From: Nanobdellota archaeon
GTDB lineage: Archaea; Nanobdellota; Nanobdellia; Tiddalikarchaeales; Tiddalikarchaeaceae
NCBI GenBank assembly: GCA_016931175.1
Contig: JAFGFH010000014.1
Location: 4,553-68,552, forward strand
Direction of reading: 5' to 3'
Length of the DNA stretch: 64,000 nt
Shown: positions 1 to 64,000 of the stretch, in pieces
How the letters are laid out: every line of letters starts with the position of its first letter
Numbering within the stretch: the first letter of the stretch is position 1
Notes under the pieces: generated by a model
Seen by the model: only the letters and a program-made list of their open reading frames with translations
Database searches by the model: none
What the model was told of the DNA's origin: nothing
Program-made: the position numbers and the translations under genes

Positions 1-295
1 TATTGTATAATATTTCAGTGCTGAAACTTATGCCGTTAATTGCTGTCAATGCCTGGTTTAATTCCTCACTTACCTCCATCTCTTTATTAATATAATCTAT
101 AATCTCTGGAGGGAACTCTTTCAAGTCCTCGTAATCTGTTCCTTGAAATAGTTCATTGTCAAACGTTAAGCTTACTTGTTTGAGCTGCTCGCAGACTACC
201 TTCATTGGGTAATCGCTGCCGCCTATATCTATTGATTGGCTGAAAACTATTGGGAAACTAACAAAGATTACTGCTAGAATTAATAATTTCTTCAT
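1..295 (-). CDS. Partial CDS (start at 295, runs past window start): secreted protein with N-terminal signal peptide MKKLLILAVIFVSFPIVFSQS
   Basis: Manual revcomp translation of 295..1 is open for 98 codons with no stop. Hydrophobic signal-peptide-like N-terminus. Missing from the ORF track because no stop lies in the window. Confidence 0.4.
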   Translation of the reverse strand, partial: MKKLLILAVIFVSFPIVFSQSIDIGGSDYPMKVVCEQLKQVSLTFDNELFQGTDYEDLKEFPPEIIDYINKEMEVSEELNQALTAINGISFSTEILYN

Positions 296-332
296 TATTT
301 TTAATTAATAATAAGGTAAATAAAAAGCTTAC

Positions 333-569
333 TCAAGAGCTTAACTCTTCAATTATGTATCTAAGCCCGTTCCTGGCTTCTATGTAAAGGCCTTTCCTGG
401 CATTGCTGTATACATAGTTTAATTCTTGTATTAATCTGGTTCGTTTTGAACTGTTGGTAATATGAGGTTTCAAATCATCACCTAAGTTTATTATTATCTT
501 GTTAAGACTCTTATGGCTGGATTTAGGGTTAAAGTCCTTAACAATACCAGATATCTCTTCTAAATTCAT
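333..569 (-). CDS. Hypothetical small protein (78 aa)
   Basis: ORF with balanced composition and no recognised motif. Confidence 0.3.
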   Translation of the reverse strand: MNLEEISGIVKDFNPKSSHKSLNKIIINLGDDLKPHITNSSKRTRLIQELNYVYSNARKGLYIEARNGLRYIIEELSS

Positions 570-831
570 TAATTAATTCGGAAAAATTTGTTTTTTAAAA
601 AAATTTTGGAAAAAAGAGAAAAAAATAAGACAAGAAAGACGAGGTTAATTAATCCTCTTCATCATTCATGTCTTGTTCATCTTCTTCGTCGTCATCCCAT
701 GACTCTGGTTCTTCTGAATCCTTCTCGTCATCATCCCATTCGTCTTCTGAATCAAACTTCATATCAATTAAACCCTCACTGATTTTAATTAAAGATTGTT
801 TAAACCTTATATTTAAAAATGTTGTGAAGAA

Positions 832-904
832 TGGGCCCGGCCGGATTTGAACCGGCGACATTCGCCTTGTAAGGGCGACGTCATAACCTCTAGACCACGG
901 GCCC
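832..904 (-). tRNA. tRNA-Val (anticodon TAC)
   Basis: Minus-strand cloverleaf GGGCCCG/CGGGCCC acceptor, D-arm GTCT..TGAC, anticodon stem TCGCC/GGCGA with loop CTTACAA, T-arm CGCCG GTTCAAA TCCGG, discriminator A. CCA not encoded. Confidence 0.85.
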
Positions 905-950
905 AGTATAGGAATTAATAGAAAAGGAGTCTTTTAAAAAGTTTATCCGT

Positions 951-1526
951 TCAAGCTTCAACTGGTTTTTCCTGCATGAACTGTTCAAACCATGATTTAA
1001 CAACATCAGATTCACTTTCTTCTTTAAAGCCGCCGTTAAAGTATAAGACTACATATTTATGATTTGAGGGGAAGTATAAATAAGTATCGTGGCTGTAACC
1101 TGAATTATAACCTGTGTTATAAGTTGTTGTAAGCCACAATTCGCCCCATTTAAGCTCATAACCTTCTTTTAACAAGTTGTCCAGAAAAACCTCTTGAAAG
1201 GATTTAAATGCTGACTTTGCAGGGATTTCAGATTCGAATTCTATCCTTGCAACCCTGCCTCCTCCTATTATTAATTCAACTGCTTCGTCAGAAACTGCAG
1301 TGTGTTTAAGGTCTTCTTTAATCCTAAAACTGCCATTATAACACTCCCATTTAATACTAGTAAAGGGCATTATCTTGTTATCCGCACAGTTCTTAACATA
1401 CTCAGGGGTTTCAAAAACACCATTTACTTCTTTTGCAGTAAAATAAAGTTTAGTATATTCTGGCATAATAGGAATTGTCCGCAATAGTTCAAACCTCTCC
1501 TCTCTTGAAAGACTCCTGCTCTCCAT
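951..1526 (-). CDS. Hypothetical protein (191 aa)
   Basis: Long ORF with protein-like composition and no recognised domain. Confidence 0.45.
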   Translation of the reverse strand: MESRSLSREERFELLRTIPIMPEYTKLYFTAKEVNGVFETPEYVKNCADNKIMPFTSIKWECYNGSFRIKEDLKHTAVSDEAVELIIGGGRVARIEFESEIPAKSAFKSFQEVFLDNLLKEGYELKWGELWLTTTYNTGYNSGYSHDTYLYFPSNHKYVVLYFNGGFKEESESDVVKSWFEQFMQEKPVEA

Positions 1527-1617
1527 GTTTAAATTGTTTAAAATCGTGGTTTATAAAATGTTGTCACTATCATTTAGAAAATAAATTAATATAGTCCTCG
1601 TTTATTAGAAAATATTC

Positions 1618-2598
1618 ATGGGTGAAGTATTATTCAGCAAAGAGTTTGACAAATTATTGGAGAGTATTGATTTTTCAAAACTTGGCAAGAAGATTGCTAT
1701 TAAGTGCCATTTCGGGGAGGAAGGGTGCACTACTTTCATTCCTCCAAGTATTGTTAAGAAATTGTATGATAAGGTTAAGACTAAGAGTAACACTGTTGAC
1801 TTAGTTGACTGCAACGTCTTATACAAGGGTGCTAGGACTACTAAAACTGAGCATTTGAAGACTGCTAAAGAGCACGGTTTCACCTTCGCGCCTGTTAAGA
1901 TATTAGATGGAGAATACGGGCAGGACGTTGCTGAAATTAATAACAGCAAGATTGGGAAAGGTATTAAGGATTACGACTCAATTATTGTTCTTACCCATTT
2001 CAAGGGCCACATGGAGACTGGATTCGGCGGGGCTTTGAAGAATATTGGTATGGGATTAGCGAGCCGTGCAGGAAAATTATACCTGCATGGTGATACTGCT
2101 AAGCCTAGTGTTAACAAGAGCAAGTGTATTGGGTGCGGGGTTTGTATTAGTGAATGCCCTGTTGAGTGCATAAAATTAAAGGATGAGAAGGCTGAGATTG
2201 TTCAAGAAGACTGCATTGGCTGCGCTATGTGCATCGCGGTATGCCCTGTTTGCGCTATCAAGATTCCATGGGCAGGCTCAACACCTTTCAAGGTGCAGGA
2301 GAAGATATGCGATTACACTAAAAACGTATTGTCATTATTCGGCAAAAATACTGTGTTCATTAATTGCTTGATTAATATTACCACTAACTGCGACTGCATG
2401 AGCACTAAACAGGAGCCAGTAATTGAAGACATAGGATTTCTCTACTCCAAAGACTTGATAAGTTTAGAGTCTGCGAGCAAAGAATTGGTTACAAAGAAGG
2501 CAATGAAGTTGAAAGGCGTATTATTCAACCACATGCTAGACTACGCGGAAAAGACAGGACTGGGAAAGAAAGAATATAAAATACTTGAAATAAAATAA
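1618..2598 (+). CDS. DUF362-type iron-sulfur protein with two 4Fe-4S ferredoxin motifs
   Basis: Two CxxCxxCxxxCP motifs (CIGCGVCISECP and CIGCAMCIAVCP) inside a roughly 320 aa protein typical of the DUF362 family. Confidence 0.65.
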   Translation: MGEVLFSKEFDKLLESIDFSKLGKKIAIKCHFGEEGCTTFIPPSIVKKLYDKVKTKSNTVDLVDCNVLYKGARTTKTEHLKTAKEHGFTFAPVKILDGEYGQDVAEINNSKIGKGIKDYDSIIVLTHFKGHMETGFGGALKNIGMGLASRAGKLYLHGDTAKPSVNKSKCIGCGVCISECPVECIKLKDEKAEIVQEDCIGCAMCIAVCPVCAIKIPWAGSTPFKVQEKICDYTKNVLSLFGKNTVFINCLINITTNCDCMSTKQEPVIEDIGFLYSKDLISLESASKELVTKKAMKLKGVLFNHMLDYAEKTGLGKKEYKILEIK

Positions 2599-2601
2599 GA
2601 A

Positions 2602-2734
2602 TGGCGCTGGGGCCGAGATTCGAACTCGGGCTCCCTTGCGGGAACAGGTTAATTGCAAGATCTATGCAGGACTCTTAAAAGTCTGGAGTCGTCTTTTAGC
2701 AAACCTGCGCATTAGACCGCTCTGCCACCCCAGC
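2602..2734 (-). tRNA. Intron-containing type-II tRNA, read as tRNA-Ser (GCT), with encoded CCA
   Basis: Minus strand: acceptor GCTGGGG/CCCCAGC, 3-bp D stem, anticodon stem CAGGT...ACCTG interrupted by a roughly 45 nt insert after position 37, long variable arm TCCCGCAAGGGA, T-arm CCGAG TTCGAAT CTCGG, discriminator G then CCA. Anticodon assignment GCT is by eye. Confidence 0.6.
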
Positions 2735-2735
2735 A

Positions 2736-5312
2736 TTAAGTAATTAAAACAATTATTTGGTTTATAAAATTAACTAATAATTCAAAGAGGGAGACTTCGT
2801 CAAAGTAGTAAATTCCTTTACTATCCTCTTCTGTTGGCACAACTACCACACTGAATTGTTCAACAAGGTAATCCTCTGGGTTGTTAACATTATTCATTGT
2901 CAAAGTGAAGCTTATCTCTCCGCTTATAACGGGGTAAACGTCAATGTAAGTAACGAAGTCTGATAATGGAGGAACTGTTACAGTTAAAGTATTTGACTCT
3001 GACACTGTGAAGCGGGCGTAGCCGTTATCATAATTCAAAACCAGATTATAAGTTTGGAACTCGTTCAAAGGATTATTTATTGTGAAATTTATGGTTCCAG
3101 AATAAGTGTTGCCTGAAACTAAGAGTCCTGGAGGCAGTTCAACACTAACCTCGCTCGGCGTGTAATAACTCCTTGCCCAAGTATTATTAGATAAACAGTA
3201 ATAAGCGCCTTTAACAATTCCTGTAGCAACGTTGGTATCAACTCCTCCAGCATCACTAACCTGGTCGTTGCAGTCAAATAATTGCCCGCTTGAACAGTAC
3301 AAACTATTACTAATGTTCCCGCTGCTCATTGCAAAACCATTATAACAGCAGCTGCTTTGCCCGAGCCAGTCATCACTAGTCCCGTTGTTCCCGCAGCAAT
3401 AAGGACTCTCACCTGTGTTGTAATTTGGAATCCAAGACCAAGTCGTTGACGCGTTCACGCATAAACTGTAAGTATTCTCAGGATAAGAAGAGCAGTCAAT
3501 ATCAGGGGTTTCACAATACATGCCATAATCCTCCAAGCAGACTCCATCTATTAAACCGCAGTAAATTATTGAACCATTAAAGCAGGCGCCTGAACTATTA
3601 AAGAAAGTATCAAAGGCACCGTCATCACCGCAGCACGCAGCTATCAAATCACCGCTCCTGCCGCTGTTCCATGAAAAATCTAGTGCATCAAGATAAAAAT
3701 CACTATCCTGGTAGTATGATATGAAGTTCCAATTATCCAAATCAGTGCATGTGCCGTAAAAGCCCAGGTTGCTTCCAATTAATACATTATCTTTGTAAAC
3801 ACTCCATGACGAAGCACAGTCATAAATTACTTTATAATAATGCCATAATCCGTCTTTCTGATTCTTTGATTCCAATGTCTTAACCACACCATCATAGTAA
3901 AAGAGTTGGGAACTGCTCCAGTATAATCTAAGATTTCCTCCTCCTGAACCAGAAACCCATAGCCTGTTTTCACCAGAACCTCCTGGCATATTCTTCATCC
4001 AGAAATCAAACGTTCCAGACGCCTGGTTCTGGGTAGTAACACTGACTCCGAAATCACCATTTGTTGCACTCGTATGAAGCATGTGATAAACCTTTTCATG
4101 ACCATCCATTTGTTCAACAACTTCATTAGTTCCGTAATCAGTTCCATAAAGAACCCATCCTGAAGCTATACCTTCACCATTATTATCATAAGTGAATGAA
4201 TAAGTTGCAGGATAATTTGAGTTGTTAAACCAAGTATAGGAATAATCCTCACATAGTGTTTGATTAAAATCTAAAGGATGGAATGTTGCATATCCCTGAT
4301 AGCAGAAACTATTAGTTGTGCTTATACTATTATTATAAAAATTATCATACGCACCGTCATCACCGCAGCAGGATGCATTCGTTCCCGTTGTTGTTCCATA
4401 AAACCAGTCATAACCGTAAATAGTGCAAAGATTTTCACTGTCATCTAATCCATTAATGTAATACTCTGCGTTGTAGCAGAAACTTCCAGTATTCAAAGTT
4501 CCGTTGTAGAAAGTGTCATAAACGCTGTCATCACCGCAGCAAGAAGGAACAGTGTTGTTCGCGTTCAAAGTATTCCAGTCTTTATTCACTGCATCAATCC
4601 ATAAGTAATGGTTGGATGACGCGGAGGATATGACTGCTCCAGTTCCAAATAATTGATTCGTGGCTCCCAGAGTGCCCCAGTCACCGTACAAATTGCACGT
4701 TACTGGACTATTATCATCAAAGGTTACTTCAAAGGTTGAACTCGTGTTGTCAAATTCTACATTAATGTAGTGCCACTGGTTTGCGATTACTGTTCCTACT
4801 AGGGTCATGCCTGCGCCTGCGCCCTCAGCGCACGCAATATCTGACGTGATTATTATTGCTCCCAGGCTCGCAGTCCCGAATGCTAGAACAGGGCTCGCAC
4901 CTGCTGCTCCATTAGATAATAATTCTGCAATTCCGAAGGCGTTGCCAGGGTCTGCCATCCTAAACCAGAAACTCCAATTGCCTTTGGCCTGATTAAAATT
5001 AGCCGTTGCGGACAAGTATTTCTCATTATCAGGGTCAGCATCATTATCCCAGAACTCGTAAACCTTAGCGTGCCCGTCAACTTCATCAACTACGTAACCG
5101 TAACCAGGGTCCGCGCTGCCCCATAGCATGAAACCAGTCGGATTAATCGTGCCATTAGGGTAATCAAAGGATTCAGTAGCATTATAGTGAGAGTTGTTAA
5201 TCCAGTCAAAACCGCTGGACGTGCAAGCAGAAGCAGAAGTATCTTCAGCGAATGTTGCAAAACAAGGGCTAATAAGGATTATAAATATAAAGAAATACTT
5301 CAACCTCCCCAT
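2736..5312 (-). CDS. Secreted cysteine-rich surface protein with two ConA/LamG-like lectin-like domains and four CCGDDGAYD-type repeats
   Basis: ORF track gives 2736..5372. Start chosen at the internal Met (MGRLKYFFIFIILISPCFATFA signal peptide), which also avoids overlap with the structured RNA at 5346-5620. Repeats SCCGDDSVYDTFYN, SCCGDDGAYDNFYN, ACCGDDGAFDTFFN, YCCGNNGTSDDW. Two similar roughly 200 aa domains each containing DGH(A/E)KVY. Confidence 0.65.
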   Translation of the reverse strand: MGRLKYFFIFIILISPCFATFAEDTSASACTSSGFDWINNSHYNATESFDYPNGTINPTGFMLWGSADPGYGYVVDEVDGHAKVYEFWDNDADPDNEKYLSATANFNQAKGNWSFWFRMADPGNAFGIAELLSNGAAGASPVLAFGTASLGAIIITSDIACAEGAGAGMTLVGTVIANQWHYINVEFDNTSSTFEVTFDDNSPVTCNLYGDWGTLGATNQLFGTGAVISSASSNHYLWIDAVNKDWNTLNANNTVPSCCGDDSVYDTFYNGTLNTGSFCYNAEYYINGLDDSENLCTIYGYDWFYGTTTGTNASCCGDDGAYDNFYNNSISTTNSFCYQGYATFHPLDFNQTLCEDYSYTWFNNSNYPATYSFTYDNNGEGIASGWVLYGTDYGTNEVVEQMDGHEKVYHMLHTSATNGDFGVSVTTQNQASGTFDFWMKNMPGGSGENRLWVSGSGGGNLRLYWSSSQLFYYDGVVKTLESKNQKDGLWHYYKVIYDCASSWSVYKDNVLIGSNLGFYGTCTDLDNWNFISYYQDSDFYLDALDFSWNSGRSGDLIAACCGDDGAFDTFFNSSGACFNGSIIYCGLIDGVCLEDYGMYCETPDIDCSSYPENTYSLCVNASTTWSWIPNYNTGESPYCCGNNGTSDDWLGQSSCCYNGFAMSSGNISNSLYCSSGQLFDCNDQVSDAGGVDTNVATGIVKGAYYCLSNNTWARSYYTPSEVSVELPPGLLVSGNTYSGTINFTINNPLNEFQTYNLVLNYDNGYARFTVSESNTLTVTVPPLSDFVTYIDVYPVISGEISFTLTMNNVNNPEDYLVEQFSVVVVPTEEDSKGIYYFDEVSLFELLVNFINQIIVLIT

Positions 5313-5345
5313 ATTATTAATAAGAAGTGTAGCGGTTTTAAAAAA

Positions 5346-5620
5346 TGTAGTGGAGGGAGCTCCTAAGCACAACCATGCATCCCAGTGAACTTAACCAAAC
5401 ACTTTGCTCCACCCTGCTACCTCACGAACACCGAAGAGGATAACTTATAGCTGCTCCCGTCAAGGCCTGACTCTTTCATTAACATCAAGGTCCCGTGAGA
5501 CAAGGCTTCGACGCGCGGTGTAAGGGGTTCTCTAAGGTGCGAAGCCACACTCAGGTATTCAGCTCTGCCAGCAACTTGCAGCGAGGGGTTTCGTTAAAAC
5601 CCAGCCTATCCCTCCAAAAA
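5346..5620 (-). ncRNA. Candidate signal recognition particle RNA (7S/SRP RNA)
   Basis: Non-coding island of about 270 nt, visibly GC-richer than its surroundings. Terminal helix GGAGGGA (5352-5358) pairs with TCCCTCC (5609-5615), as in archaeal SRP RNA helix 1. The minus strand carries GUCAGGCC-UUGAC-GGGAGCAGC, resembling the helix 8 apex CAGGCCC-GGAA-GGGAGCAA. Several internal hairpins, e.g. GGGUUU-CGUUA-AAACCC. Strand and exact ends uncertain. Confidence 0.45.
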
Positions 5621-5661
5621 TTACAAGCAAGTTTTTAAGTTATAAAACTATCGAATAAGAT

Positions 5662-6732
5662 GTGAACGTTGAAAAAGAGATTAAAACCCTTGCAAAGACT
5701 TTAGTGGATTATTGTGTTAAGGTCAAGCAGGGCGAATTGGTTTTAGTAAAATTCAACGGTCCTGGCAGGCAATTAGTTGACGAGCTGACTAAATTAATAA
5801 GCTTGAAAGGTGCTTACTCACTGACTACTTTAAGGAATTATAATTATTACAAGTATTCTCCAATGAAGTCTTTGCAGAAAGAATTTCCTCTTGGGAAGGA
5901 GATAAGCGAGAAAGTAAATTGTGTGATATCAATTGATGACAGCGAGGACTTGTTTAAGCTTAAAATTGTTGATAATAAGAGGTTAAACGCTGCTTCGATT
6001 GCTAATCTGGAGAATGACAGGAGAATTATTGAGGAAAAAAAGTGGTGCATTGTAAGATACCCTACTAGTGCTTTCGCACAGCAGGCAGAGATGGGATTAG
6101 AAGAATACCAGAGTTACGCTTTTAAGACTATGAATATAAACTGGGTTAAGAAGAAAAAAGAAAGCGTTAAGTTAAAGAAATTAATGGATGATACGGATAT
6201 TGTTAGAATCGTTGGGGATAAGATGGATTTAAGTTTCAGCATTAAAGGAAGAAAGAGCATAATCTGTGCTGCAGAGTATAACATGCCAGGGGGAGAGGTT
6301 TGGACAGCTCCTGTTAAAGAAACAGTTAACGGCGTAATGCACTGCCCTGTTGCTTACTATAATGGTAAAAAGTTTGAAAACATAACACTTCATTTCAGGA
6401 AAGGAAGAATTACTGAATTCTCAGTTAAGAATAACAAGAAAGAGTTTGAGAAGATTATAAACGCTGACAAGCATGCAAGGTTCATAGGAGAGTTGGGTAT
6501 TGGAACAAATTATAATATTAAGAAAGTGGTTGGGGATATATTATTTGATGAAAAGATTGGAGGAACCATACATTTGGCGCTGGGTTCTGCTTACAGGGAA
6601 AATTTCAGGGAAGATTTTTCAAAGATGAGCAAGAAAGCAGGTGCGGAATTATCAAACGAGAGCGCGGTTCACTGGGATATGATAATAAGACCTAAGAGTT
6701 TATTCTTCGACGGTAAAAGAGTAAAGATATGA
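5662..6732 (+). CDS. Aminopeptidase-like protein (M29/AmpS-type, tentative); GTG start
   Basis: 356 aa ORF with EVWTAP and GELGIGTN segments reminiscent of thermophilic M29 aminopeptidases. Assignment by memory of family motifs only. Confidence 0.45.
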   Translation: MNVEKEIKTLAKTLVDYCVKVKQGELVLVKFNGPGRQLVDELTKLISLKGAYSLTTLRNYNYYKYSPMKSLQKEFPLGKEISEKVNCVISIDDSEDLFKLKIVDNKRLNAASIANLENDRRIIEEKKWCIVRYPTSAFAQQAEMGLEEYQSYAFKTMNINWVKKKKESVKLKKLMDDTDIVRIVGDKMDLSFSIKGRKSIICAAEYNMPGGEVWTAPVKETVNGVMHCPVAYYNGKKFENITLHFRKGRITEFSVKNNKKEFEKIINADKHARFIGELGIGTNYNIKKVVGDILFDEKIGGTIHLALGSAYRENFREDFSKMSKKAGAELSNESAVHWDMIIRPKSLFFDGKRVKI

Positions 6733-7534
6733 AAACAATAGATAAGAAGATTATTAAGTAATTGCTCTCATCCGCTACTATTATATTAAAACCTCCTCTT
6801 GAACTGCTGAAAACCTCGTAATTAAAGTTTATTATCACTCTGTTATAAACGCATTCCTCATCTGTTAAGTAAACAGTGTAAAAACCTGAAGCACCGCTCA
6901 TTACAGGTATTAAAGAATGGGAGAAAATTATGTCCTCTCCTGGCTGGAGGTGAAAAACTTCATTGCTTATGTGAGAAGTTGAATAATCACCTTTAGAGGT
7001 GATAATTTCAGAAAATATTGACTCTTCATAGTTAACGCTTACATTAAAATTAAGCGTTTGGAAACCGTTGTTGGAAACTGAGTATAAGAGTTTGCCGACA
7101 TCATCTGTTTGTATGCCAATTATTGTGTTAATATCCTCTGGTGAGGATATTTCAACAATTAAAGGAGAAGCAGTCAGTATGGTGTAAAGAGTAGAGTTAG
7201 CAATCTTTGTTCCTGAAGAATCATCATAAGTGAAGTTTGCAAAGAACTCGTAAAGGTTGTCTCTTGGTTCGCAGCCAATGCTTACTTCAAATATTACTTC
7301 AGCGCTTGAACCTGCAGGTATTGAATCTGGTGAGAAGTAAATATTATAGTTTGAAAAACCGTTAAGTGTTTTATTGGTTAAATAAGCAGCCTCATCCCCG
7401 TTGTTAACGAGTGTGAATGTTATTCTTGACAAAGAGTTTGAATAAACGTAAGTATAAGACGCGCTGTCAACGTTAATATTGGCTGCTCCGAAAGCAATAG
7501 GCAGCAAGAAGAGGAGCAAAAATAGTTTCTTCAT
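6692..7534 (-). CDS. Secreted protein with signal peptide and C-terminal transmembrane anchor
   Basis: N-terminus MKKLFLLLFLLPIAFGA. C-terminal hydrophobic helix followed by the basic tail YRRRINS. Beta-rich composition. Confidence 0.55.
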   Translation of the reverse strand: MKKLFLLLFLLPIAFGAANINVDSASYTYVYSNSLSRITFTLVNNGDEAAYLTNKTLNGFSNYNIYFSPDSIPAGSSAEVIFEVSIGCEPRDNLYEFFANFTYDDSSGTKIANSTLYTILTASPLIVEISSPEDINTIIGIQTDDVGKLLYSVSNNGFQTLNFNVSVNYEESIFSEIITSKGDYSTSHISNEVFHLQPGEDIIFSHSLIPVMSGASGFYTVYLTDEECVYNRVIINFNYEVFSSSRGGFNIIVADESNYLIIFLSIVFISLLFYRRRINS

Positions 7535-7602
7535 TAAAAATAAAGAGTCTTGTTCGAGTTAAATAAATTACTGAAAAAAATAGAAAAGTTTAATAGAACT
7601 TT

Positions 7603-8751
7603 TTAAAGCTCTATTAAATTAACCTGTTTGCTTTTGGCTTTGATATTGTTAGATACTATGTTTGAAACTCCTTTCTCTTCTGCAATAGAAACTAATTCCT
7701 TGTCAACAACGCCGTCCACAACTATTGAAACTATGTTATCTGAGCTGTCTGTTAATGTGTTAACTATTTCTGAAGCTGGAAGTTTTCCCTTAATGTTCAT
7801 GTTTTCATCCAACAAGTAAGCTCCTCTTGTTCCGAACAAGTCATTAAGAAGCTCTTTGAACTTATTAGCCTCTCCTTTAACCTCTTTATGAACTTTTTTG
7901 GAGGATGACATCATCTTGCCTCTTGTCTTCTTTCCAAAAAACTCGCTTGCTTTCATCCTTGAACGAAGACATTTGTGAATCTCTTTGCTGGTTAATTCTT
8001 CAACCTCTTTGCCGTCAGGCGCAACTGCTATGTATTCCAAGTTGCCTAGGTTCATCACTTTCTGGGCAATTAATTTCCCTCCCCTGTCGCCGTCAACAAA
8101 CAAGGTACAAACCTTAGTGTCAAGAATTTTTTTAACAGATTTCGGAACGTTTACTCCGTTAACGGATAATAAACCGCCGAAGCGGTTCTTCAGCATGTTA
8201 ACTACATCAGCTCTTCCTTCAACAAGGATTACCTCCTCTGCTGATTCAATATCGTTTGAAGCAGCTAATTTGTCAGGCCCGTACTCTATCAAGTTTGCAG
8301 CCCTCACGCTTTTCTTAACAGTGCTCATTATTTCTTGTGAATCTGTTGATTCCAAATTTAGTTTTTTAAGAAGATTCTTTGCCCTGTCCATTATCATCTC
8401 TCTTTTGTTAAAGCGAACGTCTTCAATCTCTTTCACATTAACCTCTGCTACGCAGGGTCCGATTCTTTCAATAGTTTCAAGGCTTGCAGCTATTATTGCC
8501 GTTTCAGCCTTTGCTAAACTGCTTGGAACTGTTATTGTTCCAGTAGTTTTATCATTCTTTGTTTCAACTTTAACATCTATTCTTCCTATCCTTCCGCTTT
8601 TCTGAAGCTCGCGAAGCTCTAACTCATCACCAAGCAAACCCTCTGTCTGCCCGAAGATGGCGCCTACGATATCATTCTTGTCTATACTTCCTTCAGCTTC
8701 AATCGCTGCGGTTATGATATACTTGGTTGAAACAGGATATATCTTACCCAT
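7603..8751 (-). CDS. dnaG: DNA primase DnaG (archaeal Toprim primase)
   Basis: N-terminus ...IITAAIEAEGSIDKNDIVGAIFGQTEGLLG is characteristic of archaeal DnaG. Toprim region VEGRADVVNM...DGDRGG. Confidence 0.85.
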   Translation of the reverse strand: MGKIYPVSTKYIITAAIEAEGSIDKNDIVGAIFGQTEGLLGDELELRELQKSGRIGRIDVKVETKNDKTTGTITVPSSLAKAETAIIAASLETIERIGPCVAEVNVKEIEDVRFNKREMIMDRAKNLLKKLNLESTDSQEIMSTVKKSVRAANLIEYGPDKLAASNDIESAEEVILVEGRADVVNMLKNRFGGLLSVNGVNVPKSVKKILDTKVCTLFVDGDRGGKLIAQKVMNLGNLEYIAVAPDGKEVEELTSKEIHKCLRSRMKASEFFGKKTRGKMMSSSKKVHKEVKGEANKFKELLNDLFGTRGAYLLDENMNIKGKLPASEIVNTLTDSSDNIVSIVVDGVVDKELVSIAEEKGVSNIVSNNIKAKSKQVNLIEL

Positions 8752-8782
8752 AACTTTTCATTCACCTCTGAATTTTTTTACT

Positions 8783-9127
8783 TCATAAACCTTCAACGTG
8801 GCTTATTTTCAACTCAGCAAGGTTTTTTTGAAAGGTTTCATCAACCTTCACACCTAACCTGCCAAACTCAGCTTTTAACTTAGAAAACAATTTTCGTCCT
8901 TCAGTGTCATTGTCCATTAATAGTATGACTCTATTATGCAAACTCCCTATCTGCTCAGCAAATGAATATAAAGGCTTGCGTGATAATTGAGTTACTTTTG
9001 TGATTCTAAGCTGTTTGAGCCTGGCAACGTCCTTTGCTCCTTCAACAATAACTAAAGTATCAGCGCGTATAATTTTTTCAATAAACTCTTCCTTTGTTAA
9101 AGGATTTTTGTTGCCCTTTACTAACAC
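8783..9127 (-). CDS. Small Toprim-domain protein (COG1658-like)
   Basis: VIVEGAKD...LLMDNDTEG Toprim acidic motifs in a 114 aa protein immediately upstream of dnaG. Confidence 0.65.
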   Translation of the reverse strand: MLVKGNKNPLTKEEFIEKIIRADTLVIVEGAKDVARLKQLRITKVTQLSRKPLYSFAEQIGSLHNRVILLMDNDTEGRKLFSKLKAEFGRLGVKVDETFQKNLAELKISHVEGL

Positions 9128-9246
9128 AACTCCTCACCGCTTTTGATGAACATCATCTTTGCTCTGATATTGTAACCTTGTAAAGGGCTTACCTTGCCAA
9201 TATGAATATAGCAAGGTTGATATTTAAAAAACTTACCCAAACATTT

Positions 9247-9264
9247 ATTTACCATATGGTAAAT
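9247..9264. promoter_or_regulatory. Perfect 18-bp palindrome ATTTACCATATGGTAAAT in a 305-bp divergent intergenic region
   Basis: Self-complementary by inspection. A 17/18 match (ATTTACCATATAGTAAAT) occurs at 26929-26946 inside the putative origin. Confidence 0.35.
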
Positions 9265-9432
9265 AATTAAGATTATTTACAGTTTGAAAAACCTTGTTTT
9301 TCAATATAGTAAATAAATAAGTGGTTGTTGAACTGCTAGAAGTATAATATAAGGAATTGATATTCTTTAAGTGTTTTTATCATATAGTATCAATATTCAT
9401 ATATTAAATCAATAGATTGTTTAATTTTTAGA

Positions 9433-10035
9433 ATGACGATTATTCGTGAGTCTAATTTTTCAGATTCTTTGAACAATTTTAATGTTCTAGAAGCATTAGA
9501 CGAATTTGTTTACCAAGTGGCTGCAAAACCGGTTGAGTATCACAGAGAGTACTGCCTGGAGTCCTTTGTTGAGAGGGAATTGTTTGATTTAAACCTGCAG
9601 GAAATGTACAGAGATATTAAGATTCATTACATGATTAAAGAATACTTGTATTACAAAAAACTGTTAACAGAAGAAGTTAAGAACAATAAAAAGGGTTATC
9701 TTGATTTCATCTTAAGAATTGATGTTGAAAGTTACGAATCTGTTAAGGATTCGCTTGTTGGAGACTTCCTTGAGGTGAATCTTTTTGAACTTGAGGAGGT
9801 TATGAGCAAAGATTTCGAACCGGGTGATTTAATCAAGCAGGGATGGAAGTGCTTCATCTTTGACAAGGTTTTGTCAATTCTTGAGAAGCAGACTAAGAAT
9901 TCTATCTTAGAGGATGAGGTAGTTAAGTTCGTAGAGGATAATGGTTTGAAGAATGCTGAACCTCAGTCTATAGCTTGGACTTACGCGATTGAATCTTACA
10001 AGATTGAAGAGAAGAGGTGGAAGGTTTCAGGTTAA
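9433..10035 (+). CDS. Hypothetical protein (200 aa)
   Basis: ORF with acidic, protein-like composition. Confidence 0.45.
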   Translation: MTIIRESNFSDSLNNFNVLEALDEFVYQVAAKPVEYHREYCLESFVERELFDLNLQEMYRDIKIHYMIKEYLYYKKLLTEEVKNNKKGYLDFILRIDVESYESVKDSLVGDFLEVNLFELEEVMSKDFEPGDLIKQGWKCFIFDKVLSILEKQTKNSILEDEVVKFVEDNGLKNAEPQSIAWTYAIESYKIEEKRWKVSG

Positions 10036-11502
10036 CTTGTTCATTATCGTGTTTTTTAAGTTGCTTATCTTTACCCTGTCCTGTTTCATGCTGTCCCTGT
10101 CCCTGATTGTTACTGTATCATCTTTTATTGTATCAAAGTCTATCGTAATGCAGTAAGGTGTTCCTATCTCGTCCTGCCTCCTGTATCTTCTTCCAATGCT
10201 TCCAGAGTCGTCATAGAAGCAAGTGAAATCCTTGCTTAATGCTTTGAATAGTTCTCTTGCTTTAGTATCTAATCCTTCCTTATTGACTAAAGGGAAGATT
10301 GCGCACTTGTAAGCTGCCAGTTTAGGATTAATCTTTAAAACCATTCTCTCTTTTTCCTGAACTAAACAATCAAAGATTAGTGTGAGGAATAACCTGTCCA
10401 TTCCAACGCTTGGTTCCGCAGCAACGTATAATAACTCTTTTTTCTTAGTCTCTTCATCAAAGTATTCAAGATTCTGTTTGGAATGCTCCTGGTGCTGTTT
10501 CAAGTCATAAGTGGTTCTGTCAGCTATGCCCTGCAGTTCCTTCCAGCCCATAGGATAATTATATTCTATATCTACGGTTCCGGCACTGTAATGGCTTAGT
10601 TCCTCGCTGACGTGCTGTCTTATTCTTAAATTCTTAGGGTTAATACCTATATTTAGATACCATTTGTAAAAGATTGCCGTCCAGTAAGCGTGCCATTCAG
10701 TGTTGAAGACTTTACGCTTCAAGCACATGTTTACTGTCATCTCTTCAGAATCGTTTACTTTTTGTTTCTGCTTCTCTTCTGAGAGAACGTTAACCTTCAA
10801 ATTTTTAAAATCTTCAAAATAAACGCATTTATTCTTCTCATTACTTTTCACAAAGTATTCTATCTCTGCCTGCTCGAACTCTCTGAGCCTGAACAAGAAG
10901 TTCCTGGGGCTTATCTCGTTCCGGAACGATTTGCCTATCTGTGCTATACCAAAAGGAGGTTTTAGTCTTGTGGAGTCCATTACTGACTTGTAGTCCGCGA
11001 ATATGCTCTGCGCAGTCTCAGGCCTGAGGAATGCAGTCTCTCCCTCCATTGGGCCGACATTAGTTATGAACATCTGGTTAAAGTTTTTTACCTCTCCCAA
11101 GTCTCCTTTGCACTTCGGACATTTTATCTTGTTCTTGATTATTAATTCGCTTAACTGCTCTTTTGTGAGTCCGTCTGTTGGTTTATGCAGACTGTCTTCT
11201 ACTACGTGGTCTGCTCTCCATTTCAACTTGCAATTCCTGCACTCAGTTAAAGGGTCGTGGAAACTTTCAACGTGCCCGCTCGCAACCCACACCTTGGGGT
11301 GCGTGATTATGCTGCCGTCGATTCCAACAACATCCTCCCTGCTTTGAACAAAAGTCTTCCACCATAATTGTTTAATATTATTATAAACCTCAACACCTAC
11401 TGGACCGTAATCGTAAAATCCTGAATAATTCCCGTATATTTCACTGGTTGGGTAAACAAGCCCTCTCCTCTTGCAATAAGCTGCTATTTCATCAATATCC
11501 AT
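10027..11502 (-). CDS. glyS: Glycyl-tRNA synthetase (archaeal/eukaryotic-type class II)
   Basis: N-terminus MDIDEIAAYCKRRGLVYPTSEIYGNYSGFYDYGPVG and FRNEISPR motif 2 are typical of archaeal GlyRS. Confidence 0.9.
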   Translation of the reverse strand: MDIDEIAAYCKRRGLVYPTSEIYGNYSGFYDYGPVGVEVYNNIKQLWWKTFVQSREDVVGIDGSIITHPKVWVASGHVESFHDPLTECRNCKLKWRADHVVEDSLHKPTDGLTKEQLSELIIKNKIKCPKCKGDLGEVKNFNQMFITNVGPMEGETAFLRPETAQSIFADYKSVMDSTRLKPPFGIAQIGKSFRNEISPRNFLFRLREFEQAEIEYFVKSNEKNKCVYFEDFKNLKVNVLSEEKQKQKVNDSEEMTVNMCLKRKVFNTEWHAYWTAIFYKWYLNIGINPKNLRIRQHVSEELSHYSAGTVDIEYNYPMGWKELQGIADRTTYDLKQHQEHSKQNLEYFDEETKKKELLYVAAEPSVGMDRLFLTLIFDCLVQEKERMVLKINPKLAAYKCAIFPLVNKEGLDTKARELFKALSKDFTCFYDDSGSIGRRYRRQDEIGTPYCITIDFDTIKDDTVTIRDRDSMKQDRVKISNLKNTIMNKLT

Positions 11503-11613
11503 TGAAATAATCTAATAAACAATTAGTTTTAAAGCTTAACCCTTCTTATAAAAAACTTTATAAATCCAAAATTTGATTATTTCAAGTATAAGTTCTAGAG
11601 AGTTTGAATACTT

Positions 11614-12240
11614 ATGGATGAACAAGGAAAGAAGGGAACAACAACTGTTGGTATTATTACCAAGGAGGGTATAGTCTTGGCTGCTGATAAGCGCGCAAGT
11701 ATGGGTTACTTAGTGGCTGATAAGAACGCTGAGAAGATTCACTTGATTAATGATAATACTGTTATGACCTTTGCGGGCAGCGTGGCAGACAGCCAGATGC
11801 TGTTAAGGTATTTGAAGAGCCAGTTGGCTTTGTACAAGATTAAGAGGGAAAAAGAGGCTAGTGTTAATTCAATTGCTACGCTCTTATCGCATTACATATT
11901 CAGCAATGCTCACAGCTTCTCGCCTTTCATGATACAATTCATTATAGGCGGTGTTGACGAGTCAGGTTTTCACATGTTCAGTTTGGACATGCTAGGCTCT
12001 AAGATGGAGGCTGACACTTTTACTTCTACAGGTTCAGGAAGCCCAATAGCTTACGGTGTTTTGGAAGATAATTACAAAAAAGACTTAACTATTGAAGAGG
12101 CGTTGAAACTAGCAGTCAGGGCAGTAAATGCTGCAATTAAAAGAGATTTAGCAACAGGAAACGGTATAGACGTTGTTGTTATTGATAAAAAAGGCGCAAC
12201 ACGTGTTGAAAAAAAGAAGATAGAATCATTAATGAGCTAA
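11614..12240 (+). CDS. psmB: Proteasome beta subunit
   Basis: Propeptide then catalytic TTTVGI...; LAADKRAS and GSGS motifs. Confidence 0.9.
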   Translation: MDEQGKKGTTTVGIITKEGIVLAADKRASMGYLVADKNAEKIHLINDNTVMTFAGSVADSQMLLRYLKSQLALYKIKREKEASVNSIATLLSHYIFSNAHSFSPFMIQFIIGGVDESGFHMFSLDMLGSKMEADTFTSTGSGSPIAYGVLEDNYKKDLTIEEALKLAVRAVNAAIKRDLATGNGIDVVVIDKKGATRVEKKKIESLMS

Positions 12241-12254
12241 AAAAAATTATTTTT

Positions 12255-14156
12255 ATGAGTTCTAAAGACATCATAAACCAGATAAAAGAACTGATACCAA
12301 AGGATGCTGAAATAAGCGATTATGCTTTTGAAGGCGCGAACATCGTCCTTTACTCAAAGGATAAAAAATTTGCAATAAACAGCAAGGATTTAACAAGGGA
12401 CGTGGTTAATCAGATAAAGAAAAGAGTCAGCATTAGGCCTGACGAGGTTTTGTTAGAAGACCAAACTTTTTCGGAAAAGTTTATCCGAAGTATTGTTCCT
12501 GAAAACGCTGGTTTAGGAGACATCTGGTTTGATGAGAAGAGGAGTCTTGTAATACTTGAAGCTAAGAGACCAAAGCTCATACTTGCTAATGAGGCAGAGA
12601 TTATTAACAAAATTACTGAAAAGACCTGCTGGGTTCCTGTTGTAAGAAGATGCCCTGCAATTAACAGTGATATTATAAGAAATATCAGGCTGACTTTGTA
12701 CAAGAACAGCAAGTTCAGGAGAAAGTTTCTCAACAGTATTGGTGAAAAGGTTTATTCAAATTGGGAAAGGGATAATAAGTATTGGATTAGAGTAAGCTGT
12801 CTTGGCGGTTTCAGAGAGGTTGGAAGAAGTTGTTTGTTAATTCAAACACCTAATTCTCAAGTCTTGGTTGACTGCGGTATTAACATAGCAAGTGACGAGT
12901 TCGCTTACCCTCACTTGGAAGCGCCTGAGTTTGATCCTAAAAGGCTTGACGCAGTTATAATAAGCCACGCGCACCTTGACCATTGCGGTTTCCTGCCTTA
13001 CTTGTTCAAGTACGGTTATGAAGGCCCGGTTTATTGCAGTGAGCCTACAAGGGACATTATGACGTTAATGCAATTGGATTATATTGATATTGCAGAGAAA
13101 GAGAATAAGAAATTATTATATGACAGCAAGGATGTTAAGGAGATGGTTAATAGAACTGTTTGTCTTAATTTCGGTGAGGTTACTGACATAACTCCTGATT
13201 TCAGGCTGACACTGTTTAATGCTGGGCACATTCTTGGCAGCAGCATGGTTCACTTGAATATTGGAAATGGTTATCATAACTTGTTATACACTGGTGATTA
13301 TAAGTTCTCGCAGACTCAATTACTTGGACCTGCAGTATCGCATTTTCAAAGGGTTGAGACTTTAATAACTGAGAGCACTTACGGCGGGGCTAAGAATATT
13401 CAGCCTTCTAAGGAAGAGAGTGAGAACTTCTTGTCTAAGATTATTGAAGAGACTATAAAGAGGAGAGGGAAGGTTCTCATACCTGTTCTTGGTGTCGGCC
13501 GTGCGCAGGAGGTTATGATTCTTATAGAGAAAATGGTGAGGGAGGGTAAGATTCCTGCGAGTCCTGTTTACGTTGACGGTATGGTCTGGGACATTACTGC
13601 TATTCACACAACTTATCCTGAATATATGAATAAGGATGTTAGGAAACTAATATTCCAGGAAGGGCATAACCCTTTCCTTAATCCTATCTTTAAACAGCCT
13701 GGTTCGCAGAAGGAGAGGATGAAGATAATTGAAGAGGAAGGGCCTTGTGTTATACTAGCAACGAGTGGTATGCTTACTGGGGGTCCAAGCGTTTTCTACC
13801 TGGAGCAGTTAGCTGATAATCATAAGAATAGTTTAGTTTTTGTAAGTTATCAGGGAAAAGGCAGTCTTGGTAGAGTAATACAAAGAGGGGATAAAGAGGT
13901 TATTCTTGGCAGCAGCAACGGCAAGAGGGAAATGCTTCCTATAAAACTTGAAGTTTACACTATTGAAGGTTTGAGCGGTCACAGTGACAGAAACCAGTTA
14001 ATGAATTATATTAACAAGATTGTGCCGAGGCCTAAGAAGATAATAATAGACCACGGCGAGACTAGCAATTGTTTAGATTTAGCAAGCAGTATTTATAAAA
14101 GGTTTAAGATAGAAACTGTTGCGCCGAGAAACTTGGATTCTATAAGATTAGCATAA
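12255..14156 (+). CDS. aCPSF1 (KH + metallo-beta-lactamase + beta-CASP RNase; transcription termination factor)
   Basis: 633 aa. N-terminal KH region. HAHLDHCG metallo-beta-lactamase motif, beta-CASP region, and a C-terminal segment typical of archaeal CPSF1. Confidence 0.9.
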   Translation: MSSKDIINQIKELIPKDAEISDYAFEGANIVLYSKDKKFAINSKDLTRDVVNQIKKRVSIRPDEVLLEDQTFSEKFIRSIVPENAGLGDIWFDEKRSLVILEAKRPKLILANEAEIINKITEKTCWVPVVRRCPAINSDIIRNIRLTLYKNSKFRRKFLNSIGEKVYSNWERDNKYWIRVSCLGGFREVGRSCLLIQTPNSQVLVDCGINIASDEFAYPHLEAPEFDPKRLDAVIISHAHLDHCGFLPYLFKYGYEGPVYCSEPTRDIMTLMQLDYIDIAEKENKKLLYDSKDVKEMVNRTVCLNFGEVTDITPDFRLTLFNAGHILGSSMVHLNIGNGYHNLLYTGDYKFSQTQLLGPAVSHFQRVETLITESTYGGAKNIQPSKEESENFLSKIIEETIKRRGKVLIPVLGVGRAQEVMILIEKMVREGKIPASPVYVDGMVWDITAIHTTYPEYMNKDVRKLIFQEGHNPFLNPIFKQPGSQKERMKIIEEEGPCVILATSGMLTGGPSVFYLEQLADNHKNSLVFVSYQGKGSLGRVIQRGDKEVILGSSNGKREMLPIKLEVYTIEGLSGHSDRNQLMNYINKIVPRPKKIIIDHGETSNCLDLASSIYKRFKIETVAPRNLDSIRLA

Positions 14157-14190
14157 TTTATTAAAAACAAGAATTATATATGAATATAAT

Positions 14191-14667
14191 ATGGGTAAAG
14201 TCGCAAGAAGCCAGTTAAATATTAGTAATTTAAAGGTTGATATGAAAGGGCTTGTAGAAGCTGTTAAATCATCTCTTGAAGCATTGAATTACGACGTTGA
14301 CGACCCTAAGTATAAGTATCATGGGAAACCTGAAGAGATTAACGAGGTGCAGTCTAATGTTGTTGGGGAGAAAAAGGTTGATAATTATACTATGTTCAAG
14401 ATAGAGGTTGAGATTAACATCAGGAGTGCGAAGCCTTTTATTGAAAAAGGCAAGAAGTTAATAACTGGTGAGGGCAAGATTATATTAAGAAGTGATTTAA
14501 TATTCGATTATGATAATAAGTGGAGCAAGGATCCCATACTTCACTTCCTTAAAGGAGTTTATGAAAAATACATTTACAGGCAAACGATTAAAAATTTTGA
14601 AGTTGATGTATCTAATGAAATGTTCGGGGTCAGGGATGAGATTAAGTCCATTGTTAAGATGAGGTGA
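14191..14667 (+). CDS. Hypothetical protein, paralog A of a tandem pair
   Basis: 158 aa. Shares KY-H...IEV..I....LRSDL.FDYDNKW..DPIL.F motifs with the adjacent ORF. Confidence 0.55.
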   Translation: MGKVARSQLNISNLKVDMKGLVEAVKSSLEALNYDVDDPKYKYHGKPEEINEVQSNVVGEKKVDNYTMFKIEVEINIRSAKPFIEKGKKLITGEGKIILRSDLIFDYDNKWSKDPILHFLKGVYEKYIYRQTIKNFEVDVSNEMFGVRDEIKSIVKMR

Positions 14668-14676
14668 GATGAGAAA

Positions 14677-15180
14677 ATGCCGTCAATGTTCATACTGGGA
14701 AAGACAAGTATTGAATTAAATAATGTAATATTTAACTACGCTGATTTTTACAGGTTTATGAAGAAAACTTTGGAGGAGAGGGGTTATTTTATAGAGGAAA
14801 AAAAGTACTCGCATGCCCCAACAGGTGATAAGAGTTATGTTGATTTTTACTGGAAGTGTTTGAAAAACATAGACGATTACAGCAGGTTTATAATAGAGGT
14901 TGACACTAAGTTTTCTAACGTTGAACCCATTACTGTTCTGGTTAACAAGGTTAAACAAACCAAGGATAAAGGGGACGGTTCTATTAAGTTAAGGGCTTCG
15001 CTTTCAACAGATTATGACACTAAATGGGAGGAGAATCCTATAATAAACTTTGTTAAAACTATTTTTGAAAACATCTTTGAAAAATCCAGCGTTAACCAGT
15101 ACAAGAAGGATTTGAAGAATGAATTGTACGAGTTAGAGAATGAGGTAAAGAGTTATTTTAACGTTCAGAGAATGATATGA
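14677..15180 (+). CDS. Hypothetical protein, paralog B of a tandem pair
   Basis: 167 aa. LRASLSTDYDTKWEENPIINF aligns with LRSDLIFDYDNKWSKDPILHF of the upstream ORF. Confidence 0.55.
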   Translation: MPSMFILGKTSIELNNVIFNYADFYRFMKKTLEERGYFIEEKKYSHAPTGDKSYVDFYWKCLKNIDDYSRFIIEVDTKFSNVEPITVLVNKVKQTKDKGDGSIKLRASLSTDYDTKWEENPIINFVKTIFENIFEKSSVNQYKKDLKNELYELENEVKSYFNVQRMI

Positions 15181-15181
15181 A

Positions 15182-17017
15182 ATGAAGAGTTTTTTTGTTA
15201 CAACACCTATTTACTACGTTAATGGGGAGCCGCACCTTGGAACTATTTATACAACAATAGCTGCTGATATAATAGCTAGGTATAAAAGATTCAATAATAA
15301 GAAGGTTTTTTTCCTGACAGGAACTGATGAGCACGGGGAAAAGGTTGAGCAAAGCGCTCAAAAAAAAGGAGTTAGTGTTAAGAAGTACGTTGATGAGATG
15401 AGCTCAGCATTTAAAGAAGCGTTCAAAAAAATGAACATCTCATATGACAGGTTCATAAGAACCACTGATGAAGACCATATTAAAACTGCAACTGCTTTTT
15501 ACAAGCAGGTTTTTAAGAAAGGCGATATTTACAAAGGCGAATACGAGGGATGGTATTGTGTTTCATGCGAGACTTTCTGGACAGAAAAGGAGTTATTGAA
15601 TAATACCTGCCCTGACTGCGGTAAAAAGGTTAAGATATTAAAAGAGGAGACTTTATTCTTTAAGCAGTCAAAGTATCAGAAGAAACTGATTGAATATATT
15701 AACAAACATCCTGATTTTATCCAGCCCAAGATTAGGAGGAATGAGATAATTAGTTTTCTTAAAAAACCGTTGAAGGATTTAAGTATTTCAAGAACAAGTT
15801 TCACTTGGGGAATCCCTGTTCCAGGCGAGAAGAAGCACGTAATATACGTCTGGTTTGATGCTTTGATTAATTACCTGACTGCTTCGGGTTATCCTAAGAA
15901 GGGTTATACTAATATCTGGCCTCCTGATATCCAGTTCATGGGAAAGGAGATAACACGCTTCCATTGCATAACTTGGCCTATAATGCTTATGAGTGCGGGT
16001 TTAGAGCTGCCCAGGAAGGTGTTCGGCCACGGCTGGTGGACTCTTAATGCTAAAAAGATGAGCAAGAGCATTGGGAATGTGATATGCCCTGACAAGTTGT
16101 GCGACAAGTATAATGTTCCTGTTGACTGCGTGAGGTATGTTTTGTTTAAGCAGATGCCTTTCGGAAGCGATGGGGATTTTAATGAGTCAATCTTTGTTGA
16201 AAAGGTTAACAACGAATTGGGAAGCGAGTTAGGCAACTTAGTTTCAAGGAGTCTTGCACTATTTCAAAGGTATAATAATAGTGTTGTCCCAAAAGGAGAG
16301 GTTGATAAAAAATTGCAGGAATCTTATAAGAAAGTGCTGGAATCTTACCATAAATTCATGGAGGATTTGGATTATTATAATGCCCTTAACTCTGCTTTTG
16401 ATTTTGTCCGCGCTGCTAACAAGTACATAGCTGATGAGGAGCCTTGGAAGCTTACCAGGAAAGAGGATAATGACAAGCTTATGAGTGTATTGTTTAATCT
16501 GGCTCAAAGTCTGAACATTATAAGCGCTTTAATATATCCTTTCATGCCCGAGACTAGCGGCAAGATTGACGAGCAGTTAAGTGTTAAAAAAGATTATAAT
16601 AAAGGTTTCAAGAATGTTAAACCCGGAGCTAAGACTGTAAAAAGAGACATATTGTTTCCTAAGATTGAGAAAATAGTTGAGGAGAAACCTGCTCAAGAAC
16701 TTGAGCACGCGAGCTTTGAAGACTTCAAAAAGCTTGACATCAGGACAGGAACAATAATTGAAGTCAGTGAATTAACTGACAAATTGTACCGCATCAAGGT
16801 TAAGGCTGACAAGGAGAGAACCGTCGTGTCAGGCATCAGGAAGTATTATTCCAAGAAGGAATTATTGAATAAGAAAGTAGTCATATTAATTAATTTAGAG
16901 CCTAAGAAGATAATGGGTGTGTTAAGCGAGGGCATGATACTCGCAGCCGAGAAGAACAACAGAGTAGTATTGTTAAGTCCTGACAAGGACATCTACGATG
17001 ATGCTAGAGTATTGTGA
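15182..17017 (+). CDS. metG: Methionyl-tRNA synthetase with C-terminal EMAP/tRNA-binding domain
   Basis: HLGT (HIGH-type) motif, KMSKS, zinc knuckles CVSC...CPDCG, and a C-terminal OB-like tRNA-binding domain. Confidence 0.9.
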   Translation: MKSFFVTTPIYYVNGEPHLGTIYTTIAADIIARYKRFNNKKVFFLTGTDEHGEKVEQSAQKKGVSVKKYVDEMSSAFKEAFKKMNISYDRFIRTTDEDHIKTATAFYKQVFKKGDIYKGEYEGWYCVSCETFWTEKELLNNTCPDCGKKVKILKEETLFFKQSKYQKKLIEYINKHPDFIQPKIRRNEIISFLKKPLKDLSISRTSFTWGIPVPGEKKHVIYVWFDALINYLTASGYPKKGYTNIWPPDIQFMGKEITRFHCITWPIMLMSAGLELPRKVFGHGWWTLNAKKMSKSIGNVICPDKLCDKYNVPVDCVRYVLFKQMPFGSDGDFNESIFVEKVNNELGSELGNLVSRSLALFQRYNNSVVPKGEVDKKLQESYKKVLESYHKFMEDLDYYNALNSAFDFVRAANKYIADEEPWKLTRKEDNDKLMSVLFNLAQSLNIISALIYPFMPETSGKIDEQLSVKKDYNKGFKNVKPGAKTVKRDILFPKIEKIVEEKPAQELEHASFEDFKKLDIRTGTIIEVSELTDKLYRIKVKADKERTVVSGIRKYYSKKELLNKKVVILINLEPKKIMGVLSEGMILAAEKNNRVVLLSPDKDIYDDARVL

Positions 17018-17050
17018 AATAAAATATTTTCTTAAAAAGTAGTGATTAGT

Positions 17051-17124
17051 TGGGCCAGACCGGATTTGAACCGGCGACCACCACGTTATCAGCGTGGCGC
17101 CCCACCAGACTAGGCCACTGGCCC
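17051..17124 (-). tRNA. tRNA-Ile (anticodon GAT)
   Basis: Minus strand GGGCCAG/CTGGCCC acceptor, anticodon stem CCACG/CGTGG with loop CTGATAA, T-loop TTCAAAT, discriminator A. Flanked by a 9-bp inverted repeat GTGATTAGT (17042-17050) / ACTAATCAC (17127-17135). Confidence 0.85.
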
Positions 17125-17180
17125 GCACTAATCACGATAAGTAAATTAATAGAACTATTTTCATTTTAAAAAGTTTTTAT

Positions 17181-18755
17181 TCATGAAATATCCACTGAAG
17201 GTGTGTCTCCTCCAGTAACTGCACCAATAGTGTTAAGTCCTAAACCATATTCTCCTAGGACATCAGTTAATCCTTCTGCAACGCTTCTGCCCGTGTCGCC
17301 GAAGTCGTTCAAGTCAACGCCTGTGAACCTGAAAACTAAGTCAAAAACTGGCTGAAGGTCTCCTGCTTGTGCTGATTGCACCGCGCTCATTGTGGTTGAA
17401 GCTAACTCTTCAACGTCTAAGCTAACAGAGGTAACATAACCCCATAAGAAGAATATTACGCATATTGCTGCGACTACGTAAGCAATTATTGTGCCAAGAA
17501 GAGGAATTGCTTGGACGTAAAAAGAGATGAGTATTGCACCTATTGTTCCAAGTATTGCGATTATTAATAGAACTATTGGTATCCACAACTCTGCTGCGTG
17601 CAGCGGGCCTCCTCCGAAAAACGCCCAAATGCTTGGAACAAAACCGAATCCTATTATTAAAGCCCACGCGATAATAGTTGCTTTAATGTCAAGCTTGCCT
17701 CTCGGTATTTTTCCTTCAATTTTTTTAAGCTTGTTTTTTAAATCATCAACATCTTTTGAACCACCGCTTCCTGTTGGGCTTACTGTTGGGAGTACTTTTT
17801 GTATTTTTGTAATAACTATAGTATTGGGCGCACTGGCTACTGGAGTCACTGCAGAAGGAAGATTTTTTGAAGCAGTTCCTGCAGCTGTTTTAATTGCTGC
17901 ACTCGCCATTCCAGCTGTTGCTGCTCCAGCAGCAGTTTGAAATCCAGTGCTCGCGGCAGCAGCGCCAATTGCTGCTCCTGCAACTGCGCCGCCAATTGCA
18001 GCACCAGCTGCTCCTACACCAGCACCAGGGGAAGATTTTCTTTTAAACTGCTCATTAACTAATTCATTCCTTCTTTTTCTAAGATTTAATAAAGAATCTA
18101 GCATGACTTGATTCCCTTTAGCGCTCATTTCATTTATTCTCTCAAATTTTCCAGTGCGCTTTTGCTCATCACCAATTTCTAATAATTCTTTTTCAATTTC
18201 ATTTAAACTCATATCCTTAGCAGGCTTATACCTTTTTTCATAAGAATAAAGCTCTCCCTCTGTATTAAACTTGTTTTGCAAACCCTTACTAAAATTATTA
18301 ATGCTGGTTTCTAAGTTTTGGATAAGAACTGCGTTTTTTGTCGGAGTATCACATGCTCTTTGTAACTCATTTAACTTATTCATAACATTTTCCAAGGCTT
18401 TTTTAGAATCAGTGGTTAATTCTATACGCAGTATTATATTTAATATATCATTAATGTTATCGCTTATACGTGATAATGTGAGAAAATAAGGTCTTAAAAC
18501 TGCAGTATATTCATTATTTAATATGTTTGGGTTGTCCTTCTTTAATTCATTAAATTCAATCCTTAATGGATTTACTCTGGATATCATAATTATGCTGTTT
18601 TGCAAAAGCCTTTCAACCTGATTAATAGTATTAACCTTTTTTTCTGAAATTATTTTGTTTAAGTTATTAAAAGCATCATTGGTGGCTTCCGTGGTTTCAA
18701 GAATTGTTGCTTTAAGATTTTCTAATTTTGTTTCAAGAACATCTTCATTAACCAT
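17181..18755 (-). CDS. Membrane protein with N-terminal coiled-coil region, central Gly/Ala-rich low-complexity linker and C-terminal transmembrane helices
   Basis: 524 aa. AGVGAAGAAIGGAVAGAAIGAAAAS linker encoded by a local GC-rich patch at 17.9-18.0 kb. Hydrophobic helices in the C-terminal third. Confidence 0.55.
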   Translation of the reverse strand: MVNEDVLETKLENLKATILETTEATNDAFNNLNKIISEKKVNTINQVERLLQNSIIMISRVNPLRIEFNELKKDNPNILNNEYTAVLRPYFLTLSRISDNINDILNIILRIELTTDSKKALENVMNKLNELQRACDTPTKNAVLIQNLETSINNFSKGLQNKFNTEGELYSYEKRYKPAKDMSLNEIEKELLEIGDEQKRTGKFERINEMSAKGNQVMLDSLLNLRKRRNELVNEQFKRKSSPGAGVGAAGAAIGGAVAGAAIGAAAASTGFQTAAGAATAGMASAAIKTAAGTASKNLPSAVTPVASAPNTIVITKIQKVLPTVSPTGSGGSKDVDDLKNKLKKIEGKIPRGKLDIKATIIAWALIIGFGFVPSIWAFFGGGPLHAAELWIPIVLLIIAILGTIGAILISFYVQAIPLLGTIIAYVVAAICVIFFLWGYVTSVSLDVEELASTTMSAVQSAQAGDLQPVFDLVFRFTGVDLNDFGDTGRSVAEGLTDVLGEYGLGLNTIGAVTGGDTPSVDIS

Positions 18756-18810
18756 TAATTATCTAAAATACCTTATTATTTTATAAATTTGAGCATTTAA
18801 TGATTATATT

Positions 18811-19587
18811 ATGGATGAGCTGGTTTTTCTCGGAAGTGGAGGAGGCAGGCATACTATGCTGTTTCAGTCCAGGAGCACTGCTGGTATTGTTTACAAGACT
18901 TGCAACCACCAAGTTCACATAGACCCTGGGCCTGGCGCTTTACTTAGGTGCAAGGAATGCAATATTTACCCTTTCAAGACTGATATTTTAATCGCTACTC
19001 ATAATCACATTGACCACGTTAATGACTTGAACGTCTTAATTGAAGGAATGAGCCAGGCAGCTGCAGTAAAGAAAGGAACATTAGTGACGAGCGAGGAGGT
19101 TTACGAAACGTGTGTTAGTGATTATCACAAGACTCTTGTTAAAGAGGTTAAATTACTCAAACCTGGAGAGGCGGCATTAATAAACGGGTTAAGGATAGAA
19201 GCGATTAAGGTGCAGCACAGCTTGCCTGGGGGTGTTGGTTACAAGTTTCACACGCCAAACTATTGCTTATATTATACCAGTGATACCAGCACCTATCCTG
19301 GTTTTGAAAATAATTTGAAAAAAGTTGACGTATTGATTGCTAACGTTATCAGACCAGGCGATAAGAAATGGGCAGGCCACATATGCAGTGATGACTTGGT
19401 AAGCGCTGTAAGGAACAGCAAGCATAATATTAAACTTATAATAATTAATCATTTCGGAACATTAATGTTAAGAGCTGACCCTGAAGTTGAAGCTGAGAGG
19501 ATAATGGCTGAAACAGGCGTTAAGACAGTGGCTGCGAGCGACTCTTTAATTATTAAATTAAATGACAGCGTCTCATTGAGAGAATAA
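18811..19587 (+). CDS. Metallo-beta-lactamase-fold hydrolase
   Basis: LGSGGG N-terminus and HNHIDH (HxHxDH) motif. 258 aa. Confidence 0.6.
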   Translation: MDELVFLGSGGGRHTMLFQSRSTAGIVYKTCNHQVHIDPGPGALLRCKECNIYPFKTDILIATHNHIDHVNDLNVLIEGMSQAAAVKKGTLVTSEEVYETCVSDYHKTLVKEVKLLKPGEAALINGLRIEAIKVQHSLPGGVGYKFHTPNYCLYYTSDTSTYPGFENNLKKVDVLIANVIRPGDKKWAGHICSDDLVSAVRNSKHNIKLIIINHFGTLMLRADPEVEAERIMAETGVKTVAASDSLIIKLNDSVSLRE

Positions 19588-19857
19588 GTAGACAGCAATT
19601 AAGAAAATTATTATTACTACCACTATTATCAAAAATATGCTTAATGTGTATTTTCTCTCTTTGTCTTCTGCAAGCTTTAACTCTAAAGGGCTTTCACCAA
19701 AGGAAATTGGGCTCTCTTCTTCAAAGCCAACGATTGGTTTAATCTTGTCATAGATTCCCGGCTTTTCAATTTTTAACCTGTTCATGAAGTCCTTGAACTC
19801 TTCAGGTTTCTCCTTCTTCATAATGTTAAGCTTGGTTACTAAATCGTTAAGCTCCAT
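19573..19857 (-). CDS. Small protein with C-terminal transmembrane helix
   Basis: 94 aa ORF. C-terminal helix LIIVVVIIIFLIAVYLF. Confidence 0.35.
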   Translation of the reverse strand: MELNDLVTKLNIMKKEKPEEFKDFMNRLKIEKPGIYDKIKPIVGFEEESPISFGESPLELKLAEDKERKYTLSIFLIIVVVIIIFLIAVYLFSQ

Positions 19858-19921
19858 TATATAAGAAGTTAATAAAGCGTATTTTAAAAAGACTTAGTTA
19901 AGCTTTAAAAAGAAGAAAGGG

Positions 19922-21037
19922 GTGTTTTATATTATGGAGTTAAGTACTGAAGACAGTTATATGATAAACAAGCTTATAAGACGTTTAAGCAAGGTTAAAG
20001 CGAGCGCTACTGAGCTGGTTTCGCTTTACATACCTTCAGGTTTTGACATAAGCACGGTTAAGAATCAGTTAACGCAGGAATTATCCTTGAGCGCAAACAT
20101 AAAAAGCAAGCAGACAAGGAAGGCCGTTCTAAGCAGTATTGAAAAGACTTTACGGGAACTGCAGAAGTACCAGAAGACTCCTGAAAACGGTTTAATAATA
20201 TTCTGCGGTGACGTGGACCAGCAGGTTGGCAAGTCAAACACTGAAATCTTCGTGCTGGACAACTTGCCTGCCCCGGTTAGTGTTAGAATGTACAGGACAG
20301 AGCCTGTTTTTATTCTCGACCCTTTAAAGGACATGATTGAGTCAAAAAACGTTTACGCTCTTATTAGTATTGACAAGAACGATGCTGCTATTGCAATAAT
20401 GAAAGGCACTAGTGTGAGAGTAGTTGCAAAGCTTGGCAGTTTAATACCTGGAAAGTTCAGGGCGGGAGGGCAAAGTGCTGCTCGTTTCAGCAGGGTAAGG
20501 GATAATCTTACTAAGGCTTGGTATGAAGAGGTTAGTTTGAAGGCGAACGAGGTCTTAATGCCTATAAAAGATTTGAAAGGGATTGTTGTTGGGGGTCCAA
20601 GCCAGACAAAGGATTCTTTCTTAAGAGAGGAGAAGTTAAGTAATGAGTTGAAAAAAAAGGTCTTGGCAGTTTTAGACACTGGTTACGCGGGAGAGGACGG
20701 CATCAAGGAATTGGTTAACAAGAGCGAGGAAGTATTCCAGCAGGAAGAGATATTTATAGAAAAGAGGTTGTTAAAAGAGTTCTTCACAAGACTTGGCAGG
20801 GGTGAAAAAGTAACATATGGTTTAGAAACTATTATTGAAGCTATTAAGATAGGCGCGGTTGACAAGGTTTTATTAAGCGAGAGTTTGCCTGATGAGACTA
20901 TTGACAAAATAATGAGTTTGGCAAAGAATTATAAAACAAGTGTTGTAATGATTTCTACAAATACTGAGGAAGGAGAGCAGTTAAAATTAATGGGCGGAGC
21001 AGGCGCCTTCTTAAGATACAGTATTGGAGAGGCGTGA
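19922..21037 (+). CDS. prf1: Peptide chain release factor aRF1
   Basis: NIKS motif (SANIKSKQ) and GGQ motif (GGQSAARF). Real start may be the Met at 19934. Confidence 0.9.
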   Translation: MFYIMELSTEDSYMINKLIRRLSKVKASATELVSLYIPSGFDISTVKNQLTQELSLSANIKSKQTRKAVLSSIEKTLRELQKYQKTPENGLIIFCGDVDQQVGKSNTEIFVLDNLPAPVSVRMYRTEPVFILDPLKDMIESKNVYALISIDKNDAAIAIMKGTSVRVVAKLGSLIPGKFRAGGQSAARFSRVRDNLTKAWYEEVSLKANEVLMPIKDLKGIVVGGPSQTKDSFLREEKLSNELKKKVLAVLDTGYAGEDGIKELVNKSEEVFQQEEIFIEKRLLKEFFTRLGRGEKVTYGLETIIEAIKIGAVDKVLLSESLPDETIDKIMSLAKNYKTSVVMISTNTEEGEQLKLMGGAGAFLRYSIGEA

Positions 21038-21073
21038 AAGCTTATTTAAACAAAGAACTATTAACATATTTTT

Positions 21074-21283
21074 ATGAGCGAAGTATCTTTGCGGGCTGCT
21101 GAAAAACTGTTAAAAAAAGCTGGTTGCAAGAGGATAAGTGTTGAAGCTTGCAAAGAGTTGCAGAAGGTTCTTGAGAAAAAAGCCGTTGATTTGGGAAAGA
21201 TTGCCTGGAAACTCACAAAACATGCTAAGAGAAGAACTGTTTTGGCAGATGATGTTAAACTTGCAAGTGAAACAATGCTTTAA
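21074..21283 (+). CDS. Archaeal histone (histone-fold protein)
   Basis: 69 aa. ...KISVEACKELQKVLE...LTKHAKRRTVLADDVKLA matches the HMf-type histone fold pattern. Confidence 0.8.
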   Translation: MSEVSLRAAEKLLKKAGCKRISVEACKELQKVLEKKAVDLGKIAWKLTKHAKRRTVLADDVKLASETML

Positions 21284-21324
21284 TCAAAAATCTTTAAAAA
21301 GGGTGGTATATTCTTTTTTCAATT

Positions 21325-21726
21325 ATGAGTGGAGAAGTTAAACCAGTAGATGTTCACAGCATAAAACCTGGCAGGTATATTGTAATGGAAGGCGTGCCTT
21401 GCCTGGTTAAGGATATTAAATCAAGCGCTCCTGGAAAGCACGGGCATGCAAAGTTCAGAATAGAAGCAGTAGGCATCTTTGACGGCAAGAAGAGAGTAGA
21501 GGTTAAGAGCAGCCATACCCGTTGTGAAGTGCCTGTTATTGAGAAGAAAAGCGCTCAAGTTCTCAGCATGACCGAGGATAAGATTCAAGTTATGGACATG
21601 ACTACTTATGAAACATTCGAGCTGCCAATGCCTGAAGAAGAAGAGGTTAAGGAGAAAGTAACTGAAGGTGTTGAAGTAGTTTACTGGGACGTAATGGGTA
21701 CAAAGCAGATAAAAGGCATAAAGTAA
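21325..21726 (+). CDS. Translation initiation factor 5A (aIF5A)
   Basis: Hypusination loop SAPGKHGHAKF within an SH3-like N-domain. 133 aa. Confidence 0.9.
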   Translation: MSGEVKPVDVHSIKPGRYIVMEGVPCLVKDIKSSAPGKHGHAKFRIEAVGIFDGKKRVEVKSSHTRCEVPVIEKKSAQVLSMTEDKIQVMDMTTYETFELPMPEEEEVKEKVTEGVEVVYWDVMGTKQIKGIK

Positions 21727-21761
21727 AGTTTTTTAAGCCAATCTTTTTCTTAATTTTACTT

Positions 21762-22037
21762 ATGGGTTTTGAATTCAGCAAGTACTTAACTCCTTGGGTT
21801 GTTGGAGGAGCAATACTTTTAACAACAGTGGGAGTAAGCAGAAACGTCTGGGAAGACTTACTGCAGGGAACAGTAATAGACGGGGTTCAAACAATTAATC
21901 TGGCAGTTAACACTTTAATATTCGTATTATTCTTGTCAATAATGCTCGTGCCTTCTATAAGAGATAATATTAACAAGATGATAAACAAGATTTTTGAGTA
22001 CCCTATGAAGGTTATTGAAAACTTTTTCAAGGTTTAA
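21762..22037 (+). CDS. Small membrane protein
   Basis: 91 aa with two hydrophobic helices. Confidence 0.3.
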   Translation: MGFEFSKYLTPWVVGGAILLTTVGVSRNVWEDLLQGTVIDGVQTINLAVNTLIFVLFLSIMLVPSIRDNINKMINKIFEYPMKVIENFFKV

Positions 22038-23068
22038 TCCTTGTCCCCGTACTGGACCTCGTTGAATATTACTGCTAATTCGTTTTCGAAGTTAATGTTT
22101 GATATTAACTTATTGGTTATGACTTCAACAGTGTTGCTGAAGTCGTTAAAAGATGTTCTGCCGTAGACAATAACCTCTTTTCCCAAGACTCTTTCTGTAA
22201 CGTGCTCTATTGGGTAGCTTGAGTCTTCGTGGCTGTCTGCTAAATCAACAGCTTCTTTTGTGGAGATGCCTAAAAGTTCTTCTGCATCCCTGCCGAAACT
22301 AGTGCATCTCACATTATTCGTGCCGTCGTCTAATACAAAAGATACAAATAATTTCTTATTGGGTTCTATCCTTCCGTGCTCTTTGCACATGTAGATTCCT
22401 TCATCAAGTTTGACGCTCTTGCCGCAGTCAGGGCAGACGTTAAAGAAGCAGTTCTTCTTGAAAACGTTCACAACCACTCCTAAGACCTTAATGTTCATGT
22501 CCCTCTTCAGCTCAATTAAATCTATCCTCTCGCTCTGCCTTTGAACCTTGCTGGCTGAAGGAATCGATTTAGGGTCAATGTCTTCAGGGTTTATTCTAAC
22601 CTTTGTTCTGTAACTGATATGAAGCTCTAACTTGCCGAACTTGTTCTCTTTAACGTAAGCATTAATTACCTTAATTATGTCTCCTTCCTTAATATTCTTA
22701 AACACGGGAATTGAGTCCTCCCAGAAGACTATTCTGACAAAGCCTGTGCCGTCGCTTATGCTTAAAGCTGCAACCTGTGACTCTTTTCCTTCTTTTTGAA
22801 AACTATTAATAGGATATATGTCAACTACTCTTCCCATAACTATTACGTTGCGCAGCCCGCCGACGAGGTTCTTAATGTTAACGTAATCCTGGCTAGCGTC
22901 ACTGTCTATTAAGCTGACTCCTAACTCGTTAGCTATGATGTGGGCCGCTCCTTCCTTGCTGACCAGCTTGTCCAATTCTTTAATCTTGTCTTCAATCTTG
23001 CTAGTTAAGAGTTTTCTGTCTATCCCTGTGCTTTTTACAATTCTTTCAATAATTGTTTCATAATCCAT
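22034..23068 (-). CDS. Replication protein A-like ssDNA-binding protein with zinc ribbon
   Basis: N-terminal helical region typical of archaeal RPA (…KIKELDKLVSKEGAAHIIANELGVSL). OB-fold-like repeats. CPDCGKSVKLDEGIYMCKEHG zinc finger. Confidence 0.55.
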   Translation of the reverse strand: MDYETIIERIVKSTGIDRKLLTSKIEDKIKELDKLVSKEGAAHIIANELGVSLIDSDASQDYVNIKNLVGGLRNVIVMGRVVDIYPINSFQKEGKESQVAALSISDGTGFVRIVFWEDSIPVFKNIKEGDIIKVINAYVKENKFGKLELHISYRTKVRINPEDIDPKSIPSASKVQRQSERIDLIELKRDMNIKVLGVVVNVFKKNCFFNVCPDCGKSVKLDEGIYMCKEHGRIEPNKKLFVSFVLDDGTNNVRCTSFGRDAEELLGISTKEAVDLADSHEDSSYPIEHVTERVLGKEVIVYGRTSFNDFSNTVEVITNKLISNINFENELAVIFNEVQYGDKD

Positions 23069-23177
23069 TATTAATACTAGAATAAGTGTTTTTATTTTAA
23101 AGATTTAGTATGTAAATTATTCACTTAAGAGTGTATAATAAAGTTTTTAAAAGAATTATTTTACGGGGTTATTCAGC

Positions 23178-23381
23178 ATGAGTGAGAACATAAACAGTTT
23201 AAATTACAAGTATGACAAGCTGATTGAAGAGTTGTACGAGGAAGTATTATGCGACAAGTGCAGAAGGACGATTAAACTGGGAAATATTGAGGGGAAAATC
23301 ACTAATGTATTAAACAATGAAACCCTGTTCTTGTGCAAGGAATGCAACAACAAACTAATAAAAGAGATTAAGAAGGTTTGA
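23178..23381 (+). CDS. Small zinc-ribbon protein (CDKC...CKEC)
   Basis: 67 aa with two CxxC pairs. Confidence 0.35.
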   Translation: MSENINSLNYKYDKLIEELYEEVLCDKCRRTIKLGNIEGKITNVLNNETLFLCKECNNKLIKEIKKV

Positions 23382-23392
23382 AAAAAAAAAAT
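23382..23392 (-). terminator. Oligo-T tract (minus strand) directly after the P-type ATPase stop
   Basis: An 11-nt A run on the + strand gives a T run on the coding strand of the minus-strand gene. Archaeal terminators are oligo-T. Confidence 0.35.
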
Positions 23393-26112
23393 TACTGCGC
23401 GCTTGCCTTCTTCAACCCAATGTTTAAATCTTTATGGAACCATTTAGGTATTATTAACAATCCTCCGCTTGCAAATAAGAACACTAATCCTATCTCTGCA
23501 AGATTTAAAGGAACAGTTTTGAACAAAAGGTTAAATAATGGGTTGTAAATGAACATGAACTGTAAAAACATGGAGCCTATAAATGCTGCTGTGAGCCACT
23601 TGTTTGAAAAGAAGGTGTCTTTAAATCCTATTCTCCATATGCCTTTATCATCATCCCTGCAGTTGAAAACGAAGAAGAGTTCAAATATTATAGCGCCTGA
23701 GATTGCCATTGTCCTCGCCTTTGCGAGCGCTAATTCTGAGCCGTCAATAAAGTATCCTTCATAGTTTAATGATATCATGAAAAGAGTTATGCTTGAAACT
23801 GCTTGAACAAGCCCTGCTATTATGATAAACAAACCAATCTCTCTGATTAAACTTCTCTTCGGATTTCTTGGCTTCTTATTCATTATTTCTTTTGCCGGAG
23901 GGTCAACGCTTAAAGCGAGCGCGGGAAGCCCGTCTGTTATCAGATTCATCCAGAGTATGTGAATAGGAATGTAAGGTAACGGCAAACCAAGAATTAAAGA
24001 CAAACTGATTATATTTATTGTGTCAACGTTAGAAGCCAAGAGAAATTTTATGAACTTCTTTATATTGTCAAATATTCCTCTCCCCTCCTTAACTGCTTTA
24101 ACAATTGTTGAAAAATTATCATCTGTTAATACCATCTCGCTAGCTTCCTTGCTTACGTCTGTTCCAGTAACTCCCATAGCAACACCAATATGTGCTGATT
24201 TCAAAGCAGGAGCATCATTAACCCCGTCACCTGTTACTGCAACTATCTCCCCTTTATTTTTAAGTTCATTAACTATTCTCAGTTTGTTCTCAGGACTTAT
24301 TCTCGCAAACAAGTTAACTGTTTTAACAATTTTTTTGAACTCTTCTTCGCTCATCTTGTCCAATTCCTGGCTGGTTATGCTTAAATCATTCTCATCTATC
24401 AAACCAATACTTAAACCCACTGCTCTAGCTGTGGCAATATAATCTCCTGTAAGCATCATAACTCTTATGCCTGCTTTCTTGCAAAGATTAATTGCATCCT
24501 TAACCTCTAATCTCGGAGGGTCTATCATACCAACAAGTCCTAGAAATACTAAATCCTTTTCTAAGGATTCATCAAACTTTGAAACATTGTTATCAATCGG
24601 CTTATATGCTAAACCAAGAACTCTTAATGCCTGGGATGCCAATTCATCATTCTTTTCTAATATTTTCTTTCTCTGGCTGCTGGTTAACTTAACTATCTTG
24701 CCTTTGTTTAAATAATGAGTGCATAAGTTAAGCATCATGTCAGGCGCGCCTTTAGTGTAAACAAAATTTTCTTCCTTCTTCTTTAAAACAACACTCATCC
24801 TTTTCCTTTTAGAGTTGAAGCTTATCTCTGCAAGCTGCTTGTAATCATCTTTTAAATCCAAGTAATTAATCCCTGCTTTGCTGGCAAGGACTAGCAAACT
24901 TCCTTCAGTAGGGTCTCCGACAACACTGCAGCAGCCGTTGTCATTATTAATATAAGCATTATTGCATAATGCCCCAACTTCGAATAATAAATTAAGATTA
25001 GAAGGATTAAACTTTTCTCCATTAATCAAGAACTCTCCTTTTACCTCATAACCTGAACCTGTAACTTCGTACTCTTTATCTCCGTCAAATATTTTAGTCA
25101 CCGTCATCTCATTCTTTGTTAACGTGCCTGTCTTGTCAGAACAAATAACTGTCACATTTCCAAGTGTTTGAACAGCAGATAATTTTCTAACCACTGCGTT
25201 CTTCTTAGCCATTCTCTGCATGCCTATTGCAAGGGTTACTGTAATAACTGCAGGCAGCCCTTCTGGAACTGCTGCTACTGCCAAGCTCACGCTTGTAAGA
25301 AACATCTCTGAAACTTCGTGATTAAATATTATTCCGAGTAAGAAGACAAAAGTAACTAATATTACTACTATTATTGCCAAATACTTTGCCAATACTGCAA
25401 TCTCTTTCTGCAAAGGAGTCTCCTCCCTCTCTGTTGACTGAACTTCTTTAGCTATTTGACCTATCTCAGTTTCCATACCTGTGGCGCATACAACTCCAAC
25501 TCCTTTGCCGTAAGTTACTATAGAACCCATGTATACTATGTTCTTCCTGTCAGCAACACCAACCTCTTTTTCTAACTTCTCAGTTACCTTCTCAACACTG
25601 ATGCTTTCTCCTGTCAAATGCGCCTGGTCTACTTTTAAACCAACACTTTCAATAAGCCTTATGTTTGCTGGAACCCTGTCGCCAACATTCAAAACAACTA
25701 TGTCTCCTTTAACTAATTCCCTGCTGAAAACCTCCCTCTCCTTGCCTTCTCTTATTACAACAGCGTGCGGCGCGGCTAGACTAAGTAAGGCCTCCATTGC
25801 TTTTTCAGCCCTGTATTCTTGAATAAAACCCAGAACTGCATTTATTACAAGTATTACCAGTATTACTGTAGCGTCAAGCAGTTCTCCAATCATGAAAGAA
25901 ACTATTGTTGCAAACAACAGCATGAAAACCATTATGTTCTTGAATTGGGAGAAAAATATTTGCAAAGGAGTCACCTTCTTCTCACTAACAAGTTCATTAG
26001 GGCCTTGCCTCTCAAACCTCTTCTTAGCTTCCTGGTTTGACAAACCCTTTTTTGAGGTGTTTAATTCTTTTAAGGACTCTGAAACAGAGATATCGTGAAA
26101 AGTTTTAACCAT
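23392..26112 (-). CDS. P-type cation-transporting ATPase (P2-type, Ca2+/cation pump-like)
   Basis: 906 aa. DKTGTLT phosphorylation motif, PEGLP, TGDGVNDAPAL hinge motif, and about 10 transmembrane segments. Confidence 0.85.
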   Translation of the reverse strand: MVKTFHDISVSESLKELNTSKKGLSNQEAKKRFERQGPNELVSEKKVTPLQIFFSQFKNIMVFMLLFATIVSFMIGELLDATVILVILVINAVLGFIQEYRAEKAMEALLSLAAPHAVVIREGKEREVFSRELVKGDIVVLNVGDRVPANIRLIESVGLKVDQAHLTGESISVEKVTEKLEKEVGVADRKNIVYMGSIVTYGKGVGVVCATGMETEIGQIAKEVQSTEREETPLQKEIAVLAKYLAIIVVILVTFVFLLGIIFNHEVSEMFLTSVSLAVAAVPEGLPAVITVTLAIGMQRMAKKNAVVRKLSAVQTLGNVTVICSDKTGTLTKNEMTVTKIFDGDKEYEVTGSGYEVKGEFLINGEKFNPSNLNLLFEVGALCNNAYINNDNGCCSVVGDPTEGSLLVLASKAGINYLDLKDDYKQLAEISFNSKRKRMSVVLKKKEENFVYTKGAPDMMLNLCTHYLNKGKIVKLTSSQRKKILEKNDELASQALRVLGLAYKPIDNNVSKFDESLEKDLVFLGLVGMIDPPRLEVKDAINLCKKAGIRVMMLTGDYIATARAVGLSIGLIDENDLSITSQELDKMSEEEFKKIVKTVNLFARISPENKLRIVNELKNKGEIVAVTGDGVNDAPALKSAHIGVAMGVTGTDVSKEASEMVLTDDNFSTIVKAVKEGRGIFDNIKKFIKFLLASNVDTINIISLSLILGLPLPYIPIHILWMNLITDGLPALALSVDPPAKEIMNKKPRNPKRSLIREIGLFIIIAGLVQAVSSITLFMISLNYEGYFIDGSELALAKARTMAISGAIIFELFFVFNCRDDDKGIWRIGFKDTFFSNKWLTAAFIGSMFLQFMFIYNPLFNLLFKTVPLNLAEIGLVFLFASGGLLIIPKWFHKDLNIGLKKASAQ

Positions 26113-26225
26113 TATTTTTATTGATTTGTAGATTATTTAAAAAGGTTTTAAATAATAGAAGAAACCAGACAATTATTTACAATATTGTAAAAAAATATAA
26201 AAATGTAAGGTGATTAATCCATCCT

Positions 26226-26774
26226 ATGAAAGGCAGACCAGAAGGCAGCATTATTAGAAACAGATTAATAGCTATACTTCAAAGAGTGAGAACTAGTTAC
26301 GGGTATGAACTTTACAAATTATATAAGGAAATCTTTGGGAACGTTCATATAAGAACCATATATTATAATCTAAAAAAAGGCATTGAAAAAGAGGAAATAA
26401 TAGTTGTTAATGTTGCAAGAGAGTTGGGAGATTATTCATGGGGTGATGAGGTTGAAAAAGTGTATTATAGTGTTGGCCCTTACGCAAACCAAACCCTTTC
26501 CAAAAAAGACGTTGAAAAAATAAATGAAATAAAAAATAAAGAGAATAATATTAAGATAGATTGGAAGAAAGAGGTAACAAATATTGTTAACCAGTACAGG
26601 AAAGAGTTCAATGATTATAAGGAAAGGTATGAAAAATTGTCCAATCAAGGAAAGAAATTATTGAAACAGAGGCTTGAAGAAAAATATAAGAAAATAAAAA
26701 AGTACAGTTCTGACAAGATAAGTGAAAACGATTTGAATACTTTAATAAAAGATTCTAACCCCCAGACCCTTTGA
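26226..26774 (+). CDS. PadR-like winged-helix protein with C-terminal coiled coil
   Basis: N-terminus IRNRLIAILQRVRTSYGYELYKLYKEIFG...IYYNLKKGIEKEEI fits the PadR wHTH pattern. The 3' end overlaps the left ORB-like repeat of the putative origin. Confidence 0.45.
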   Translation: MKGRPEGSIIRNRLIAILQRVRTSYGYELYKLYKEIFGNVHIRTIYYNLKKGIEKEEIIVVNVARELGDYSWGDEVEKVYYSVGPYANQTLSKKDVEKINEIKNKENNIKIDWKKEVTNIVNQYRKEFNDYKERYEKLSNQGKKLLKQRLEEKYKKIKKYSSDKISENDLNTLIKDSNPQTL

Positions 26775-26985
26775 TTTCTTGTGGAACTTATGGAGAACGC
26801 GTTTTAAGTGAAAATGTTTCAACTCCTTTATTTCCTCTGGAAATAAGTTATAAAAAGGTTTAAAGCTGTTGTTCCTTTAGAAAAATAAAAGTTTTTATAA
26901 AATCTTCTTGTTTTATATTATATATATTATTTACCATATAGTAAATATATATTATATATGAAGAACTTCCACAAGAACGAAACCC
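26758..26985. other. Putative replication origin (oriC): inverted ORB-like repeats flanking an AT-rich DUE, immediately upstream of orc1/cdc6
   Basis: TTCTTGTGGAA (26776-26786) and TTCCACAAGAA (26967-26977) are an exact inverted 11-mer. The left copy, read on the minus strand, is TTCCACAAGAAatcAAAGGGTCTGGGGG, i.e. an ORB-like core plus G-string. About 160 bp of nearly pure AT lies between them, including the palindrome-like ATTTACCATATAGTAAAT. Confidence 0.55.
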
Positions 26986-27062
26986 TCTAAACCAACAACT
27001 CCATATGAAACAAAGGTGTATCTGTGGTTTTATTACAGAAATATTTATAAGCTCTCTTTCCT

Positions 27063-28286
27063 TTGGAACTGGATATAATGGTGCAAATGTCTGCTTTTGA
27101 TTTCTTTGAGGAATACTTGGACAAACCTTCATTGTTTAAGAACCCTGACGCGTTAACTCTAAAATTTAATCCTGATAATATACCTCACCGTGATAAAGAG
27201 ATTAATCTGATAGCTCAAATACTCGCCCCTGCTTTGAAACAGGTCAAACCATCTAATATATTCATTTACGGCAAACCAGGAACAGGCAAGACATTGGTTG
27301 TTAAGAATGTTTTAAAGAATATGGAGAAAATATCTGGTTCAAAAAATATTCCTCTTAAGCTTATTTACTTGAACTGCAAGATGCAGAACGTTGCTGATAC
27401 TGAGTATCGGGTTGTGGCCCAGATTTCAAGAGAGTTTGGCAAGGACGTTCCTATCACTGGGCTTCCAACCAATGAAGTATATAATGAGTTCTTTAGTGTG
27501 GTTGACGATACTAAACAAGTTGTGATTCTTGTTCTGGATGAGATAGATGTTTTGATTAATAAATGCGGGGATAACATACTTTACAATCTTACCAGGATTA
27601 ATGAGAACTTGAATAATGCTGTTCTTTCAATAATAGGAATCAGCAATGATGTTAATTTCAAGAATAATCTTGAACCAAGAGTTAAGAGCAGTCTTGGTGA
27701 GGAGGAAATAATCTTTAACCCTTATGATGCTTTGCAGCTTAAAGAGATACTTCATCAGAGGGCGGAGCTGGCATTTAATGAGTCTTCTTTTGATCCTCTT
27801 GTTATTGCCAAATGCGCGGCTTATGCAGCCCAGCAGCACGGTGATGCTAGGAGGGCAATTGCTCTTTTCAGGGTTGCAGGCGAATTGGCAGAGAGGGCTA
27901 ATAAAATATTATCTGAAGAGTTTGTTGACATGGCAGAGAAGCAGCTGGAGAAAGACACAGTTATGGAGCTTGTGAAGAATTTAACATTACAGTCAAAGCT
28001 TGTTTTTTACTCTATCATATCTTCTTTGAAGAACAGGGTTACTCCTGCCTTCACTGGTGAGATATTCGAGTTTTATAATCATATTTGCAACAGGAATGGT
28101 TTGGACGTTCTTACTCAGAGAAGGCTGAGCGATTTGATAGGAGAGTTGGACATGCTGGGATTGATTAATGCCAAGGTTATAAGCAAAGGAAGGTATGGCA
28201 GAACAAGAGAGATAAGCTTGGCTGTTGATGCGGATTATGTTAATAAGATAAGCATATGGTTAGAGGATGATTTAGAGCTTAAATAA
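27063..28286 (+). CDS. cdc6: Orc1/Cdc6 origin-binding AAA+ initiator
   Basis: Walker A GKPGTGKT, Walker B VLDEID, C-terminal winged helix. A TATA-like ATTTATAA at 27043-27050 suggests a leaderless start at the Met at 27078. Confidence 0.9.
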   Translation: MELDIMVQMSAFDFFEEYLDKPSLFKNPDALTLKFNPDNIPHRDKEINLIAQILAPALKQVKPSNIFIYGKPGTGKTLVVKNVLKNMEKISGSKNIPLKLIYLNCKMQNVADTEYRVVAQISREFGKDVPITGLPTNEVYNEFFSVVDDTKQVVILVLDEIDVLINKCGDNILYNLTRINENLNNAVLSIIGISNDVNFKNNLEPRVKSSLGEEEIIFNPYDALQLKEILHQRAELAFNESSFDPLVIAKCAAYAAQQHGDARRAIALFRVAGELAERANKILSEEFVDMAEKQLEKDTVMELVKNLTLQSKLVFYSIISSLKNRVTPAFTGEIFEFYNHICNRNGLDVLTQRRLSDLIGELDMLGLINAKVISKGRYGRTREISLAVDADYVNKISIWLEDDLELK

Positions 28287-28761
28287 TTCTTTTCTTTTTT
28301 CTAATAAACCACATTATTAATAATAAAGGTATTAACAACAGTATTATTTTGACTATATTGTTTGTTTCAGCTGCCAAGTTAGTGATTGAAACCTCACTGG
28401 TTTCTATTAAGCTTGAAGCAAGCAAACCTTCTTGTTTAGGCCGAAGGTATGATATTATGAAGTAGCCGTACATTATTGTTATTGCTGCTTTTACTTCCAA
28501 ATCTTTTGTAACTGATTTTAATAATTTTTTTAAATTCATAATCCAATTATTCTTGTAATCATCACTTAATTCGCACAAGGTTATTGTCTTCTTGTCTTTC
28601 TTTGTTTTTTTCACAATTATTAAATTGTCTTTTTTCATATCATTTATTATCTTATGAGTGTAAGAGTAATAATTCCCTGTCCTCTTAGCCAGTTCGCTTA
28701 TACTAACACCAGGAGTTTCTATTAATATTTTAGTGATTTCATCTTTTAATTTTAAATCCAT
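28279..28761 (-). CDS. Membrane-anchored winged-helix (HTH) protein
   Basis: N-terminus ILIETPGVSISELAKRTGNYYSYTHKIINDMKKDNLI is wHTH-like. Two C-terminal transmembrane helices. Confidence 0.45.
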   Translation of the reverse strand: MDLKLKDEITKILIETPGVSISELAKRTGNYYSYTHKIINDMKKDNLIIVKKTKKDKKTITLCELSDDYKNNWIMNLKKLLKSVTKDLEVKAAITIMYGYFIISYLRPKQEGLLASSLIETSEVSITNLAAETNNIVKIILLLIPLLLIMWFIRKKKRII

Positions 28762-28854
28762 GACTATTCATATTATTTTGTCTTATTATTAAATTTGTTG
28801 TATAAACAAAAGTATATATAATGTTTAAATACTAGCAGAACTTATTATTATTTT

Positions 28855-30411
28855 ATGAAAAAACAGTATTATTTTTTTATTATTTCATTGATTGTTTTGT
28901 CTTCTGGTTTTGCTGATTCTTCATCAGAGGCTATGACTTATTCAGTTCCAGGCTCTGAAGGTGTTGTTGTAGACTCGTACCAAATTAGGGATGATATTTC
29001 TTGTTCTGTTTCCCAGGACGTTATTGATGCCGTCCAGTCCTTTTTAGGTGATAATTTCAACCTTTCAAGTTACGCTTACAGTAATTACAGTGACAGTTAT
29101 TGTTATTTTTATAATGATTATGAAAATATTTATATTAATTTCATATTCAAAGAGAGCGAGAGTGATTACAAGGGTAAACAGGTTAGTTTCTCTTTTTCAA
29201 CATCCCAAGTTTATGATTTTAATTCAGTCTTCTCTGATTTAGAGAACAAAGTCTTAGGTTATACTTTAAAACAGAAATACGTTGATTATTTAATCAGCGG
29301 CGTTGATGAAGAGTACTATGTTACTATTTCTAATAATTATGATGTTAAGAATGGCTGTGAATTGTTGAGGAATTTTTATAATTCACTAACAGGGGAGAAG
29401 TATTTTGAGGAGGATGAGTATTACTGCAGTATTGTTGCAAAGGTGAAGACTTCAGAGTTGAAATCATTGGTTGATGACAAGGTGGGTTACGTTTACTATT
29501 ACACTGATGATTTAAGCTTCACGTTTTCAGGCTATTTTGAAGGAAGCTTTGATTTAGAACAATTATATAATATTCTTGATTGTGATTTGAGCAAGAATAA
29601 TTATTATTATCCCGAGTTTGATTCTGATTGTTATGGCATATATAAGGATAAGCCAAGGATTTATTTCTCAAAGAGTGAGAGTTTAGGTGATTACTGGGTT
29701 AACTTGTACGTTTATGGTATTATTGGTGGCAAAGCACAGTTTAACTTTAATGCTTACGGTGAAGATTTAAGCCTGGCGTCCGCTCAAGCATGGGTTAATA
29801 ATCTTTTAAGCTCTTATTTCCCTTCTTATTCTTTAAATTTAGAGCTTAAAGAAGAGTATTATTCCACATATATTAGTGGAGAGAGTTTAGTTGAAGATTT
29901 CACCTTTGACGCAAGTGTTTTAATTAGTTTAGATTCAAGGCAGGAGCAGATGAACACTTATTATGAAGGGGATAATTTATGGATTACTTTATCCGAACCT
30001 TATATTCAGATAAGGCCAAGTATTGTTCTTTACAAAACATCTTCTGAGATTATGCCTTACCCTTACTGGCAGCAAACAATGGTTATTACCAGTGATAAAG
30101 TTTTTTCTTCCATAACTGTTGATGATAATGATGAATCGCTCGCTGTTGAAGAATTGAATAGTTTCGTGTCTCCTTTTATTGCTCCTGGAGACTGGGTTCT
30201 TGATATGAGCGTGTCAGGTCATTATTATATAATGCCTCTTGCTGAAGCAGGAGGAGTTGATGAGGCAGCAATAATCCAATCCTCTGCAGTTTCAGAAACA
30301 GGAGTAAGGGATGCTTTTTCAACCAATTATGATGTTTTTAATGAATTAGAAGAGACTGAGCAGGAAAATAAGCAAAGCTTCTGGGATTGGGTTTTAAGCC
30401 TTTTTAAATAA
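28855..30411 (+). CDS. Secreted Tyr/Asp-rich protein with signal peptide
   Basis: MKKQYYFFIISLIVLSSGFA signal peptide. 518 aa, acidic and Tyr-rich. Confidence 0.55.
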   Translation: MKKQYYFFIISLIVLSSGFADSSSEAMTYSVPGSEGVVVDSYQIRDDISCSVSQDVIDAVQSFLGDNFNLSSYAYSNYSDSYCYFYNDYENIYINFIFKESESDYKGKQVSFSFSTSQVYDFNSVFSDLENKVLGYTLKQKYVDYLISGVDEEYYVTISNNYDVKNGCELLRNFYNSLTGEKYFEEDEYYCSIVAKVKTSELKSLVDDKVGYVYYYTDDLSFTFSGYFEGSFDLEQLYNILDCDLSKNNYYYPEFDSDCYGIYKDKPRIYFSKSESLGDYWVNLYVYGIIGGKAQFNFNAYGEDLSLASAQAWVNNLLSSYFPSYSLNLELKEEYYSTYISGESLVEDFTFDASVLISLDSRQEQMNTYYEGDNLWITLSEPYIQIRPSIVLYKTSSEIMPYPYWQQTMVITSDKVFSSITVDDNDESLAVEELNSFVSPFIAPGDWVLDMSVSGHYYIMPLAEAGGVDEAAIIQSSAVSETGVRDAFSTNYDVFNELEETEQENKQSFWDWVLSLFK

Positions 30412-30471
30412 AACATATATTACATTTACTTTAACAGTATTTATAAGTAACATAGCTTTTTCTATTAAATT

Positions 30472-31956
30472 ATGGGATTCATTGAGGAGTGTTCCAGTAA
30501 AGGTTTTCTCGTCAGCGAAGGAGTTGACTTTTCCAGAGTGAATTCTCAGGATTTTATTAAATACGTCTTAGATTTAAAAGAAAAACCTTTTGTTATAAAT
30601 CAAGAATTAATTGACGGCTTTAAAAATAATAATTCTTTTTTTGGCAAAAATTTGCCTGAAAATCATAGTGTTGAAGTGTCCTCTCCTGTTTTAAGAGATA
30701 AGGGTTTGTCAAGGGTTGAAGTTATTAAATCTTATAATTTAAATAATAAACTCAGGAGTATGAATGACTGGTTTGATTTTTATCTTAACAGGTTTAACAG
30801 GATGAAAAAATTATTAGAGAACAGGAACGGTTTGCGAAACGCCACCAGTATAGCATCGATTAGTAAGATGAGCGGCAAAAACGAAGTCTCAACTATTGGT
30901 TTAGTGAAGGATATTAGAAAGACTAATAATGGTAATTACATGATTGAGTTGGAAGACCCTACTGGTTTGATTAACATATTTGTTGGAACGAGCAAAACTG
31001 AGTTGATAAAACAATGTGAGGATTTAGTTTTGGATGAAGTTATTGGTGTAGTAGGTTCTACAGGCACTAATTTCTTGTACGTTTCAGAATTGGTTTTTCC
31101 AGAGGTTCCTGACAACCCTGTTAAATACGGGCCTGTTGATGAATATGCTTGCTTTATAGCAGATACTCATGTCGGCAGCACTGACTTTGAGCCTAAAATG
31201 TTTGAGAATTTCACTAATTGGTTGAGGGGAGGTTGCGGCACTAATGAGCAGAAAGAGACAGCTAAGAAGGTTAAGTACTTATTTATTATTGGTGACTTGG
31301 TTGATGGAGTGGGTGTTTATCCTTCCCAGTCTTCAGAATTAACTATTAAAGATATTTACAAGCAGTATGAAGTTTTCAGCGATTACTTGAAAGGTTTGCC
31401 TGAAGATATGCAATTAATATTTATTCCTGGAAACCATGATGCTTTAAGACAGAACGAACCCCAGCCCCCTTTATTCAGTGATATTGCGAAACCTGTTTTC
31501 GAACTTAGTAATGCTAAAAACTTGTCAAACCCGAGCGTTGTTAACATAGGCAAGTATTCCAATTTTAACGGTTTTAACGTATTCCTTTACCACGGCTACA
31601 GTTATACTTATTACGCGAATAATGTTCCTAATCTTTTGAATGTTGGAATGGACAGGCCTGAACAAGTTGGTGAATTCCTTCTTAGGAAGAGGCATTTAGC
31701 ACCAACACATTCCAGCAGTTTAATAACACCTGAAATGGTTGATCCTTTCATTATTGATGCTGTTCCTGACATTCTTGCCACAGGACACTTGCACAAACTG
31801 GGCTACAAGATGTACAGGGGTATTAACATCTTAGGAACCAGTTGTTTCCAGAAGATGACTAGTTACATGCAGAAATTAGGCCACCACCCAACGCCTGGTT
31901 TTGTTCCTTTAATAAACTTAAAGACGAGGAATGTTAAGATTATGAACTTCACATGA
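30472..31956 (+). CDS. polB: DNA polymerase II (PolD) small subunit DP1
   Basis: Calcineurin-like phosphoesterase motifs: ADTHVGS, IIGDLVDG, GNHD, TGHLHK. N-terminal OB region. 494 aa. Confidence 0.8.
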   Translation: MGFIEECSSKGFLVSEGVDFSRVNSQDFIKYVLDLKEKPFVINQELIDGFKNNNSFFGKNLPENHSVEVSSPVLRDKGLSRVEVIKSYNLNNKLRSMNDWFDFYLNRFNRMKKLLENRNGLRNATSIASISKMSGKNEVSTIGLVKDIRKTNNGNYMIELEDPTGLINIFVGTSKTELIKQCEDLVLDEVIGVVGSTGTNFLYVSELVFPEVPDNPVKYGPVDEYACFIADTHVGSTDFEPKMFENFTNWLRGGCGTNEQKETAKKVKYLFIIGDLVDGVGVYPSQSSELTIKDIYKQYEVFSDYLKGLPEDMQLIFIPGNHDALRQNEPQPPLFSDIAKPVFELSNAKNLSNPSVVNIGKYSNFNGFNVFLYHGYSYTYYANNVPNLLNVGMDRPEQVGEFLLRKRHLAPTHSSSLITPEMVDPFIIDAVPDILATGHLHKLGYKMYRGINILGTSCFQKMTSYMQKLGHHPTPGFVPLINLKTRNVKIMNFT

Positions 31957-32016
31957 TTTGTTACTACAAGATTGTAACAAAGCTTTTTTAATACAATATT
32001 AATAACTAATCTTGCT

Positions 32017-32574
32017 ATGAGTGAATTATATTCTGATTTTGTTCAAAGAGTAAAACTAACTATTGAATACTTTAACGAAGACGCTGACATTATTTCCTCT
32101 ATAGAGTCCAAGGCAAAAAAGAAGGTTTACTTATCTGTTATAGACCAATTAATTGAAGTGACTGAGAAGTATTGTCTTGATGAGGATGGGAGCAGATTAA
32201 GCGTTTCAGAACTCTTGGAGAAGAGCGAGGAGGAACTGGTTAAAATAATAAAAGAAAACATTGAAACTGAACCTGCCAAATCTAATAATTTAATCTTTGA
32301 GGTTATTATGAAAGGACTTGAAAATAAGCTGGCATCAGACAATGATTTGGTGAAGATAAGGGAGGCAAGAAAGGCCATTTCAGAACTATATGATGATTTC
32401 AGCAGTTACTTTATTGATGGAGGAGAAAACCTTCTTAAGGAAGAGGTTGAGAACAGTTCCGCATTTTCGCTTATTAAAAAGACTAAGGAGAAGACGGAGT
32501 TGTTAAGAAAAGTCTATGACGCTTTTGAGAATGTGAGGAAGAAAGTTGACAACTGGTTTTATGTCCACAGCTAG
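32017..32574 (+). CDS. Hypothetical acidic helical protein
   Basis: 185 aa, charged, predicted coiled coil. Confidence 0.45.
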   Translation: MSELYSDFVQRVKLTIEYFNEDADIISSIESKAKKKVYLSVIDQLIEVTEKYCLDEDGSRLSVSELLEKSEEELVKIIKENIETEPAKSNNLIFEVIMKGLENKLASDNDLVKIREARKAISELYDDFSSYFIDGGENLLKEEVENSSAFSLIKKTKEKTELLRKVYDAFENVRKKVDNWFYVHS

Positions 32575-32607
32575 ATTTAAAACCCACTAATTGTTCTGAT
32601 ATGATTA

Positions 32608-33714
32608 ATGAAATTTTTTAATATTGACAGTTTGAGGAAGAACTTAAGCGAGCTGCACATCCACCTAACTATTGAAAACATCGCCCTTAGTCTGATAAGC
32701 GTTTTTATTCCAATATTCATGCTCACAATTGGTTTCTCATTGAATGATATATATTTTTATTACCTGGTATATTCTTTTTCAACTCTTCTCTCTTCTCTCT
32801 TCTCTTTCGTTTTTTCAAGGATTGGTTTTAAAAAAATTATTATGTTAAGACCTGTTAGTGTGATAACTTTTTTATTATGGCTTTATTCTCTTGAATTTTT
32901 TCCCAGCTCCTATTTTTTTTTAGCTGTTTATAACGGTTTTTTTTCAGGAATATACTGGGTTATTTTTCACTTCTTTTTTGCTAAGAAAGCTGACGGTGAC
33001 GACGTTGAAGGTCAGGTGGGGTTGTTGTTTGCAATGCCGAAACTTTTTACCATGATCTCTCCAATGATAGGAGCTCTAATAATATCCTTTTTTTCTTTTA
33101 ATGTTCTTTTCTTATTGGTTGCTTTTTTATTATTAGTAAGCATTCTCCCTCTTATTCATTTAAAAGAGCAGAGGTTTAGTTTTAAATTCGAAGTCTCGAA
33201 TTTGCTGGACTGGTCTTTTGTTAAATACGCGCTTGGTTTTATTAACGAGAGCATTCATTATTATGCTGTTGTTTTCCTTCTTCCTTTATACATTTATTTT
33301 ACATTAAGCTCTACTTTAGAGATTGGTTTTTTCTCAACAGTTGTAGGAGTGAGCGGTTTTTTAACGCCCCTTATTATTTCCTCCTTGTGCAGGGGAAGGA
33401 CTAATTTATTTATTAAATTAGGGGCAATGCTTAATGCTGTTTTTTTCTTTTTCGTTTTTTTCTTAAAAACACCGTTGGAGTTTTTCTTATTCGGTTTTAT
33501 TATAGGAACTTTCACTTCTTTTTGGGAAATTCCTTTCTATTCCAGGATGTACAAGCATGCTAGGAACTCTAACACTTTAGAGTTCTTTATTTTCAGGAAA
33601 GTAATCCATGGCATAACAGAGTCTGCAATATTCGTACTGCTTCTTCTAACGTCAAACTTTTCTATTATTTTCTTGTCAGAGATAACCAGCAAGATTCTTT
33701 TCGTGTTTTTTTAA
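32608..33714 (+). CDS. Polytopic membrane protein (about 10 TM, Phe-rich)
   Basis: 368 aa, almost entirely hydrophobic helices. Contains a CT dinucleotide microsatellite at 32790-32815. Confidence 0.5.
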   Translation: MKFFNIDSLRKNLSELHIHLTIENIALSLISVFIPIFMLTIGFSLNDIYFYYLVYSFSTLLSSLFSFVFSRIGFKKIIMLRPVSVITFLLWLYSLEFFPSSYFFLAVYNGFFSGIYWVIFHFFFAKKADGDDVEGQVGLLFAMPKLFTMISPMIGALIISFFSFNVLFLLVAFLLLVSILPLIHLKEQRFSFKFEVSNLLDWSFVKYALGFINESIHYYAVVFLLPLYIYFTLSSTLEIGFFSTVVGVSGFLTPLIISSLCRGRTNLFIKLGAMLNAVFFFFVFFLKTPLEFFLFGFIIGTFTSFWEIPFYSRMYKHARNSNTLEFFIFRKVIHGITESAIFVLLLLTSNFSIIFLSEITSKILFVFF

Positions 33715-33755
33715 GGCAAAATCTTTTATATTGCCAGATTTTTTAAAAATTCAGC

Positions 33756-34223
33756 ATGAACTGTCCCCTCTGCCACTTGATTAAAAGGGTTTCTGAGTGG
33801 AATGTTAAAAATAAAAAGTGGAGCAAGAAGATAGGCCCTCTTGTTGTTAGAGGAGAGCAGTATTTTACCTCACCTAAACATGATAAGGGTTACAAGGACA
33901 TTGTCAGATATTTTGACGGCGAGTTCTTGTTCGTTAACTCTGTAAGGATTGAGAGCAGTTCGAGGGATGTTGTTATATGTATGCCTGTCAAGCATGTTAA
34001 CAAGTTCGATTTGAGGAAGAAGGAAAACTCTGAGTTGTTAAGAAAGCTGGATGAGAAGATTCTTAGTTTTATTAAGAAAGAGTACAAGAGTGTTGGTGGG
34101 AATGTGAGAGTCTTTGAGAACTTCGGCAGCCTTGCTAGCATTCCAGAGCACGCGCATAAGCAGATTGTTTATACTAAGAGCAAGGGTTTGCATCTCACAT
34201 TTATACCTATTAAGTATAATTGA
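33756..34223 (+). CDS. HIT-family-like protein with degenerate histidine triad
   Basis: N-terminus MNCPLCHLIKR resembles HIT (CIFCKII). The VVICMPVKHV segment is like the HIT core. Triad region is EHAHKQIV rather than HxHxHxx. Confidence 0.45.
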   Translation: MNCPLCHLIKRVSEWNVKNKKWSKKIGPLVVRGEQYFTSPKHDKGYKDIVRYFDGEFLFVNSVRIESSSRDVVICMPVKHVNKFDLRKKENSELLRKLDEKILSFIKKEYKSVGGNVRVFENFGSLASIPEHAHKQIVYTKSKGLHLTFIPIKYN

Positions 34224-34989
34224 TTTCTACAAGATTGCTGATTAGGTTGTTCAAATCGTAATAGTAATATTTTTCATTATTTTCGTATACGATTATTTTT
34301 CCTTTAACGCAGACTATTCTCCCGTTCAAGTTTGTTGAAATTGTTGGTTCAGAAGGTATTGAGTCCAGTCCTTCATAGTATCTTCTCACGTTAATTATAG
34401 GCACGTCTAATTTTTTTTCTTTCAAAAATTCTTCAAAATAACTGAGATCGTCTTTCATGAAATTCTGCACCTTTTCCTTATTGCTTATTCTGTCGCTTAT
34501 CTCTTTTGCTAACAAGTGTTCTTTTCTCCTAATGTCCAAGCCGTTGCCTGATGAGATTATGCAGGAGTAGTCGCTTCCCTGTTCTACCCACCTCTTCAAG
34601 TACCTGCCTGCCTTGGTTACTCCAACCTTAATCTTTTCACCTATTATTGTCAAATACATGAAGTGAGTCTTGTTCAAGCAGTTTTTCATGATTTCAGCGC
34701 TGGCATTGCATTGCTGGCCAGTGCATTTTGCGCAAGTGTTGAAATCATCCATTTTCCTGCACTTATTGCATTGTTTGCCGTAGCTTATTTCTTCATTAGA
34801 AGGGCAGGCGTGAAACTCGCCGTTTTTATAATAACCTGTGCATTTCTTCCCGAAATCCTTTAACACTTGAATAGTCTTATTCCTGTTAAGGGGTAAATAA
34901 TGCTCTGTATTGTCTTCTTTAACGATTTTAAGAAAAGGAGTGGCTTTCTTGTCCAATTTGTAAAAAAAACCAGTAATATGAACCTTCAT
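34210..34989 (-). CDS. Cys-rich hypothetical protein (putative zinc-binding)
   Basis: CPSNEEISYGKQCNKCRKMDDFNTCAKCTGQQC cluster. 259 aa. Confidence 0.5.
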   Translation of the reverse strand: MKVHITGFFYKLDKKATPFLKIVKEDNTEHYLPLNRNKTIQVLKDFGKKCTGYYKNGEFHACPSNEEISYGKQCNKCRKMDDFNTCAKCTGQQCNASAEIMKNCLNKTHFMYLTIIGEKIKVGVTKAGRYLKRWVEQGSDYSCIISSGNGLDIRRKEHLLAKEISDRISNKEKVQNFMKDDLSYFEEFLKEKKLDVPIINVRRYYEGLDSIPSEPTISTNLNGRIVCVKGKIIVYENNEKYYYYDLNNLISNLVEINYT

Positions 34990-35078
34990 TAATCAACCAA
35001 ATTGTTTAAAGATAAAGGATTTTTCGGTTATTATTCCGATAATAATATTTTTAAAGATATTTTTCTCTTATTAAACTC

Positions 35079-35561
35079 ATGGGATTGGTTGAAAAGCTTA
35101 GAGTTAAAGAGATAGTTAAACACTTTAATTTCAATAGTTTAGACGATTTTGTTTTGAGGATGAATGAGGTCTTGGGTCACAAGCGCCAGGAGGTTCCAGG
35201 TGAAATTGTGGCAGATGATAATACTAATCCTAAGCAGGTTGTTAATGACGTTTATAAAAGAATTAAATCAGGAGAGTATAAGAGGCTTATTGGCTGGTGC
35301 GCTCACTTTGCTAATTTAACAAAGAAAATAGCTGAATATTTTGGCGAGAAAGGCAGTGTTGAGCATTATAATGTATTATATTTGAATCCTGAGAAGCCAA
35401 CTCATCACTATGTCTTTGAAAAGAGTGATGGTATAGTAATGGATGGTTCTATCTATAATAGTTATGCTTCTAATTATACTCTGGATATGATTAATATTGA
35501 TAGGGTGGCTATAAGGGAGCGTGTGGATAGAACAAGCCAAGATGATAGATTCGTATTTTAA
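35079..35561 (+). CDS. Transglutaminase-like (papain-fold) putative cysteine protease
   Basis: GWCAHFA (G-x-C-x-x-FA) followed by HHYV and DG residues, consistent with a Cys-His-Asp triad order. Confidence 0.45.
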   Translation: MGLVEKLRVKEIVKHFNFNSLDDFVLRMNEVLGHKRQEVPGEIVADDNTNPKQVVNDVYKRIKSGEYKRLIGWCAHFANLTKKIAEYFGEKGSVEHYNVLYLNPEKPTHHYVFEKSDGIVMDGSIYNSYASNYTLDMINIDRVAIRERVDRTSQDDRFVF

Positions 35562-35598
35562 ATCGATTGTATTTGATTACAATAATAGTTTTTAAACT

Positions 35599-38500
35599 GT
35601 GTATTATTCCAATCTTTTAGTAATGGTGGAATGTTCTCCCCGTGTAAGTGAGTATCTGGGTAGTATTGAGAAGGCTACGCTTAAGGAGTATAATTTGGCA
35701 GAGCAAGCCAGGAAGCTAGGCTTCGATCCTGAGGATAAAGTGGATATTCCTTTGGCTGCTGATGTTGCAGAACGTTGTGAGGGTATTGTTGGCGCTGTTG
35801 CTCCTGAAGTTATTGGTGTAGGCATTCCTGCCAGAATCAGGGATTTAGAGAAGGAGTACAGCAGTGGTGATTGGAGGATAGCGTTCATAATAGCTTCTGA
35901 GATAGCTAATGGCAAGTTTTACAAAGTGACTGATTTGAGAAGAGCTTTAGAGACTGGCGTCCGCGTAGGTTTAGCTTATATTACTCTTGGTGTAACGTGC
36001 GCTCCTTTAGAGGGTTTTATTGAATTAAAGCTTAAGAATCGTTTAGACGGCGGGCAGTACTGCGCGGTTTATTACGCAGGTCCTATCAGGGCAGCTGGGG
36101 GAACTGCAGCAGCGGTTAGTGTATTAATTGCTGATTATGCGAGGAAATCGGTTGGTATTAAAGATTATGATCCGCAGCCTGTTGAACTTGACAGGTATTA
36201 TGCGGAGTTAATGGATTACGATGAGAGGGTTAGCAGGTTGCAGTATAAGCCGAATAAGGAAGAGGTTTACTTCCTTGTTAAGAATATTCCTGTAGAGCTT
36301 AACGGCGACCCTACTACGCAGTACGAGGTTAGTAATTATAAAAGGCTTGAAAGGGTTGAGACGGATTTGATAAGAGGGGGAATGTGTTTAGTCTTAGGTG
36401 AGGGTATGAGTTTGAAGGCTAAGAAAGTTATTAAGAACATTGCTAAGTGGGGGGAGAGTGTTGGTATGCAGCACTGGTTATTCCTTAATGACTTTGTTGA
36501 ATTGCAGAAGCAGATTCATGCCCAGGGAGCAACGGTTAAGAAGGAGGAAAATAGCAATGATTCTTGCAAGGTTAAACCAAACACTAAGTTTATTGACGAG
36601 TTAGTAGCAGGCCGTCCAGTATTTAGCCACCCAATGGCTGTTGGCGGGTTCAGGTTAAGGTATGGCAGGAGCAGGTTCAGCGGTTTAGCAGCAGCTTGCG
36701 TTCATCCTGCAACTATGAGGATAACGGATGATTTCATAGCAACAGGCGTGCAGTTAAAGGTGGAGAGGCCGGGTAAAGCTTGTGCTGTCAGCCCTTGTGA
36801 TTCAATATCAGGCCCGTTGGTTAAGCTGAAGAATGGTAATGTTTTATGGCTTAATAGTGAGGAAGAAGCTCTTAAGTACAGGAAAGACGTTTCTGAAGTC
36901 TTATTCTTAGGTGATATTCTTTTCTGTTATGGGGATTTCATGGAGAATGGTTCCATGCTTGTTCCTGCAGGTTACGTTAAGGAGTGGTGGGTTCAGGAGT
37001 TGAAGGCTAAGCTTGGCGGGGACGTAAACCAGCTTCAGAAAGAGGTTAGTGTTGATTTAAACTTGTTATTAAACGAGCCTTTAACAACTAGTGTTGGGTT
37101 AGAAGATTCTGTTATAATATCAAGAAATACTGGTGTGCCTCTTAACCCGGAGCATGTTTTTTTCTGGAATAATATTTCAGCAAATGATTTGAAAAATTTA
37201 GTTCAAGAATTAGAAGGGCTTAATCTTAATCTTGAAAACATTGAGATTGGTTTAAGTGTTAAGCCTGTTCTTGAAAACCTTTACGTTCCCCACCAAGTCG
37301 TTAATGACAAAATATTATTATCTGAACTTGACGGCAGGAGATTGCTTGTTAACTTAGGATATGATAAGGGTTTCAAACAAGCAGTTGGTGATGATGTTCT
37401 GAAAATGGTTAATTCATTAAGCAGTTTTGAGATAAGAGATATTGGCGGGACTTTTATAGGCGCGCGCATGGGCAGGCCTGAGAAGGCTAAGCTTAGAAGA
37501 ATGACTGGAAGCCCTCATGGATTATTCCCTGTAGGAGAGGAGGGAGGCAGGTTAAGGAGTTTTAACGCAGCGAGTGAAGCAGGCAAGGTTACTGCAGAGT
37601 TTTCACTTTTTCACTGCGATAATTGTAATATTGATACTGTTTACAGGTTATGCGAGGAGTGCGGGACCAAGACTAGCAAGAAGTATTATTGCGTTAAGTG
37701 CAAGAAGATAGGTGATAAAGAGGTTTGCTGCGGTGAACACGCGAAGACTTATGTTAAGAAAACAATTGATATTAATCATTATATTAGGAAGGCGCTGACT
37801 AGTTCAGGATTGCAGATGCCTAACTTGGTTAAAGGTGTTAAGGGTGTTTGGGATAAGGACAGGATAACTGAGAATTTCATGAAAGCTTTGCTTCGTTCTA
37901 AGAATAATGTTTACGTTAACAAGGATGGAACAATAAGGTATGATATTATTGAAACCATTGCCACGCATTTTACTTGCGAGGATGCAGGCATTACTGTTGA
38001 AAAAGTTAAAGAGTTAGGTTATTACAAGGACATTCATGGTAAGGAATTAATTTCTTCTTCCCAAGTTATTGAATTGCTGCCCCAGGATGTTATTCTTCCA
38101 AACTGTACTGAGTGGCATGATGCAAGCGCTGTTGATTTCCTTTTAAAGACTTGCAGTTTTATTGATGACGAGTTGGAATACTTGTATCATTTGCCGAGGT
38201 TTTTTAATGTTAGAACAAAGGACGAGTTAATAGGCTTGCATATTATTAGCTTGGCTCCGCATACTAGTGCTGGAATAGTCAGCAGGGTTATTGGTTTCAG
38301 TAATACTCAAGGCATGTACGCTCATCCTTACCTGCACGCTGCGTGCAGGCGAAACGCTGACGGTGACGAGTTAGGAGTGATACTCTTAATGGATGGTTTG
38401 TTGAACTTCAGCAGGCAGTTCCTTCCGGACAGGAGGGGAGGAAGAACCATGGATGCTCCCCTAGTTTTAAGTGTTAAGCTTGATCCTTTAGAGATTGACA

Positions 38501-39102
38501 GTGAAGCGTACAACGTTGATATACAAGATTATTATCCCTTAGAATTTTATACAGCAGCTGATGAGTGCAAGATGCCTTGGGATGTTAAGATTAAACGCGT
38601 TCAGGACGTTCTTAACAGCCCTGAACAGTTTGAAGGATTGAAATACACTCACCCTTCAACAAGTATGAATAAGGGCCCTTTTGTCAGCGCTTATAAGAGT
38701 TTGGAGTCAATGGAGGATAAGATGAATGCTCAGCTTGAACTAGCAATTAAATTAAGGTGCGTTGACCAGGATGATGTTGCGAGACTAGTTATTGACAAGC
38801 ACTTCCTTAAGGATTTGAAAGGTAATCTTAGAAAGTATTCAACTCAAGGATTCAGGTGCGTAAATTGTAATGAGAAGTACAGGCGGCCACCTCTTAGCGG
38901 CAAATGCAACAAGTGCAGCGGTAAGATAATACTTACAATAGCAGAAGGGAGTGTTAAGAAGTACTTGGAGCCGTGCATGAATCTTAATAAGGACTTCAAA
39001 CTGCCTGATTATATGAAGCAGGACTTGATGATATTAGAGAGGAGAATAGAAGGAATGTTTGGTAAGCCCCCAACCAAGCAGGTCAGCTTGTCTGATTTCT
39101 AA
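35599..39102 (+). CDS. polC: DNA polymerase II (PolD) large subunit DP2
   Basis: 1167 aa with DP2-typical N-terminal region and C-terminal zinc fingers (CDNCN...CEECG; CVNCNEKY...CNKCSG). A TATA-like TTTTTAAA at 35589-35596 suggests the real start is the Met at 35623. Confidence 0.9.
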   Translation: MYYSNLLVMVECSPRVSEYLGSIEKATLKEYNLAEQARKLGFDPEDKVDIPLAADVAERCEGIVGAVAPEVIGVGIPARIRDLEKEYSSGDWRIAFIIASEIANGKFYKVTDLRRALETGVRVGLAYITLGVTCAPLEGFIELKLKNRLDGGQYCAVYYAGPIRAAGGTAAAVSVLIADYARKSVGIKDYDPQPVELDRYYAELMDYDERVSRLQYKPNKEEVYFLVKNIPVELNGDPTTQYEVSNYKRLERVETDLIRGGMCLVLGEGMSLKAKKVIKNIAKWGESVGMQHWLFLNDFVELQKQIHAQGATVKKEENSNDSCKVKPNTKFIDELVAGRPVFSHPMAVGGFRLRYGRSRFSGLAAACVHPATMRITDDFIATGVQLKVERPGKACAVSPCDSISGPLVKLKNGNVLWLNSEEEALKYRKDVSEVLFLGDILFCYGDFMENGSMLVPAGYVKEWWVQELKAKLGGDVNQLQKEVSVDLNLLLNEPLTTSVGLEDSVIISRNTGVPLNPEHVFFWNNISANDLKNLVQELEGLNLNLENIEIGLSVKPVLENLYVPHQVVNDKILLSELDGRRLLVNLGYDKGFKQAVGDDVLKMVNSLSSFEIRDIGGTFIGARMGRPEKAKLRRMTGSPHGLFPVGEEGGRLRSFNAASEAGKVTAEFSLFHCDNCNIDTVYRLCEECGTKTSKKYYCVKCKKIGDKEVCCGEHAKTYVKKTIDINHYIRKALTSSGLQMPNLVKGVKGVWDKDRITENFMKALLRSKNNVYVNKDGTIRYDIIETIATHFTCEDAGITVEKVKELGYYKDIHGKELISSSQVIELLPQDVILPNCTEWHDASAVDFLLKTCSFIDDELEYLYHLPRFFNVRTKDELIGLHIISLAPHTSAGIVSRVIGFSNTQGMYAHPYLHAACRRNADGDELGVILLMDGLLNFSRQFLPDRRGGRTMDAPLVLSVKLDPLEIDSEAYNVDIQDYYPLEFYTAADECKMPWDVKIKRVQDVLNSPEQFEGLKYTHPSTSMNKGPFVSAYKSLESMEDKMNAQLELAIKLRCVDQDDVARLVIDKHFLKDLKGNLRKYSTQGFRCVNCNEKYRRPPLSGKCNKCSGKIILTIAEGSVKKYLEPCMNLNKDFKLPDYMKQDLMILERRIEGMFGKPPTKQVSLSDF

Positions 39103-39112
39103 TATTTAAACC

Positions 39113-39526
39113 TTGTTCCGTTATATAATATTTATAACTGTAAATTTTTCTAGATTAATTATGAATTACAAAAGGAATTCTTCAATTGACAGGGACAGTA
39201 AGATTTTCCAGGAGAGCGGTAATTACTTGTCTTCCAGAACTAAGGTAAGAGAACACGTTTATACATTCAATAATCACGGAAAGGTTTCTTTGAATAATAA
39301 GGATGCTGATTTGATTCTGTGTAAAGAGGATGTTAGGGAGATTTTACTGGCAAGGTTTTGCTCGGACTGTCCTTACAAGGATAATGACAAAACTTGTACA
39401 AAAGTGTTTATTAAATCGCTTAAAAAGGATTCTGATGATTTGGTTGTGTTCAGAAACCAGAAATGTTCTGCGTTAATAAATACGTTATTATCCGATGATT
39501 TCTTAGAAATAGGCCTGCCTGGTTAA
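39113..39526 (+). CDS. Hypothetical protein (137 aa) followed by an oligo-T terminator
   Basis: ORF. A run of 10 T starts 3 nt after the stop, at 39530-39540. Confidence 0.4.
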   Translation: MFRYIIFITVNFSRLIMNYKRNSSIDRDSKIFQESGNYLSSRTKVREHVYTFNNHGKVSLNNKDADLILCKEDVREILLARFCSDCPYKDNDKTCTKVFIKSLKKDSDDLVVFRNQKCSALINTLLSDDFLEIGLPG

Positions 39527-40210
39527 TTACTTTTTTTTTATAGTTGTTATTTTCTTTCCTGCTCTGATAACTCTCCTCTGCTGGAAATGAGTTTTTTTCT
39601 TAACTGGTATTAATTTGTTTTTGAAATACTTTTCAGGCAATATTCTTATTATGAAATAAGTTATGAACAAGCTGGCTGTTTTGTCAAGGAAGTGTGCAAG
39701 CATTTCAGGCCCAACTAGTCCTGTGAGAACCCCGTTCATTGAATTGTCTGGTTTTCCTATTAGTATTATTATAATCCAATCTAATATGTTGGAGGCGGAA
39801 CTTGTTAAGAGTATGTTCAGTTTCGTATAAATAATTGTTGACAAGAAAGCGATTAACGAGCCTGTTCCGAGTATTTCAATAAGGTTTGATTTCTTGCTTA
39901 TTAAACTCTTGTACTTGTGAAGGTACCCTATTAGTAAACTGTTTATGCCTCCTATTAAGAAGTAAGGGATTATTGAAAAATTATTCACTCCTCTTATTGT
40001 GAATGTCAAAAGACTTGTTAAGAAGCCAGTCCAAGGCCCGCTTATTATTGCTGCAACCAAGCTGCCTATAATATCAAACCACAAGTTTACTCTTAAGTAG
40101 TTGTTCAGAAAAGACAGTAATAAATTAACTGCTGTTCCTAAGATTATAACAATTAAACCGTAACTTGTTAATTCCGTCCTGAAATCGTCTATGAAATCCT
40201 TTATTTTCAT
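39527..40210 (-). CDS. Membrane protein (about 6 TM)
   Basis: 227 aa of hydrophobic helices with a basic C-terminal tail. Confidence 0.45.
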   Translation of the reverse strand: MKIKDFIDDFRTELTSYGLIVIILGTAVNLLLSFLNNYLRVNLWFDIIGSLVAAIISGPWTGFLTSLLTFTIRGVNNFSIIPYFLIGGINSLLIGYLHKYKSLISKKSNLIEILGTGSLIAFLSTIIYTKLNILLTSSASNILDWIIIILIGKPDNSMNGVLTGLVGPEMLAHFLDKTASLFITYFIIRILPEKYFKNKLIPVKKKTHFQQRRVIRAGKKITTIKKK

Positions 40211-40249
40211 TAATTTAATTATTGTTACACGTTATTTATAAATTATCTT

Positions 40250-41434
40250 TTAAATTATTGATAAGTAGAATATTATCGTAGGCACTACTAAGCAGCCTAA
40301 TAACTGGCTTCTTCTAACATTAAGTCTTATGCAATAGTAACCTATTATGGAAGCTGTGAAAAGGATTAATAACCCAGGCAATCCGTTGAAATATAAGCAC
40401 AGGCTTGCTACGAAGATTATAACACTTAATTTAGTTAATTTATTGTTGAATATGTAAACGTGTTTTGATACTCTTTTAGCGGTTTTTATTAGCAGGAAAC
40501 AGCTTGCTGTGCAGGCGAAGAATCCAGTTATTAAAAGCAGGTAGTAATTGTTAAAGCTTAATTCTATTAATCCCCCTATTTTTTCAATAACCCCGCTTCT
40601 TGCCTTGTTTATCGCGGTTAAAGCTATCAGGCTTAGAATATTATCTGCTATGTTTATACTTGTCATGCTCGCAATTTTTAATTCATCACTTGTTTTTGTT
40701 TTCTTAAACTCTTCACTTACTAATCCGACTTGGCTCGGGCTCATGCTTGGCACTATTGCCATGATTATTGAGGATATTATTCCAATAATGCTTGCCTTAA
40801 GCAGTTCAGAAAAACTTGATTCAACAACTACTTTATTCATTTGTTTTGGAATATTATTGTTCTCGTTTTTTAAGTCTATTAAACTGCTTATTCCGAAAAA
40901 CCCAGTTAATAATGGAAGAAAAGGGTCTTTCAGGTTTAAGTTGAAAGTTATTACTCCAAGAATTCCAGAAAGTGTGAAGAATAACGCAGCCAATCTTATG
41001 CTCTTGTCTTTTATTATCAAGTGAAGCGCTATTCCTGCCATTATAGTCCACGCATAATTTTTCACAAAAGAGTATATAAGACTTATTTCCTGATGAAGTA
41101 AGGCCCCAAAGATTAAGAATACGCAGTACGTTATTATGCTGGAGTAAGCAACTATTTTCATGCCTGCTAATCCCCGCTTGTCCATCAAGAGGTTATGTAA
41201 AGGCATTCTTGTGAGAGATTCTCCTTCTTCAGGAACTCCTAAATAGCACGTGCTTAAAAACTCGAACACGTTGCTTGATATTAAGCAGGCGAATAAGAAA
41301 ACACTATTTTCAATATTATAATCTGATGCAATTATGACTGCAGCTACTGTGTTAGGGTGGAGTCCAGGCAAAAATCCTACAACTGCGCCTACGATTATGC
41401 CTAAAAACAGCGCTATTATTAAATTAAGCAGCAT
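40250..41434 (-). CDS. Polytopic membrane protein, possibly a TctA/DUF112-like transporter
   Basis: Repeated G..PG.(H/S)P motifs (GFLPGLHPNT; IVPSMSPSQ) among about 10 TM helices. The ORF track extends to 41722, but that N-terminal 96 aa overlaps a better + strand ORF, so the start is trimmed to the Met at 41434. Confidence 0.45.
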   Translation of the reverse strand: MLLNLIIALFLGIIVGAVVGFLPGLHPNTVAAVIIASDYNIENSVFLFACLISSNVFEFLSTCYLGVPEEGESLTRMPLHNLLMDKRGLAGMKIVAYSSIITYCVFLIFGALLHQEISLIYSFVKNYAWTIMAGIALHLIIKDKSIRLAALFFTLSGILGVITFNLNLKDPFLPLLTGFFGISSLIDLKNENNNIPKQMNKVVVESSFSELLKASIIGIISSIIMAIVPSMSPSQVGLVSEEFKKTKTSDELKIASMTSINIADNILSLIALTAINKARSGVIEKIGGLIELSFNNYYLLLITGFFACTASCFLLIKTAKRVSKHVYIFNNKLTKLSVIIFVASLCLYFNGLPGLLILFTASIIGYYCIRLNVRRSQLLGCLVVPTIIFYLSII

Positions 41435-41468
41435 AAAGATTATATCTACGGAGCGATATAATATAATT

Positions 41469-41819
41469 ATGGTTGTACTTATAGATTGGAACGAGCATGT
41501 AGTGTTCAATACTAAGAAAATCGTTGATGAGATTAGACACACATTGTTCAAAGGAATTGACAAGACCATAGACTTCAAATGGTTTTTAATGCCTGAGGGT
41601 GAAAAATCCAAAAGGGTTAAGTTTGAAGTTAAACCAAAGAACGAAGCTATAAGATTCCCTAAGAAGTTAATGCTTGATAAGGGAAAGGACTCAGTTTTTA
41701 GACTTAAAGTAGACGCGGACAAATTGCCTGATAACTGGGTTGGAGAGTTATGGATAGAAAGTGAAGGAATTACTAGAAAGGTGCCATTAGAGTTTGAGAA
41801 GACGACAACAACGCATTAA
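41469..41819 (+). CDS. Hypothetical protein (about 117 aa)
   Basis: Protein-like charged sequence starting at an internal Met of ORF 41334..41819. Confidence 0.4.
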   Translation: MVVLIDWNEHVVFNTKKIVDEIRHTLFKGIDKTIDFKWFLMPEGEKSKRVKFEVKPKNEAIRFPKKLMLDKGKDSVFRLKVDADKLPDNWVGELWIESEGITRKVPLEFEKTTTTH

Positions 41820-41939
41820 GAGTTGAACACGAGAAAGTTAATGTAAGAGTTTTTATTAGACTTAGTTGCATTCCAAAAATTTTTAAACTAATGAATTTCT
41901 ATCTAAATTCTACCAAAAAAATGGTGGGGGAGATAATTA

Positions 41940-42149
41940 ATGAAGGAGATAGAAGTTGGTTCTCTTGAATCAAAAGCACGTGTTGATTTCAACTCCTTAA
42001 GTGAGGTTGAAAGAGCCCTTTATTTAACAGAGTGTTTTGAAAATACAGAATATCAGAGCAGCAAAGACTTTGTTAGGCACTTTGTTCAGAAGGATAATTC
42101 CATTGATTTCAAAGGAATGGCGGCTTATTTAAGAACTAGGAAGGATTAA
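41940..42149 (+). CDS. Hypothetical small protein (69 aa)
   Basis: ORF only. Confidence 0.3.
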   Translation: MKEIEVGSLESKARVDFNSLSEVERALYLTECFENTEYQSSKDFVRHFVQKDNSIDFKGMAAYLRTRKD

Positions 42150-42150
42150 T

Positions 42151-42669
42151 TTACTTAATCATTTCAACGTATTTTTTCTGGTGCCAAGTAACGGCGCCCT
42201 TGTTCCATTTTTTTCCTTTTATCATCTTAACTATTTTTTTAGTGTTATCCTCGCTTGAATCTTTACTCGTATCTATTTCAACAACTTTTTTAGTCTCAGC
42301 TTTTTGTGTGAAGTAGTCAAGTATTTCAACCTCAAGGTTTTCTTTTATCTTCTCTTCTGAATAACTCCTCTCTTTAAGCCTTTTTTTTAACTCTTTAGGT
42401 TCGCATCTGAGTATTACTAAAACGTCGTAGTCCGGGACGTATTCTATTAAGTGAGTGTCTATAACGAAATCATCTGGCAGAACTCTTTTCAGCACAGTCT
42501 TTAATTTAGGACTTATAACTCTAACTCCTTTTTCCATCTTTTCAATAACACTGGGGTGAGTGTTTATTATTGTAGTTACATTATAATACGGCAGTTTTAA
42601 CGCGTAAGCTATCTTTCTCGCATTAGTCGTCTTACCTGTTCCAGGAGTTCCAGTAACTAAGACTTTCAT
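42151..42669 (-). CDS. Fap7/archaeal adenylate kinase-like NTPase
   Basis: P-loop VLVTGTPGTGKTT at the N-terminus of a 172 aa protein, typical of the COG1936 kinase. Confidence 0.75.
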   Translation of the reverse strand: MKVLVTGTPGTGKTTNARKIAYALKLPYYNVTTIINTHPSVIEKMEKGVRVISPKLKTVLKRVLPDDFVIDTHLIEYVPDYDVLVILRCEPKELKKRLKERSYSEEKIKENLEVEILDYFTQKAETKKVVEIDTSKDSSEDNTKKIVKMIKGKKWNKGAVTWHQKKYVEMIK

Positions 42670-43262
42670 AATTCTTTTATCACCCCTTCAGGTCCGGGGT
42701 TAAAGCATAAAGTGTTTCCTATCATTTCTTCCTGCCCTTGACATTCATGAACGTGGCCGCAGCAGCAAAGCCTTGGCTGGTTCTTTTTTATCCACTCTCC
42801 TATGGCAAAACTTCCTATGTGTAATCCATTCCTTGTCTTGTCAAGTTTTGTATTCTTAGGAGGCGTGTGGCTGACTAATACTGTAATATTATCTCCGTAT
42901 TTATCAAGTTTATTTCTGAACTCTTCATCTGTTAACTCGTAAGGAGTGTTGAAAGGGCTTATGCTTCCCCCTCCAATTCCAAGAAACCTAATCTCTAAGT
43001 CCTGGTAAACGTCGTCTTCAATAATTAGGATATTATCGTACTCTTCAGTAGCTTCATTTACGAACTCAGGAGTTTCATTATTCCCTGGTATTAAAAGAAG
43101 TTTTTTCATTTTTTTTAACTCACTTATTACTTCTCCAAAACCTTCTCCTAATCTGCTTAAATCACCAGCGCATACCGCCAAGTCTGCTTTCCTGCTCTTC
43201 TCTACTAGTTTCTTTGCAGTTTTTACATCCCCGTGCACGTCCGTGAAAAATAATACTTTCAT
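42666..43262 (-). CDS. Metallophosphoesterase (YfcE/MJ0936-like)
   Basis: DVHGD, GD...GNNE, GHVH motifs. 4-nt overlaps with both neighbours. Confidence 0.7.
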   Translation of the reverse strand: MKVLFFTDVHGDVKTAKKLVEKSRKADLAVCAGDLSRLGEGFGEVISELKKMKKLLLIPGNNETPEFVNEATEEYDNILIIEDDVYQDLEIRFLGIGGGSISPFNTPYELTDEEFRNKLDKYGDNITVLVSHTPPKNTKLDKTRNGLHIGSFAIGEWIKKNQPRLCCCGHVHECQGQEEMIGNTLCFNPGPEGVIKEL

Positions 43263-45124
43263 TTCAGCACCCTTATTTCTTCTCCCAAGTTTTTCGCATT
43301 AACTAACTTCTTTCCCACGTCGCTCTTATTTGAAACTTTTATTGAACCGTTCTTGCTGACCGTTGCAGTTAGCAAATAATCATCATCTAAGTATATGTCA
43401 ACGTTCGCGCCCTTTAAGGAGTAGTCGAGGCTTATCTCAATGCTTCTCTTTCCGAATTTAATATCATATTCTAAACTCTTCTTCTCGCGGTTAACTTCTT
43501 TCATGACTTTTTCCTTGTCCATTTCTCTGACTTGTATTCTTGCACCAATTCTCTTCTCAAGTTTTTCAATATTAACTCCTTTCCTGCCTATTATTTCAGG
43601 AATGTTCTCTTTAGGAACCCGTATTTCAATGCTGTCCTCTGAAGGCATGCTTATTGACAAAGGTATGTTGCTTGGCAATTCTTTCTCTATTCTCTCTTTT
43701 AACACCTCGCTGGCAACTTGTCTTGCAACACTCGTTGTTTTGATTCCTTTAACTGGAACAACTACTGTTTGTTCGCCGAAGGTGTACATCTCGTATACTA
43801 GTTCTCCGCTAAGGAAGTCTTTAACTTCTACGAGCGGCCTTGCAAGGTCTGCCTCTGTCATACCGCTTGGAACTCTGACAGTTATTCCAACTTCTAATAC
43901 TCTTCCTATCTGCCCTTTTTCTATGAATATTACTGTGTCTATGATGCTCGGCACCATTCCTAATTCTACTCTTCCTATGAATCTTTGTATTGCATCTATT
44001 GGATTAGTTGCGTGAACTACTCCAACCATTCCGACACCGCTTAATCTCATGTCTTTGAAGAGTTCAAAGTCTTCACTGTTTCTTATCTCGTCAAAGATTG
44101 TATAATCAGGCCTTGACAATAATAGTATGTCATGAATTTCTGCATTGCTTGCCTTGTTCTTTGAGTACTGTGTTATCTCAGGCGGGAGTATTAAATCCCT
44201 TGGAGCTTCAATGGTTTTAACTATCTTATTATTTGTTAAGTAAAATGTTGCCAGTGCTTGGCAGAACGTGCTTTTGCCATTTCCTGGTGCTCCCGCGACT
44301 AGTATTCCTTCTGCTTTTAACTTAAGCCTGTCTCTTAATTTGTCAACTATGTTGTAATCATTTAATGTTAGTATTTTTACAGGGCGCACTGCAGTTATCT
44401 CCCACCCGTCGCTTAAAGGAGGCCTCGTCATTACTATCCTGTAATTCCTGAACTGGACTATTGTCGAACCTCTATTTTCTATCTCTAAGAAACTGTTAGA
44501 GTCCATCTTCGTCTTCTCTACTATTTCTTTGCTTAATTCTTCCACCTCTTCGCTTGTGAGTTTTTTATCGCTGAGTTCAACAAAAATCCACTCTCCAGGC
44601 TTTCCCTTCTTAGCTTTTGGGGTTGTCTCCTCCCTTAAGTGAACGCTCATTGTAGTATCATCAAAGTATTTCTCTATACTGAGCCCTTTCACTGTCTTGT
44701 CGAACATTATTAGTTGTGATTTTACTCCCATGGCTTGAGCAATTTCATACTGCACCTTATCCCCTGTTAACAGTGTTGCCTCATTAGTTTCTGCGAGCTC
44801 CCTGATTATTGCATCTATCTCTCCCTTCTTAGCATACCTTATTTGTGAAGGCAAGGGCCGTGACCCTCCGAACTCTAGTATTATTTTACCTTTATTGTCC
44901 AAATCCTTTAATTCCTTAATCTCATCAATACCTAATAATCCAGTGGGGCGCTTGCTGTTAGCCTGGTGCTCTAACTCTGCCATTACAGCATTATGTATTA
45001 ATATTTTGCCTTTAAGTTCCCCTTTCTTAATCTTCTCACTCACTAAACCTTCTATTATAATACTAGTATCTGGAACGTAAACACTATCACTTTTAGTAGT
45101 TCTTTTAATCGTGCTCTCCCTCAT
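43259..45124 (-). CDS. PIN-domain/PilT-type ATPase with C-terminal KH domain (COG1855 family)
   Basis: Walker A GAPGNGKST. N-terminal PIN-like region. C-terminal KH domain IIGRKGVNIEKLEKRIGARI. Confidence 0.8.
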   Translation of the reverse strand: MRESTIKRTTKSDSVYVPDTSIIIEGLVSEKIKKGELKGKILIHNAVMAELEHQANSKRPTGLLGIDEIKELKDLDNKGKIILEFGGSRPLPSQIRYAKKGEIDAIIRELAETNEATLLTGDKVQYEIAQAMGVKSQLIMFDKTVKGLSIEKYFDDTTMSVHLREETTPKAKKGKPGEWIFVELSDKKLTSEEVEELSKEIVEKTKMDSNSFLEIENRGSTIVQFRNYRIVMTRPPLSDGWEITAVRPVKILTLNDYNIVDKLRDRLKLKAEGILVAGAPGNGKSTFCQALATFYLTNNKIVKTIEAPRDLILPPEITQYSKNKASNAEIHDILLLSRPDYTIFDEIRNSEDFELFKDMRLSGVGMVGVVHATNPIDAIQRFIGRVELGMVPSIIDTVIFIEKGQIGRVLEVGITVRVPSGMTEADLARPLVEVKDFLSGELVYEMYTFGEQTVVVPVKGIKTTSVARQVASEVLKERIEKELPSNIPLSISMPSEDSIEIRVPKENIPEIIGRKGVNIEKLEKRIGARIQVREMDKEKVMKEVNREKKSLEYDIKFGKRSIEISLDYSLKGANVDIYLDDDYLLTATVSKNGSIKVSNKSDVGKKLVNAKNLGEEIRVLK

Positions 45125-45252
45125 TAAAATATTAGAATAACTGCTTGTTTTTTAAAGCTTCTATTTTAATCCAATCGTTTTCTTACCTTTCATGTAAGGC
45201 TGCAATACTTTAATAGCTTAATCTTTATATTGTTCAAAATATTAAGATAGTT

Positions 45253-46314
45253 ATGGCAGAAGAAGGAACTTTTTTTATTATTAACTTAGATGAGAAAGAG
45301 GAAATAGAAGAAGGAAGTTATGCTATTATTACTAAATTAGATGAGGTAGGGGAAGTAGGGGAGGAAAGGATTATCCCTTATGAGGAGATTAAACAATATA
45401 AAACAAAGGCGAGAGCAATTCAAGAACTTAAAAAGAAATATAAACTATATTTTTCTCCAACCATACAGTCAAACAAGATAGGTGAGAACTCCATTGCTAA
45501 TATAGGATATAACACATATCATAATAAAAGAATAATCTTGCCTTATGATTCTTTTAAAAAGTACAAGACTAGATTAGAGGCTGAAAAGAAACTAAGTGAG
45601 AAATTTAAAAAAAATGTCCAAATAACCGAAGGAACTCCTTTATTACAAGATACTGAAGCTTACATTGTTAAATTCGGCAAAAAAGGTTTCAAGTATTCAA
45701 AGGTTTTAAAATATAAAGACCTGAAAAAGTATAGAACTCTTGATTACGCAGTTTATGCGTTAAGAAAGAAGTACAATTCAACCCCTGAGTTTAATTCTAA
45801 GATCCCAACTAGGGAGTTGCAAGGAGAGATACATAAGAGTTATATTAATAAATTAAAGTATATTAAAAAAAGGTTTGGTATTAAGAATGCTTATTATCCT
45901 GGGTGTGGTATTGATATAACTCCTGCTGCAGTATTTGACGAGACTTTACTTCTTGACATAGGCCATACTCAGCTTATTATTCCAAGTGATTTAAAGAAGA
46001 AGTGTAAACTAGTTTACGGCAACGCAGAGGTTTATGAAGTTGGTAAGAATTATGATCTTATGATCTTTAGAAGATTTCAAGGCAGGGTCGAGTATACTAT
46101 TGACAGGTTCAAAGGCAAGTATATTCTAACAGATAATGATTTTAATCACGCTTTTTATATTAGGGATTATCGTAAGGAATTTAAATTTGTAGGAATAGTA
46201 GAGGAGGATAGAATGGTTAAAGAGACCACACTTCATGAGTCTCTTTACTTATTTGAAAGAGTTGATTTTAATTTTATTGAGATGGTCGTTAATGCTATTA
46301 AGAAGCTTATATAA
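45253..46314 (+). CDS. Hypothetical protein with three N-terminal Y-x-x-(I/F)KxYKT-type repeats and a methyltransferase-like GCG motif
   Basis: Repeats YEEIKQYKTKARAIQELKKKYK / YDSFKKYKTRLEAEKKLSEKFKK / KYKDLKKYRTLDYAVYALRKKYN. YYPGCGIDITPAAVF resembles SAM-binding motif I. Confidence 0.5.
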   Translation: MAEEGTFFIINLDEKEEIEEGSYAIITKLDEVGEVGEERIIPYEEIKQYKTKARAIQELKKKYKLYFSPTIQSNKIGENSIANIGYNTYHNKRIILPYDSFKKYKTRLEAEKKLSEKFKKNVQITEGTPLLQDTEAYIVKFGKKGFKYSKVLKYKDLKKYRTLDYAVYALRKKYNSTPEFNSKIPTRELQGEIHKSYINKLKYIKKRFGIKNAYYPGCGIDITPAAVFDETLLLDIGHTQLIIPSDLKKKCKLVYGNAEVYEVGKNYDLMIFRRFQGRVEYTIDRFKGKYILTDNDFNHAFYIRDYRKEFKFVGIVEEDRMVKETTLHESLYLFERVDFNFIEMVVNAIKKLI

Positions 46315-47581
46315 TCCTTTTTCCGTTCATGTAAGGCTGCAATACTTTTGGCACGTTAACCTTGCCGTCTTTTGTCTGGTTGTTTTCCATTATTGCAATT
46401 AATCCCCTCACGTCTACTATTCCTGTGTTGTTAAGGGTGTGAACGTACCCTTTCGGAGGTTTACCTTCCTCTTCCCTGTACTTAATATTCAACCTTCTCG
46501 CCTGGTAGTCTAAAAAGTTTGAACAGCTTCCTACTTCCCTGTAATTGTCCTGCCCGGGCAGCCAGGCTTCAATGTCATACTTCTTTGTGCAAACAGTTCC
46601 AATATCCCCTGTGCATATGTTCACAACACGGTAATGTATTCCTAAGCTCTGCCATAATTCTTCTGCAGTTTTTAATAAGAACTCGTGCATCTTCTTGCTC
46701 TCTTCAGGTTTGCAGTATATCATCATCTCTACCTTGTTGAACTGGTGAACCCTGAATATTCCTTTAGTATCTTTGCCGTGGCTTCCCGCCTCTGTTCTGA
46801 AGCAAGAGCTGAATCCGCAGAACTTAATCGGCAAATCTGTTTCCAGCAAAGTCTCATCCATGTAATAACTCGTTAATGGAACCTCGCTTGTTCCTATCAA
46901 GTACAGGTCTTCTTTCTCTATCTTGTACAAGTCTTCTTCTCCTGTAGGCAAGTAGCCTGTGCCGTAAAAACACTTCTTATTGCAGAACTGAGGAGTTATC
47001 ATAAAGGTTAATCCCTTGCTTCTGAAGAAATCAATTGCGTAACTGAAAAGTGCGAACTCTAATCTTGCCAAATCGTTTTTGAGGAAGTAACACCTTGCTC
47101 CTGCTACTTTAGCTCCTCTTTCAACATCGTACCAATCGTTTAACTCGCACAGTTCTTGATGGTTTCTTGGTTTGAAGTCAAACTTTGGCTTTTTAGAATA
47201 AGTTTTTATTGTTACATTCTCGCTGTCGTCTTTTCCTACTGGAACAGTAGGGTCCAGTATGTTTGGTATCCTGTCAAGCTTGTATTGCATTTTTTCAGCA
47301 ACACTTCTTATCTCTTCTTCAACTTTTTCTATTTTCTTGTTGTTCTCAGCCATCTTTGCTATCTGTTTCTTCTTTTCAGCATCTAATTTTATAGTGGCTA
47401 TCTCTTTGCTTACCTTATTTCTTAATTGTTTAAACTCGTCCCTTTTCTGAATTAGTTCCCTCCAATTTTTGTCTAATTGTACTATCTCGTCTACCCATGG
47501 CAGCATTTCCTTGTTGCCTCTCTTCTTCAAGTCTTCTTTTATTATTTTAGGTTTCTCCCTGAAAAGGTTTATGTCAAGCAT
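46307..47581 (-). CDS. serS: Seryl-tRNA synthetase
   Basis: N-terminal coiled-coil arm (MLDINLFREKP...), class II core motifs. 424 aa. Confidence 0.9.
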   Translation of the reverse strand: MLDINLFREKPKIIKEDLKKRGNKEMLPWVDEIVQLDKNWRELIQKRDEFKQLRNKVSKEIATIKLDAEKKKQIAKMAENNKKIEKVEEEIRSVAEKMQYKLDRIPNILDPTVPVGKDDSENVTIKTYSKKPKFDFKPRNHQELCELNDWYDVERGAKVAGARCYFLKNDLARLEFALFSYAIDFFRSKGLTFMITPQFCNKKCFYGTGYLPTGEEDLYKIEKEDLYLIGTSEVPLTSYYMDETLLETDLPIKFCGFSSCFRTEAGSHGKDTKGIFRVHQFNKVEMMIYCKPEESKKMHEFLLKTAEELWQSLGIHYRVVNICTGDIGTVCTKKYDIEAWLPGQDNYREVGSCSNFLDYQARRLNIKYREEEGKPPKGYVHTLNNTGIVDVRGLIAIMENNQTKDGKVNVPKVLQPYMNGKRII

Positions 47582-47623
47582 AATACTATGATAAGAGTAA
47601 TCATTTTAAAAAATTATTGAAAA

Positions 47624-48322
47624 CTAGTTCCAGAAACGCATTTCAACGTTTTTCTGACGCGCAGCCCAGCTTTTGAGTTTTTTTTCAAAATTAGGAGGGA
47701 AGAGTTTATCGTTCAAGCTTTTATCCATTACGTTATCGTTAGGCTGGAATCTCTGCAGTACTAGTTTTGAAGGACTCACTACTTCGTTGATTTTAATAAT
47801 ATCTTCCATTGAGTGCAGTGAGGGTGTAACAGTCATTCTGAACTCGTGAGCTATACCGCTGTTCTTCACCATTTTAAAGCTTTTATAGAATTGGTTGTAC
47901 ATTCTCTTGCATTTGGTAACATTTGCATAAGCTTCTTCATTAAATAAGCTTTTAACATCCATTGCTATAAAATCAAAGGTTTTATTCTCCATTAAACGCG
48001 TTAATCTTGTGGGAAATGTCCCGTTTGTTTCTATTCCTAAGTTAAGAGAATGATCTTTGCACCAATCTCTTATTTTAAGAATAGCGTCTTCATGAATCAT
48101 AGGTTCTCCTCCGCTGAGCATTACACTGTCAATAATTTGCAGGTTTTTTGTAATCTCGCTGAAAACGTGGCCTAAATCCTTCTTGTTTTTAAATCCTAAT
48201 TGTTTGCTGTTGTAGCAGAAACTGCATTTAAGGTTGCATCCTTGAAAGAATATTACTGATGCTAAGTGCCCAGGAAAATCTATGCTTGAAACGTCCTGCA
48301 CTCCTGCCAAGTAAATCTGCAT
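47624..48322 (-). CDS. Radical SAM activating enzyme (NrdG/PflA-like; likely activase for class III RNR)
   Basis: CNLKCSFCYN (CxxxCxxC) near the N-terminus. 232 aa. nrdD is 4.4 kb away. Confidence 0.6.
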   Translation of the reverse strand: MQIYLAGVQDVSSIDFPGHLASVIFFQGCNLKCSFCYNSKQLGFKNKKDLGHVFSEITKNLQIIDSVMLSGGEPMIHEDAILKIRDWCKDHSLNLGIETNGTFPTRLTRLMENKTFDFIAMDVKSLFNEEAYANVTKCKRMYNQFYKSFKMVKNSGIAHEFRMTVTPSLHSMEDIIKINEVVSPSKLVLQRFQPNDNVMDKSLNDKLFPPNFEKKLKSWAARQKNVEMRFWN

Positions 48323-48374
48323 ATAATTTAGATAAAATTAATCTATTTAAATAATTGTTGTAATATATTTACTA

Positions 48375-48908
48375 ATGAATAACAAGTCCCAAGAATTATC
48401 TCTTAATTTAATAGTTATAGGTTCTCTTGCTTTGCTTGTTTTGTTAATCGTTGGCGGCATTCTTATCTTTGGAGGGGGAGATTTATTGTCTGGTTTTACC
48501 AGCATTGGCGCTAGCGAGCAGGAAGTGACCCAAATCTCTTTTATAAACCATTGCAGGAGTTTATGCAATACACTTAATCTTAGGATGGACTGGGAACAGT
48601 TGGAGGACTCGCCAGAGCTTTTTTGGAAAGAGGTTAAGGATTACTGTTGCGAGCACTCAGATTTGGACAAGAGCGGAGGTTTGGACTATTACGGTGAGAA
48701 AGGCCCGGAGATATGTGCTTTAGCATTTGACTGCATGTTTGACACTCGATTGGCTTCAGAGTTCTGCGACGGCATTTACTTTAATAAATTAAATGGTTAC
48801 TATTATAGTTATTTATTCAGAACCATTACTACAACTGATGCTGGTGAGGAGTGGAGGTGCAATTATAATCCTCCTGGTTATAGTCCTGCAGGCAACTCTC
48901 CTATTTGA
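48375..48908 (+). CDS. Cys-containing secreted or membrane-anchored protein with N-terminal hydrophobic segment (possible class III/pilin-like signal)
   Basis: MNNKSQELSLNLIVIGSLALLVLLIVGGILIFGGG N-terminus. Confidence 0.4.
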   Translation: MNNKSQELSLNLIVIGSLALLVLLIVGGILIFGGGDLLSGFTSIGASEQEVTQISFINHCRSLCNTLNLRMDWEQLEDSPELFWKEVKDYCCEHSDLDKSGGLDYYGEKGPEICALAFDCMFDTRLASEFCDGIYFNKLNGYYYSYLFRTITTTDAGEEWRCNYNPPGYSPAGNSPI

Positions 48909-48953
48909 GTAATTAGTTAAAATTTTAAAAAATAACAGTGTTATATTATCTTT

Positions 48954-49532
48954 ATGTTCGTAGTGTTTGAGGGTATTGATGGAAGCGGCAAGTCAACTTT
49001 GTCAAAGATGCTTGCGTCTTATTTAAAGAAGAGTTCTGAGAAGGTTTTATTGTCAAAGTATCCCAGCAAGGGACCGGTTGGTAGTTTGATTAAAAAAAAG
49101 TTTTTGTATCAGGATTCAACTAGTGAAGTTGATTCATTCCTTTTCCTTGCTGACATGTTCGAGCAGGACAATAATGTTATAAAACCGTTGCTAAAGAAGA
49201 AGTTTCACATAGTAAGCGACAGGTATTATCCTTCATTCATCTGTTATCAGAGGATTCAGGGCTTTGACACTAAGCTCTTGTCAGATTTTTACAACCGTTT
49301 GTCAAAACCGGATATTGTTTTCTTTTTGAAGTGCGATGCTTTAACTTGTTATGAAAGGAATAGGAAAAAGAAGCGTTCAAAGTATGAGACTCTTTCTTTT
49401 CTTAGAAGAGTGGAGAAAGAGTATGAAAAGTTAGGCAACTATATTAAGGACAAGATAATAGTATTGGATTCCAGTAAACCGTTAAAGGAGGTTTTCAAAA
49501 AAGTTTTAAGTGAGGCAGGTAAGTTATTATGA
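48954..49532 (+). CDS. tmk: Thymidylate kinase
   Basis: P-loop FEGIDGSGKST. LID and DRY-like regions. 192 aa. Confidence 0.85.
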   Translation: MFVVFEGIDGSGKSTLSKMLASYLKKSSEKVLLSKYPSKGPVGSLIKKKFLYQDSTSEVDSFLFLADMFEQDNNVIKPLLKKKFHIVSDRYYPSFICYQRIQGFDTKLLSDFYNRLSKPDIVFFLKCDALTCYERNRKKKRSKYETLSFLRRVEKEYEKLGNYIKDKIIVLDSSKPLKEVFKKVLSEAGKLL

Positions 49533-50566
49533 ACAAGATTTACTTGTTCTATTTAATGTGCATTGGTATCAGTCTTACTTTCTTATCAACGTATTTCAGC
49601 ATATTCTTTCCTGATTATTCAAACAGTATTTTATATATAGTTACTATAATGTTTGTTTCAAGTATTTTGTTTTTAATGTTCCTTGAAGGCAAGGTTAAAA
49701 TATTTGCAAGCAAATTAATGGTTTTGTCCTCTTTCTTCTTGCTGTTATATTTCAGTTCTATAATAGTTAAAAACTTGTTTTTTCTTACTATTTTTGGGGA
49801 AGAGGTAATATCAGTTTTTTCTGCTTTCTTTTTCCTGTGCTCGGTTTCTTTAATGATGATTGCTTCTCTCAGTTTGAGGAATGAAGCATTTTTTAACAAT
49901 AATGGTTTAATAGCATTAATCTTCTCTCCTGTTATTATTTACTCTTTATGGGTTTTGTTTAATAATGCCTTGTTTAGTACATCAGAGATATTCTCTCAGG
50001 TTCCTTTAAGGCTTTTTATAATATTTTTCACTAGTATTTACTCATTTATTATTTTTTACAACCTCTTCTTTTCAGCAAGAAAAGTTTTAGCTTTGAAGGA
50101 CAAGTATTTCATAATAGCAGCAGGTTTTGCTGTCTTATTCTTATCTTCAGGTTTTAGGATTGCAAACTTCTTTTTTGAATTGTCTTCTATTTTTTCAGTT
50201 ATTGGAAGCTTCACTATTTGTTTCGGTTTAATGATTGAGTCAAGCTTAAACCTTCACCAGTACATGCTTAACGTAATGGTTGACTCTTTGTCTGAAAAGA
50301 AAAAGAAGGATTTCCTTAAATTTCTTAAGAATAGTTGCAGCAAGAGGAAGGATTTAATAATTAATATAAGTAATAAAGTAGTTATTGTTGACAATCCTTC
50401 TTTGTCTAACATTGATGAGAAACAGTCTTATGATAAGGTTATTATCTCTTCTTACAAGTGGTTCAGGAAGCACGTTAAAGGCAGCAGCGAATTGTTGAAT
50501 AATTTGAAAGTGTTTTACAACAAGCAGGCTTTCATGAGCAAGAAGCTTAACTTAATGCTTATTTAA
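49529..50566 (+). CDS. Polytopic membrane protein
   Basis: 345 aa. About 8 hydrophobic helices followed by a basic soluble tail. Confidence 0.5.
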   Translation: MNKIYLFYLMCIGISLTFLSTYFSIFFPDYSNSILYIVTIMFVSSILFLMFLEGKVKIFASKLMVLSSFFLLLYFSSIIVKNLFFLTIFGEEVISVFSAFFFLCSVSLMMIASLSLRNEAFFNNNGLIALIFSPVIIYSLWVLFNNALFSTSEIFSQVPLRLFIIFFTSIYSFIIFYNLFFSARKVLALKDKYFIIAAGFAVLFLSSGFRIANFFFELSSIFSVIGSFTICFGLMIESSLNLHQYMLNVMVDSLSEKKKKDFLKFLKNSCSKRKDLIINISNKVVIVDNPSLSNIDEKQSYDKVIISSYKWFRKHVKGSSELLNNLKVFYNKQAFMSKKLNLMLI

Positions 50567-52218
50567 CTGCTGTCCTGCTCGTAAGTTTTTTTATTCTTAA
50601 TGCAGAATTCTGCTTTTCCAAGCTCGCTTCCCAGATACATTAAATGGGAAGGATTTATTGAAGTTCCAGCCTCTGCTATATTATTGTATAAATCTTTTGC
50701 TGTTTTTCCTTTGAAGCTTTCAATCCCTGAGTGGTCTATTGGGTGTAAGAGTTTCACTATTATCTCTTCTTTTTCTACTTGTATTGTATAATCTCCTCTG
50801 GCATCTTTGAACTCGCTGCTTGTTTTGTAATACTTTTTCAGCATGTCTTCAACTTGTTTGTAATAGTGAGCGTATATTTGAGCGCTTCCTGAAACAATTG
50901 TTAGTATTCCAGGCTCTACTTTTATCCCTTCTGCTATCTCTTTTTGTATTGCAGCGCAGCCGTAAGCGTTGTCAGGCCAGCCTTGTGTCATGTCGTGGCT
51001 TCTGAAGAATACGAAGAGGTTTAGTTTCTCATCCTGAACCATTGCTTGTAATAATACCAGGCACGGGCTGCTTTTATGCTTCCTCATTAGTTCGTCCTGC
51101 ACGTGCCAAGTGATTGCAACGCAAGCTTTAGAGTAAATATCTCTTTTCAACACTTCTATTATGTCGCTGATTTGGTCTACTTCAGCGTAGCCTTTCACGT
51201 AATATTTAACGTTAGCGTCTATCCAAGGGCCTTTGCCGAACTCGTAATCTTTATACTCTGTCGTGTTTACTAATTCTTTTATCGGCTCGCTTGGTGTAAT
51301 ATAAGCGCGTAATTTGTTGCCGTAAGTGTAAGCCTTTCCTTCCGGAAGCAAAGGGCTTAGTATTTCTTTCTTGTAAGCCTCTATCTTTTCAATTGTTAAA
51401 GGCACTAAGAAGGGATTAATGCTTAAGTCAGTGTTTTGAGGGTCGTGTATTACTACAGTCATATTGTTTATCTCTTTCACCCACCTGTCAGTGTTAGCGT
51501 TCATTAAGTTTTTTCTGCCGTAAGTGTTTATTGCGTGTATCATTTTTATCCAAGCGTCTGGTATGTTGGAGCCGTGAACTATTATTGGTCCGCCTTCGTA
51601 AGGTTTGGTTTCTTCCTGTTTTGTGTAATCGTAATTTGATGGGTTGGAATAAGCTTCTTCTTTCTCTTTCTTCATTATTTCATTAGCTTTTGCAATCTTG
51701 TCCTGCAGTGAAGCATTTTTCATCTCAGTATTCAAGTCGATTAATTTCACATTATCTATAATTTTTTTTATCTCACTCGTTGGTATGTTCTTGTCAAAGT
51801 TTACTGCAGTCTCGAATCCCGGTATCTTCCTGTCCTCGTTTATTCCTTTTGTGAAGAAAGCTCTTAAAGCGTTCGCGCTGGTTAGTTCACTCTTAGTCTC
51901 GCACCCGTCCTTGCTCGCGTACTCTTCCCCTAATATTATTATATATCTTATGTAGGGGTTGCCGAGGAGGTTCCTGACCATGCCTTCTATTCCCGCTGGT
52001 GTGTAGAAATTAGTGGCTATTGCGAGATTATCCTTGTCCAACTGGGGGAGTACTGCGTCTCTCATCGTCCATAAGAATGTGACTGCGTAATTTGCAGGAG
52101 TAACTCTTAACTCTTTTGAGTGAGGATATGCTATCCTGTCTCTTACAGCGACTGGCCAGCCTTTCTCACCGTTGCTGCCAATCTGTGATTTAATAGAATC
52201 TAATATCTTCTCCTTCAT
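50563..52218 (-). CDS. Thymidylate synthase (ThyA)-family protein; the N-terminal ~330 aa region aligns only weakly to ThyA or not at all
   Basis: C-terminal region aligns to ThyA core motifs: ITWHVQDEL (as AWNVGEL), SPCLVLLQ (catalytic Cys, as PCHAFFQF), RSHDMTQGWPDNAYGCAAIQ (as RSCDVFLGLPFNIASYALL), GSAQIYAHYY (as GDTHLYSNH). The C-terminal ~220 aa carries these core motifs; residues ~200-330 show weak similarity to the ThyA N-terminal core, and the first ~200 aa have no recognisable motif. Confidence 0.65.
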   Translation of the reverse strand: MKEKILDSIKSQIGSNGEKGWPVAVRDRIAYPHSKELRVTPANYAVTFLWTMRDAVLPQLDKDNLAIATNFYTPAGIEGMVRNLLGNPYIRYIIILGEEYASKDGCETKSELTSANALRAFFTKGINEDRKIPGFETAVNFDKNIPTSEIKKIIDNVKLIDLNTEMKNASLQDKIAKANEIMKKEKEEAYSNPSNYDYTKQEETKPYEGGPIIVHGSNIPDAWIKMIHAINTYGRKNLMNANTDRWVKEINNMTVVIHDPQNTDLSINPFLVPLTIEKIEAYKKEILSPLLPEGKAYTYGNKLRAYITPSEPIKELVNTTEYKDYEFGKGPWIDANVKYYVKGYAEVDQISDIIEVLKRDIYSKACVAITWHVQDELMRKHKSSPCLVLLQAMVQDEKLNLFVFFRSHDMTQGWPDNAYGCAAIQKEIAEGIKVEPGILTIVSGSAQIYAHYYKQVEDMLKKYYKTSSEFKDARGDYTIQVEKEEIIVKLLHPIDHSGIESFKGKTAKDLYNNIAEAGTSINPSHLMYLGSELGKAEFCIKNKKTYEQDSS

Positions 52219-52454
52219 ATGTAAGAAAAGGATTAAATTAAGGGTTTATTAAGGTTTTCAATAGTTTTTTTTATTTAATACTTATTTTTAAAATAATTAT
52301 GAAATGTTTAGAAAGTAAGATTTTTTTTAAAAAATATTGATTTGCAGCAGATTAATGAGGGTTTATACGAAAGACAGCGTAGAGAGGTTGAAAAAGAAGT
52401 TAATAGCATGAATCGTTATACTCCCGGGCTTTTAAGAACAAAACTGGGATGAAA

Positions 52455-52718
52455 TTATTTCACGTGCAGTTTTAGTTCTTTGACTAACTGAGCTTTTGTC
52501 GGCGCTTCGCCGAAGAATAATGTTTCATCGTTTAATGCTATGCTTGGTGTTTCCATGACTTGGTACATTAGTCCTTCAAACAAGTCTGACTTAATATCCA
52601 CTACTCTGAAGTTCATGCCTATTTCTTTAGCAACCTCTTCGCACATTGCCTTAACCTTAGGACAGTTAGGGCAAGTTGGCATTGTGAATACAGTAATTAA
52701 ATCATTTGTCTTTTTCAT
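52455..52718 (-). CDS. Glutaredoxin/NrdH-like thioredoxin-fold redoxin
   Basis: CPNCP active site in an 87 aa protein. 4-nt overlap (translational coupling) with nrdD. Confidence 0.6.
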   Translation of the reverse strand: MKKTNDLITVFTMPTCPNCPKVKAMCEEVAKEIGMNFRVVDIKSDLFEGLMYQVMETPSIALNDETLFFGEAPTKAQLVKELKLHVK

Positions 52719-54769
52719 AGTTCATACCTGTACCTGTCTTTCATCTCAGCCTTTTTACCAGGGTTCCACGCCTTTACTGGGGTTAAGTATCCAGTAACTC
52801 TTGAATACCATTCTATTCTCTTGCTCCCGCAGTTCAAACATTGTTTAATCATGCCGTTCGTGCTTCTCCCGCAGTCCAAGCACTGGCTCATATCTTTAGT
52901 TAGGCTGAAATAAGAGCATAAAGTCTTGGTTGCTACTTTTTTAACAAAATCATTTATGGCTGCAGGGTCAGGGTCCTTGTCTCCCATGAACATGTGTGTT
53001 ATTGCGCCGCCCATTAGTAATGGGTGGAAGCTGCTTTCAATCTTTATCCTATCCCATAACGGAATCTTCGCACCTACGAATACGTGGCTGCTGTTAGTGT
53101 AATAAACGTTTTTGGTTCCTCTTTCTCCTTTCGCCAGGTTATTTTTATACTCCTGGTCTAGTTTAGCGAATCTGTTGCTTGCTGACTCTGCAGGAGTCTG
53201 AACCAGGCTCCACCTGCTGCCTGTTGATTTCTCCATTCTAAAAGTTTTGTCTTTCATGTGATTCAAGACTTTTAACCCAAACCTCCATGAATCCTTGCTT
53301 TCATGTAATTCCTTGCCTGTCATGAAGTGAACTAATTCGTTTAGTCCAACAAAGCCGAAACTGTTAGTGCTGGTGTTTATGTCAAAGTAAGGCTCTCCGT
53401 CAAACTCTTGGGTTAAGAAAGGAGCGCCTCCGTTAAGCAAGTACTTCCTGAGTATGTTTCTTTTAGCTTCAAAGACTTGTTTTGCAGTATCAAATGTTTC
53501 ATCTATTAATTCATACATCATGCCCTCGTCGCCTTTGCTTTCATAAGCGCATCTTGGCAGGTTTGTTGTTACTGTCTGCAGACTGCCAAACCTTAGCTTG
53601 CCTTCTTCTATTTGTTTCATCTGTTTGCTGTCAGGTATTAGGAAGTACCTGCAGCACTGGCTTTGAACTGCGTCCGGCATGTAAGGAGCTGCTAGGTTTA
53701 AAAAGTAAGGCACGCCGTATTTGCTTGCAAGCTTTGAAATCTCTAACAATTCCTTGTCGTATTTCTTGGTTCTTACAACGTTTCTTCTGAGTTTGAATTC
53801 GGGTTTTGGGAAGTTGAAGCTTTTGCCGTGGTAATCTCCTTCCATGTAAGTGTCAATGAATGCCTTTAGTATTAGTTTTGACTCGTCAAGATAGTTTTCG
53901 TATGTAACTCCCTCTTTAACAACCCCTCCTGGGAGTAGCGCTGTCTGGTTTTTTAAATAGTTTGGAGGGTCGAACTCTAAACTAACGCTTGTGAAAGCTG
54001 TTTGTCCTCCTCTGCTGAAATTAGTCATTGACAACTCGTAAATGAAGTATTGAATAACTTGTTTTATGTCCTCGTATTTCATTCCAACAACGTAAGGGGC
54101 GAGTACTACGTTTAAGAAGTCGTAGCCTTGTCCTCCTGAAAAACTAGTCTGGCTTGTTTGTAAAACCTTGGCTAGCTGCATAACTGCGCTGTTTAAGTGC
54201 TTTGCAGGTCCTGCTACAGCTGTTGAAACTCCTTTACCGTCAGTCTTAATGCCGTGTTTTAAGAATAGTCTTGCTGGGACTTCGAAGCAGAAAGGCCGTG
54301 TTACGAAATAATCAAGGTCATGAATGTGAATTTGCCCGCTCATATGGGCTTTACTGGCTTCTCTTGGAAGAACTCTTAGCAAGGCGTATTCTTTTGCAAC
54401 CCTGTCTCCCATTGATTTGTGGACGAATCCTGGATTGTAGTAAGTGTTGGCGTTTTCATCGTCCATGTTAAATATTAACTGTGTGACGTCGTATACTGGA
54501 AGACCAACCCTAGTGTATTTGTCGTGGGCTTCTGTAAGTCCTAACTGGAGCAGTTTAACATTAGCCATTTCCCTTATAAGAGAACCTGAGACATATTCAA
54601 CGTTTAATTTTTCCAATTCTTTTCTAACATCAGCTGCTACTTTTCTTGCAAGATTCTTTGGCAAATCAGCTTCTTTCTCAAGGCTTTCAACGATTTTTTC
54701 ATTATCCTGCTCTTCTAATCTCCCGCTGCTAGTCATTACAAGAATCTTTTTCATTATTTTATTAGACAT
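52715..54769 (-). CDS. nrdD: Anaerobic ribonucleoside-triphosphate reductase (class III, NrdD)
   Basis: 684 aa. C-terminal zinc ribbon CLDCG...CLNCGS followed by glycyl-radical motif RVTGY. N-terminal ATP-cone-like region. Confidence 0.85.
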   Translation of the reverse strand: MSNKIMKKILVMTSSGRLEEQDNEKIVESLEKEADLPKNLARKVAADVRKELEKLNVEYVSGSLIREMANVKLLQLGLTEAHDKYTRVGLPVYDVTQLIFNMDDENANTYYNPGFVHKSMGDRVAKEYALLRVLPREASKAHMSGQIHIHDLDYFVTRPFCFEVPARLFLKHGIKTDGKGVSTAVAGPAKHLNSAVMQLAKVLQTSQTSFSGGQGYDFLNVVLAPYVVGMKYEDIKQVIQYFIYELSMTNFSRGGQTAFTSVSLEFDPPNYLKNQTALLPGGVVKEGVTYENYLDESKLILKAFIDTYMEGDYHGKSFNFPKPEFKLRRNVVRTKKYDKELLEISKLASKYGVPYFLNLAAPYMPDAVQSQCCRYFLIPDSKQMKQIEEGKLRFGSLQTVTTNLPRCAYESKGDEGMMYELIDETFDTAKQVFEAKRNILRKYLLNGGAPFLTQEFDGEPYFDINTSTNSFGFVGLNELVHFMTGKELHESKDSWRFGLKVLNHMKDKTFRMEKSTGSRWSLVQTPAESASNRFAKLDQEYKNNLAKGERGTKNVYYTNSSHVFVGAKIPLWDRIKIESSFHPLLMGGAITHMFMGDKDPDPAAINDFVKKVATKTLCSYFSLTKDMSQCLDCGRSTNGMIKQCLNCGSKRIEWYSRVTGYLTPVKAWNPGKKAEMKDRYRYEL

Positions 54770-54830
54770 TTGTCTATGTTTTTTAAATTATTACTCTAAA
54801 TAATACAATAAACAGAATATATATTATTGA

Positions 54831-55532
54831 CTATATATCTTTTTTCGTTATTGCAAAGAATTCTCTCAAAAAAGGGGAAAATCCCTTTTTTTGGGCTTTA
54901 ATCTTGGAAAAAATAACTGTTTCCTTTGTCTTTCTCCAAACACTTAAGAAATAATTTATGTTAAATCTTATGAAACGCCTTCTTGGAGTGTTAGGCAAAC
55001 GCTCCCAGCTTCCTCCCCTAGGCAGTCTTGTATAATACATTGGGTCGTATACTATGAATTCATTATTGTCCGGGTTATACTCTGTTATTACTACCCATCC
55101 GATGCCTAAATTCCTCTGATGGTATAATTCGTTGAGATTAATTAATAATGCAACAGGATAGTCTTTTAACTGTTTCACTAACTCATTCTCAATATCTTCG
55201 TTAATAACTGGTTTAATCTTTAAAGCTTCCAGTTTTTTCTTGGTATATTCTTCAATACTGCTTGAAGGGTCAGCAGGGAAAGAGTCACTCTCCTTCACAA
55301 TTATTACATTAAAATCCTTCAAAGCTAACCCTGCAAGGTCGTAAATAGTTACAGAACTCCAAGGGCTGTCTTTCAAAGCCAGCTTGTTCGCCTTGTCAGC
55401 TGTTGCACTGTAGTCATTAATCTTCTTCTCGTAAACTCCAACACCATTAGTGTAATCCTTCAGAATCTTGAGGCAAGTCACTCCTGTCTGTTCAACTCTT
55501 TTGCACGTAATGTGAGGAACGAAACGTTTCAT
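54831..55532 (-). CDS. Hypothetical protein (possible papain/C39-like fold, tentative)
   Basis: 233 aa. Candidate nucleophile in TGVTCLKIL. No clear His partner. Confidence 0.4.
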   Translation of the reverse strand: MKRFVPHITCKRVEQTGVTCLKILKDYTNGVGVYEKKINDYSATADKANKLALKDSPWSSVTIYDLAGLALKDFNVIIVKESDSFPADPSSSIEEYTKKKLEALKIKPVINEDIENELVKQLKDYPVALLINLNELYHQRNLGIGWVVITEYNPDNNEFIVYDPMYYTRLPRGGSWERLPNTPRRRFIRFNINYFLSVWRKTKETVIFSKIKAQKKGFSPFLREFFAITKKDI

Positions 55533-55540
55533 ACTAATAA

Positions 55541-55969
55541 TTAATTACCTTGTAGTTTATAAAATATTGACAACTTACGGGTTTCGCTGTCGTTAGATTT
55601 AATTACTTCTGCACCTATTCTTTTGCCAATCCTTTCAAAGATTTCAACCCTTTCCTCAAACACTATGCCTGTGAAGTCATCAGCGTCCGTTTTAATGTCT
55701 TTAATTCTTATTAATGAACTCCCTTTTTTAAGCGCGTATTGTTTCAATGTCTCTAAAACCTTTGTCCCAAGCCTGGTTCCAGCTTCGTATAAGAATATGC
55801 CTTCAACGTTTAAGACATCGTTTGTTTCAGACAATGCAAGCGAACCTGAATTATAAAACCCGTTTACTACTTCAAACAGAGTTGTTCCGCTCATTGTATG
55901 AACCTTTTGGAATGATAAATTATCTCCTCTGCAAAACGTGTTCAACTCATCTTGTGAAATATTTGTCAT
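55541..55969 (-). CDS. Putative GNAT-fold acetyltransferase (tentative)
   Basis: YEAGTRLGTKVLETLKQYALKKG resembles GNAT motif A (R-x-x-G-x-G/A). Confidence 0.35.
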   Translation of the reverse strand: MTNISQDELNTFCRGDNLSFQKVHTMSGTTLFEVVNGFYNSGSLALSETNDVLNVEGIFLYEAGTRLGTKVLETLKQYALKKGSSLIRIKDIKTDADDFTGIVFEERVEIFERIGKRIGAEVIKSNDSETRKLSIFYKLQGN

Positions 55970-56019
55970 AATTTTAAAAAGAAAAGCTTTATTTTAAAAC
56001 GTTTTCTAAAAAATTAATT

Positions 56020-56532
56020 ATGAGGTGTTTCTTCTCAGTTGAACTCCCTGAAACTATCAAGAAAGAGGCAATTATCTTGTTTAAGAAGTATCCTAACACT
56101 CATTTCACTGATTTAAAAAATCTTCACTTCACTCTTAAATTCATTGGTGAAACTGAAAAAATTAGTGACTTAATCAAGTCAGTAAAAGAGATTAGTTTTA
56201 AAAAGTTCAAGTTGAAGCTTTCAAATGTCGGCTGTTTTCCTGACAAGAATAATATTCGAATATTATGGTTAGGTGTTAGTGAGGGAAGAGAAGAGTTGTC
56301 AGAACTTGCAAATGTTATAGATTCAAAGACTAAAGATTTCAGAGTTAATGAGCATGAGAGTTTCGTGCCCCACTTAACCATTGCCAGGTGCAATAATAAT
56401 TGTGACAAGAAAATATTATATGAGGATTTTCAGTCCTCCGTGTTTGAAGTGTCCAAGTTTTATTTAATGAGTTCAACGCTTACTTGGGAAGGCCCGGTCT
56501 ATAATGTTGTAAAAGAGTTTAATCTTATTTAA
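56020..56532 (+). CDS. 2H phosphoesterase / RNA 2',3'-cyclic phosphodiesterase (LigT/ThpR)
   Basis: Two HxTx motifs (HFTLKF and PHLTIA) about 80 aa apart. 170 aa. Confidence 0.8.
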   Translation: MRCFFSVELPETIKKEAIILFKKYPNTHFTDLKNLHFTLKFIGETEKISDLIKSVKEISFKKFKLKLSNVGCFPDKNNIRILWLGVSEGREELSELANVIDSKTKDFRVNEHESFVPHLTIARCNNNCDKKILYEDFQSSVFEVSKFYLMSSTLTWEGPVYNVVKEFNLI

Positions 56533-56558
56533 AAATAAGCAGTTATTACTATCTTATT

Positions 56559-57584
56559 ATGGGTGTTGCATTAAGCGGTTTGTTCGAGCCGGTTGAGATA
56601 AGCATTGCTAATCTTAGTGGTAAGAAGGTAGCAGTTGACGCTTATAACACGCTTTACCAGTTCGTGTCAACAATACGCCAGTACGACGGCAGCCCATTAA
56701 GTGATTCAAAAGGCAATATTACCAGTCACTTAAGTGGTTTATATTATAGGACTATGAATGTTATGAAGCAGGGAGTTAAGCCTTGCTTCGTCTTTGACGG
56801 CAAACCCCCTGCTTTTAAGAAGCAGACTGTGAGCGACAGGATTAATGTTCGCGAGCAGGCGAGGAAGGCTTACGAGAAGGCTTTGGAAGAAGAAGATTAC
56901 GAGAAGGCTAAAAGCAAGGCTATGCAGAGCGCGAGGCTTACCTCTGAAATGGTTGATGAAGCAAAAGAGTTGCTGACTTACATGGGTGTTCCTTGGGTGC
57001 AGGCGCCGAGCGAGGGAGAGGCGCAAGCTGCTCATATGTGTTTAAAAGGGGATGTTTACGCGAGTGTGAGCCAGGATTATGACAGTTTATTGTTCAAAAC
57101 TCCTTTGCTTGTCCGCAACTTGAATATTACTGGGAAGAGGAAGGTTCCTAATAAAAACATTTACGTTCAGGTTAATCCCGAGAAGATTGTTTTAAAAGAT
57201 GAATTGAACAGGTTAAAACTATTTCACGACCAGTTAATCATGCTTGGAATTCTCGTCGGCACGGATTATAATCCCAAGGGCGTCTTCGGTTTGGGTCCTA
57301 AGAAGGCTTACAAGTTAGTCTTGGAAAAGAAGAGTTTTGATGCAGTATTCAGTGATGTTGAATGGGATTTTGATATTAGTCCTAAAGAGATATTTGACTT
57401 CTTCAAGAATCCTCCAGTAATTGATGATTACAAACTGAACTGGAGGTCTCCTAATCCTGACAAGATATTTGAATTATTATGCGAGAAGCACGAGTTCAGC
57501 CAGACCAGAGTGAGCAACGCTTTAGGCAAGCTCGCTAATTTAAGAAAAAAGGAAGGACAAACAGGACTTGACAAGTTTTTTTAA
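56559..57584 (+). CDS. fen: Flap endonuclease FEN-1
   Basis: N-terminus MGVALSGL...GKKVAVDAYNTLYQF. Acidic active-site residues and helical arch. 341 aa. Confidence 0.9.
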   Translation: MGVALSGLFEPVEISIANLSGKKVAVDAYNTLYQFVSTIRQYDGSPLSDSKGNITSHLSGLYYRTMNVMKQGVKPCFVFDGKPPAFKKQTVSDRINVREQARKAYEKALEEEDYEKAKSKAMQSARLTSEMVDEAKELLTYMGVPWVQAPSEGEAQAAHMCLKGDVYASVSQDYDSLLFKTPLLVRNLNITGKRKVPNKNIYVQVNPEKIVLKDELNRLKLFHDQLIMLGILVGTDYNPKGVFGLGPKKAYKLVLEKKSFDAVFSDVEWDFDISPKEIFDFFKNPPVIDDYKLNWRSPNPDKIFELLCEKHEFSQTRVSNALGKLANLRKKEGQTGLDKFF

Positions 57585-58165
57585 GCATCTTTTATCTTTC
57601 GTATGAAATAATATAATGAGCCTCTTACAATATCTGATTTAACCCTTTTTTCCTTTTCAGCTTCTTCATCTATCTTGTCTATTAATGTTTGAGGTAATAA
57701 AATTAGTTTATTGAATTCTTTTGAGCTCTCGTTTTCTTCAGGAAACCTTAAAGGAGTTTTGAAGTATAAGTGGCCGAATAATGAGTGTCTTATTAATTCG
57801 CTGAAGTTTATATTATGTGTTTTATAATACTCGTCGCTGAACTCTTTAACGCTTTTAGGAAACCTGTATAATCTGTTTTTTGTAAAATTAAACTCTGGCG
57901 CAGGACCTAAGACCCCCTCCAAGGCATGTATGCTTCCCCGGATATTGTCAGAGATATTGTCTTGAGATATTAGGTTTTCACAGTTCATTAATGTGTGCAA
58001 ACTGTTCGGTTTTTGAAGAGTGTATTCTTTTGGTGTTATAACCTCGTACTTTGCCAGGAACAAGCCTAATCTCGTGAACTCTGATGCATTAGTTATAATT
58101 CCCCAACAAGTAATATATTCTAGTTGGTGCTCGTCTATGAAAAAAGTCTTCATATTATTAGTCAT
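57581..58165 (-). CDS. Hypothetical protein (194 aa)
   Basis: ORF with protein-like composition. Confidence 0.45.
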   Translation of the reverse strand: MTNNMKTFFIDEHQLEYITCWGIITNASEFTRLGLFLAKYEVITPKEYTLQKPNSLHTLMNCENLISQDNISDNIRGSIHALEGVLGPAPEFNFTKNRLYRFPKSVKEFSDEYYKTHNINFSELIRHSLFGHLYFKTPLRFPEENESSKEFNKLILLPQTLIDKIDEEAEKEKRVKSDIVRGSLYYFIRKIKDA

Positions 58166-58295
58166 TAATCTTTTGGATTAATTATTATAATTATAAACTT
58201 AACTATTGTTTAGAAAAAAAATTTGTTGCCTCAGAAGTCAACTGAAAATCACTGAAAGTCATTTCAAGCCAATAGTCCTCATCGGCAACAATTTA

Positions 58296-59297
58296 TTAAA
58301 AGAGTTTTTTCTTATTAAAAGATTTGCTGTTAATTCTTAATACTAAATTGCTGGCAGTGTTTATTAAAATAATTGCAGGGATTATTATTCCTGCTATGTT
58401 AATACTGGACTGCAGGCTTAACGCGATAAGTGTTGCAGTGATTCCTTTCTCTTCGCAGAAGATTAACTGTAATAATTCGTTCTTATCAAAATTTTTTCGG
58501 AAGAAGATTATTATCTCCGCAGGCCTGACTATTAATAATAGTATTAAAGCGATTAAAATTCCAGTGATTACGTCAAAACTACTGAAGCAGATAATCATAC
58601 CCATAAGAGGAAAGATAGTGTAGTATATTATTGTTGACAACTTAGATAATTCTTTTTCAAACACATTCTTTATTAACAATCCAGCTATTGCAATGAAGAA
58701 GAAAGCGTCGTAAAAGAATGCAATGATTAATGAGAAGACGGCTAATACTTTTTTAACAATATTACTTTTTGTTAATTTTAACACTAACCAGACTATTAAT
58801 GCCAGGCAAACGTTGATGAACAGGTTGAACAGGTAATTAATTATAGAATTATTAATTCCAATTGTTAAGGGCAGTATTAAGTAAAAGGTTAATAGTATGG
58901 TCATTGGGTCGTCAAAGCTTGACTCGAACAATACCAAGTCTTTGATGTTTTTAGTGATTAATTTCTTCTTAACGTTGCTGAAGGTGTTGACGGGGTCAAT
59001 CTGCGAGATTACCCCAGCTAAGAGGAAGGAGTAGATATTGCCTGTTATTAAGTAAAGCAGTGCTCCAAGCCCAAATATTTTGAATAATAAACCTATAGTT
59101 ACTAGTATTAACGGCTTATTGCCGTTCTTTTTCAAACTTTTTAAGTTAATCTTCTGAGTATTAGTGAATAAAACTATCAAAAGAAACGCGTTTATTACTT
59201 GATGAAAGTAAGGAATAGTCGCTGGGTTGAAGCCTGAAAAGTACCCGAACAAAATACCTGTTAATATTAGAATTGTTGAATTAATCACCTTATTCAA
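58296..59297 (-). CDS. Polytopic membrane protein
   Basis: 333 aa, about 9 hydrophobic helices. Confidence 0.5.
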   Translation of the reverse strand: MNKVINSTILILTGILFGYFSGFNPATIPYFHQVINAFLLIVLFTNTQKINLKSLKKNGNKPLILVTIGLLFKIFGLGALLYLITGNIYSFLLAGVISQIDPVNTFSNVKKKLITKNIKDLVLFESSFDDPMTILLTFYLILPLTIGINNSIINYLFNLFINVCLALIVWLVLKLTKSNIVKKVLAVFSLIIAFFYDAFFFIAIAGLLIKNVFEKELSKLSTIIYYTIFPLMGMIICFSSFDVITGILIALILLLIVRPAEIIIFFRKNFDKNELLQLIFCEEKGITATLIALSLQSSINIAGIIIPAIILINTASNLVLRINSKSFNKKKLF

Positions 59298-59365
59298 AGA
59301 TTAGGCTTTAAAACTTTTTAAGCAATTAGAAAGTCTTTTAAATAGATTTTTGGCTATTAGAATAC

Positions 59366-61441
59366 ATGTCTGAGGAGAATAATAAGATACTGCCAGTAGT
59401 GTCTAAACAGCTGCTGGGAGAGAATAAAGAAATAACTCATGAGTATGTTAAAAAAGTGAAAAGGAAAGGTTTTGATAAGGACTTTGATGATGTTCCTGAG
59501 GATGAAAGAGTTACTAAACTAACACTTAGAACCCCAGCTAATCTCCCAAGCTTTGGTTCAATAATAATACCTTATGATATTTACGCTTCTTACAACTTCG
59601 GGTGCGAATTGTATGACAAAACAGGTTTAGGCCGTTTCTTAATCGCAGACTGGATTGATTCAGCCAAGAACAGATACCCTGGTTGGGAGTTCCCAAAGAA
59701 CGTGAACTACAGGGTTAGAATAGATTTACTTAACCCTTCTGAAATATTCTTTGAAGACATTCCAAATCCTGAATATGAAGAGATGCGAGATCTTATAAGA
59801 AGTATGGGAGGTAATACTATTGGAAAACCTAAGTACCCTCTTTTCCTTGAAGGCAGCCATGGCACAATGATTGGATTATCCAAAGGAAATGTTGAGAATA
59901 TCGTTGAACTTGCTGATTTAGAGAAGAAGATTAAAGGATTGGATGCGGTTAAGCTGCCGAAAGGGATAAGTTCAAATTACGCTGTTGACAAGGACGGCGC
60001 AAAGTATTACACCTTCAACGCAGACCACATACCTTTAATGGACAAATTAAGAATGGTTGCCAAGTTAGCGCTTAACCAGATAAGAAAAAATCACTCCTTG
60101 GATGATTCAGACATCTTATTAACCAGTAAGGATGAGAAAGAATTATCTGACTTGCTTGACGATAACAAAACGTTGAATAAGAAGGTGAGTGAATTAGAAC
60201 CCGTTGAGTTCTTGAGTTTGTACAGCGTTCTCGTCTCAAACATTTTGGACTTGGATAATACTATTACTATTTTTGAAAGGTATAAAGGAACTACTCATGG
60301 ACGCTTTGATTGGGATTCTGAAAATAGAAAGTATATTATTCCTCAAGCAGGAGTTTACGGCATACTAATTAAGGACTTTGATTTAAGCAGTCTTGAATAC
60401 TTCGGTTATAAAATGGGTTTTAAGAAGGAGAAGCCTCGATTATTCCTTCCCTTGCTTTTGAAAAATCTTGAAATTTTCGAAGACCCTCATATTTTTAATA
60501 AGTACAGGAATCCACTTCAGATAATGAGAGACTCAATTAATGCAGAGCCTGACTTTCCGGTTGTTCCAGGTTTAATGTTTAATTCAGAGACTGTTTTTGA
60601 TACAGATTATGATAGTGAAAAGAAGGAAATAGTTAATATTAAGATTAAGAATCACAGAGTCTCAGGAGAGTTGTTTTTAAGGCAGGCATTGAAGACTGCT
60701 TTGAAGAACAAGGACTCGAAATCAATTGAATTCCTAATAGCACTGCATAATTATATTAACAACAGTGACGAGCCAATTAATTACTCATCTGATAAAGCAG
60801 ATTCAAGAGAGGTGCTTGAGGCCACGGGAGAGTTCGCCACATTTAATGGACAACATACCGGTTTTTTCTACGGCAACGGCCTGCATACAATAAACAGCTT
60901 CGAAGCTAAAATTTTGCTTTCATTTTATAATCTTGAACCAGTTCAGGAATTAGACATGGAGGCTTTGAATATGGTTCTTAGAAGAGATGAGCATAGTGTT
61001 GAATCGCACGCGCTTTACACACTCAACTCTTACGGCAGTGATTGGAATAGGTTTTTTGACTACCAAGCAGGGCAGGAATTTCATCAAAGAGCATGGCCGT
61101 CCACTAAGAACTTATCATTTGAGAAGTACAAGTTCTTGTTCGAGTACTTGGCAGCTCCAGAGATTAAGAAGAACTTTGAACTCTTAGGGCTTGAACCAGG
61201 AGCAGGAGAGGAGGAGATAAGAACTGCTTGGAAACAGAAGTTGTTCCAGCTCCATCCTGATATTACTAAGGAAGGCGTTGATTACAAGCAGTTCCAGGAC
61301 GTTGTTGACGCCAAGACTAAGCTTATGAGTACGAAGATTGATGAGGAAAAATTTAAACTGCTTAAATTCTTGGGAAAACCGTTAGAGTTCGTTGAGTACA
61401 GAATGCCTGAACCCATAGGAATGCTAGAAGCGAAGGATTAA
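59366..61441 (+). CDS. Large hypothetical protein with C-terminal J-domain (DnaJ-like HPD motif)
   Basis: 691 aa. C-terminal EEEIRTAWKQKLFQLHPDITKEG...FQDVVDAKTKL matches J-domain helices II/III with the invariant HPD. Confidence 0.55.
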   Translation: MSEENNKILPVVSKQLLGENKEITHEYVKKVKRKGFDKDFDDVPEDERVTKLTLRTPANLPSFGSIIIPYDIYASYNFGCELYDKTGLGRFLIADWIDSAKNRYPGWEFPKNVNYRVRIDLLNPSEIFFEDIPNPEYEEMRDLIRSMGGNTIGKPKYPLFLEGSHGTMIGLSKGNVENIVELADLEKKIKGLDAVKLPKGISSNYAVDKDGAKYYTFNADHIPLMDKLRMVAKLALNQIRKNHSLDDSDILLTSKDEKELSDLLDDNKTLNKKVSELEPVEFLSLYSVLVSNILDLDNTITIFERYKGTTHGRFDWDSENRKYIIPQAGVYGILIKDFDLSSLEYFGYKMGFKKEKPRLFLPLLLKNLEIFEDPHIFNKYRNPLQIMRDSINAEPDFPVVPGLMFNSETVFDTDYDSEKKEIVNIKIKNHRVSGELFLRQALKTALKNKDSKSIEFLIALHNYINNSDEPINYSSDKADSREVLEATGEFATFNGQHTGFFYGNGLHTINSFEAKILLSFYNLEPVQELDMEALNMVLRRDEHSVESHALYTLNSYGSDWNRFFDYQAGQEFHQRAWPSTKNLSFEKYKFLFEYLAAPEIKKNFELLGLEPGAGEEEIRTAWKQKLFQLHPDITKEGVDYKQFQDVVDAKTKLMSTKIDEEKFKLLKFLGKPLEFVEYRMPEPIGMLEAKD

Positions 61442-61469
61442 AAAAAACTCGCAATTATTCTTTAACTTA

Positions 61470-62729
61470 ATGATTTTCGCTGATTTGCACATTCACTCCA
61501 AGTACAGCCGCGCTACTAGCAAGGACATGGATATTAAGTCCTTGTCAAAGTTTGGTGTTATGAAGGGTTTGGATATTATAGGCACTGGTGATATTACTCA
61601 CCCGGAGTGGATTAAAGAGGTGAAAAGTGAAACTGAGTACTTGGGCAATGGTTTGTATAAGAGCAAATATAACCAGATGCGCTTCATGCTTTCAAGCGAG
61701 ATTGCAACTATATACTCGCAGGATAATGAGGTGAAAAGAGTTCACCACGTTCTAGTTTTTCCGGACTTTGAAATAGTTGAACAGTTCAATGAAGTTTTGA
61801 GAAAAAATTTGTTTGATAAGAATAAGAAGTGTAATCTTGAATCAGATGGGAGGCCAATCATTGGCATGACGAGTGTAGAATTGGCAGAGGCGTTGTTTGA
61901 AGTAAGTGACAAGGCGCTTTTGATTCCTGCGCATATCTGGACGCCGTGGTTTTCATTATTCGGAAGCATGAGCGGTTTCAACAAAATAGAAGACTGCTAC
62001 GAGAAGTATGCGAAGAAGATTTACGCTTTAGAGACTGGACTCTCAAGCGACCCTTTAATGAACTGGAGAATAGACAACATAAGAGATTATGCATTGGTTA
62101 GCAACAGTGACTGCCACGGCCCTTTCGTTGACAGGATAGGCAGGGAGTCTAATGCATTCAACGGCAGTATTGAAGAATTCTCATTCAATAAGATGAGGGA
62201 GGCTTTGAAAAATAAAAACTTGGCTTTCACTGTAGAGGTTGACCCTAGTTATGGCAAGTACCACTTTGACGGCCACAGGAAATGCAATGTGTGTTATACT
62301 CCGAAAAATTCAATAGAACACAATAATAAGTGTCCTGTGTGCGGGAAGACATTAACTATTGGCGTTCTGCACAGGGTTGAAGAATTAGCAGACCACGAAG
62401 AGGGTTACAAGCCTGCAAAAGCTGTTCCTTTCGAGTACCATATTCCTTTGATTGAAATCATAAGCAAATTGTTAGGCAAAGGTATTAAGACAAAAAAAGT
62501 AATTGAAGTTTATGATGCTTTGATTAAGAAGTTCGGCAATGAGTACAACATCATGTTTAACGCTCCGATTGCTGATTCAGAAGCAGCTTTTCAGGGGTTA
62601 GGGTTTGTGATTAAATCATTAAGGGATAAGAGTTTAAAGGTAGAACCAGGGTATGATGGGGTTTATGGAAAACCATTAATTAATGAAATTAATTCATTAA
62701 AACCTCAAATGAACTTGTCAGATTTTTAA
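61470..62729 (+). CDS. PHP-domain nuclease with zinc finger, Endonuclease Q (EndoQ)-like
   Basis: N-terminus FADLHIHSKYS is a PHP-type motif. CNVC...CPVCG zinc finger around residue 280. Size 419 aa is like EndoQ. Confidence 0.55.
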   Translation: MIFADLHIHSKYSRATSKDMDIKSLSKFGVMKGLDIIGTGDITHPEWIKEVKSETEYLGNGLYKSKYNQMRFMLSSEIATIYSQDNEVKRVHHVLVFPDFEIVEQFNEVLRKNLFDKNKKCNLESDGRPIIGMTSVELAEALFEVSDKALLIPAHIWTPWFSLFGSMSGFNKIEDCYEKYAKKIYALETGLSSDPLMNWRIDNIRDYALVSNSDCHGPFVDRIGRESNAFNGSIEEFSFNKMREALKNKNLAFTVEVDPSYGKYHFDGHRKCNVCYTPKNSIEHNNKCPVCGKTLTIGVLHRVEELADHEEGYKPAKAVPFEYHIPLIEIISKLLGKGIKTKKVIEVYDALIKKFGNEYNIMFNAPIADSEAAFQGLGFVIKSLRDKSLKVEPGYDGVYGKPLINEINSLKPQMNLSDF

Positions 62730-62730
62730 T

Positions 62731-64000
62731 TTATTTTTTAGAAAGAAATCCGCCGAAAGAACTTTTTCTTGACTCAGGCAATTCTTTCTTATCATCGTTG
62801 TCTTTTGCTGGGGGAAGGTCGTTGTCCGATGGCAGTTTCGGAGGAGTTGGGGAACCCATCTTTGATATTAGTTTCTCATTCTGCTGCTCTGCAACCGCGT
62901 GGTATAAGTTGTTGAAGCTGGTTGTTAAATTGAATATCTTCTCTCTTAACTCCTTAACCTGGTTTGGTTTAAGCAAATCGTTCTCTACAGTTGTCTTGAA
63001 GAATTGCAGGTATAATTGCAAGCTTAAGTTTTCAATCGCGGAATCGATTATTAAATCCCTGTCAGGCTTATTAACATCATTTATTATAGTGTTTGCTAAT
63101 TTCAAAGAAGAGTACTTCTCTCTTCCCATCTCGTGAACTGCCACATTAGGCAGCTTGCTCTTCTGCTCATCAGTCAAGTGGGATAAGTTTTTCTCCAAGA
63201 ACTCGAAGGCGTAGCCGTTGCCGTTCTCAGCCAGTGAGATGATGTCATCATACTGCGTCTCTTTTAAATAATTAGCTGCGAGAGTAGCGAGTTCGAAGGC
63301 CATATTATTTCCTAAACTCATCAGCACACACATAGCATCATTATCTTCAACCGTTGACAGTCCTATTTGGAATGCATCCTTTGCAAAATCTATAAGGTTA
63401 TTATAGCTGATGCCGTTTCTTAAACTGTGAATAGTTATCTTTGGCACCAATACCATTCCTGCCTTATTGTCATTTGTCCACTCAATCAATCTCTGAAACT
63501 CGCCGCTATTGAATACAGGCTCTGAACTGCCTTGTTCGTAAAAGTATTCTTCTGCGAAACCATTATGTTGCAATAACCACTTTGCTAAATTAAAGACCTC
63601 CTTCCCGTCTTCCAGGTTCTTGCCTTTTTCAAAGAAATATTTTAAAGTATCTATTATAATCCTAGGTATCTCTTTAATATCTGAATCAGTGAATAACTGA
63701 TCTCTTGAATCATTGAATACTCCCTTCCCTGATTCAGTGAATATTGACATTCTTGAAAGTATTGGAATAACAGCAGCGTAAGCCTCTGGAATTACTGGCT
63801 TGAACTTAATTCCTTTGATAAGCAAATCGTTCAAGTTTTTAAACTCAGGAAGCTCATTTGATTTCAAGTAATTCTTAATATACTCGTAAGCCTTTGATAT
63901 TCCAACACTGTGTATCTTCTCGCTGTATTCGAGTATGCTAGGGTCATTTGTTTTCTCCCCTATTAAGTTAAGAACCTTCTGAATATCCTTGTAATACTGA
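62731..64000 (-). CDS. Hypothetical protein, partial (reading frame stays open to the window end; the track start at 63867 is a TTG)
   Basis: Manual translation upstream of 63867 continues in frame (…QYYKDIQKVLNLIGEKTNDPSILEYSEKIHSVGISKAYEYIKNYLKSNELPEF…) with no stop up to 64000. Confidence 0.5.
   Translation of the reverse strand, partial: QYYKDIQKVLNLIGEKTNDPSILEYSEKIHSVGISKAYEYIKNYLKSNELPEFKNLNDLLIKGIKFKPVIPEAYAAVIPILSRMSIFTESGKGVFNDSRDQLFTDSDIKEIPRIIIDTLKYFFEKGKNLEDGKEVFNLAKWLLQHNGFAEEYFYEQGSSEPVFNSGEFQRLIEWTNDNKAGMVLVPKITIHSLRNGISYNNLIDFAKDAFQIGLSTVEDNDAMCVLMSLGNNMAFELATLAANYLKETQYDDIISLAENGNGYAFEFLEKNLSHLTDEQKSKLPNVAVHEMGREKYSSLKLANTIINDVNKPDRDLIIDSAIENLSLQLYLQFFKTTVENDLLKPNQVKELREKIFNLTTSFNNLYHAVAEQQNEKLISKMGSPTPPKLPSDNDLPPAKDNDDKKELPESRKSSFGGFLSKK

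Follow-up and report, generated by a model that had tools for sequence, protein, structure and literature searches.

The window, that is, the whole stretch of 64,000 nucleotides analyzed here, carries on its reverse strand a gene for a protein of 858 aa with the SRP RNA directly upstream of it. An open reading frame was confirmed at 2736..5372 (-), and translation from the ATG at 5312 yields 858 aa with 29 cysteines and 18 N-x-S/T sequons, the sequon count having been suggested as a check by an earlier reading made from the sequence alone (the sequence-only reading). That reading had also proposed the 858 aa ORF itself, which has an exact NCBI counterpart ('MAG: hypothetical protein JW791_02575 [Nanoarchaeota archaeon]', 100% identical), and had left the start codon to be settled between 5312 and 5372. 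We place the start at ATG 5312 because the longer version, beginning at TTG 5372, would overlap the SRP RNA. The choice also follows from a T-run and a TTTTAAAA box located 22-31 nt upstream of this ATG. The features of the gene and its surroundings, in the direction of transcription and with the neighboring gene first, are:

6692..7534 (-): neighboring 280 aa gene, with signal peptide, two beta domains, 'ADES' motif, TM helix and RRR tail
5355..5614 (-): SRP RNA (Rfam RF01854, 66.9 bits)
2736..5312 (-): complete CDS, 858 aa and stop, start ATG 5312; protein identical to family member P0001
5247..5312 (-): predicted Sec-type signal peptide, residues 1-22 (MGRLK / YFFIFIILISPCF / ATFA), heuristic basis
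5199..5246 (-): lone C-terminal half of a CCGDD module, residues 23-38 (EDTSASAC30TSSGFDWI), mature N-terminus
4563..5198 (-): LamG/ConA-like domain A, residues ~39-250 (HMM envelope 29-257)
4395..4544 (-): CCGDD module 1, residues 257-306, canonical, four Cys (56.6 bits; AlphaFold tandem model)
4221..4373 (-): CCGDD module 2, residues 314-364, canonical, four Cys (64.2 bits; pLDDT 93-96 in the tandem model)
3645..4220 (-): LamG/ConA-like domain B, residues ~365-556 (hhalign, AlphaFold, Foldseek)
3432..3638 (-): CCGDD module 3, residues 559-627, with an insertion of ~35 aa between its halves, eight Cys in total
3177..3401 (-): module 4, residues 638-712, divergent CCGNN 'terminal' variant with a second CC, seven Cys (22.3 bits)
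2841..3098 (-): seven-strand Ig-like beta domain, residues ~739-824 (AlphaFold strands, pLDDT 65-76)
2739..2801 (-): 'DE + helix' tail, residues 838-858 (...FDEVSLFELLVNFINQIIVLIT), AlphaFold helix at residues 842-857

The N-terminus of the protein resembles a Sec-type signal peptide, with a basic n-region (MGRLK) and a 12-residue h-region of KD 2.76, and the small-residue motif TFA stands just before E23. Homologues possess equivalent signal-peptide-like N-termini. Secretion, as had been claimed, is thus favored by heuristics of two kinds, the hydropathy of the h-region and the N-termini of the homologues. The 858 aa protein has no NCBIfam match, and thus none to the archaellin/pilin N-terminal domain (TIGR02537). 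Directly after the signal peptide lies half a module (C30...GFDW), which was overlooked in the sequence-only reading, as were the C-terminal Ig-like domain and the C-terminal helix.

Our analysis also bore out the internal duplication that had been described for this protein. Residues 30-248 and 354-550 share 28.7% identity over 223 aa (E~1e-17), and close copies of domain A are found in the relatives P0009, P0007 and P0034. The assignment of these domains to a lectin-like ConA/LamG type was likewise supported, by several approaches. A profile of 29 copies of the domain was compared by hhalign with 44 classic Laminin_G_3 domains of the same protein family and matched them at 97.4% (E 1.1e-11), while a PDB profile search gave weak matches to tetanus toxin Hc-N, pentraxin, neurexin and laminin G. 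AlphaFold predicted domain B as all-beta with a pLDDT of 85-96. The model covers residues 305-858 and was built from a cleaned alignment with two informative rows in the C-terminal half; full-length MAFFT alignments were left out of the modelling since they scattered fragments over the duplicated domains. When domain B was searched against the PDB with Foldseek, 149 matches were obtained at E<1e-3, all of them ConA-like folds, with TM <=0.59 on single-domain targets. They include the sialic-acid-binding domains of sialidases (2w68, TM 0.55), GH16, calreticulin, CBM66, BoNT Hc-N and neurexin LNS. Domain A is placed in the same superfamily because of its 28.7% identity with domain B. Pfam detected no PF13385 match to either domain of the 858 aa protein even at E<=10, and one relative's copy of the domain matches PF13385 at 5.9e-5. 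Both domains are therefore divergent ConA/LamG jelly rolls, members of the superfamily that lie outside the Pfam model as drawn. They share the beta-sandwich jelly-roll of Laminin_G_3, and classic PF13385 domains adjoin CCGDD modules in relatives; in contrast to these, however, they belong to a subtype of 29 copies across the family that is marked by P-x-G-W ... D-G-H-x-K-V ... F-W ... W-Y-H ... Y-x-D-A-x-x-Y-S-W.

Four copies of a cysteine-rich repeat with adjacent cysteines had been noted in this protein, and four modules are indeed present, with vicinal CC at residues 258, 315, 560 and 639. However, only modules 1 and 2 are canonical, and a fifth CC occurs at residue 655. At the DNA level, the pattern TGYTGYGGNRAYRAY occurs four times in the window, every time inside the 858 aa ORF, where shuffled sequences would lead one to expect 0.03. 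The module HMM covers modules 1 and 2 at full length and modules 3 and 4 in the N-half only (20-22 bits); the C-halves of the latter two, beyond their insertions, were recognized by eye, and AlphaFold gave a pLDDT below 50 for residues 550-735, which contain them. Their layouts recur elsewhere in the family. The insertion of module 3 brings four extra Cys and the arrangement is common to P0034 and P0007, while variants of the module 4 type precede the stalk in P0004, P0005, P0006, P0011, P0013, P0019, P0027 and P0034.

Structure prediction of the repeat module, which had been recommended, returned a confident fold (tandem-module model, pLDDT 88.4, pTM 0.74). Among complete modules of the family, 151 of 185 contain exactly four Cys and 175 contain an even number, and extra Cys come as pairs, one per module half. 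These counts lend indirect support to the earlier proposal of a disulfide-stabilized module, and the four-Cys module is probably disulfide-stapled, with a connectivity that we infer. An N-x-S/T sequon is located at +8 to +20 from the CC in 173 of 223 modules (78%), whereas across the family as a whole sequons occur at a background of 1.9 per 100 aa. The conservation of this sequon suggests that the modules are probably N-glycosylated.

The consensus of the module, ~48 residues long, is C-C-G-D-D-G-x2-D-x-F-Y-N-[GS]-[TS]-x(1-4)-F-C-x2-G-x(7-8)-D-x-N-Q-x-L-C-E-x-Y-G-Y-x-W, and its most conserved columns are CC (91%), G (91%), DD (87-88%), C3 (97%) and C4 (84%). The sequence-only reading would have been contradicted had the repeats belonged to an annotated family such as a PKD or EGF variant. 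No curated Pfam or NCBIfam model covers the module, neither in the 858 aa protein nor in 57 relatives, and the PDB held no sequence match to it at E<=10 and no fold match either. A phmmer match to the PDB entry 7ona ('SAKe6AC', E 2.7e-9) was rejected, as its score adds up over six identical designed repeats that reach 6-8 bits each and, taken singly, E-values of 5.7-31. A search of the literature found nothing relevant on CCGDD, nor on cysteine-rich, pilin or FG-GAP proteins of Woesearchaeota. An exhaustive profile search of 1.84 billion representatives recovered 67 protein clusters at E<1e-3, with 20 at E<1e-30, nearly all from Nanoarchaeia, which is also the taxon named for the family members; P0066 of Draconibacterium (E 2.4e-4) matches in the C-half region only and is probably no true member. 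The family comprises 246 module copies in 66 proteins, with a maximum of 15 per protein. Each of its 50% clusters holds one to four sequences, there are many divergent paralogues per genome, and the distribution is very patchy. When 185,579 species genomes were scanned for the DNA motif, 46 stretches turned up; they lie in 14 assemblies, and 12 of these assemblies are DPANN or unclassified archaeal MAGs. From these searches, the CCGDD module appears to be a lineage-specific connector that is new to the libraries searched and confined almost wholly to close relatives. In those relatives the modules link LamG, FG-GAP and RCC1 domains, the surface proteins concerned reaching a length of 4,102 aa, and the partner domains found alongside them are FG-GAP, Laminin_G_3, RCC1, sialidase CBM, BNR and DUF2341.

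The Ig-like domain near the C-terminus of the 858 aa protein has homologous counterparts in the C-terminal regions of P0004, P0005, P0027, P0034 and P0041, and its Pfam Big_3_5 match is faint. It is followed by a tail whose 'DE + helix' motif is common to P0027, P0021, P0042 and P0034. For the last 18 residues the KD is 2.03 and the hydrophobic moment 0.46; the segment is thus partly amphipathic, and it has no basic tail. In contrast, P0004, P0005, P0007 and the neighboring ORF at 6692-7534 end in a classic TM helix with a K/R tail.

Based on these observations, we propose, with a probability of about 60%, that the 858 aa protein is a glycosylated, disulfide-stapled, adhesin-type surface protein in which the modules act as spacers, the adhesive role being suggested by its domain types. 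After Sec export, the protein would be displayed, N-glycosylated and rich in disulfides, on the surface of a DPANN (Nanoarchaeota/Nanoarchaeia) cell. The two jelly-roll domains would be the likely ligand-binding parts, with a glycan or glycoprotein as the most likely ligand, and the CCGDD modules would string them together. Each module is predicted to form its own small fold of three short strands and a short helix, with the vicinal CC probably stapled to the third and fourth Cys by two disulfides, and would probably carry one N-glycan, besides an acidic cluster as a putative cation site. Tandem modules may then serve as stiff spacers keeping the lectin domains off the cell, and the Ig-like domain together with the hydrophobic/amphipathic helix may attach the protein to the envelope, either directly or via another protein. 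The source archaeon is tiny and probably host-dependent.

Organism-specific, heavily N-glycosylated LamG/ConA-like proteins of DPANN archaea have been reported, with a predicted role in host attachment (PMC7443923). A host- or partner-interacting lifestyle, which had been proposed from the sequence, is plausible in that it would fit both a DPANN archaeon and this published work. The 858 aa protein resembles the 'lectins' described there, for example in Nanohaloarchaeota, in being probably secreted, large, sequon-rich and strain-specific with LamG/ConA-like domain(s), and in coming from a DPANN genome. Those proteins, however, were described with PKD and LamG domains, whereas the CCGDD family uses a small connector of its own and apparently occurs only in Nanoarchaeia-type MAGs. 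A further parallel is the LNS-EGF-LNS arrangement of neurexin and laminin, in which LamG-type domains are likewise set apart by small disulfide-stabilized spacers or hinges; neurexin LNS5-EGF3-LNS6 (3asi) is among the Foldseek matches of domain B. Nevertheless, the CCGDD connector has four Cys starting from a vicinal CC where EGF has six, and no Pfam EGF match to it was found. The resemblance to neurexin is convergent and concerns architecture only. CCP/sushi, TSP type 3, LDL-A and cbEGF modules are also spacers of ~40-60 residues that occur in tandem with even Cys numbers and conserved acidic residues, but they show no significant similarity to CCGDD in sequence or structure, and neither a vicinal CC nor a conserved sequon inside the module characterizes those families. 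A Foldseek search of the module against the PDB returned matches of the very weakest kind, to tandem CCP modules (best E 1.4, probability 0.02).

DPANN archaea rely on physical contact with other cells. To our knowledge, the molecules that mediate this contact are almost entirely uncharacterized. The CCGDD module would provide a compact and confidently foldable marker for surface proteins of the lectin, propeller and pilin types in Nanoarchaeia, and its profile could be used to annotate the giant 'hypothetical' proteins of their genomes. The 858 aa member is short enough for expression, glycan-binding and structural work.

The relatives fall into proteins with a Sec signal peptide and a C-terminal TM anchor and proteins with an archaellin/type IV pilin N-terminal domain (TIGR02537, UpsA-like). 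The assignment of the latter to class III is confirmed by TIGR02537 and UpsA-like matches in 8-9 of 10 relatives tested, TIGR02537 itself matching 8 of the 10 (4 above the cut-off). The two classes end differently. A lone N-half lies exactly at the C-terminus of 13 of 18 class III proteins versus 2 of 23 Sec-type relatives (Fisher p=4e-5), and in seven class III genes the genome loci show natural stop codons after it. Conversely, 12 of 23 Sec-type proteins, the 858 aa protein included, begin with a lone C-half, versus none of 18 in class III (p=3e-4). This complementary distribution hints that half-modules may dock in trans. The lone N-half of a pilin-like protein (CC...C3) and the lone C-half of a Sec-type protein (C4...Y-x-W) would rebuild one module between them; lectin proteins could possibly mount on pilin-like or membrane-anchored partners in this way, or family members could join head to tail. 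Lone N-halves contain three or five Cys and lone C-halves one, so an unpaired Cys is left on each. Further, the paired extra Cys, one per half, indicate that the halves pack within the module, and a lone half would thus be an incomplete fold. Both classes occur together in at least three MAGs. However, pilin-type and Sec-type genes are not consistently adjacent in 8 kb loci, and the window contains no pilin-like partner with the CCGDD motif. The halves may also merely cap adjacent domains. The mature 858 aa protein has two 'odd' Cys elements outside simple intramodule pairing, C30 and the seven-Cys module 4, and these could pair with each other intramolecularly. We regard docking of split modules as unlikely, and it is similarly doubtful that half-modules fold in trans with an intermolecular disulfide, covalently mounting exchangeable lectin 'heads' on pili or anchored stalks. 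Cohesin-dockerin offers an analogy to this idea alone, as complementary terminal elements could assemble multi-protein surface complexes, but the CCGDD elements would be halves of one small fold, and what they display is a complementary distribution. If half-modules did dock, they would represent a new modular surface assembly and show how DPANN archaea put together and exchange the adhesive structures on their surface; if they do not, the family extends the list of lineage-specific extracellular repeats in a useful but unsurprising way.

We give equally little credence to a structural role, in which LamG domains and modules would form an S-layer-like cell coat or matrix and bind no partner. 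Glycosylation and abundant beta domains are typical of archaeal S-layer and envelope proteins, the surface-layer proteins of Mia14 (DPANN) are large, strain-specific and multi-domain (PMC5498576), and a stand-alone paralogue of the stalk/anchor lies 1.4 kb away. In contrast, the patchy, fast-evolving family with its many paralogues is more like variable adhesins than one abundant coat protein, and the pilin-like N-termini of some relatives also argue against a coat. An extracellular polysaccharide-degrading enzyme, with jelly rolls acting as GH16-like glycoside hydrolases or sialidase-associated enzymes, is highly improbable in spite of many Foldseek matches to GH16 (beta-glucanases, laminarinases, Crh transglycosylases) and BNR or sialidase-type domains in some relatives, since a regex search of the whole 858 aa protein found neither the GH16 catalytic motif E-[ILV]-D-[IVAF]-[VILMF](0,1)-E nor the loosened E-x-D-x(1,2)-E, the best profile kinship is with the non-catalytic Laminin_G_3, and the top fold matches (5mqr, 2w68) are non-catalytic lectin/CBM domains.

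Besides the proposed adhesin-type protein, the neighboring gene at 6692-7534 (-) also shows a relationship to the family. In a BLASTP comparison, its product aligned with residues 829-1090 of P0007 at 29% identity over 266 aa (E 1e-32), and by this similarity it is classed as a stand-alone copy of the C-terminal stalk/anchor region of P0007.

On the best-supported reading, the 858 aa query protein would be secreted, glycosylated and disulfide-stapled, a surface protein whose stiff connector modules hold out its two lectin-type domains. The analysis shows the architecture and the folds, whereas binding, glycosylation, disulfide connectivity and localisation are predicted. This reading fits published descriptions of organism-specific LamG/ConA-like proteins of DPANN archaea, which carry many sequons and are predicted to function in host attachment (PMC7443923; see also PMC5498576). 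This class of lectin-like DPANN surface protein is already known; neither its connector module here nor this divergent form of LamG is present in the libraries and literature that were searched.

The query lies in a minus-strand ORF (2736..5372), and its sequence shows 100% identity to 'MAG: hypothetical protein JW791_02575 [Nanoarchaeota archaeon]'. Two starts had been proposed, and the following features bear on the choice.

2736-5312, minus strand: query CDS from ATG 5312 (858 aa, 29 Cys, 18 N-x-S/T sequons; rich in S, N, G, T, D and Y)
5355-5614, minus strand: SRP RNA directly upstream of the query CDS (Rfam RF01854, 66.9 bits)

We assign the start to ATG 5312 because the extension to TTG 5372 enters the SRP RNA gene, as the sequence-only reading had warned, and because a T-run and TTTTAAAA box lie 22-31 nt 5′ of this ATG, after the SRP RNA. 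The T-run and box could be the promoter of a leaderless mRNA. The top Rfam model for this RNA is the bacterial large SRP, although the genome is archaeal.

The internal duplication noted earlier is significant, with residues 30-248 and 354-550 being 28.7% identical across 223 aa (E about 1e-17). Pfam and NCBIfam scans recognised no family anywhere in the query. A profile of five domain copies, present in the query and in two homologues obtained by word search (P0002 and P0003), gave weak but consistent PDB matches to tetanus toxin Hc-N, pentraxin, neurexin and laminin G (E 0.1-2), and Pfam Laminin_G_3 matched one domain copy at 5.9e-5. The larger type 1 profile (29 copies across the collected family), with the pattern P-x-G-W ... 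D-G-H-x-K-V ... F-W ... W-Y-H ... Y-x-D-A-x-x-Y-S-W, aligned by hhalign to a profile of 44 classic Laminin_G_3 domains, also drawn from these proteins, with 97.4% probability (E 1.1e-11, 115 columns). An AlphaFold model of residues 305-858 showed domain B as an all-beta sandwich (pLDDT 85-96), and all 149 Foldseek matches of the model in the PDB at E<1e-3 had the ConA-like lectin/glucanase fold. These included sialidase lectin/CBM domains (5mqr at 3e-7; the Vibrio cholerae sialic-acid-binding domain 2w68, TM 0.55), GH16 glucanases, botulinum/tetanus Hc-N and NTNH, calreticulin and CBM66, and neurexin LNS5-EGF3-LNS6. The GH16 catalytic motif was absent from the query. The profile, the model, the fold matches and this absence support the ConA/LamG type first proposed for the two large domains, which are a divergent LamG subtype and probably non-catalytic.

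Four CCGDD-type repeats had been described. Vicinal cysteines are indeed present at residues 258, 315, 560 and 639. When the 64 kb window was scanned with degenerate DNA encoding C-C-G-[DN]-[DN], there were four matches, each inside the query ORF (0.03 expected from shuffles). However, the canonical form is seen only in modules 1 and 2; in module 3 an insertion of 35 residues, four of them Cys, separates the two halves, module 4 belongs to a seven-Cys 'terminal' type that also precedes the stalk in relatives, and a fifth CC pair lies at 655. A seed profile of eight copies from three proteins, searched against 1.84 billion representative proteins, found just 67 at E<1e-3 (20 of these at E<1e-30), and local iteration collected 246 copies in 66 proteins, with a maximum of 15 per protein. 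The consensus was x-C-C-G-D-D-G-x-x-D-x-F-Y-N-[GS]-[TS]-x(1-4)-F-C-x-x-G-x(7-8)-D-x-N-Q-x-L-C-E-x-Y-G-Y-x-W. Occupancy was 91% for CC (positions 2-3) and G4, 87-88% for DD (5-6), 84% for D10, 86% for F12, 76% for N14, 97% for the third Cys (22), 87% for G25, 77% for D33, 84% for the fourth Cys (39) and 70% for W46. The repeats did not prove to be an annotated family: no Pfam family covered the module, neither that of the query nor those of 57 scanned relatives, no NCBIfam model covered it in the query, and a 30-row tandem-module profile found no PDB sequence at E<=10.

Complete modules contained exactly four Cys in 151 of 185 cases and an even number in 175. Extra Cys came as co-occurring pairs, one per half, which shows that the N-half and C-half pack together; both observations argue indirectly for the disulfide-stabilised module suggested earlier. 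An N14-x-[ST]16 sequon was present in 173 of 223 modules (78%; family background 1.9 sequons per 100 aa), including N270-G-T, N327-N-S and N572-S-S of the query. This makes it likely that the module is N-glycosylated, and the conservation of the sequon implies a glycosylation site under selection within a repeated connector. The invariant acidic residues D5, D6, D10 and D33 form a cluster that may bind a cation.

Module-bearing relatives have a modular build and reach 4,102 aa; the module joins their FG-GAP and RCC1 beta-propellers, classic Laminin_G_3, sialidase-type CBM/BNR and DUF2341. Their records are named 'Candidatus Nanoarchaeia archaeon', 'concanavalin A-like lectin/glucanase superfamily protein/DUF2341', 'FG-GAP-like repeat-containing protein' and 'flagellin-like protein'. 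The closest to the query, P0034 (614 aa), shares its layout except that it has a single LamG-like domain. When 185,579 species-representative genomes were scanned for CCGDDxxxDxFYN with an exact degenerate DNA pattern, 46 stretches matched, spread over 14 assemblies. Twelve of these were Woesearchaeota, Nanoarchaeia, 'Parvarchaeota' or unclassified archaeal MAGs, often with many loci each; the other two were short contigs binned as Methanobacterium and Burkholderiales. Contigs binned outside DPANN were 3-11 kb long: loci L013/L023 (JAQVTJ010000055, 'Methanobacterium sp.'), L032 (JBBQQC010000040, 'Burkholderiales') and that of relative P0009 ('Omnitrophica'). These contigs are probably mis-binned, and L032 was a single match with no long ORF carrying the motif.

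Two export types were seen in the family. One has a Sec-type signal peptide and a C-terminal Ig-like stalk, followed by a TM helix/basic tail or a 'DE + helix' tail; the other has an archaeal class III (pilin/archaellin-type) N-terminus, confirmed by TIGR02537 in 8 of 10 relatives tested and by UpsA/UpsB-like matches. Half-modules were divided between these types. A lone N-half (three or five Cys) formed the exact C-terminus in 13 of 18 class III versus 2 of 23 Sec-type proteins (p=4e-5), and a lone C-half (one Cys) stood at the start of 12 of 23 Sec-type proteins, including the query (EDTSASAC30TSSGFDW), versus 0 of 18 class III proteins (p=3e-4). Pilin-like relatives ending in an N-half (CCGDDxxxDNFSNSTHxCxNGVFS) include P0010, P0014, P0022, P0028, P0036, P0039, P0040, P0048 and P0050, among others. 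Seven class III genes stop naturally just after it; such UpsA-like, pilin-like genes with a class III signal lie in loci L015, L026, L030, L034, L040, L042 and L044. These distributions are compatible with lone halves capping adjacent domains, and in the query the odd elements, C30 and the seven-Cys module 4, could pair with each other. Complementation in trans, possibly disulfide-locked, would fit the complementary distributions and the odd cysteine left in each lone half; this reading has a low probability. Class III and Sec-type genes were not adjacent in the 8 kb loci examined, and the 64 kb window held no half-module partner.

In the model, the C-terminal part of the query holds a seven-strand beta domain (pLDDT 65-76) and ends in a helix. 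This helix is hydrophobic (KD 2.03), but its amphipathic character (moment 0.46) and the absence of a basic tail make it a tentative anchor. The 'DE + helix' motif DExxxF[DE]L[IL]xx[LF]xxxIFN (query residues 838-858, window 2739-2801; also in relatives P0027, P0021, P0042 and P0034) replaces the 'ADES + TM + KKK' anchor of other members, and its amphipathic helix may serve for docking or for in-plane anchoring. A stalk/anchor stands as its own gene 1.4 kb from the query 'head', which lacks a classic anchor. Its product matches the C-terminal stalk/TM-anchor region of relative P0007 (E 1e-32, 29% identity, 266 aa). The other ORFs named earlier as secreted or anchored lack the CCGDD motif and do have signal-peptide-like or N-terminal TM starts. 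The two tRNA genes are ordinary.

6692-7534, minus strand: 280 aa ORF with signal peptide, two beta domains, 'ADES' motif, TM helix and RRR tail
48375-48908, plus strand: ORF with N-terminus MNNKSQELSLNLIVIGSLALLVLLIVGG...
28855-30411, plus strand: ORF with N-terminus MKKQYYFFIISLIVLSSGFA...
1-295, minus strand: ORF with N-terminus MKKLLILAVIFVSFPIVFS...
831-905, minus strand: tRNA-Val(TAC)
17051-17124, minus strand: tRNA-Ile(GAT)

Follow-up and report, generated by a model that had tools for sequence, protein, structure and literature searches.

A probable single-copy signal recognition particle RNA gene without helix 6 in a DPANN archaeon related to Ca. Tiddalikarchaeales

Results

Positions 5351-5616 on the minus strand of the window (the whole 64-kb, 64,000-nucleotide stretch of DNA that was analysed) very probably (about 0.93) hold the single-copy signal recognition particle (SRP) RNA gene, in a form from which helix 6 is absent, of a DPANN archaeon that belongs to the class Nanoarchaeia and is related to Ca. 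Tiddalikarchaeales. SRP RNA is universal and the signal recognition particle guides proteins to the membrane; the function of the gene is in itself ordinary housekeeping. The locus has the following features:

2736..5312, minus strand: downstream neighbour, a large protein with a signal-peptide-like N-terminus and no Pfam match, in the same direction as the RNA
5340..5345, minus strand: T6 run, candidate oligo-T terminator, 6-11 nt past the RNA 3' end
5351..5616, minus strand: very probable SRP RNA gene, 266 nt, with helices 1, 2, 3, 4, 5 and 8, helix 6 absent (Infernal, RF01857 and RF01854)
5640..5653, minus strand: candidate archaeal promoter, with TATA box TTTATAA at -30 to -24 (5640-5646) preceded by CGATAG (conservation)
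5662..6732, plus strand: divergent neighbour, M29 aminopeptidase (Pfam PF02073, E 7.6e-55)

The preliminary description of this DNA had placed the interval in a divergent gap, which is correct toward the aminopeptidase gene and incorrect toward the secreted-protein gene, as the latter runs in the same direction as the RNA. An in-frame ATG at 5312 gives the secreted protein a signal-peptide-like start (MGRLKYFFIFIILISPCFATFAEDTS / MGRLKYFFIFIILISPCFATFA), and the ORF probably begins there, the TTG at 5372, which overlaps the RNA, probably not being used as a start.

The window encodes FttA/aCPSF1, a proteasome subunit, ProRS, MetRS, SerRS, aRF1 (eRF1) and RPA, along with Cdc6/Orc1, PolD DP1 and DP2, NrdD, FEN1 and archaeal-type tRNAs, and the host is assigned to the Archaea because FttA, the proteasome subunit, Cdc6, PolD, eRF1 and FEN1 are among these products. 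The M29 aminopeptidase matches an NCBI protein labelled 'Nanoarchaeota archaeon' with 100% identity. Four other proteins share 56-61% identity with it, among them, at 56%, one from Ca. Tiddalikarchaeum anstoanum, a DPANN archaeon that is placed in the order Tiddalikarchaeales of class Nanoarchaeia (PMC8561730).

Rfam covariance models were run with Infernal on both strands, the check that the preliminary description had named. In a search of the region alone with permissive thresholds, Archaea_SRP (RF01857) aligned over model positions 1-317 to 5351-5616 of the minus strand with 92.4 bits (E 1.6e-21), about 4 bits short of its gathering score of 96.5 bits. It was the best-scoring clan member in the region, above Bacteria_large_SRP (RF01854), which matched 5355-5614 of the minus strand with 66.9 bits (E 8.6e-08, 64-kb window) against a gathering score of 60, and was the sole non-tRNA match when the whole window was scanned at curated thresholds. 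Both SRP models match at full length and on the minus strand only; no RNA family matched the plus strand in the permissive search of the region, and the Rfam scan gave no second SRP match elsewhere in the 64-kb window. The score falls below the Archaea_SRP cut-off because helix 6 is deleted, with AT-rich divergence adding to the shortfall, and the RF01854 threshold is passed because large bacterial SRP RNAs of the Bacillus type have the same helix complement (1, 2, 3, 4, 5 and 8). These searches uphold the SRP identity and the minus strand that had been proposed, with ends at 5351 and 5616 in place of 5346 and 5620; the RNA is an archaeal SRP RNA as suggested, but not a canonical archaeal 7S RNA, since helix 6 is absent and the score lies under the Archaea_SRP gathering score.

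The absence of a credible ORF and the unusual composition, both remarked on before, hold as well: G+C is 0.53 in 5351-5616 versus about 0.35-0.46 in the flanking genes, and the only ORFs that overlap the interval are mechanical ones of 43 and 47 aa. The single sequence does not fold to a lower energy than shuffled sequence (z = -0.36 for the RNA strand, z = -1.65 for the other strand); because of this, thermodynamic stability was given no weight as evidence, and support is drawn from the covariance models and from covariation.

Relatives were found by synteny with the M29 aminopeptidase as anchor, and their contigs were fetched; these were assembled independently and come from different samples, L122 being taken from NCBI and L123, L124 and L125 from three Logan runs. 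An SRP RNA occupies the same place in the same orientation in L122 (about 2881-3146), L123 (3856-4125) and L125 (about 717-982), L124 being identical to L123, and gene order beside the M29 aminopeptidase is conserved in Ca. Tiddalikarchaeum and two other lineages. The relatives' RNAs are 73-78% identical to the window RNA, that of L123 scores 95.2 bits on RF01857, and helix 6 is deleted in every one of them (40 positions to 0).

RNAalifold recovered the SRP fold from the four distinct sequences, and the helix 2 pairs and the helix 3/helix 4 loop-loop pairs were added to it, yielding 93 pairs. Across the four lineages 95.9% of the cells of these 93 pairs are paired, versus 36-46% with partners slid, and compensatory double changes occur in 31 of the 93 pairs, versus 3-7 with partners slid; none of 500 shuffles reached the observed values, and this lineage-level covariation rests on four distinct sequences only. 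As read from the aligned sequences, the compensatory changes indicate that the fold is under selection.

The four lineages also share sequence on either side of the RNA. The spacing between the RNA 5' end and an upstream block, CGATA(G/T)(T/A)TTTATAA(C/T)TTAAAAA...TTGCT, is identical in the window, L122, L123/L124 and L125, and a run of 4-6 T lies within about 15 nt of the 3' end in all four lineages. Promoter and oligo-T terminator are the probable roles of the conserved block and the T-run, and the RNA would be transcribed on the minus strand from its own BRE/TATA promoter, ending at the T-run. The RNA lies 38 nt upstream of the secreted-protein gene and in the same direction, so that read-through is conceivable and the interval might be a mere 5' leader of a flanking gene, or else a different structured RNA. 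There is next to no probability in this, as the interval has a conserved promoter-like block and T-run of its own, and the full-length SRP match (E 1.6e-21) contrasts with E values of 5-7, none significant, for the remaining Rfam families in the interval.

Read as an SRP RNA, the interval divides as follows:

5608..5616, minus strand: helix 1, 5' strand UGGAGGGAU, pairs with 5351-5359
5559..5607, minus strand: Alu-domain 5' region with helix 2, helix 3 and helix 4 (Rfam alignment)
5485, minus strand: helix 6 site, 40 model positions reduced to one nucleotide, A132 of the RNA (model alignment, [40] versus [1])
5448..5471, minus strand: helix 8 apex GUCAGG-CCU-UGAC-GGG-AGCAGC, with CAGG and AGCA symmetric-loop motifs, 3-bp stem and UGAC tetraloop (5459-5462)
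5351..5359, minus strand: helix 1, 3' strand CUCCCUCCA (model alignment and four-lineage covariation)

The helix 1 expected of an archaeal SRP RNA is present, and the closure of the 5' and 3' ends as GGAGGGA/UCCCUCC that had been noted earlier is borne out: UGGAGGGA pairs with UCCCUCCA, every cell is paired in the four-lineage alignment and two pairs covary in the relatives. The Alu domain has the features described by RF01857, namely helices 2, 3 and 4 and tertiary pairing of the loops. The archaeal-model alignment gives GGGUUUU/GAAACCC for helix 3, which is capped by the loop AAC, and CUGC/GCAG for helix 4, whose loop is AAGUUGCUG; AAC of the one loop pairs with GUU of the other in a pseudoknot of apparently 3 pairs. 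The loop-loop pairs are AAC/GUU in two lineages (the window and L123) and GAC/GUC in L122 and L125, a compensatory change that falls at columns 22/45 of alignment A2 (A-U in the window and L123, G-C in L122 and L125). The linker between helices 3 and 4 is CUCG in the window RNA, versus the UGUNR U-turn in most archaea, and CUUG or UAUA in the relatives; departures from UGUNR have been described before in several groups of archaea (PMC2905702).

Helix 5 is long and carries a conserved GUCGAA...UGUC / GGU.GCA region. The helix 8 motif noticed earlier on the minus strand is confirmed as GUCAGG-CCU-UGAC-GGG-AGCAGC, and helix 8 is present as RF01857 describes it, the columns of its apex being invariant or nearly so across 21 archaeal SRP RNAs. 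Judged by sequence, the Alu domain and the SRP54-binding loops of the window RNA are intact.

The helix 8 tetraloop is UGAC, a loop of URRC type in place of the GRRA (GNRA-type) loop of RF01857, and in L122 and L125 it is UGAU. The preliminary description was thus right that the apical loop is not GNRA, but such a loop is less unusual for SRP RNA than it remarked: bacterial SRP RNAs widely carry URRC in place of GNRA, and URRU also occurs among them (PMC4091067), and the apex itself is common. A scan of a genome collection with one genome per species, using CAGGCCYTGACGGGAGCA (CAGGCC(Y)UGACGGGAGCA), gave at least 120 loci and found the same apex in at least 120 species of bacteria and archaea. 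Among the matches listed are bacteria (Planctomycetota, Bacillota, Chloroflexota and others) and archaea (Thermoplasmata, Methanomassiliicoccales and DPANN groups), and at least 35 archaeal SRP RNAs besides that of the window have the UGAC apex. The matches listed in that scan include no close relative of the window RNA, and a metagenome scan with GAGCAGCTATAAGN{8,24}GGTGTT returned mostly gut-metagenome contigs and no relatives. An archaeal survey from 2010 reported GRRA loops in all groups (PMC2905702). URRC loops in archaea extend that picture; they are common in current genomes and not peculiar to the window. The UGAC loop is not tied to the loss of helix 6, because Thermoplasmata combine it with helix 6.

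Helix 6 is the SRP19-binding hairpin, and textbooks treat it as universal in archaea. Searches for archaeal SRP RNA have even used the GNAR loop of helix 6 as one of only a few fixed motifs (PMC4731332). The window RNA lacks the helix 6 hairpin with GNAR tetraloop that RF01857 features, and this loss is its only large departure from the archaeal-model alignment. No spare hairpin that could stand for helix 6 was found within the 266 nt or the short flanks. A hidden or relocated helix 6 next to the deletion was considered and rejected: the nucleotides there pair, with covariation, as the base of helix 8, whose proximal part shows 4 covarying pairs right beside the place where helix 6 would have been, and the stretch is therefore not a cryptic mini-hairpin. 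Relocation into the flanks was likewise rejected, these being 38 and 45 nt of AT-rich sequence that belongs to the candidate promoter and terminator.

Helix 6 was then compared across archaeal groups. Rfam found an SRP RNA at 34 of 36 archaeal loci scanned, all of them chosen by the UGAC apex and hence a biased sample, with DPANN lineages that have other loops, such as Nanoarchaeum equitans, outside the set; the window RNA and three relatives were added. The RNAs fall into two sets:

DPANN-type (n=20): length 266-278 nt; 5' end to helix 8 apex 145-164 nt; apex to 3' end 96-103 nt
Thermoplasmata and relatives (n=15): length 306-312 nt; 5' end to apex 190-197 nt; apex to 3' end 96-99 nt

Helix 6 is absent in 20 of 20 DPANN-type SRP RNAs and present in 15 of 15 Thermoplasmata RNAs, and the 40-nt difference in length falls exactly at the helix 6 position (21-sequence alignment and model alignments). 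The woesearchaeal locus L065 and the nanohaloarchaeal locus L078 retain 0 of the 40 helix 6 positions, and a Thermoplasmata control (L023) has helix 6 with a GGAG loop. The DPANN-type set holds the window lineage, Woesearchaeota, Nanohaloarchaeota, Aenigmatarchaeota, Iainarchaeum, 'Nanobdellati', the LFW-28 Altiarchaeota MAG, two other archaea and two bins labelled Methanosarcinales. The two helix 6-less 'Methanosarcinales' loci, L087 and L101, seemed at first to be exceptions to DPANN specificity; the best named matches of the LeuRS on L087 are Woesearchaeota and Nanoarchaeia, and the Methanosarcinales label of L087 is therefore unreliable.

The missing hairpin might instead reflect a canonical archaeal 7S RNA that has lost helix 6 through misassembly or in a pseudogene copy undergoing decay, given that the score is just under the archaeal threshold and the source is a metagenome-assembled genome. 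Against it stand the same precise absence in the independent assemblies L122, L123, L124 and L125, the lack of helix 6 in 16 further DPANN-type loci and compensatory changes that point to selection for the fold; nor does the 64-kb window contain any other SRP match. We consider the chance of this explanation very slim.

A bacterial large (Bacillus-type) SRP RNA, brought in by contig contamination or as a gene acquired from a bacterium, is also highly unlikely, though several observations fit it: Bacteria_large_SRP is the sole SRP family that passes Rfam gathering thresholds (66.9 versus 60), helices 1-5 and 8 without helix 6 are the bacterial large type, and the UGAC apex is common to many Planctomycetota, Bacillota and Chloroflexota. 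However, the archaeal model scores higher (92.4 versus 66.9 bits) despite the penalty for a 40-position deletion, and other DPANN RNAs of the same architecture reach 101-154 bits on it. The gene content of the window is archaeal throughout, in contrast to the bacterial host that Bacteria_large_SRP implies; an archaeal TATA lies upstream at -27 and is kept in the relatives; and the RNA gene is syntenic in four DPANN lineages. Among the matches listed, no bacterial locus matches the window RNA beyond the 28-nt apex.

The window RNA folds into a rod with the Alu domain at one end and helix 8 at the other, and helix 5 continues directly into helix 8, as it does in the 6S-type RNA of Bacillus. At the Alu end, helix 1 clamps the termini and the loops of helices 2-4 kiss; if it behaves as in Bacillus and other archaea, this end would reach the ribosomal factor-binding site and slow elongation. 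The symmetric and asymmetric loops of helix 8 would bind the SRP54 M domain, and its apical tetraloop would help to recruit the receptor FtsY. We infer SRP54 binding, FtsY recruitment and elongation arrest by the window RNA from these analogies.

Loss of helix 6 removes the docking site for SRP19, and by comparison with known systems the particle would most likely consist of SRP54 and RNA alone, with SRP19 lost. A particle free of SRP19 is plausible because archaeal SRP54 binds SRP RNA without SRP19, H. volcanii survives SRP19 deletion (PMC2905702, PMC6098224), and reports on two complete nanohaloarchaeal genomes give Ffh, FtsY and SRP RNA with SRP19 not listed (PMC10266531). The 2010 survey identified SRP19 in all archaeal subgroups, where it coexists with helix 6, and the window RNA thus differs from all the archaeal SRP RNAs surveyed there, each of which has helix 6 (PMC2905702). 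Genes for SRP54, FtsY and SRP19 were absent from the 28 ORFs, covering part of the window, that were scanned against Pfam, and SRP19 entries (PF01922, arCOG01217, K03105) were absent from the supplements of DPANN genomics papers. A homologue search with M. jannaschii SRP19 (sequence checked against PDB 1LNG) retrieved Methanocaldococcus-like proteins only and is uninformative for DPANN.

Discussion

Helix 6 and SRP19 count as defining components of the particle in Archaea and eukaryotes, and no description of an archaeal SRP RNA without helix 6 was found in the open-access literature. The RNA belongs to a known class of which the helix 6-less archaeal form appears to be new, and its architecture is shared with many public DPANN MAGs and not unique to the window.

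In our estimate there is about an even chance that, across most of DPANN, helix 6 and SRP19 were lost together as genomes were reduced. Another reading is that DPANN as a group have a two-component Bacillus-type SRP without SRP19 by ancestral absence, helix 6 and SRP19 being a later invention. If true, helix 6 and SRP19 arose in the lineage leading to other Archaea and eukaryotes and are not a universal trait that was lost; this depends on DPANN branching near the archaeal root, and we regard it as unlikely, co-loss being considerably more likely.

A Bacillus architecture in an archaeal lineage, and apparently in much of DPANN, suggests that a particle independent of SRP19 may be natural in Archaea, which fits its dispensability in Haloferax. 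The presence or absence of helix 6, and of SRP19, may supply a clean character for the archaeal tree. For annotation, such genes drop under the Archaea_SRP threshold and receive a 'bacterial large SRP' label in archaeal MAGs, and SRP19 may mislead as a completeness marker for such genomes.

Among the closest counterparts of the window RNA are the SRP RNAs of other DPANN (Woesearchaeota, Nanohaloarchaeota, Aenigmatarchaeota, Iainarchaeota and the Altiarchaeota MAG), which likewise have no helix 6, measure 267-278 nt and carry the same apex, CAGGCC(U/C)UGACGGGAGCA. Unlike the window RNA, most of them retain a UGUAA linker and reach 98-154 bits on RF01857; the window lineage is the more AT-rich and more divergent. 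Thermoplasmata and Methanomassiliicoccales SRP RNAs have a UGAC apex identical to that of the window RNA, but are 306-312 nt long with a normal helix 6 and GNAR loop. With the archaeal 7S RNA (RF01857) the window RNA shares helix 1, the Alu helices 2-4 with their loop pairing, the long helix 5 with its conserved GA...GUC / GGU.GC region, the CAGG/AGCA motifs of helix 8 and an archaeal host, and it differs in the absent helix 6/SRP19 site, the UGAC loop, the CUCG linker and the sub-threshold score. The Bacillus 6S/scRNA-type RNA (RF01854) has the identical helix complement (1, 2-4, 5 and 8, without helix 6), and its Alu domain is protein-free, with a helix 1 and a loop-loop pseudoknot that are features common to bacteria and archaea (PMC4231752). 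The window RNA differs from the Bacillus type in a sequence nearer the archaeal model, in its archaeal genome and archaeal-type candidate promoter, and in a pseudoknot of apparently 3 pairs versus 5 in B. subtilis.

Genes flanking the SRP RNA

The gene for the 266-nt SRP RNA (window 5351-5616, minus strand) is followed by a protein-coding gene and separated from the M29 aminopeptidase gene by a promoter-like element:

Window 2736-5372, minus strand: protein-coding open reading frame, mechanical start at TTG 5372
Window 5640-5661: near-palindromic TATA element, TTTTATAA/TTATAAAA, between the SRP RNA and aminopeptidase genes

The TTG start at 5372 overlaps the 3' end of the SRP RNA. With the in-frame ATG 5312 as start codon, the protein has a signal-peptide-like N-terminus and its gene is separated from the RNA by a 38-nt spacer. 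A T6/A4 stretch in this spacer could serve at once as SRP RNA terminator and as TATA box of the next gene. No Pfam match was found for the protein encoded at 2736-5372. On the other side of the RNA, the near-palindromic element may drive transcription in both directions. The annotated aminopeptidase GTG start (5662) lies only ~15 nt from this element; either the aminopeptidase mRNA would lack a leader, or translation truly begins at a codon further downstream. On L123, a relative's contig, the homologue has 9 residues fewer.

Beside the aminopeptidase gene are two adjacent Toprim-domain genes and a gene for a 280-aa protein, for which no Pfam match was found, and this order is kept in all relatives (contigs L122, L123 and L125). 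The Toprim-domain pair and further genes in the window are located as follows:

Window 7603-8751 and 8783-9127, minus strand: the Toprim-domain pair, encoding proteins of 382 and 114 aa
Window 27063-28286: Cdc6/Orc1
Window 30472-31956 and 35599-39102: PolD subunit genes
Window 43259-45124, minus strand: 621-aa protein with PIN, type II/IV secretion-family ATPase and KH domains
Window 50563-52218, minus strand: 551-aa protein with MtrA-like, thymidylate synthase and pterin-binding DUF4346 domains, an unusual fusion

The closeness of Cdc6/Orc1 to both PolD subunit genes, within 26226-39102, suggests a replication-gene neighbourhood, possibly with a replication origin nearby.

SRP RNA variants

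Within the Alu domain, the window RNA and its relatives differ from most other DPANN SRP RNAs at one site:

Window 5583-5586, minus strand (columns 32-36 of their alignment, A2): linker between helices 3 and 4

The linker is CUCG, CUUG or UAUA in this lineage instead of UGUNR, which most other DPANN SRP RNAs keep as UGUAA or UGUUG; here a canonical motif of the Alu domain has eroded further. Three loci from the genome scan also carry SRP RNAs without helix 6, which in L035 is missing at its canonical site:

L035:199-507: 309-nt SRP RNA, Altiarchaeales SpSt-1148
L087:7282-7551: 270-nt SRP RNA, record labelled 'uncultured Methanosarcinales archaeon'
L101:702-971: 270-nt SRP RNA, same record label

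In the Altiarchaeales RNA, the helix 8 apex lies 159 nt from the 5' end, and the 3' side of helix 8, where insertions are unusual, carries an extra hairpin of ~30 nt (CAAACACU-UUCG-GGUGUUUG); the tail measures 132 nt, compared with the usual ~100. The Methanosarcinales label of L087 looks wrong, since the best matches of its LeuRS, a comparison made for this contig alone of the two, are from Woesearchaeota and Nanoarchaeia (52-57% identity).

Across domains, the scan of one genome per species (at least 120 loci, L002-L121) shows the 18-nt helix 8 apex CAGGCC(Y)UGACGGGAGCA to be identical in distant bacteria and archaea, among the matches listed Planctomycetota, Bacillota, Chloroflexota and Sumerlaeota for the former and Thermoplasmata and DPANN for the latter. 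This common apex represents either a striking convergence or a deep conservation of the URRC variant, the apical loop class alternative to GNRA.

What the first reader, a model, noticed from the sequence alone, without database searches (positions are those of the whole stretch)
9247..9264. 18-bp perfect palindrome shared between the dnaG/Toprim upstream region and the origin DUE
ATTTACCATATGGTAAAT (9247-9264) is perfectly self-complementary. It lies in a 305-bp divergent intergenic region between the small Toprim gene (upstream of dnaG) and a hypothetical gene. A 17/18 copy (ATTTACCATATAGTAAAT, 26929-26946) sits in the middle of the AT-rich unwinding element of the putative origin 17.7 kb away. 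A dyad-symmetric 18-mer recurring at a replication origin and at the primase operon promoter suggests a dimeric DNA-binding factor linking the two. Candidates are a cell-cycle or replication regulator, or an accessory Orc/WhiP-like protein. The same 9.1-9.4 kb region also contains a stem ACCTTGC-N13-GCAAGGT (9194-9220).
Basis: seen in the sequence. Interest (0 to 1): 0.55.

Follow-up and report, generated by a model that had tools for sequence, protein, structure and literature searches.

The report
Conserved operator inside an archaeal origin
A conserved 16-22 bp palindrome lies inside the replication origin of a group of tiny DPANN archaea and again at the promoter of an uncharacterised DNA-binding protein gene next to that origin, so this protein probably binds the origin as a second factor besides the initiator Orc1.

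Summary
The motif is TTA-TTTAC-N-ATAT-N-GTAAA-TAA.

- **Copies in the window:** four, at 9248, 9298, 26176 and 26930. About 0.01 would be expected in the window's intergenic DNA. Nothing else in 64 kb comes close.
the perfect palindrome at 26176-26191. It abuts the TATA box of a 182-aa gene (26226-26774) between a P-type ATPase gene and the origin.
- **The protein:** it models confidently as a PadR-like winged-helix protein with a helical C-terminal domain. It matches no Pfam or NCBIfam family.
- **Conservation:** the origin copy occurs in all 12 related origins examined. In most it lies 21-23 bp from the first orc1-proximal Orc1 box. The promoter copy recurs in recognisable form upstream of the protein's gene in all 12.

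Best reading: this is the operator of the origin-adjacent winged-helix dimer, which regulates its own gene and binds the origin's unwinding element. No binding has been shown. The closest precedent is the Sulfolobus ucm/UBP pair, which is structurally unrelated.

The parts
9247..9264 (.). Palindrome copy T1 (ATTTACCATATGGTAAAT). Its centre lies about 55 bp upstream of the inferred transcription start of the Toprim-dnaG operon.
   Evidence: 37.9 bits. An orthologous copy is present in L036-L041 and L042 and absent in L043, L049, L050 and L051.
9298..9313 (.). Weaker copy T2 (TTTTCAATATAGTAAA, 1 mismatch), 50 bp centre to centre from T1.
   Evidence: 22.1 bits. No counterpart was seen in relatives.
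9222..9232 (-). TATA box of the Toprim-dnaG operon (TTTTTTAAATA on the minus strand).
   Evidence: Conserved in 7 of 7 lineages in alignment A4.
9113..9202 (-). Conserved structured 5' leader of the Toprim gene. It encloses the Shine-Dalgarno sequence GGUGAGGAG and the GUG start (9127).
   Evidence: Alignment A4 and RNAalifold with compensatory changes. No Rfam match. It is a neighbour of the palindrome, not part of the operator system.
8783..9127 (-). 114-aa Toprim-domain gene (RNase M5-like), first gene of the operon with dnaG (7603-8751).
   Evidence: Pfam Toprim, NCBIfam PRK04017 and RNase M5, synteny.
26176..26191 (.). Own-promoter operator: TTTACAATATTGTAAA, a perfect palindrome abutting the BRE/TATA of the winged-helix gene.
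   Evidence: 34.2 bits. Conserved in all 8 main-clade relatives (degenerate in L003). A variant is present in L046, L052 and L053.
26195..26202 (+). TATA box (ATATAAAA) of the winged-helix gene. The ATG follows about 27 nt later, so the mRNA is leaderless or nearly so.
   Evidence: Invariant block in alignment A3; sequence.
26226..26774 (+). 182-aa PadR-like winged-helix protein with a helical C-terminal domain; the candidate binder.
26759..26789 (+). Outer left Orc1 box (ORB): C-rich string plus TTTCTTGTGGAAC. It overlaps the last codons of the winged-helix gene.
   Evidence: (D3, I14).
26818..26844 (+). Inner left ORB (ACTCCTTTATTTCCTCTGGAAAT).
   Evidence: (D3).
26845..26963 (.). AT-rich duplex unwinding element between the inverted ORBs.
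   Evidence: (GC 0.289 for 26-27 kb).
26929..26946 (.). Origin copy of the palindrome (ATTTACCATATAGTAAAT), 21 bp from the first right-hand ORB.
   Evidence: 31.0 bits. The core TAC.ATATAGTAAAT is invariant in 6 of 6 relatives found through Orc1. Present in L045, L048, L046, L052 and L053. Spacing.
26964..26977 (-). First right-hand (orc1-proximal) inverted ORB core (AACTTCCACAAGAA).
   Evidence: (I14: 93% complementary to 26776-26789).
26999..27027 (-). Second right-hand ORB (CTCCATATGAAAC plus AAAGGTGTATCTGTGG).
   Evidence: Alignment A1.
27044..27069 (+). orc1 promoter: TATA TTTATAAG plus a mini-ORB TTTCCTTTGGAAC between the TATA box and the ATG.
   Evidence: Nearly invariant in alignment A1.
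27078..28286 (+). orc1/cdc6 initiator gene.
   Evidence: Pfam Cdc6_C, Cdc6_lid and AAA; 70-79% identical relatives.

Best explanation
The 18-mer is one copy of a conserved operator, TTA-TTTAC-N-ATAT-N-GTAAA-TAA: two 5-6 bp half-sites separated by 6 bp.

**Proposed binder.** I propose that a homodimer of the 182-aa PadR-like winged-helix protein encoded at 26226-26774 binds it. That gene lies directly beside the replication origin. Each subunit's recognition helix would read one half-site in successive major grooves.

**Proposed system, in three layers.**
1. An operator abuts the BRE/TATA of the protein's own leaderless gene. This gives autoregulation, most likely autorepression by competing with TFB/TBP.
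2. An operator lies inside the origin's AT-rich unwinding element, held two helical turns (21-23 bp) from the first orc1-proximal Orc1 box. There the dimer would sit where the MCM helicase is loaded and DNA is first opened. I favour a gating role: the origin fires only when the protein leaves or is remodelled, possibly on ligand binding as in PadR subfamily-1. A helper role like that of Sulfolobus UBP is equally compatible with the data.
3. A few lineage-specific extra operators exist. In this genome two lie about 55 and 105 bp upstream of the Toprim-dnaG transcription start.

**Shown here:** the sequences, their statistical excess, their conservation and fixed spacing, the protein's predicted fold and the gene order.

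**Inferred:** that this protein is the binder, that binding affects origin firing, and the sign of the effect.
For: **The motif is real and rare.**
- There are 4 copies against about 0.01 expected in intergenic DNA, and a gap of more than 11 bits to the next best site.
- All 23 matches with up to 1 mismatch in 255 kb of related DNA lie between genes. One exception overlaps the last codons of GlyRS in L042; the other two ORF overlaps listed there are spurious calls of the crude ORF finder.

**The origin copy is conserved.**
- It is present in all 12 related origins examined.
- It is an invariant block within a region of only 60% column identity.
- It lies 21-23 bp from the first right-hand ORB in 8 of 9 main-clade genomes.

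**The own-promoter copy is conserved.**
- The operator plus TATA box form an invariant block upstream of the winged-helix gene (A3).
- Conservation extends about 10 bp beyond what a BRE/TATA needs.

**The gene stays near the origin.**
- It lies between the P-type ATPase gene and the origin in 10 of 12 lineages.
- In the other two it is inside the same replication-gene cluster.

**The protein looks like an operator-binding dimer.**
- The model has pLDDT 84.9. It shows a winged helix followed by a short helix and two long helices.
- That is the PadR subfamily-1 architecture as described in PMC5728393.
- The top Foldseek hits are B. subtilis PadR bound to its operator.
- PadR reads 18 bp as 6 + 6-bp spacer + 6. 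ATTTAC-CATATG-GTAAAT has the same geometry.

**Sites and protein change together.** In the divergent clade (L046, L052, L053), motif position 13 becomes A at both the own-promoter and the origin copies. Their proteins carry K/S..N instead of H..T at the start of the recognition helix.

**Conservation is of base identity, not of pairing.** Positions 5/12 are C/G in 29 of 29 sites. The variable positions 6/11 are complementary in only 18 of 29.

**There is a precedent.** In Sulfolobus, a non-ORB motif in the unwinding element is bound by a lineage-specific protein and is required for origin firing (PMC12141716).
Against: - No binding data of any kind exist. The link between protein and site rests on adjacency, an autoregulation-like placement and one clade-level co-change, which is a single evolutionary event.
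- The protein has no sequence-level match to PadR or any other family.
- The origin copy is asymmetrically conserved. Its right half ATATAGTAAA is frozen while the left half varies. A simple symmetric dimer does not predict this.
- L003's own-promoter copy is degenerate.
- The Toprim copy is present in only 3 of 7 lineages.
- The origin itself is inferred from ORB-like repeats and orc1 adjacency. GC skew in the window is uninformative.
- Genome-wide site counts are unknown, so an abundant nucleoid-protein-type factor cannot be excluded.
Confidence: 0.5

Rival explanations
1. The palindrome is a protein-binding site, but the binder is some other factor. This could be an abundant sequence-specific nucleoid-associated protein of the UBP/IHF/Fis type, encoded elsewhere. 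The adjacent winged-helix gene would then be just one of its targets.
For: - UBP in Sulfolobus binds its origin motif plus more than 300 other sites, mostly upstream of genes, and its gene was identified biochemically rather than from genome context.
- L005 has four copies in 12 kb, two of them in front of unrelated genes.
- The Toprim copy comes and goes between lineages.
Against: - In most 20-kb relatives only two copies exist: the own-promoter copy and the origin copy.
- 37 kb of the window downstream of orc1 has no copy.
- The operator abuts the TATA box of the winged-helix gene in every main-clade lineage.
- It co-changes with that protein's recognition helix.
Confidence: 0.2
2. The winged-helix protein binds the motif but acts purely as a transcription factor. 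On this reading the origin copy is an upstream control element of orc1, whose ATG lies about 130 bp downstream. It would have no direct effect on unwinding or helicase loading.
For: - The distance from the palindrome to the orc1 ATG is as constant (127-131 bp in 7 of 9) as its distance to the ORB.
- All other copies are in promoter regions.
- PadR-type proteins are classical transcription factors.
Against: - orc1 has its own conserved TATA box and mini-ORB 30 nt from the ATG. Two ORBs lie between that promoter and the palindrome.
- The site lies inside the AT-rich element flanked by inverted ORBs, so any protein bound there necessarily occupies the unwinding/loading zone.
- In L046 and L052 the distance to orc1 grows to about 215-225 bp, yet the copy stays in the unwinding element.
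Confidence: 0.17
3. The palindrome works as a DNA structure, not as a protein site. It would be a hairpin or cruciform that nucleates unwinding, or marks a start site once the origin is opened.
For: - It is a perfect or near-perfect inverted repeat in AT-rich, easily melted DNA.
- Some substitutions are symmetric, for example TTTGCAATATTGCAAA in L007 and the C/G versus A/T pairs at positions 6/11 in own-promoter copies.
Against: - The predicted hairpins are weak (-1.6 to -5.3 kcal/mol) and mostly no better than shuffles.
- Complementarity is not maintained at the positions that vary: 6/11 in 18 of 29 sites and 4/13 in 21 of 29.
- Specific bases are invariant instead.
- A structural role at an origin does not explain the copy abutting a TATA box.
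Confidence: 0.06
4. The element is a back-to-back pair of BRE/TATA promoter elements (GTAAA plus an A/T-rich box on each strand). It would be read only by the general factors TFB and TBP, making it a bidirectional promoter core and not an operator.
For: - The right half GTAAA followed by A/T-rich sequence resembles a BRE plus TATA box.
- At the winged-helix gene it does lie exactly where a BRE should be.
- Both flanks are A/T-rich in all copies.
Against: - At the origin and Toprim copies no gene or conserved transcript starts at the right distance.
- The Toprim operon has its own separate conserved TATA box 16-32 nt away.
- The central ATAT and the far half-site are conserved although a BRE/TATA does not need them.
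- Other promoters in the window (orc1, Toprim) do not contain the motif.
Confidence: 0.05
5. Chance recurrence of an AT-rich low-complexity word.
For: - The regions are 28-33% GC.
- Loose versions of the pattern are not enriched.
Against: - Expected 0.0085, observed 4, in intergenic DNA of matched composition.
- Conserved at orthologous positions in up to 12 lineages.
Confidence: 0.01

Closest known systems
ucm motif and UBP (ucm-binding protein) at Sulfolobus oriC1 (Dhanaraju et al. 2025, PMC12141716)
   Same: - A short conserved non-ORB motif lies inside the AT-rich unwinding element between inverted Orc1 boxes.
- It is proposed (here) or shown (there) to be bound by a lineage-restricted, sequence-specific protein other than Orc1.
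- The motif also occurs upstream of genes elsewhere.
   Different: - UBP is a 111-aa beta-hairpin 'saddle' protein that binds DNA as a monomer. The candidate here is a predicted 182-aa winged-helix dimer of PadR type.
- The ucm is an 11-bp sequence, not described there as a palindrome, lying midway between the ORBs. This is an 18-22 bp palindrome offset to one ORB.
- UBP has more than 300 sites. Here sites appear few.
- Unlike the candidate gene here, UBP's gene was found by biochemical purification rather than from its genomic position.
- UBP is reported only from Sulfolobales and Desulfurococcales.
- Function here is untested.
CtrA binding sites in the Caulobacter origin (Cori); comparison from general knowledge
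   Same: A dimeric transcription factor has dyad-type sites in the origin, in its own promoter and in other promoters. This couples origin firing to gene regulation.
   Different: - CtrA is a bacterial response regulator with a phosphorylation-controlled receiver domain and a TTAA-N7-TTAA site.
- It has five sites in the origin and an established repressive role.
- There is no homology with the protein here.
PadR family, subfamily-1 (B. subtilis PadR, V. cholerae AphA; PMC5728393)
   Same: - Same predicted architecture: an N-terminal winged helix, then one short and two long C-terminal helices, in a protein of about 20 kDa.
- Same operator geometry: 18 bp as 6 + 6-bp spacer + 6.
- These are the best Foldseek hits (5x11).
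   Different: - No detectable sequence similarity (no PF03551 hit in 30 of 30 members).
- PadR proteins control detoxification genes in bacteria and are not known at replication origins.
- The effector, if any, is unknown.
Replication terminator protein RTP bound to Ter sites (B. subtilis, PDB 1f4k)
   Same: A winged-helix dimer bound to a specific chromosomal site, where it acts on the replicative helicase and not on RNA polymerase. It appears among the Foldseek hits (rank 13, TM-score 0.50 on the target).
   Different: RTP acts at termini as a polar fork barrier against a bacterial DnaB-type helicase. The similarity is limited to the generic winged-helix fold.
Haloarchaeal oapABC (origin-associated protein) cluster (PMC7002104)
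   Same: Conserved non-Orc genes lie on the side of the canonical origin opposite the orc1 gene.
   Different: oapABC is a divergently transcribed three-gene cluster in a different phylum. No shared operator in origin and promoter has been described for it. Homology was not tested here.

Membership tests
PadR family (subfamily-1) transcription factors | [quoted passage not shown] | tested here: met
   The AlphaFold model (pLDDT 84.9) has H9-21, H26-37, H42-54, a four-strand wing, H93-100, H113-137 and H140-161. Foldseek ranks 1-8 are PadR-DNA complex 5x11. Architecture as described in PMC5728393.
PadR family (subfamily-1) transcription factors | Sequence match to the family model (Pfam PF03551) or to solved PadR proteins | tested here: not met
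   No PadR hit for the window protein or any of 30 members at E<=1. No PDB sequence hit to the winged-helix domain.
PadR family (subfamily-1) transcription factors | Conserved Tyr, Tyr and Lys DNA-contact residues | tested here: inconclusive
   The family has invariant Y25/Y27 (YGYE) and Y46/Y47 (IYYNLKKG), and nearly invariant K78 in the wing. No residue-level structural alignment to PadR was available to confirm equivalence.
PadR family (subfamily-1) transcription factors | Homodimer recognising an 18-bp palindromic operator (6 bp + 6-bp spacer + 6 bp) | tested here: inconclusive
   The motif geometry ATTTAC-N6-GTAAAT matches. Dimerisation and binding cannot be tested with these tools.
ucm/UBP-type accessory origin element | Conserved non-ORB motif inside the unwinding element between inverted ORBs of an orc1-adjacent origin | tested here: met
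ucm/UBP-type accessory origin element | Motif required for origin firing; binder interacts with MCM | not testable with these tools
   Needs genetics or biochemistry. The organism is uncultivated.
ucm/UBP-type accessory origin element | Binder is a UBP homologue (beta-hairpin saddle fold) | tested here: not met
   The candidate binder is a winged-helix protein. The paper restricts UBP to Sulfolobales and Desulfurococcales. The window was not searched with a UBP sequence.
ucm/UBP-type accessory origin element | Hundreds of sites genome-wide (nucleoid-associated behaviour) | tested here: inconclusive
   Only 4 sites in 64 kb, and typically 2 per 20 kb around relatives' origins. Whole genomes were not available.
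Origin recognition box (ORB, Orc1/Cdc6 site) | TTCCA-N3-GAA(A/C)-type core with a flanking G/C-string, in inverted copies around the unwinding element | tested here: not met
   The palindrome shares no sequence with the ORB-like repeats, which are separately present and conserved.
WhiP/Cdt1-like initiator | Cdt1 homology or tandem winged-helix domains | tested here: not met
   The model has a single winged helix plus a helical hairpin. Pfam CDT1 appears in only 1 of 30 members, at E=0.046. No Cdt1 among the top fold hits.
Archaeal oriC1-type replication origin (the setting of the 26.9-kb copy) | orc1/cdc6 adjacent; inverted ORBs flanking an AT-rich element; experimental initiation or a skew switch | tested here: inconclusive
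   Adjacency and inverted conserved ORBs are met. GC skew over 64 kb is uninformative. There are no replication-profile data.

The most novel reading that the evidence does not exclude
A clade of DPANN archaea (Woesearchaeales-like Nanoarchaeota, including Ca. Tiddalikarchaeum) has evolved its own second origin factor. It would be a ligand-responsive PadR-like dimer encoded as a compact cassette (operator-gene-oriC-orc1). The dimer would sit in the unwinding element two helical turns from Orc1 and license or block MCM loading. That would tie chromosome replication of an obligate symbiont to a small-molecule or host-derived signal. It would be an independent, structurally unrelated analogue of Sulfolobus UBP. 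It would also answer the question raised in PMC12141716: whether other archaeal lineages have such factors.
Probability: 0.3. Interest if true: 0.75.

Novelty: new variant of a known kind. Interest (0 to 1): 0.58.

Why it matters
Archaeal origins were long thought to need only Orc1/Cdc6 boxes and an AT-rich element. Only in 2025 was a second, essential sequence element with its own binding protein demonstrated, and only for Sulfolobales. Those authors asked explicitly whether other lineages have analogues.

This finding supplies a concrete, testable candidate in a very distant and uncultivated lineage:
- a defined 18-22 bp DNA element;
- a defined 182-aa protein that could be expressed recombinantly;
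- a fixed geometry relative to the Orc1 box.

If confirmed, accessory origin factors would appear to have arisen repeatedly from different folds. It would also give the first handle on replication control in DPANN archaea, and add an unannotated winged-helix family with a known operator. If the protein turns out to be only an autoregulated transcription factor of orc1, the result is still a defined regulator-operator pair for organisms in which almost no regulation is known.

Tried and rejected
- **Loose half-site patterns.** TTACCATATGGTAA with 3 mismatches and TTTAC-N6-GTAAA with 1 mismatch are barely or not enriched. Only the full motif is informative.
- **More distant relatives.** The metagenome scan with DnaG returned 27 loci at 36-54% identity. 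None has the palindrome near dnaG. They showed only that the Toprim copy is confined to the close clade.
- **The 200-aa gene downstream of the palindrome (9433-10035).** It has no homologue in 5.8 billion proteins. It is therefore unlikely to be the conserved target, and it occupies a variable slot between GlyRS and Toprim.
- **A non-coding RNA in the 305-bp spacer.** Rfam found nothing at gathering score or at E<=1.
Its partner arm is not conserved.
- **Sequence-family assignment of the winged-helix protein.** Pfam, NCBIfam, PDB sequence search and hhalign against LmrR were all negative.
- **Hairpin or cruciform.** Weak energies and no maintenance of pairing at variable positions.
- **A replication regulon.** No copy lies at the promoters of RPA, the PolD small and large subunits, NrdD or thymidylate synthase in the window.
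- **The second HTH gene downstream of orc1 (28279-28761).** It is not syntenic in relatives, so it was not pursued as the binder.
- **Literature.** A full-text search for the motif strings found only unrelated primers. A 2026 preprint with 208 complete Nanobdellota genomes does not mention ORBs, palindromes or PadR.
- **AFDB fold search.** The library was unavailable.
Full report
**Observation**

The 18-mer ATTTACCATATGGTAAAT is at 9247-9264 and is perfectly self-complementary. The 17/18 copy ATTTACCATATAGTAAAT is at 26929-26946.

- With up to three mismatches the 18-mer has three matches in the window, against 0.08 expected from dinucleotide-preserving shuffles.
- A fourth, weaker copy (TTTTCAATATAGTAAA) lies at 9298-9313, 50 bp from the first.
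- The window is 29-44% GC and its intergenic DNA only 28.5% GC, so I tested AT-richness directly. Two thousand first-order Markov simulations of the 4.8 kb of intergenic sequence gave a mean of 0.0 exact and 0.0085 one-mismatch matches to TTTACNATATNGTAAA. The observed counts are 3 and 4.
- A symmetrised weight matrix built from all sites found later scores the four window copies at 38, 34, 31 and 22 bits. The next best position in 64 kb scores 10.9 bits.
- Loose half-site patterns are not enriched. The signal is the whole motif, TTA-TTTAC-N-ATAT-N-GTAAA-TAA.

**Setting**

The window comes from a DPANN archaeon.
- Its Orc1/Cdc6 is 70-79% identical to proteins of MAGs labelled Nanoarchaeia or Woesearchaeota.
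- The source contig is annotated 'Nanoarchaeota archaeon'.

The 26.9-kb copy lies directly upstream of orc1/cdc6 (27078-28286; Pfam Cdc6_C, Cdc6_lid, AAA).
- It sits in an AT-rich stretch bounded by inverted repeats of an Orc1-box-like sequence. On the left are TTTCTTGTGGAAC and TTTCCTCTGGAAA. On the right are TTCCACAAGAA and CTCCATATGAAAC (I14 and D3).
- These boxes, and a separate orc1 promoter (TTTATAAG plus a mini-box TTTCCTTTGGAAC about 30 nt before the ATG), are conserved in six relatives (alignment A1).
- This is the canonical anatomy of an archaeal oriC1-type origin. That it is an active origin remains an inference, because GC skew over 64 kb is uninformative.

**Conservation of the origin copy**

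- In alignment A1, mean column identity is 60%. Within it, the block TAC-N-ATATAGTAAAT is invariant in all six Orc1-selected relatives.
- The copy is also present in Ca. Tiddalikarchaeum (L045) and in L048. It is present with one to three changes in the more distant L046, L052 and L053. That makes 12 of 12 origins.
- In 8 of 9 main-clade genomes the palindrome ends 21-23 bp before the first orc1-proximal box, while the left boxes are 78-91 bp away. It is therefore held in register with one Orc1 site, not simply embedded in AT-rich filler.
- The right half (ATATAGTAAA) is frozen while the left half varies (TTTAC or TATAC). I cannot explain this asymmetry.

The copy at 26176-26191 directly abuts ATATAAAA (26195-26202). 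That TATA box lies 27 nt before the ATG of a 182-aa gene (26226-26774), which sits between a P-type ATPase gene and the origin.
- In the eight main-clade relatives the block ATTTATTT(A/G)C(A/C)ATAT(T/G)G(T/C)AAAAATATAAAAA is essentially invariant, and the ATG follows at a constant distance (alignment A3). L003 has a degenerate right half.
- Conservation extends about 10 bp beyond what a BRE/TATA needs. That points to an operator.

The protein family:
- It has only 33 members in 5.8 billion proteins. All are about 180 aa and all are from DPANN MAGs.
- An exhaustive profile search finds 166 representative clusters among 1.84 billion. Only 15 have E<=1e-30, the level of the full-length matches.
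- It matches no Pfam, NCBIfam or PDB sequence.

Its AlphaFold model is confident (pLDDT 84.9).
- It shows a winged helix-turn-helix followed by one short and two long helices.
- This is the PadR subfamily-1 architecture. PadR dimers read 18 bp as two 6-bp repeats separated by 6 bp (PMC5728393).
- ATTTAC-CATATG-GTAAAT has exactly that geometry.

Gene order supports the link. The gene lies next to the origin in 10 of 12 lineages. In the other two (L046, L052) it lies 3 kb away in the same cluster with PolD, Orc1 and RPA.

**Evidence that the two copies share one binder**

- In the divergent clade (L046, L052, L053) the own-promoter copies read TTTTC...GAAAA and not TTTAC...GTAAA.
- In the same clade the right half of the origin copy also carries A at position 13 (GAAAA, GAAAA, GATAA).
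- These proteins differ from the main clade at the start of the recognition helix: K or S for H41, and N for T44.
- Two independent sites therefore change together with the protein. This is a single phylogenetic split, so the support is modest.

**Protein site or DNA structure?**

- Across 29 sites, positions 5/12 (C/G), 3/14, 7/10 and 8/9 are essentially invariant.
- The positions that do vary are not kept complementary: 6/11 in 18 of 29 sites and 4/13 in 21 of 29.
- Predicted DNA hairpins are weak (-1.6 to -5.3 kcal/mol) and mostly within the range of shuffles.
- What is conserved is base identity in two half-sites plus a central ATAT. That is what a dimeric protein reads. It is not pairing as such.

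**The Toprim/dnaG copy**

Gene order GlyRS - [variable small gene] - Toprim - DnaG is conserved.
- The palindrome upstream of Toprim is present in the window, in the L036-L041 group and in L042, where it overlaps the last codons of GlyRS.
- It is absent in L043, L049, L050 and L051. Two of those have Toprim proteins closer to the window's (76-80%) than the carriers do.
- Where present, its distance to the operon's own conserved TATA box (TTTTTAAGTA) is 16, 32 or 27 nt.
- It is therefore a lineage-variable, peripheral site. In this genome its centre is about 55 bp upstream of the inferred transcription start, with the second copy at about 105 bp.

Other points bear on the 'primase operon' reading:
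- The 200-aa gene on the other side has no homologue at all.
- From general knowledge, archaeal DnaG is chiefly an exosome component and not the replicative primase.
- The 114-aa Toprim protein resembles RNase M5.
- The promoters of RPA, both PolD subunits, NrdD and thymidylate synthase in the window carry no copy.
- In L005, extra copies sit 40-47 nt upstream of an HD-domain gene and a 206-aa gene.
- The regulon thus has a constant core (own gene and origin) and a changeable fringe.

**Mechanism**

- My best explanation (confidence about 0.5) is that the palindrome is the operator of the origin-adjacent PadR-like dimer.
- At its own promoter the operator overlaps the BRE position, so I infer autorepression.
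- In the origin the dimer would occupy the unwinding element two helical turns from an Orc1-bound box, which is the zone where MCM is loaded and DNA first opens.
- I favour a gate that must be released for firing. Release might follow ligand binding, as in PadR subfamily-1. A facilitating role like that proposed for UBP is equally compatible with the data.
- Rivals are:
  - another, perhaps abundant, factor binds (0.2);
  - the same protein acts only on orc1 transcription (0.17);
  - a DNA-structural role (0.06);
  - a back-to-back BRE/TATA (0.05);
  - chance (0.01).

**Comparison with what is known**

- **ucm/UBP in Sulfolobus (closest precedent).**
  - The ucm is an 11-bp motif in the unwinding element between ORB2 and ORB3.
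  - It is required for oriC1 firing.
  - It is bound by a lineage-restricted 111-aa protein that also binds more than 300 other sites and contacts MCM (PMC12141716).
  - Those authors close by asking whether other archaeal lineages have analogous proteins.
  - The present case has the same logic, but differs in motif (palindromic, offset to one ORB) and in predicted fold (winged helix against beta-hairpin saddle).
  - It also differs in apparent site density, and its gene is physically linked to the origin.
- **CtrA at the Caulobacter origin.** It resembles this in function: sites in the origin, in the factor's own promoter and in other promoters (general knowledge).
- **RTP.** It shares the idea of a winged-helix dimer acting on a helicase, and appears as a weak fold hit.
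- **Haloarchaeal oapABC.** It shows that conserved non-Orc genes can flank origins (PMC7002104).
- **Membership in PadR.** This is supported only at the level of fold and operator geometry. The sequence test failed, so I do not file the protein as a PadR-family member.
- **Literature.** Full-text searches found no description of the motif or of such a protein in Nanoarchaeota or Woesearchaeota.

**Verdict**

A dimeric-factor site shared with the origin is supported. A primase-operon link and an Orc/WhiP-like binder are not.
- The finding is a new variant of a recently recognised kind: an accessory sequence-specific element inside an archaeal origin.
- It remains a computational prediction in uncultivated organisms, without any binding or functional data.
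- I score interest at 0.58.

Noticed in passing
window 9113-9202 (minus strand), with L036, L042, L043, L049, L050, L051: The Toprim-dnaG operon has a strongly conserved 5' leader of about 75-90 nt: AUUGGCAAGGUA..GCCCUUUAC..AGGUUACAAUAUCAGAGC-[variable hairpin]-GCGGUGAGGAGUUGUG. GCCCUUUAC pairs with GUAAAGGGC in codons 3-5 of the ORF. UUACAA pairs across the GUG start, so the Shine-Dalgarno sequence is enclosed. Compensatory changes are present (UUUGC/GCAAA, UUUAU/AUGAA; inner hairpin UGAUG/CAUCA versus GAACA/UGUUC). There is no Rfam match. It looks like an undescribed translational control element, possibly autoregulated by the RNase M5-like Toprim protein.
   Followed up: partly
window 26759-26789: The C-rich string of the outermost left Orc1 box overlaps the last codons of the winged-helix gene. 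It appears to impose the conserved C-terminal NPxTx of the protein. That tail is absent in L046 and L052, where the gene is not next to the origin. Transcription of the gene therefore runs straight into the origin.
   Followed up: partly
window 9433-10035: The 200-aa ORF divergent from Toprim has no homologue in 5.8 billion proteins. The slot between GlyRS and Toprim holds a different small ORF in each lineage: 102 aa in L036, 97 aa in L043, 171 aa in L051 and none in L042 or L050. It may be a hotspot for gene gain or simply a spurious ORF.
   Followed up: partly
window 27044-27080: The orc1 promoter has a nearly invariant TATA box (TTTATAAG) followed by a mini Orc1 box (TTTCCTTTGGAAC) between the TATA box and the ATG at 27078. 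This suggests Orc1 autorepression and a leaderless mRNA. The mechanical ORF start (TTG at 27063) is probably not the real start.
   Followed up: partly
L042 9856-9874: In this relative the palindrome upstream of Toprim overlaps the final five codons and abuts the stop codon of the glycyl-tRNA synthetase gene. The operator is kept even where it must also encode protein.
   Followed up: no
window 5355-5614 (minus strand): The signal recognition particle RNA of this archaeon is reported under the bacterial large SRP model (RF01854, 66.9 bits, just above the gathering score of 60) and not under an archaeal SRP model. It overlaps by 18 nt the start of an 878-aa ORF (2736-5372) that has no Pfam match.
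   Followed up: no
L005 6103-6118 and 6933-6948: This relative has two extra perfect copies of the palindrome. They lie 46 and 39 nt upstream of an HD-domain gene and a 206-aa gene, each followed by an A/T-rich TATA-like box. So the set of peripheral targets differs between lineages.
   Followed up: partly
window 26226-26250 (protein residues 2-8): The winged-helix family begins with a nearly invariant KGRPxGS, which resembles the GRP core of an AT-hook. It could place an N-terminal arm in the AT-rich minor groove at the centre or flanks of the operator. The model is disordered here (pLDDT below 50).
   Followed up: no
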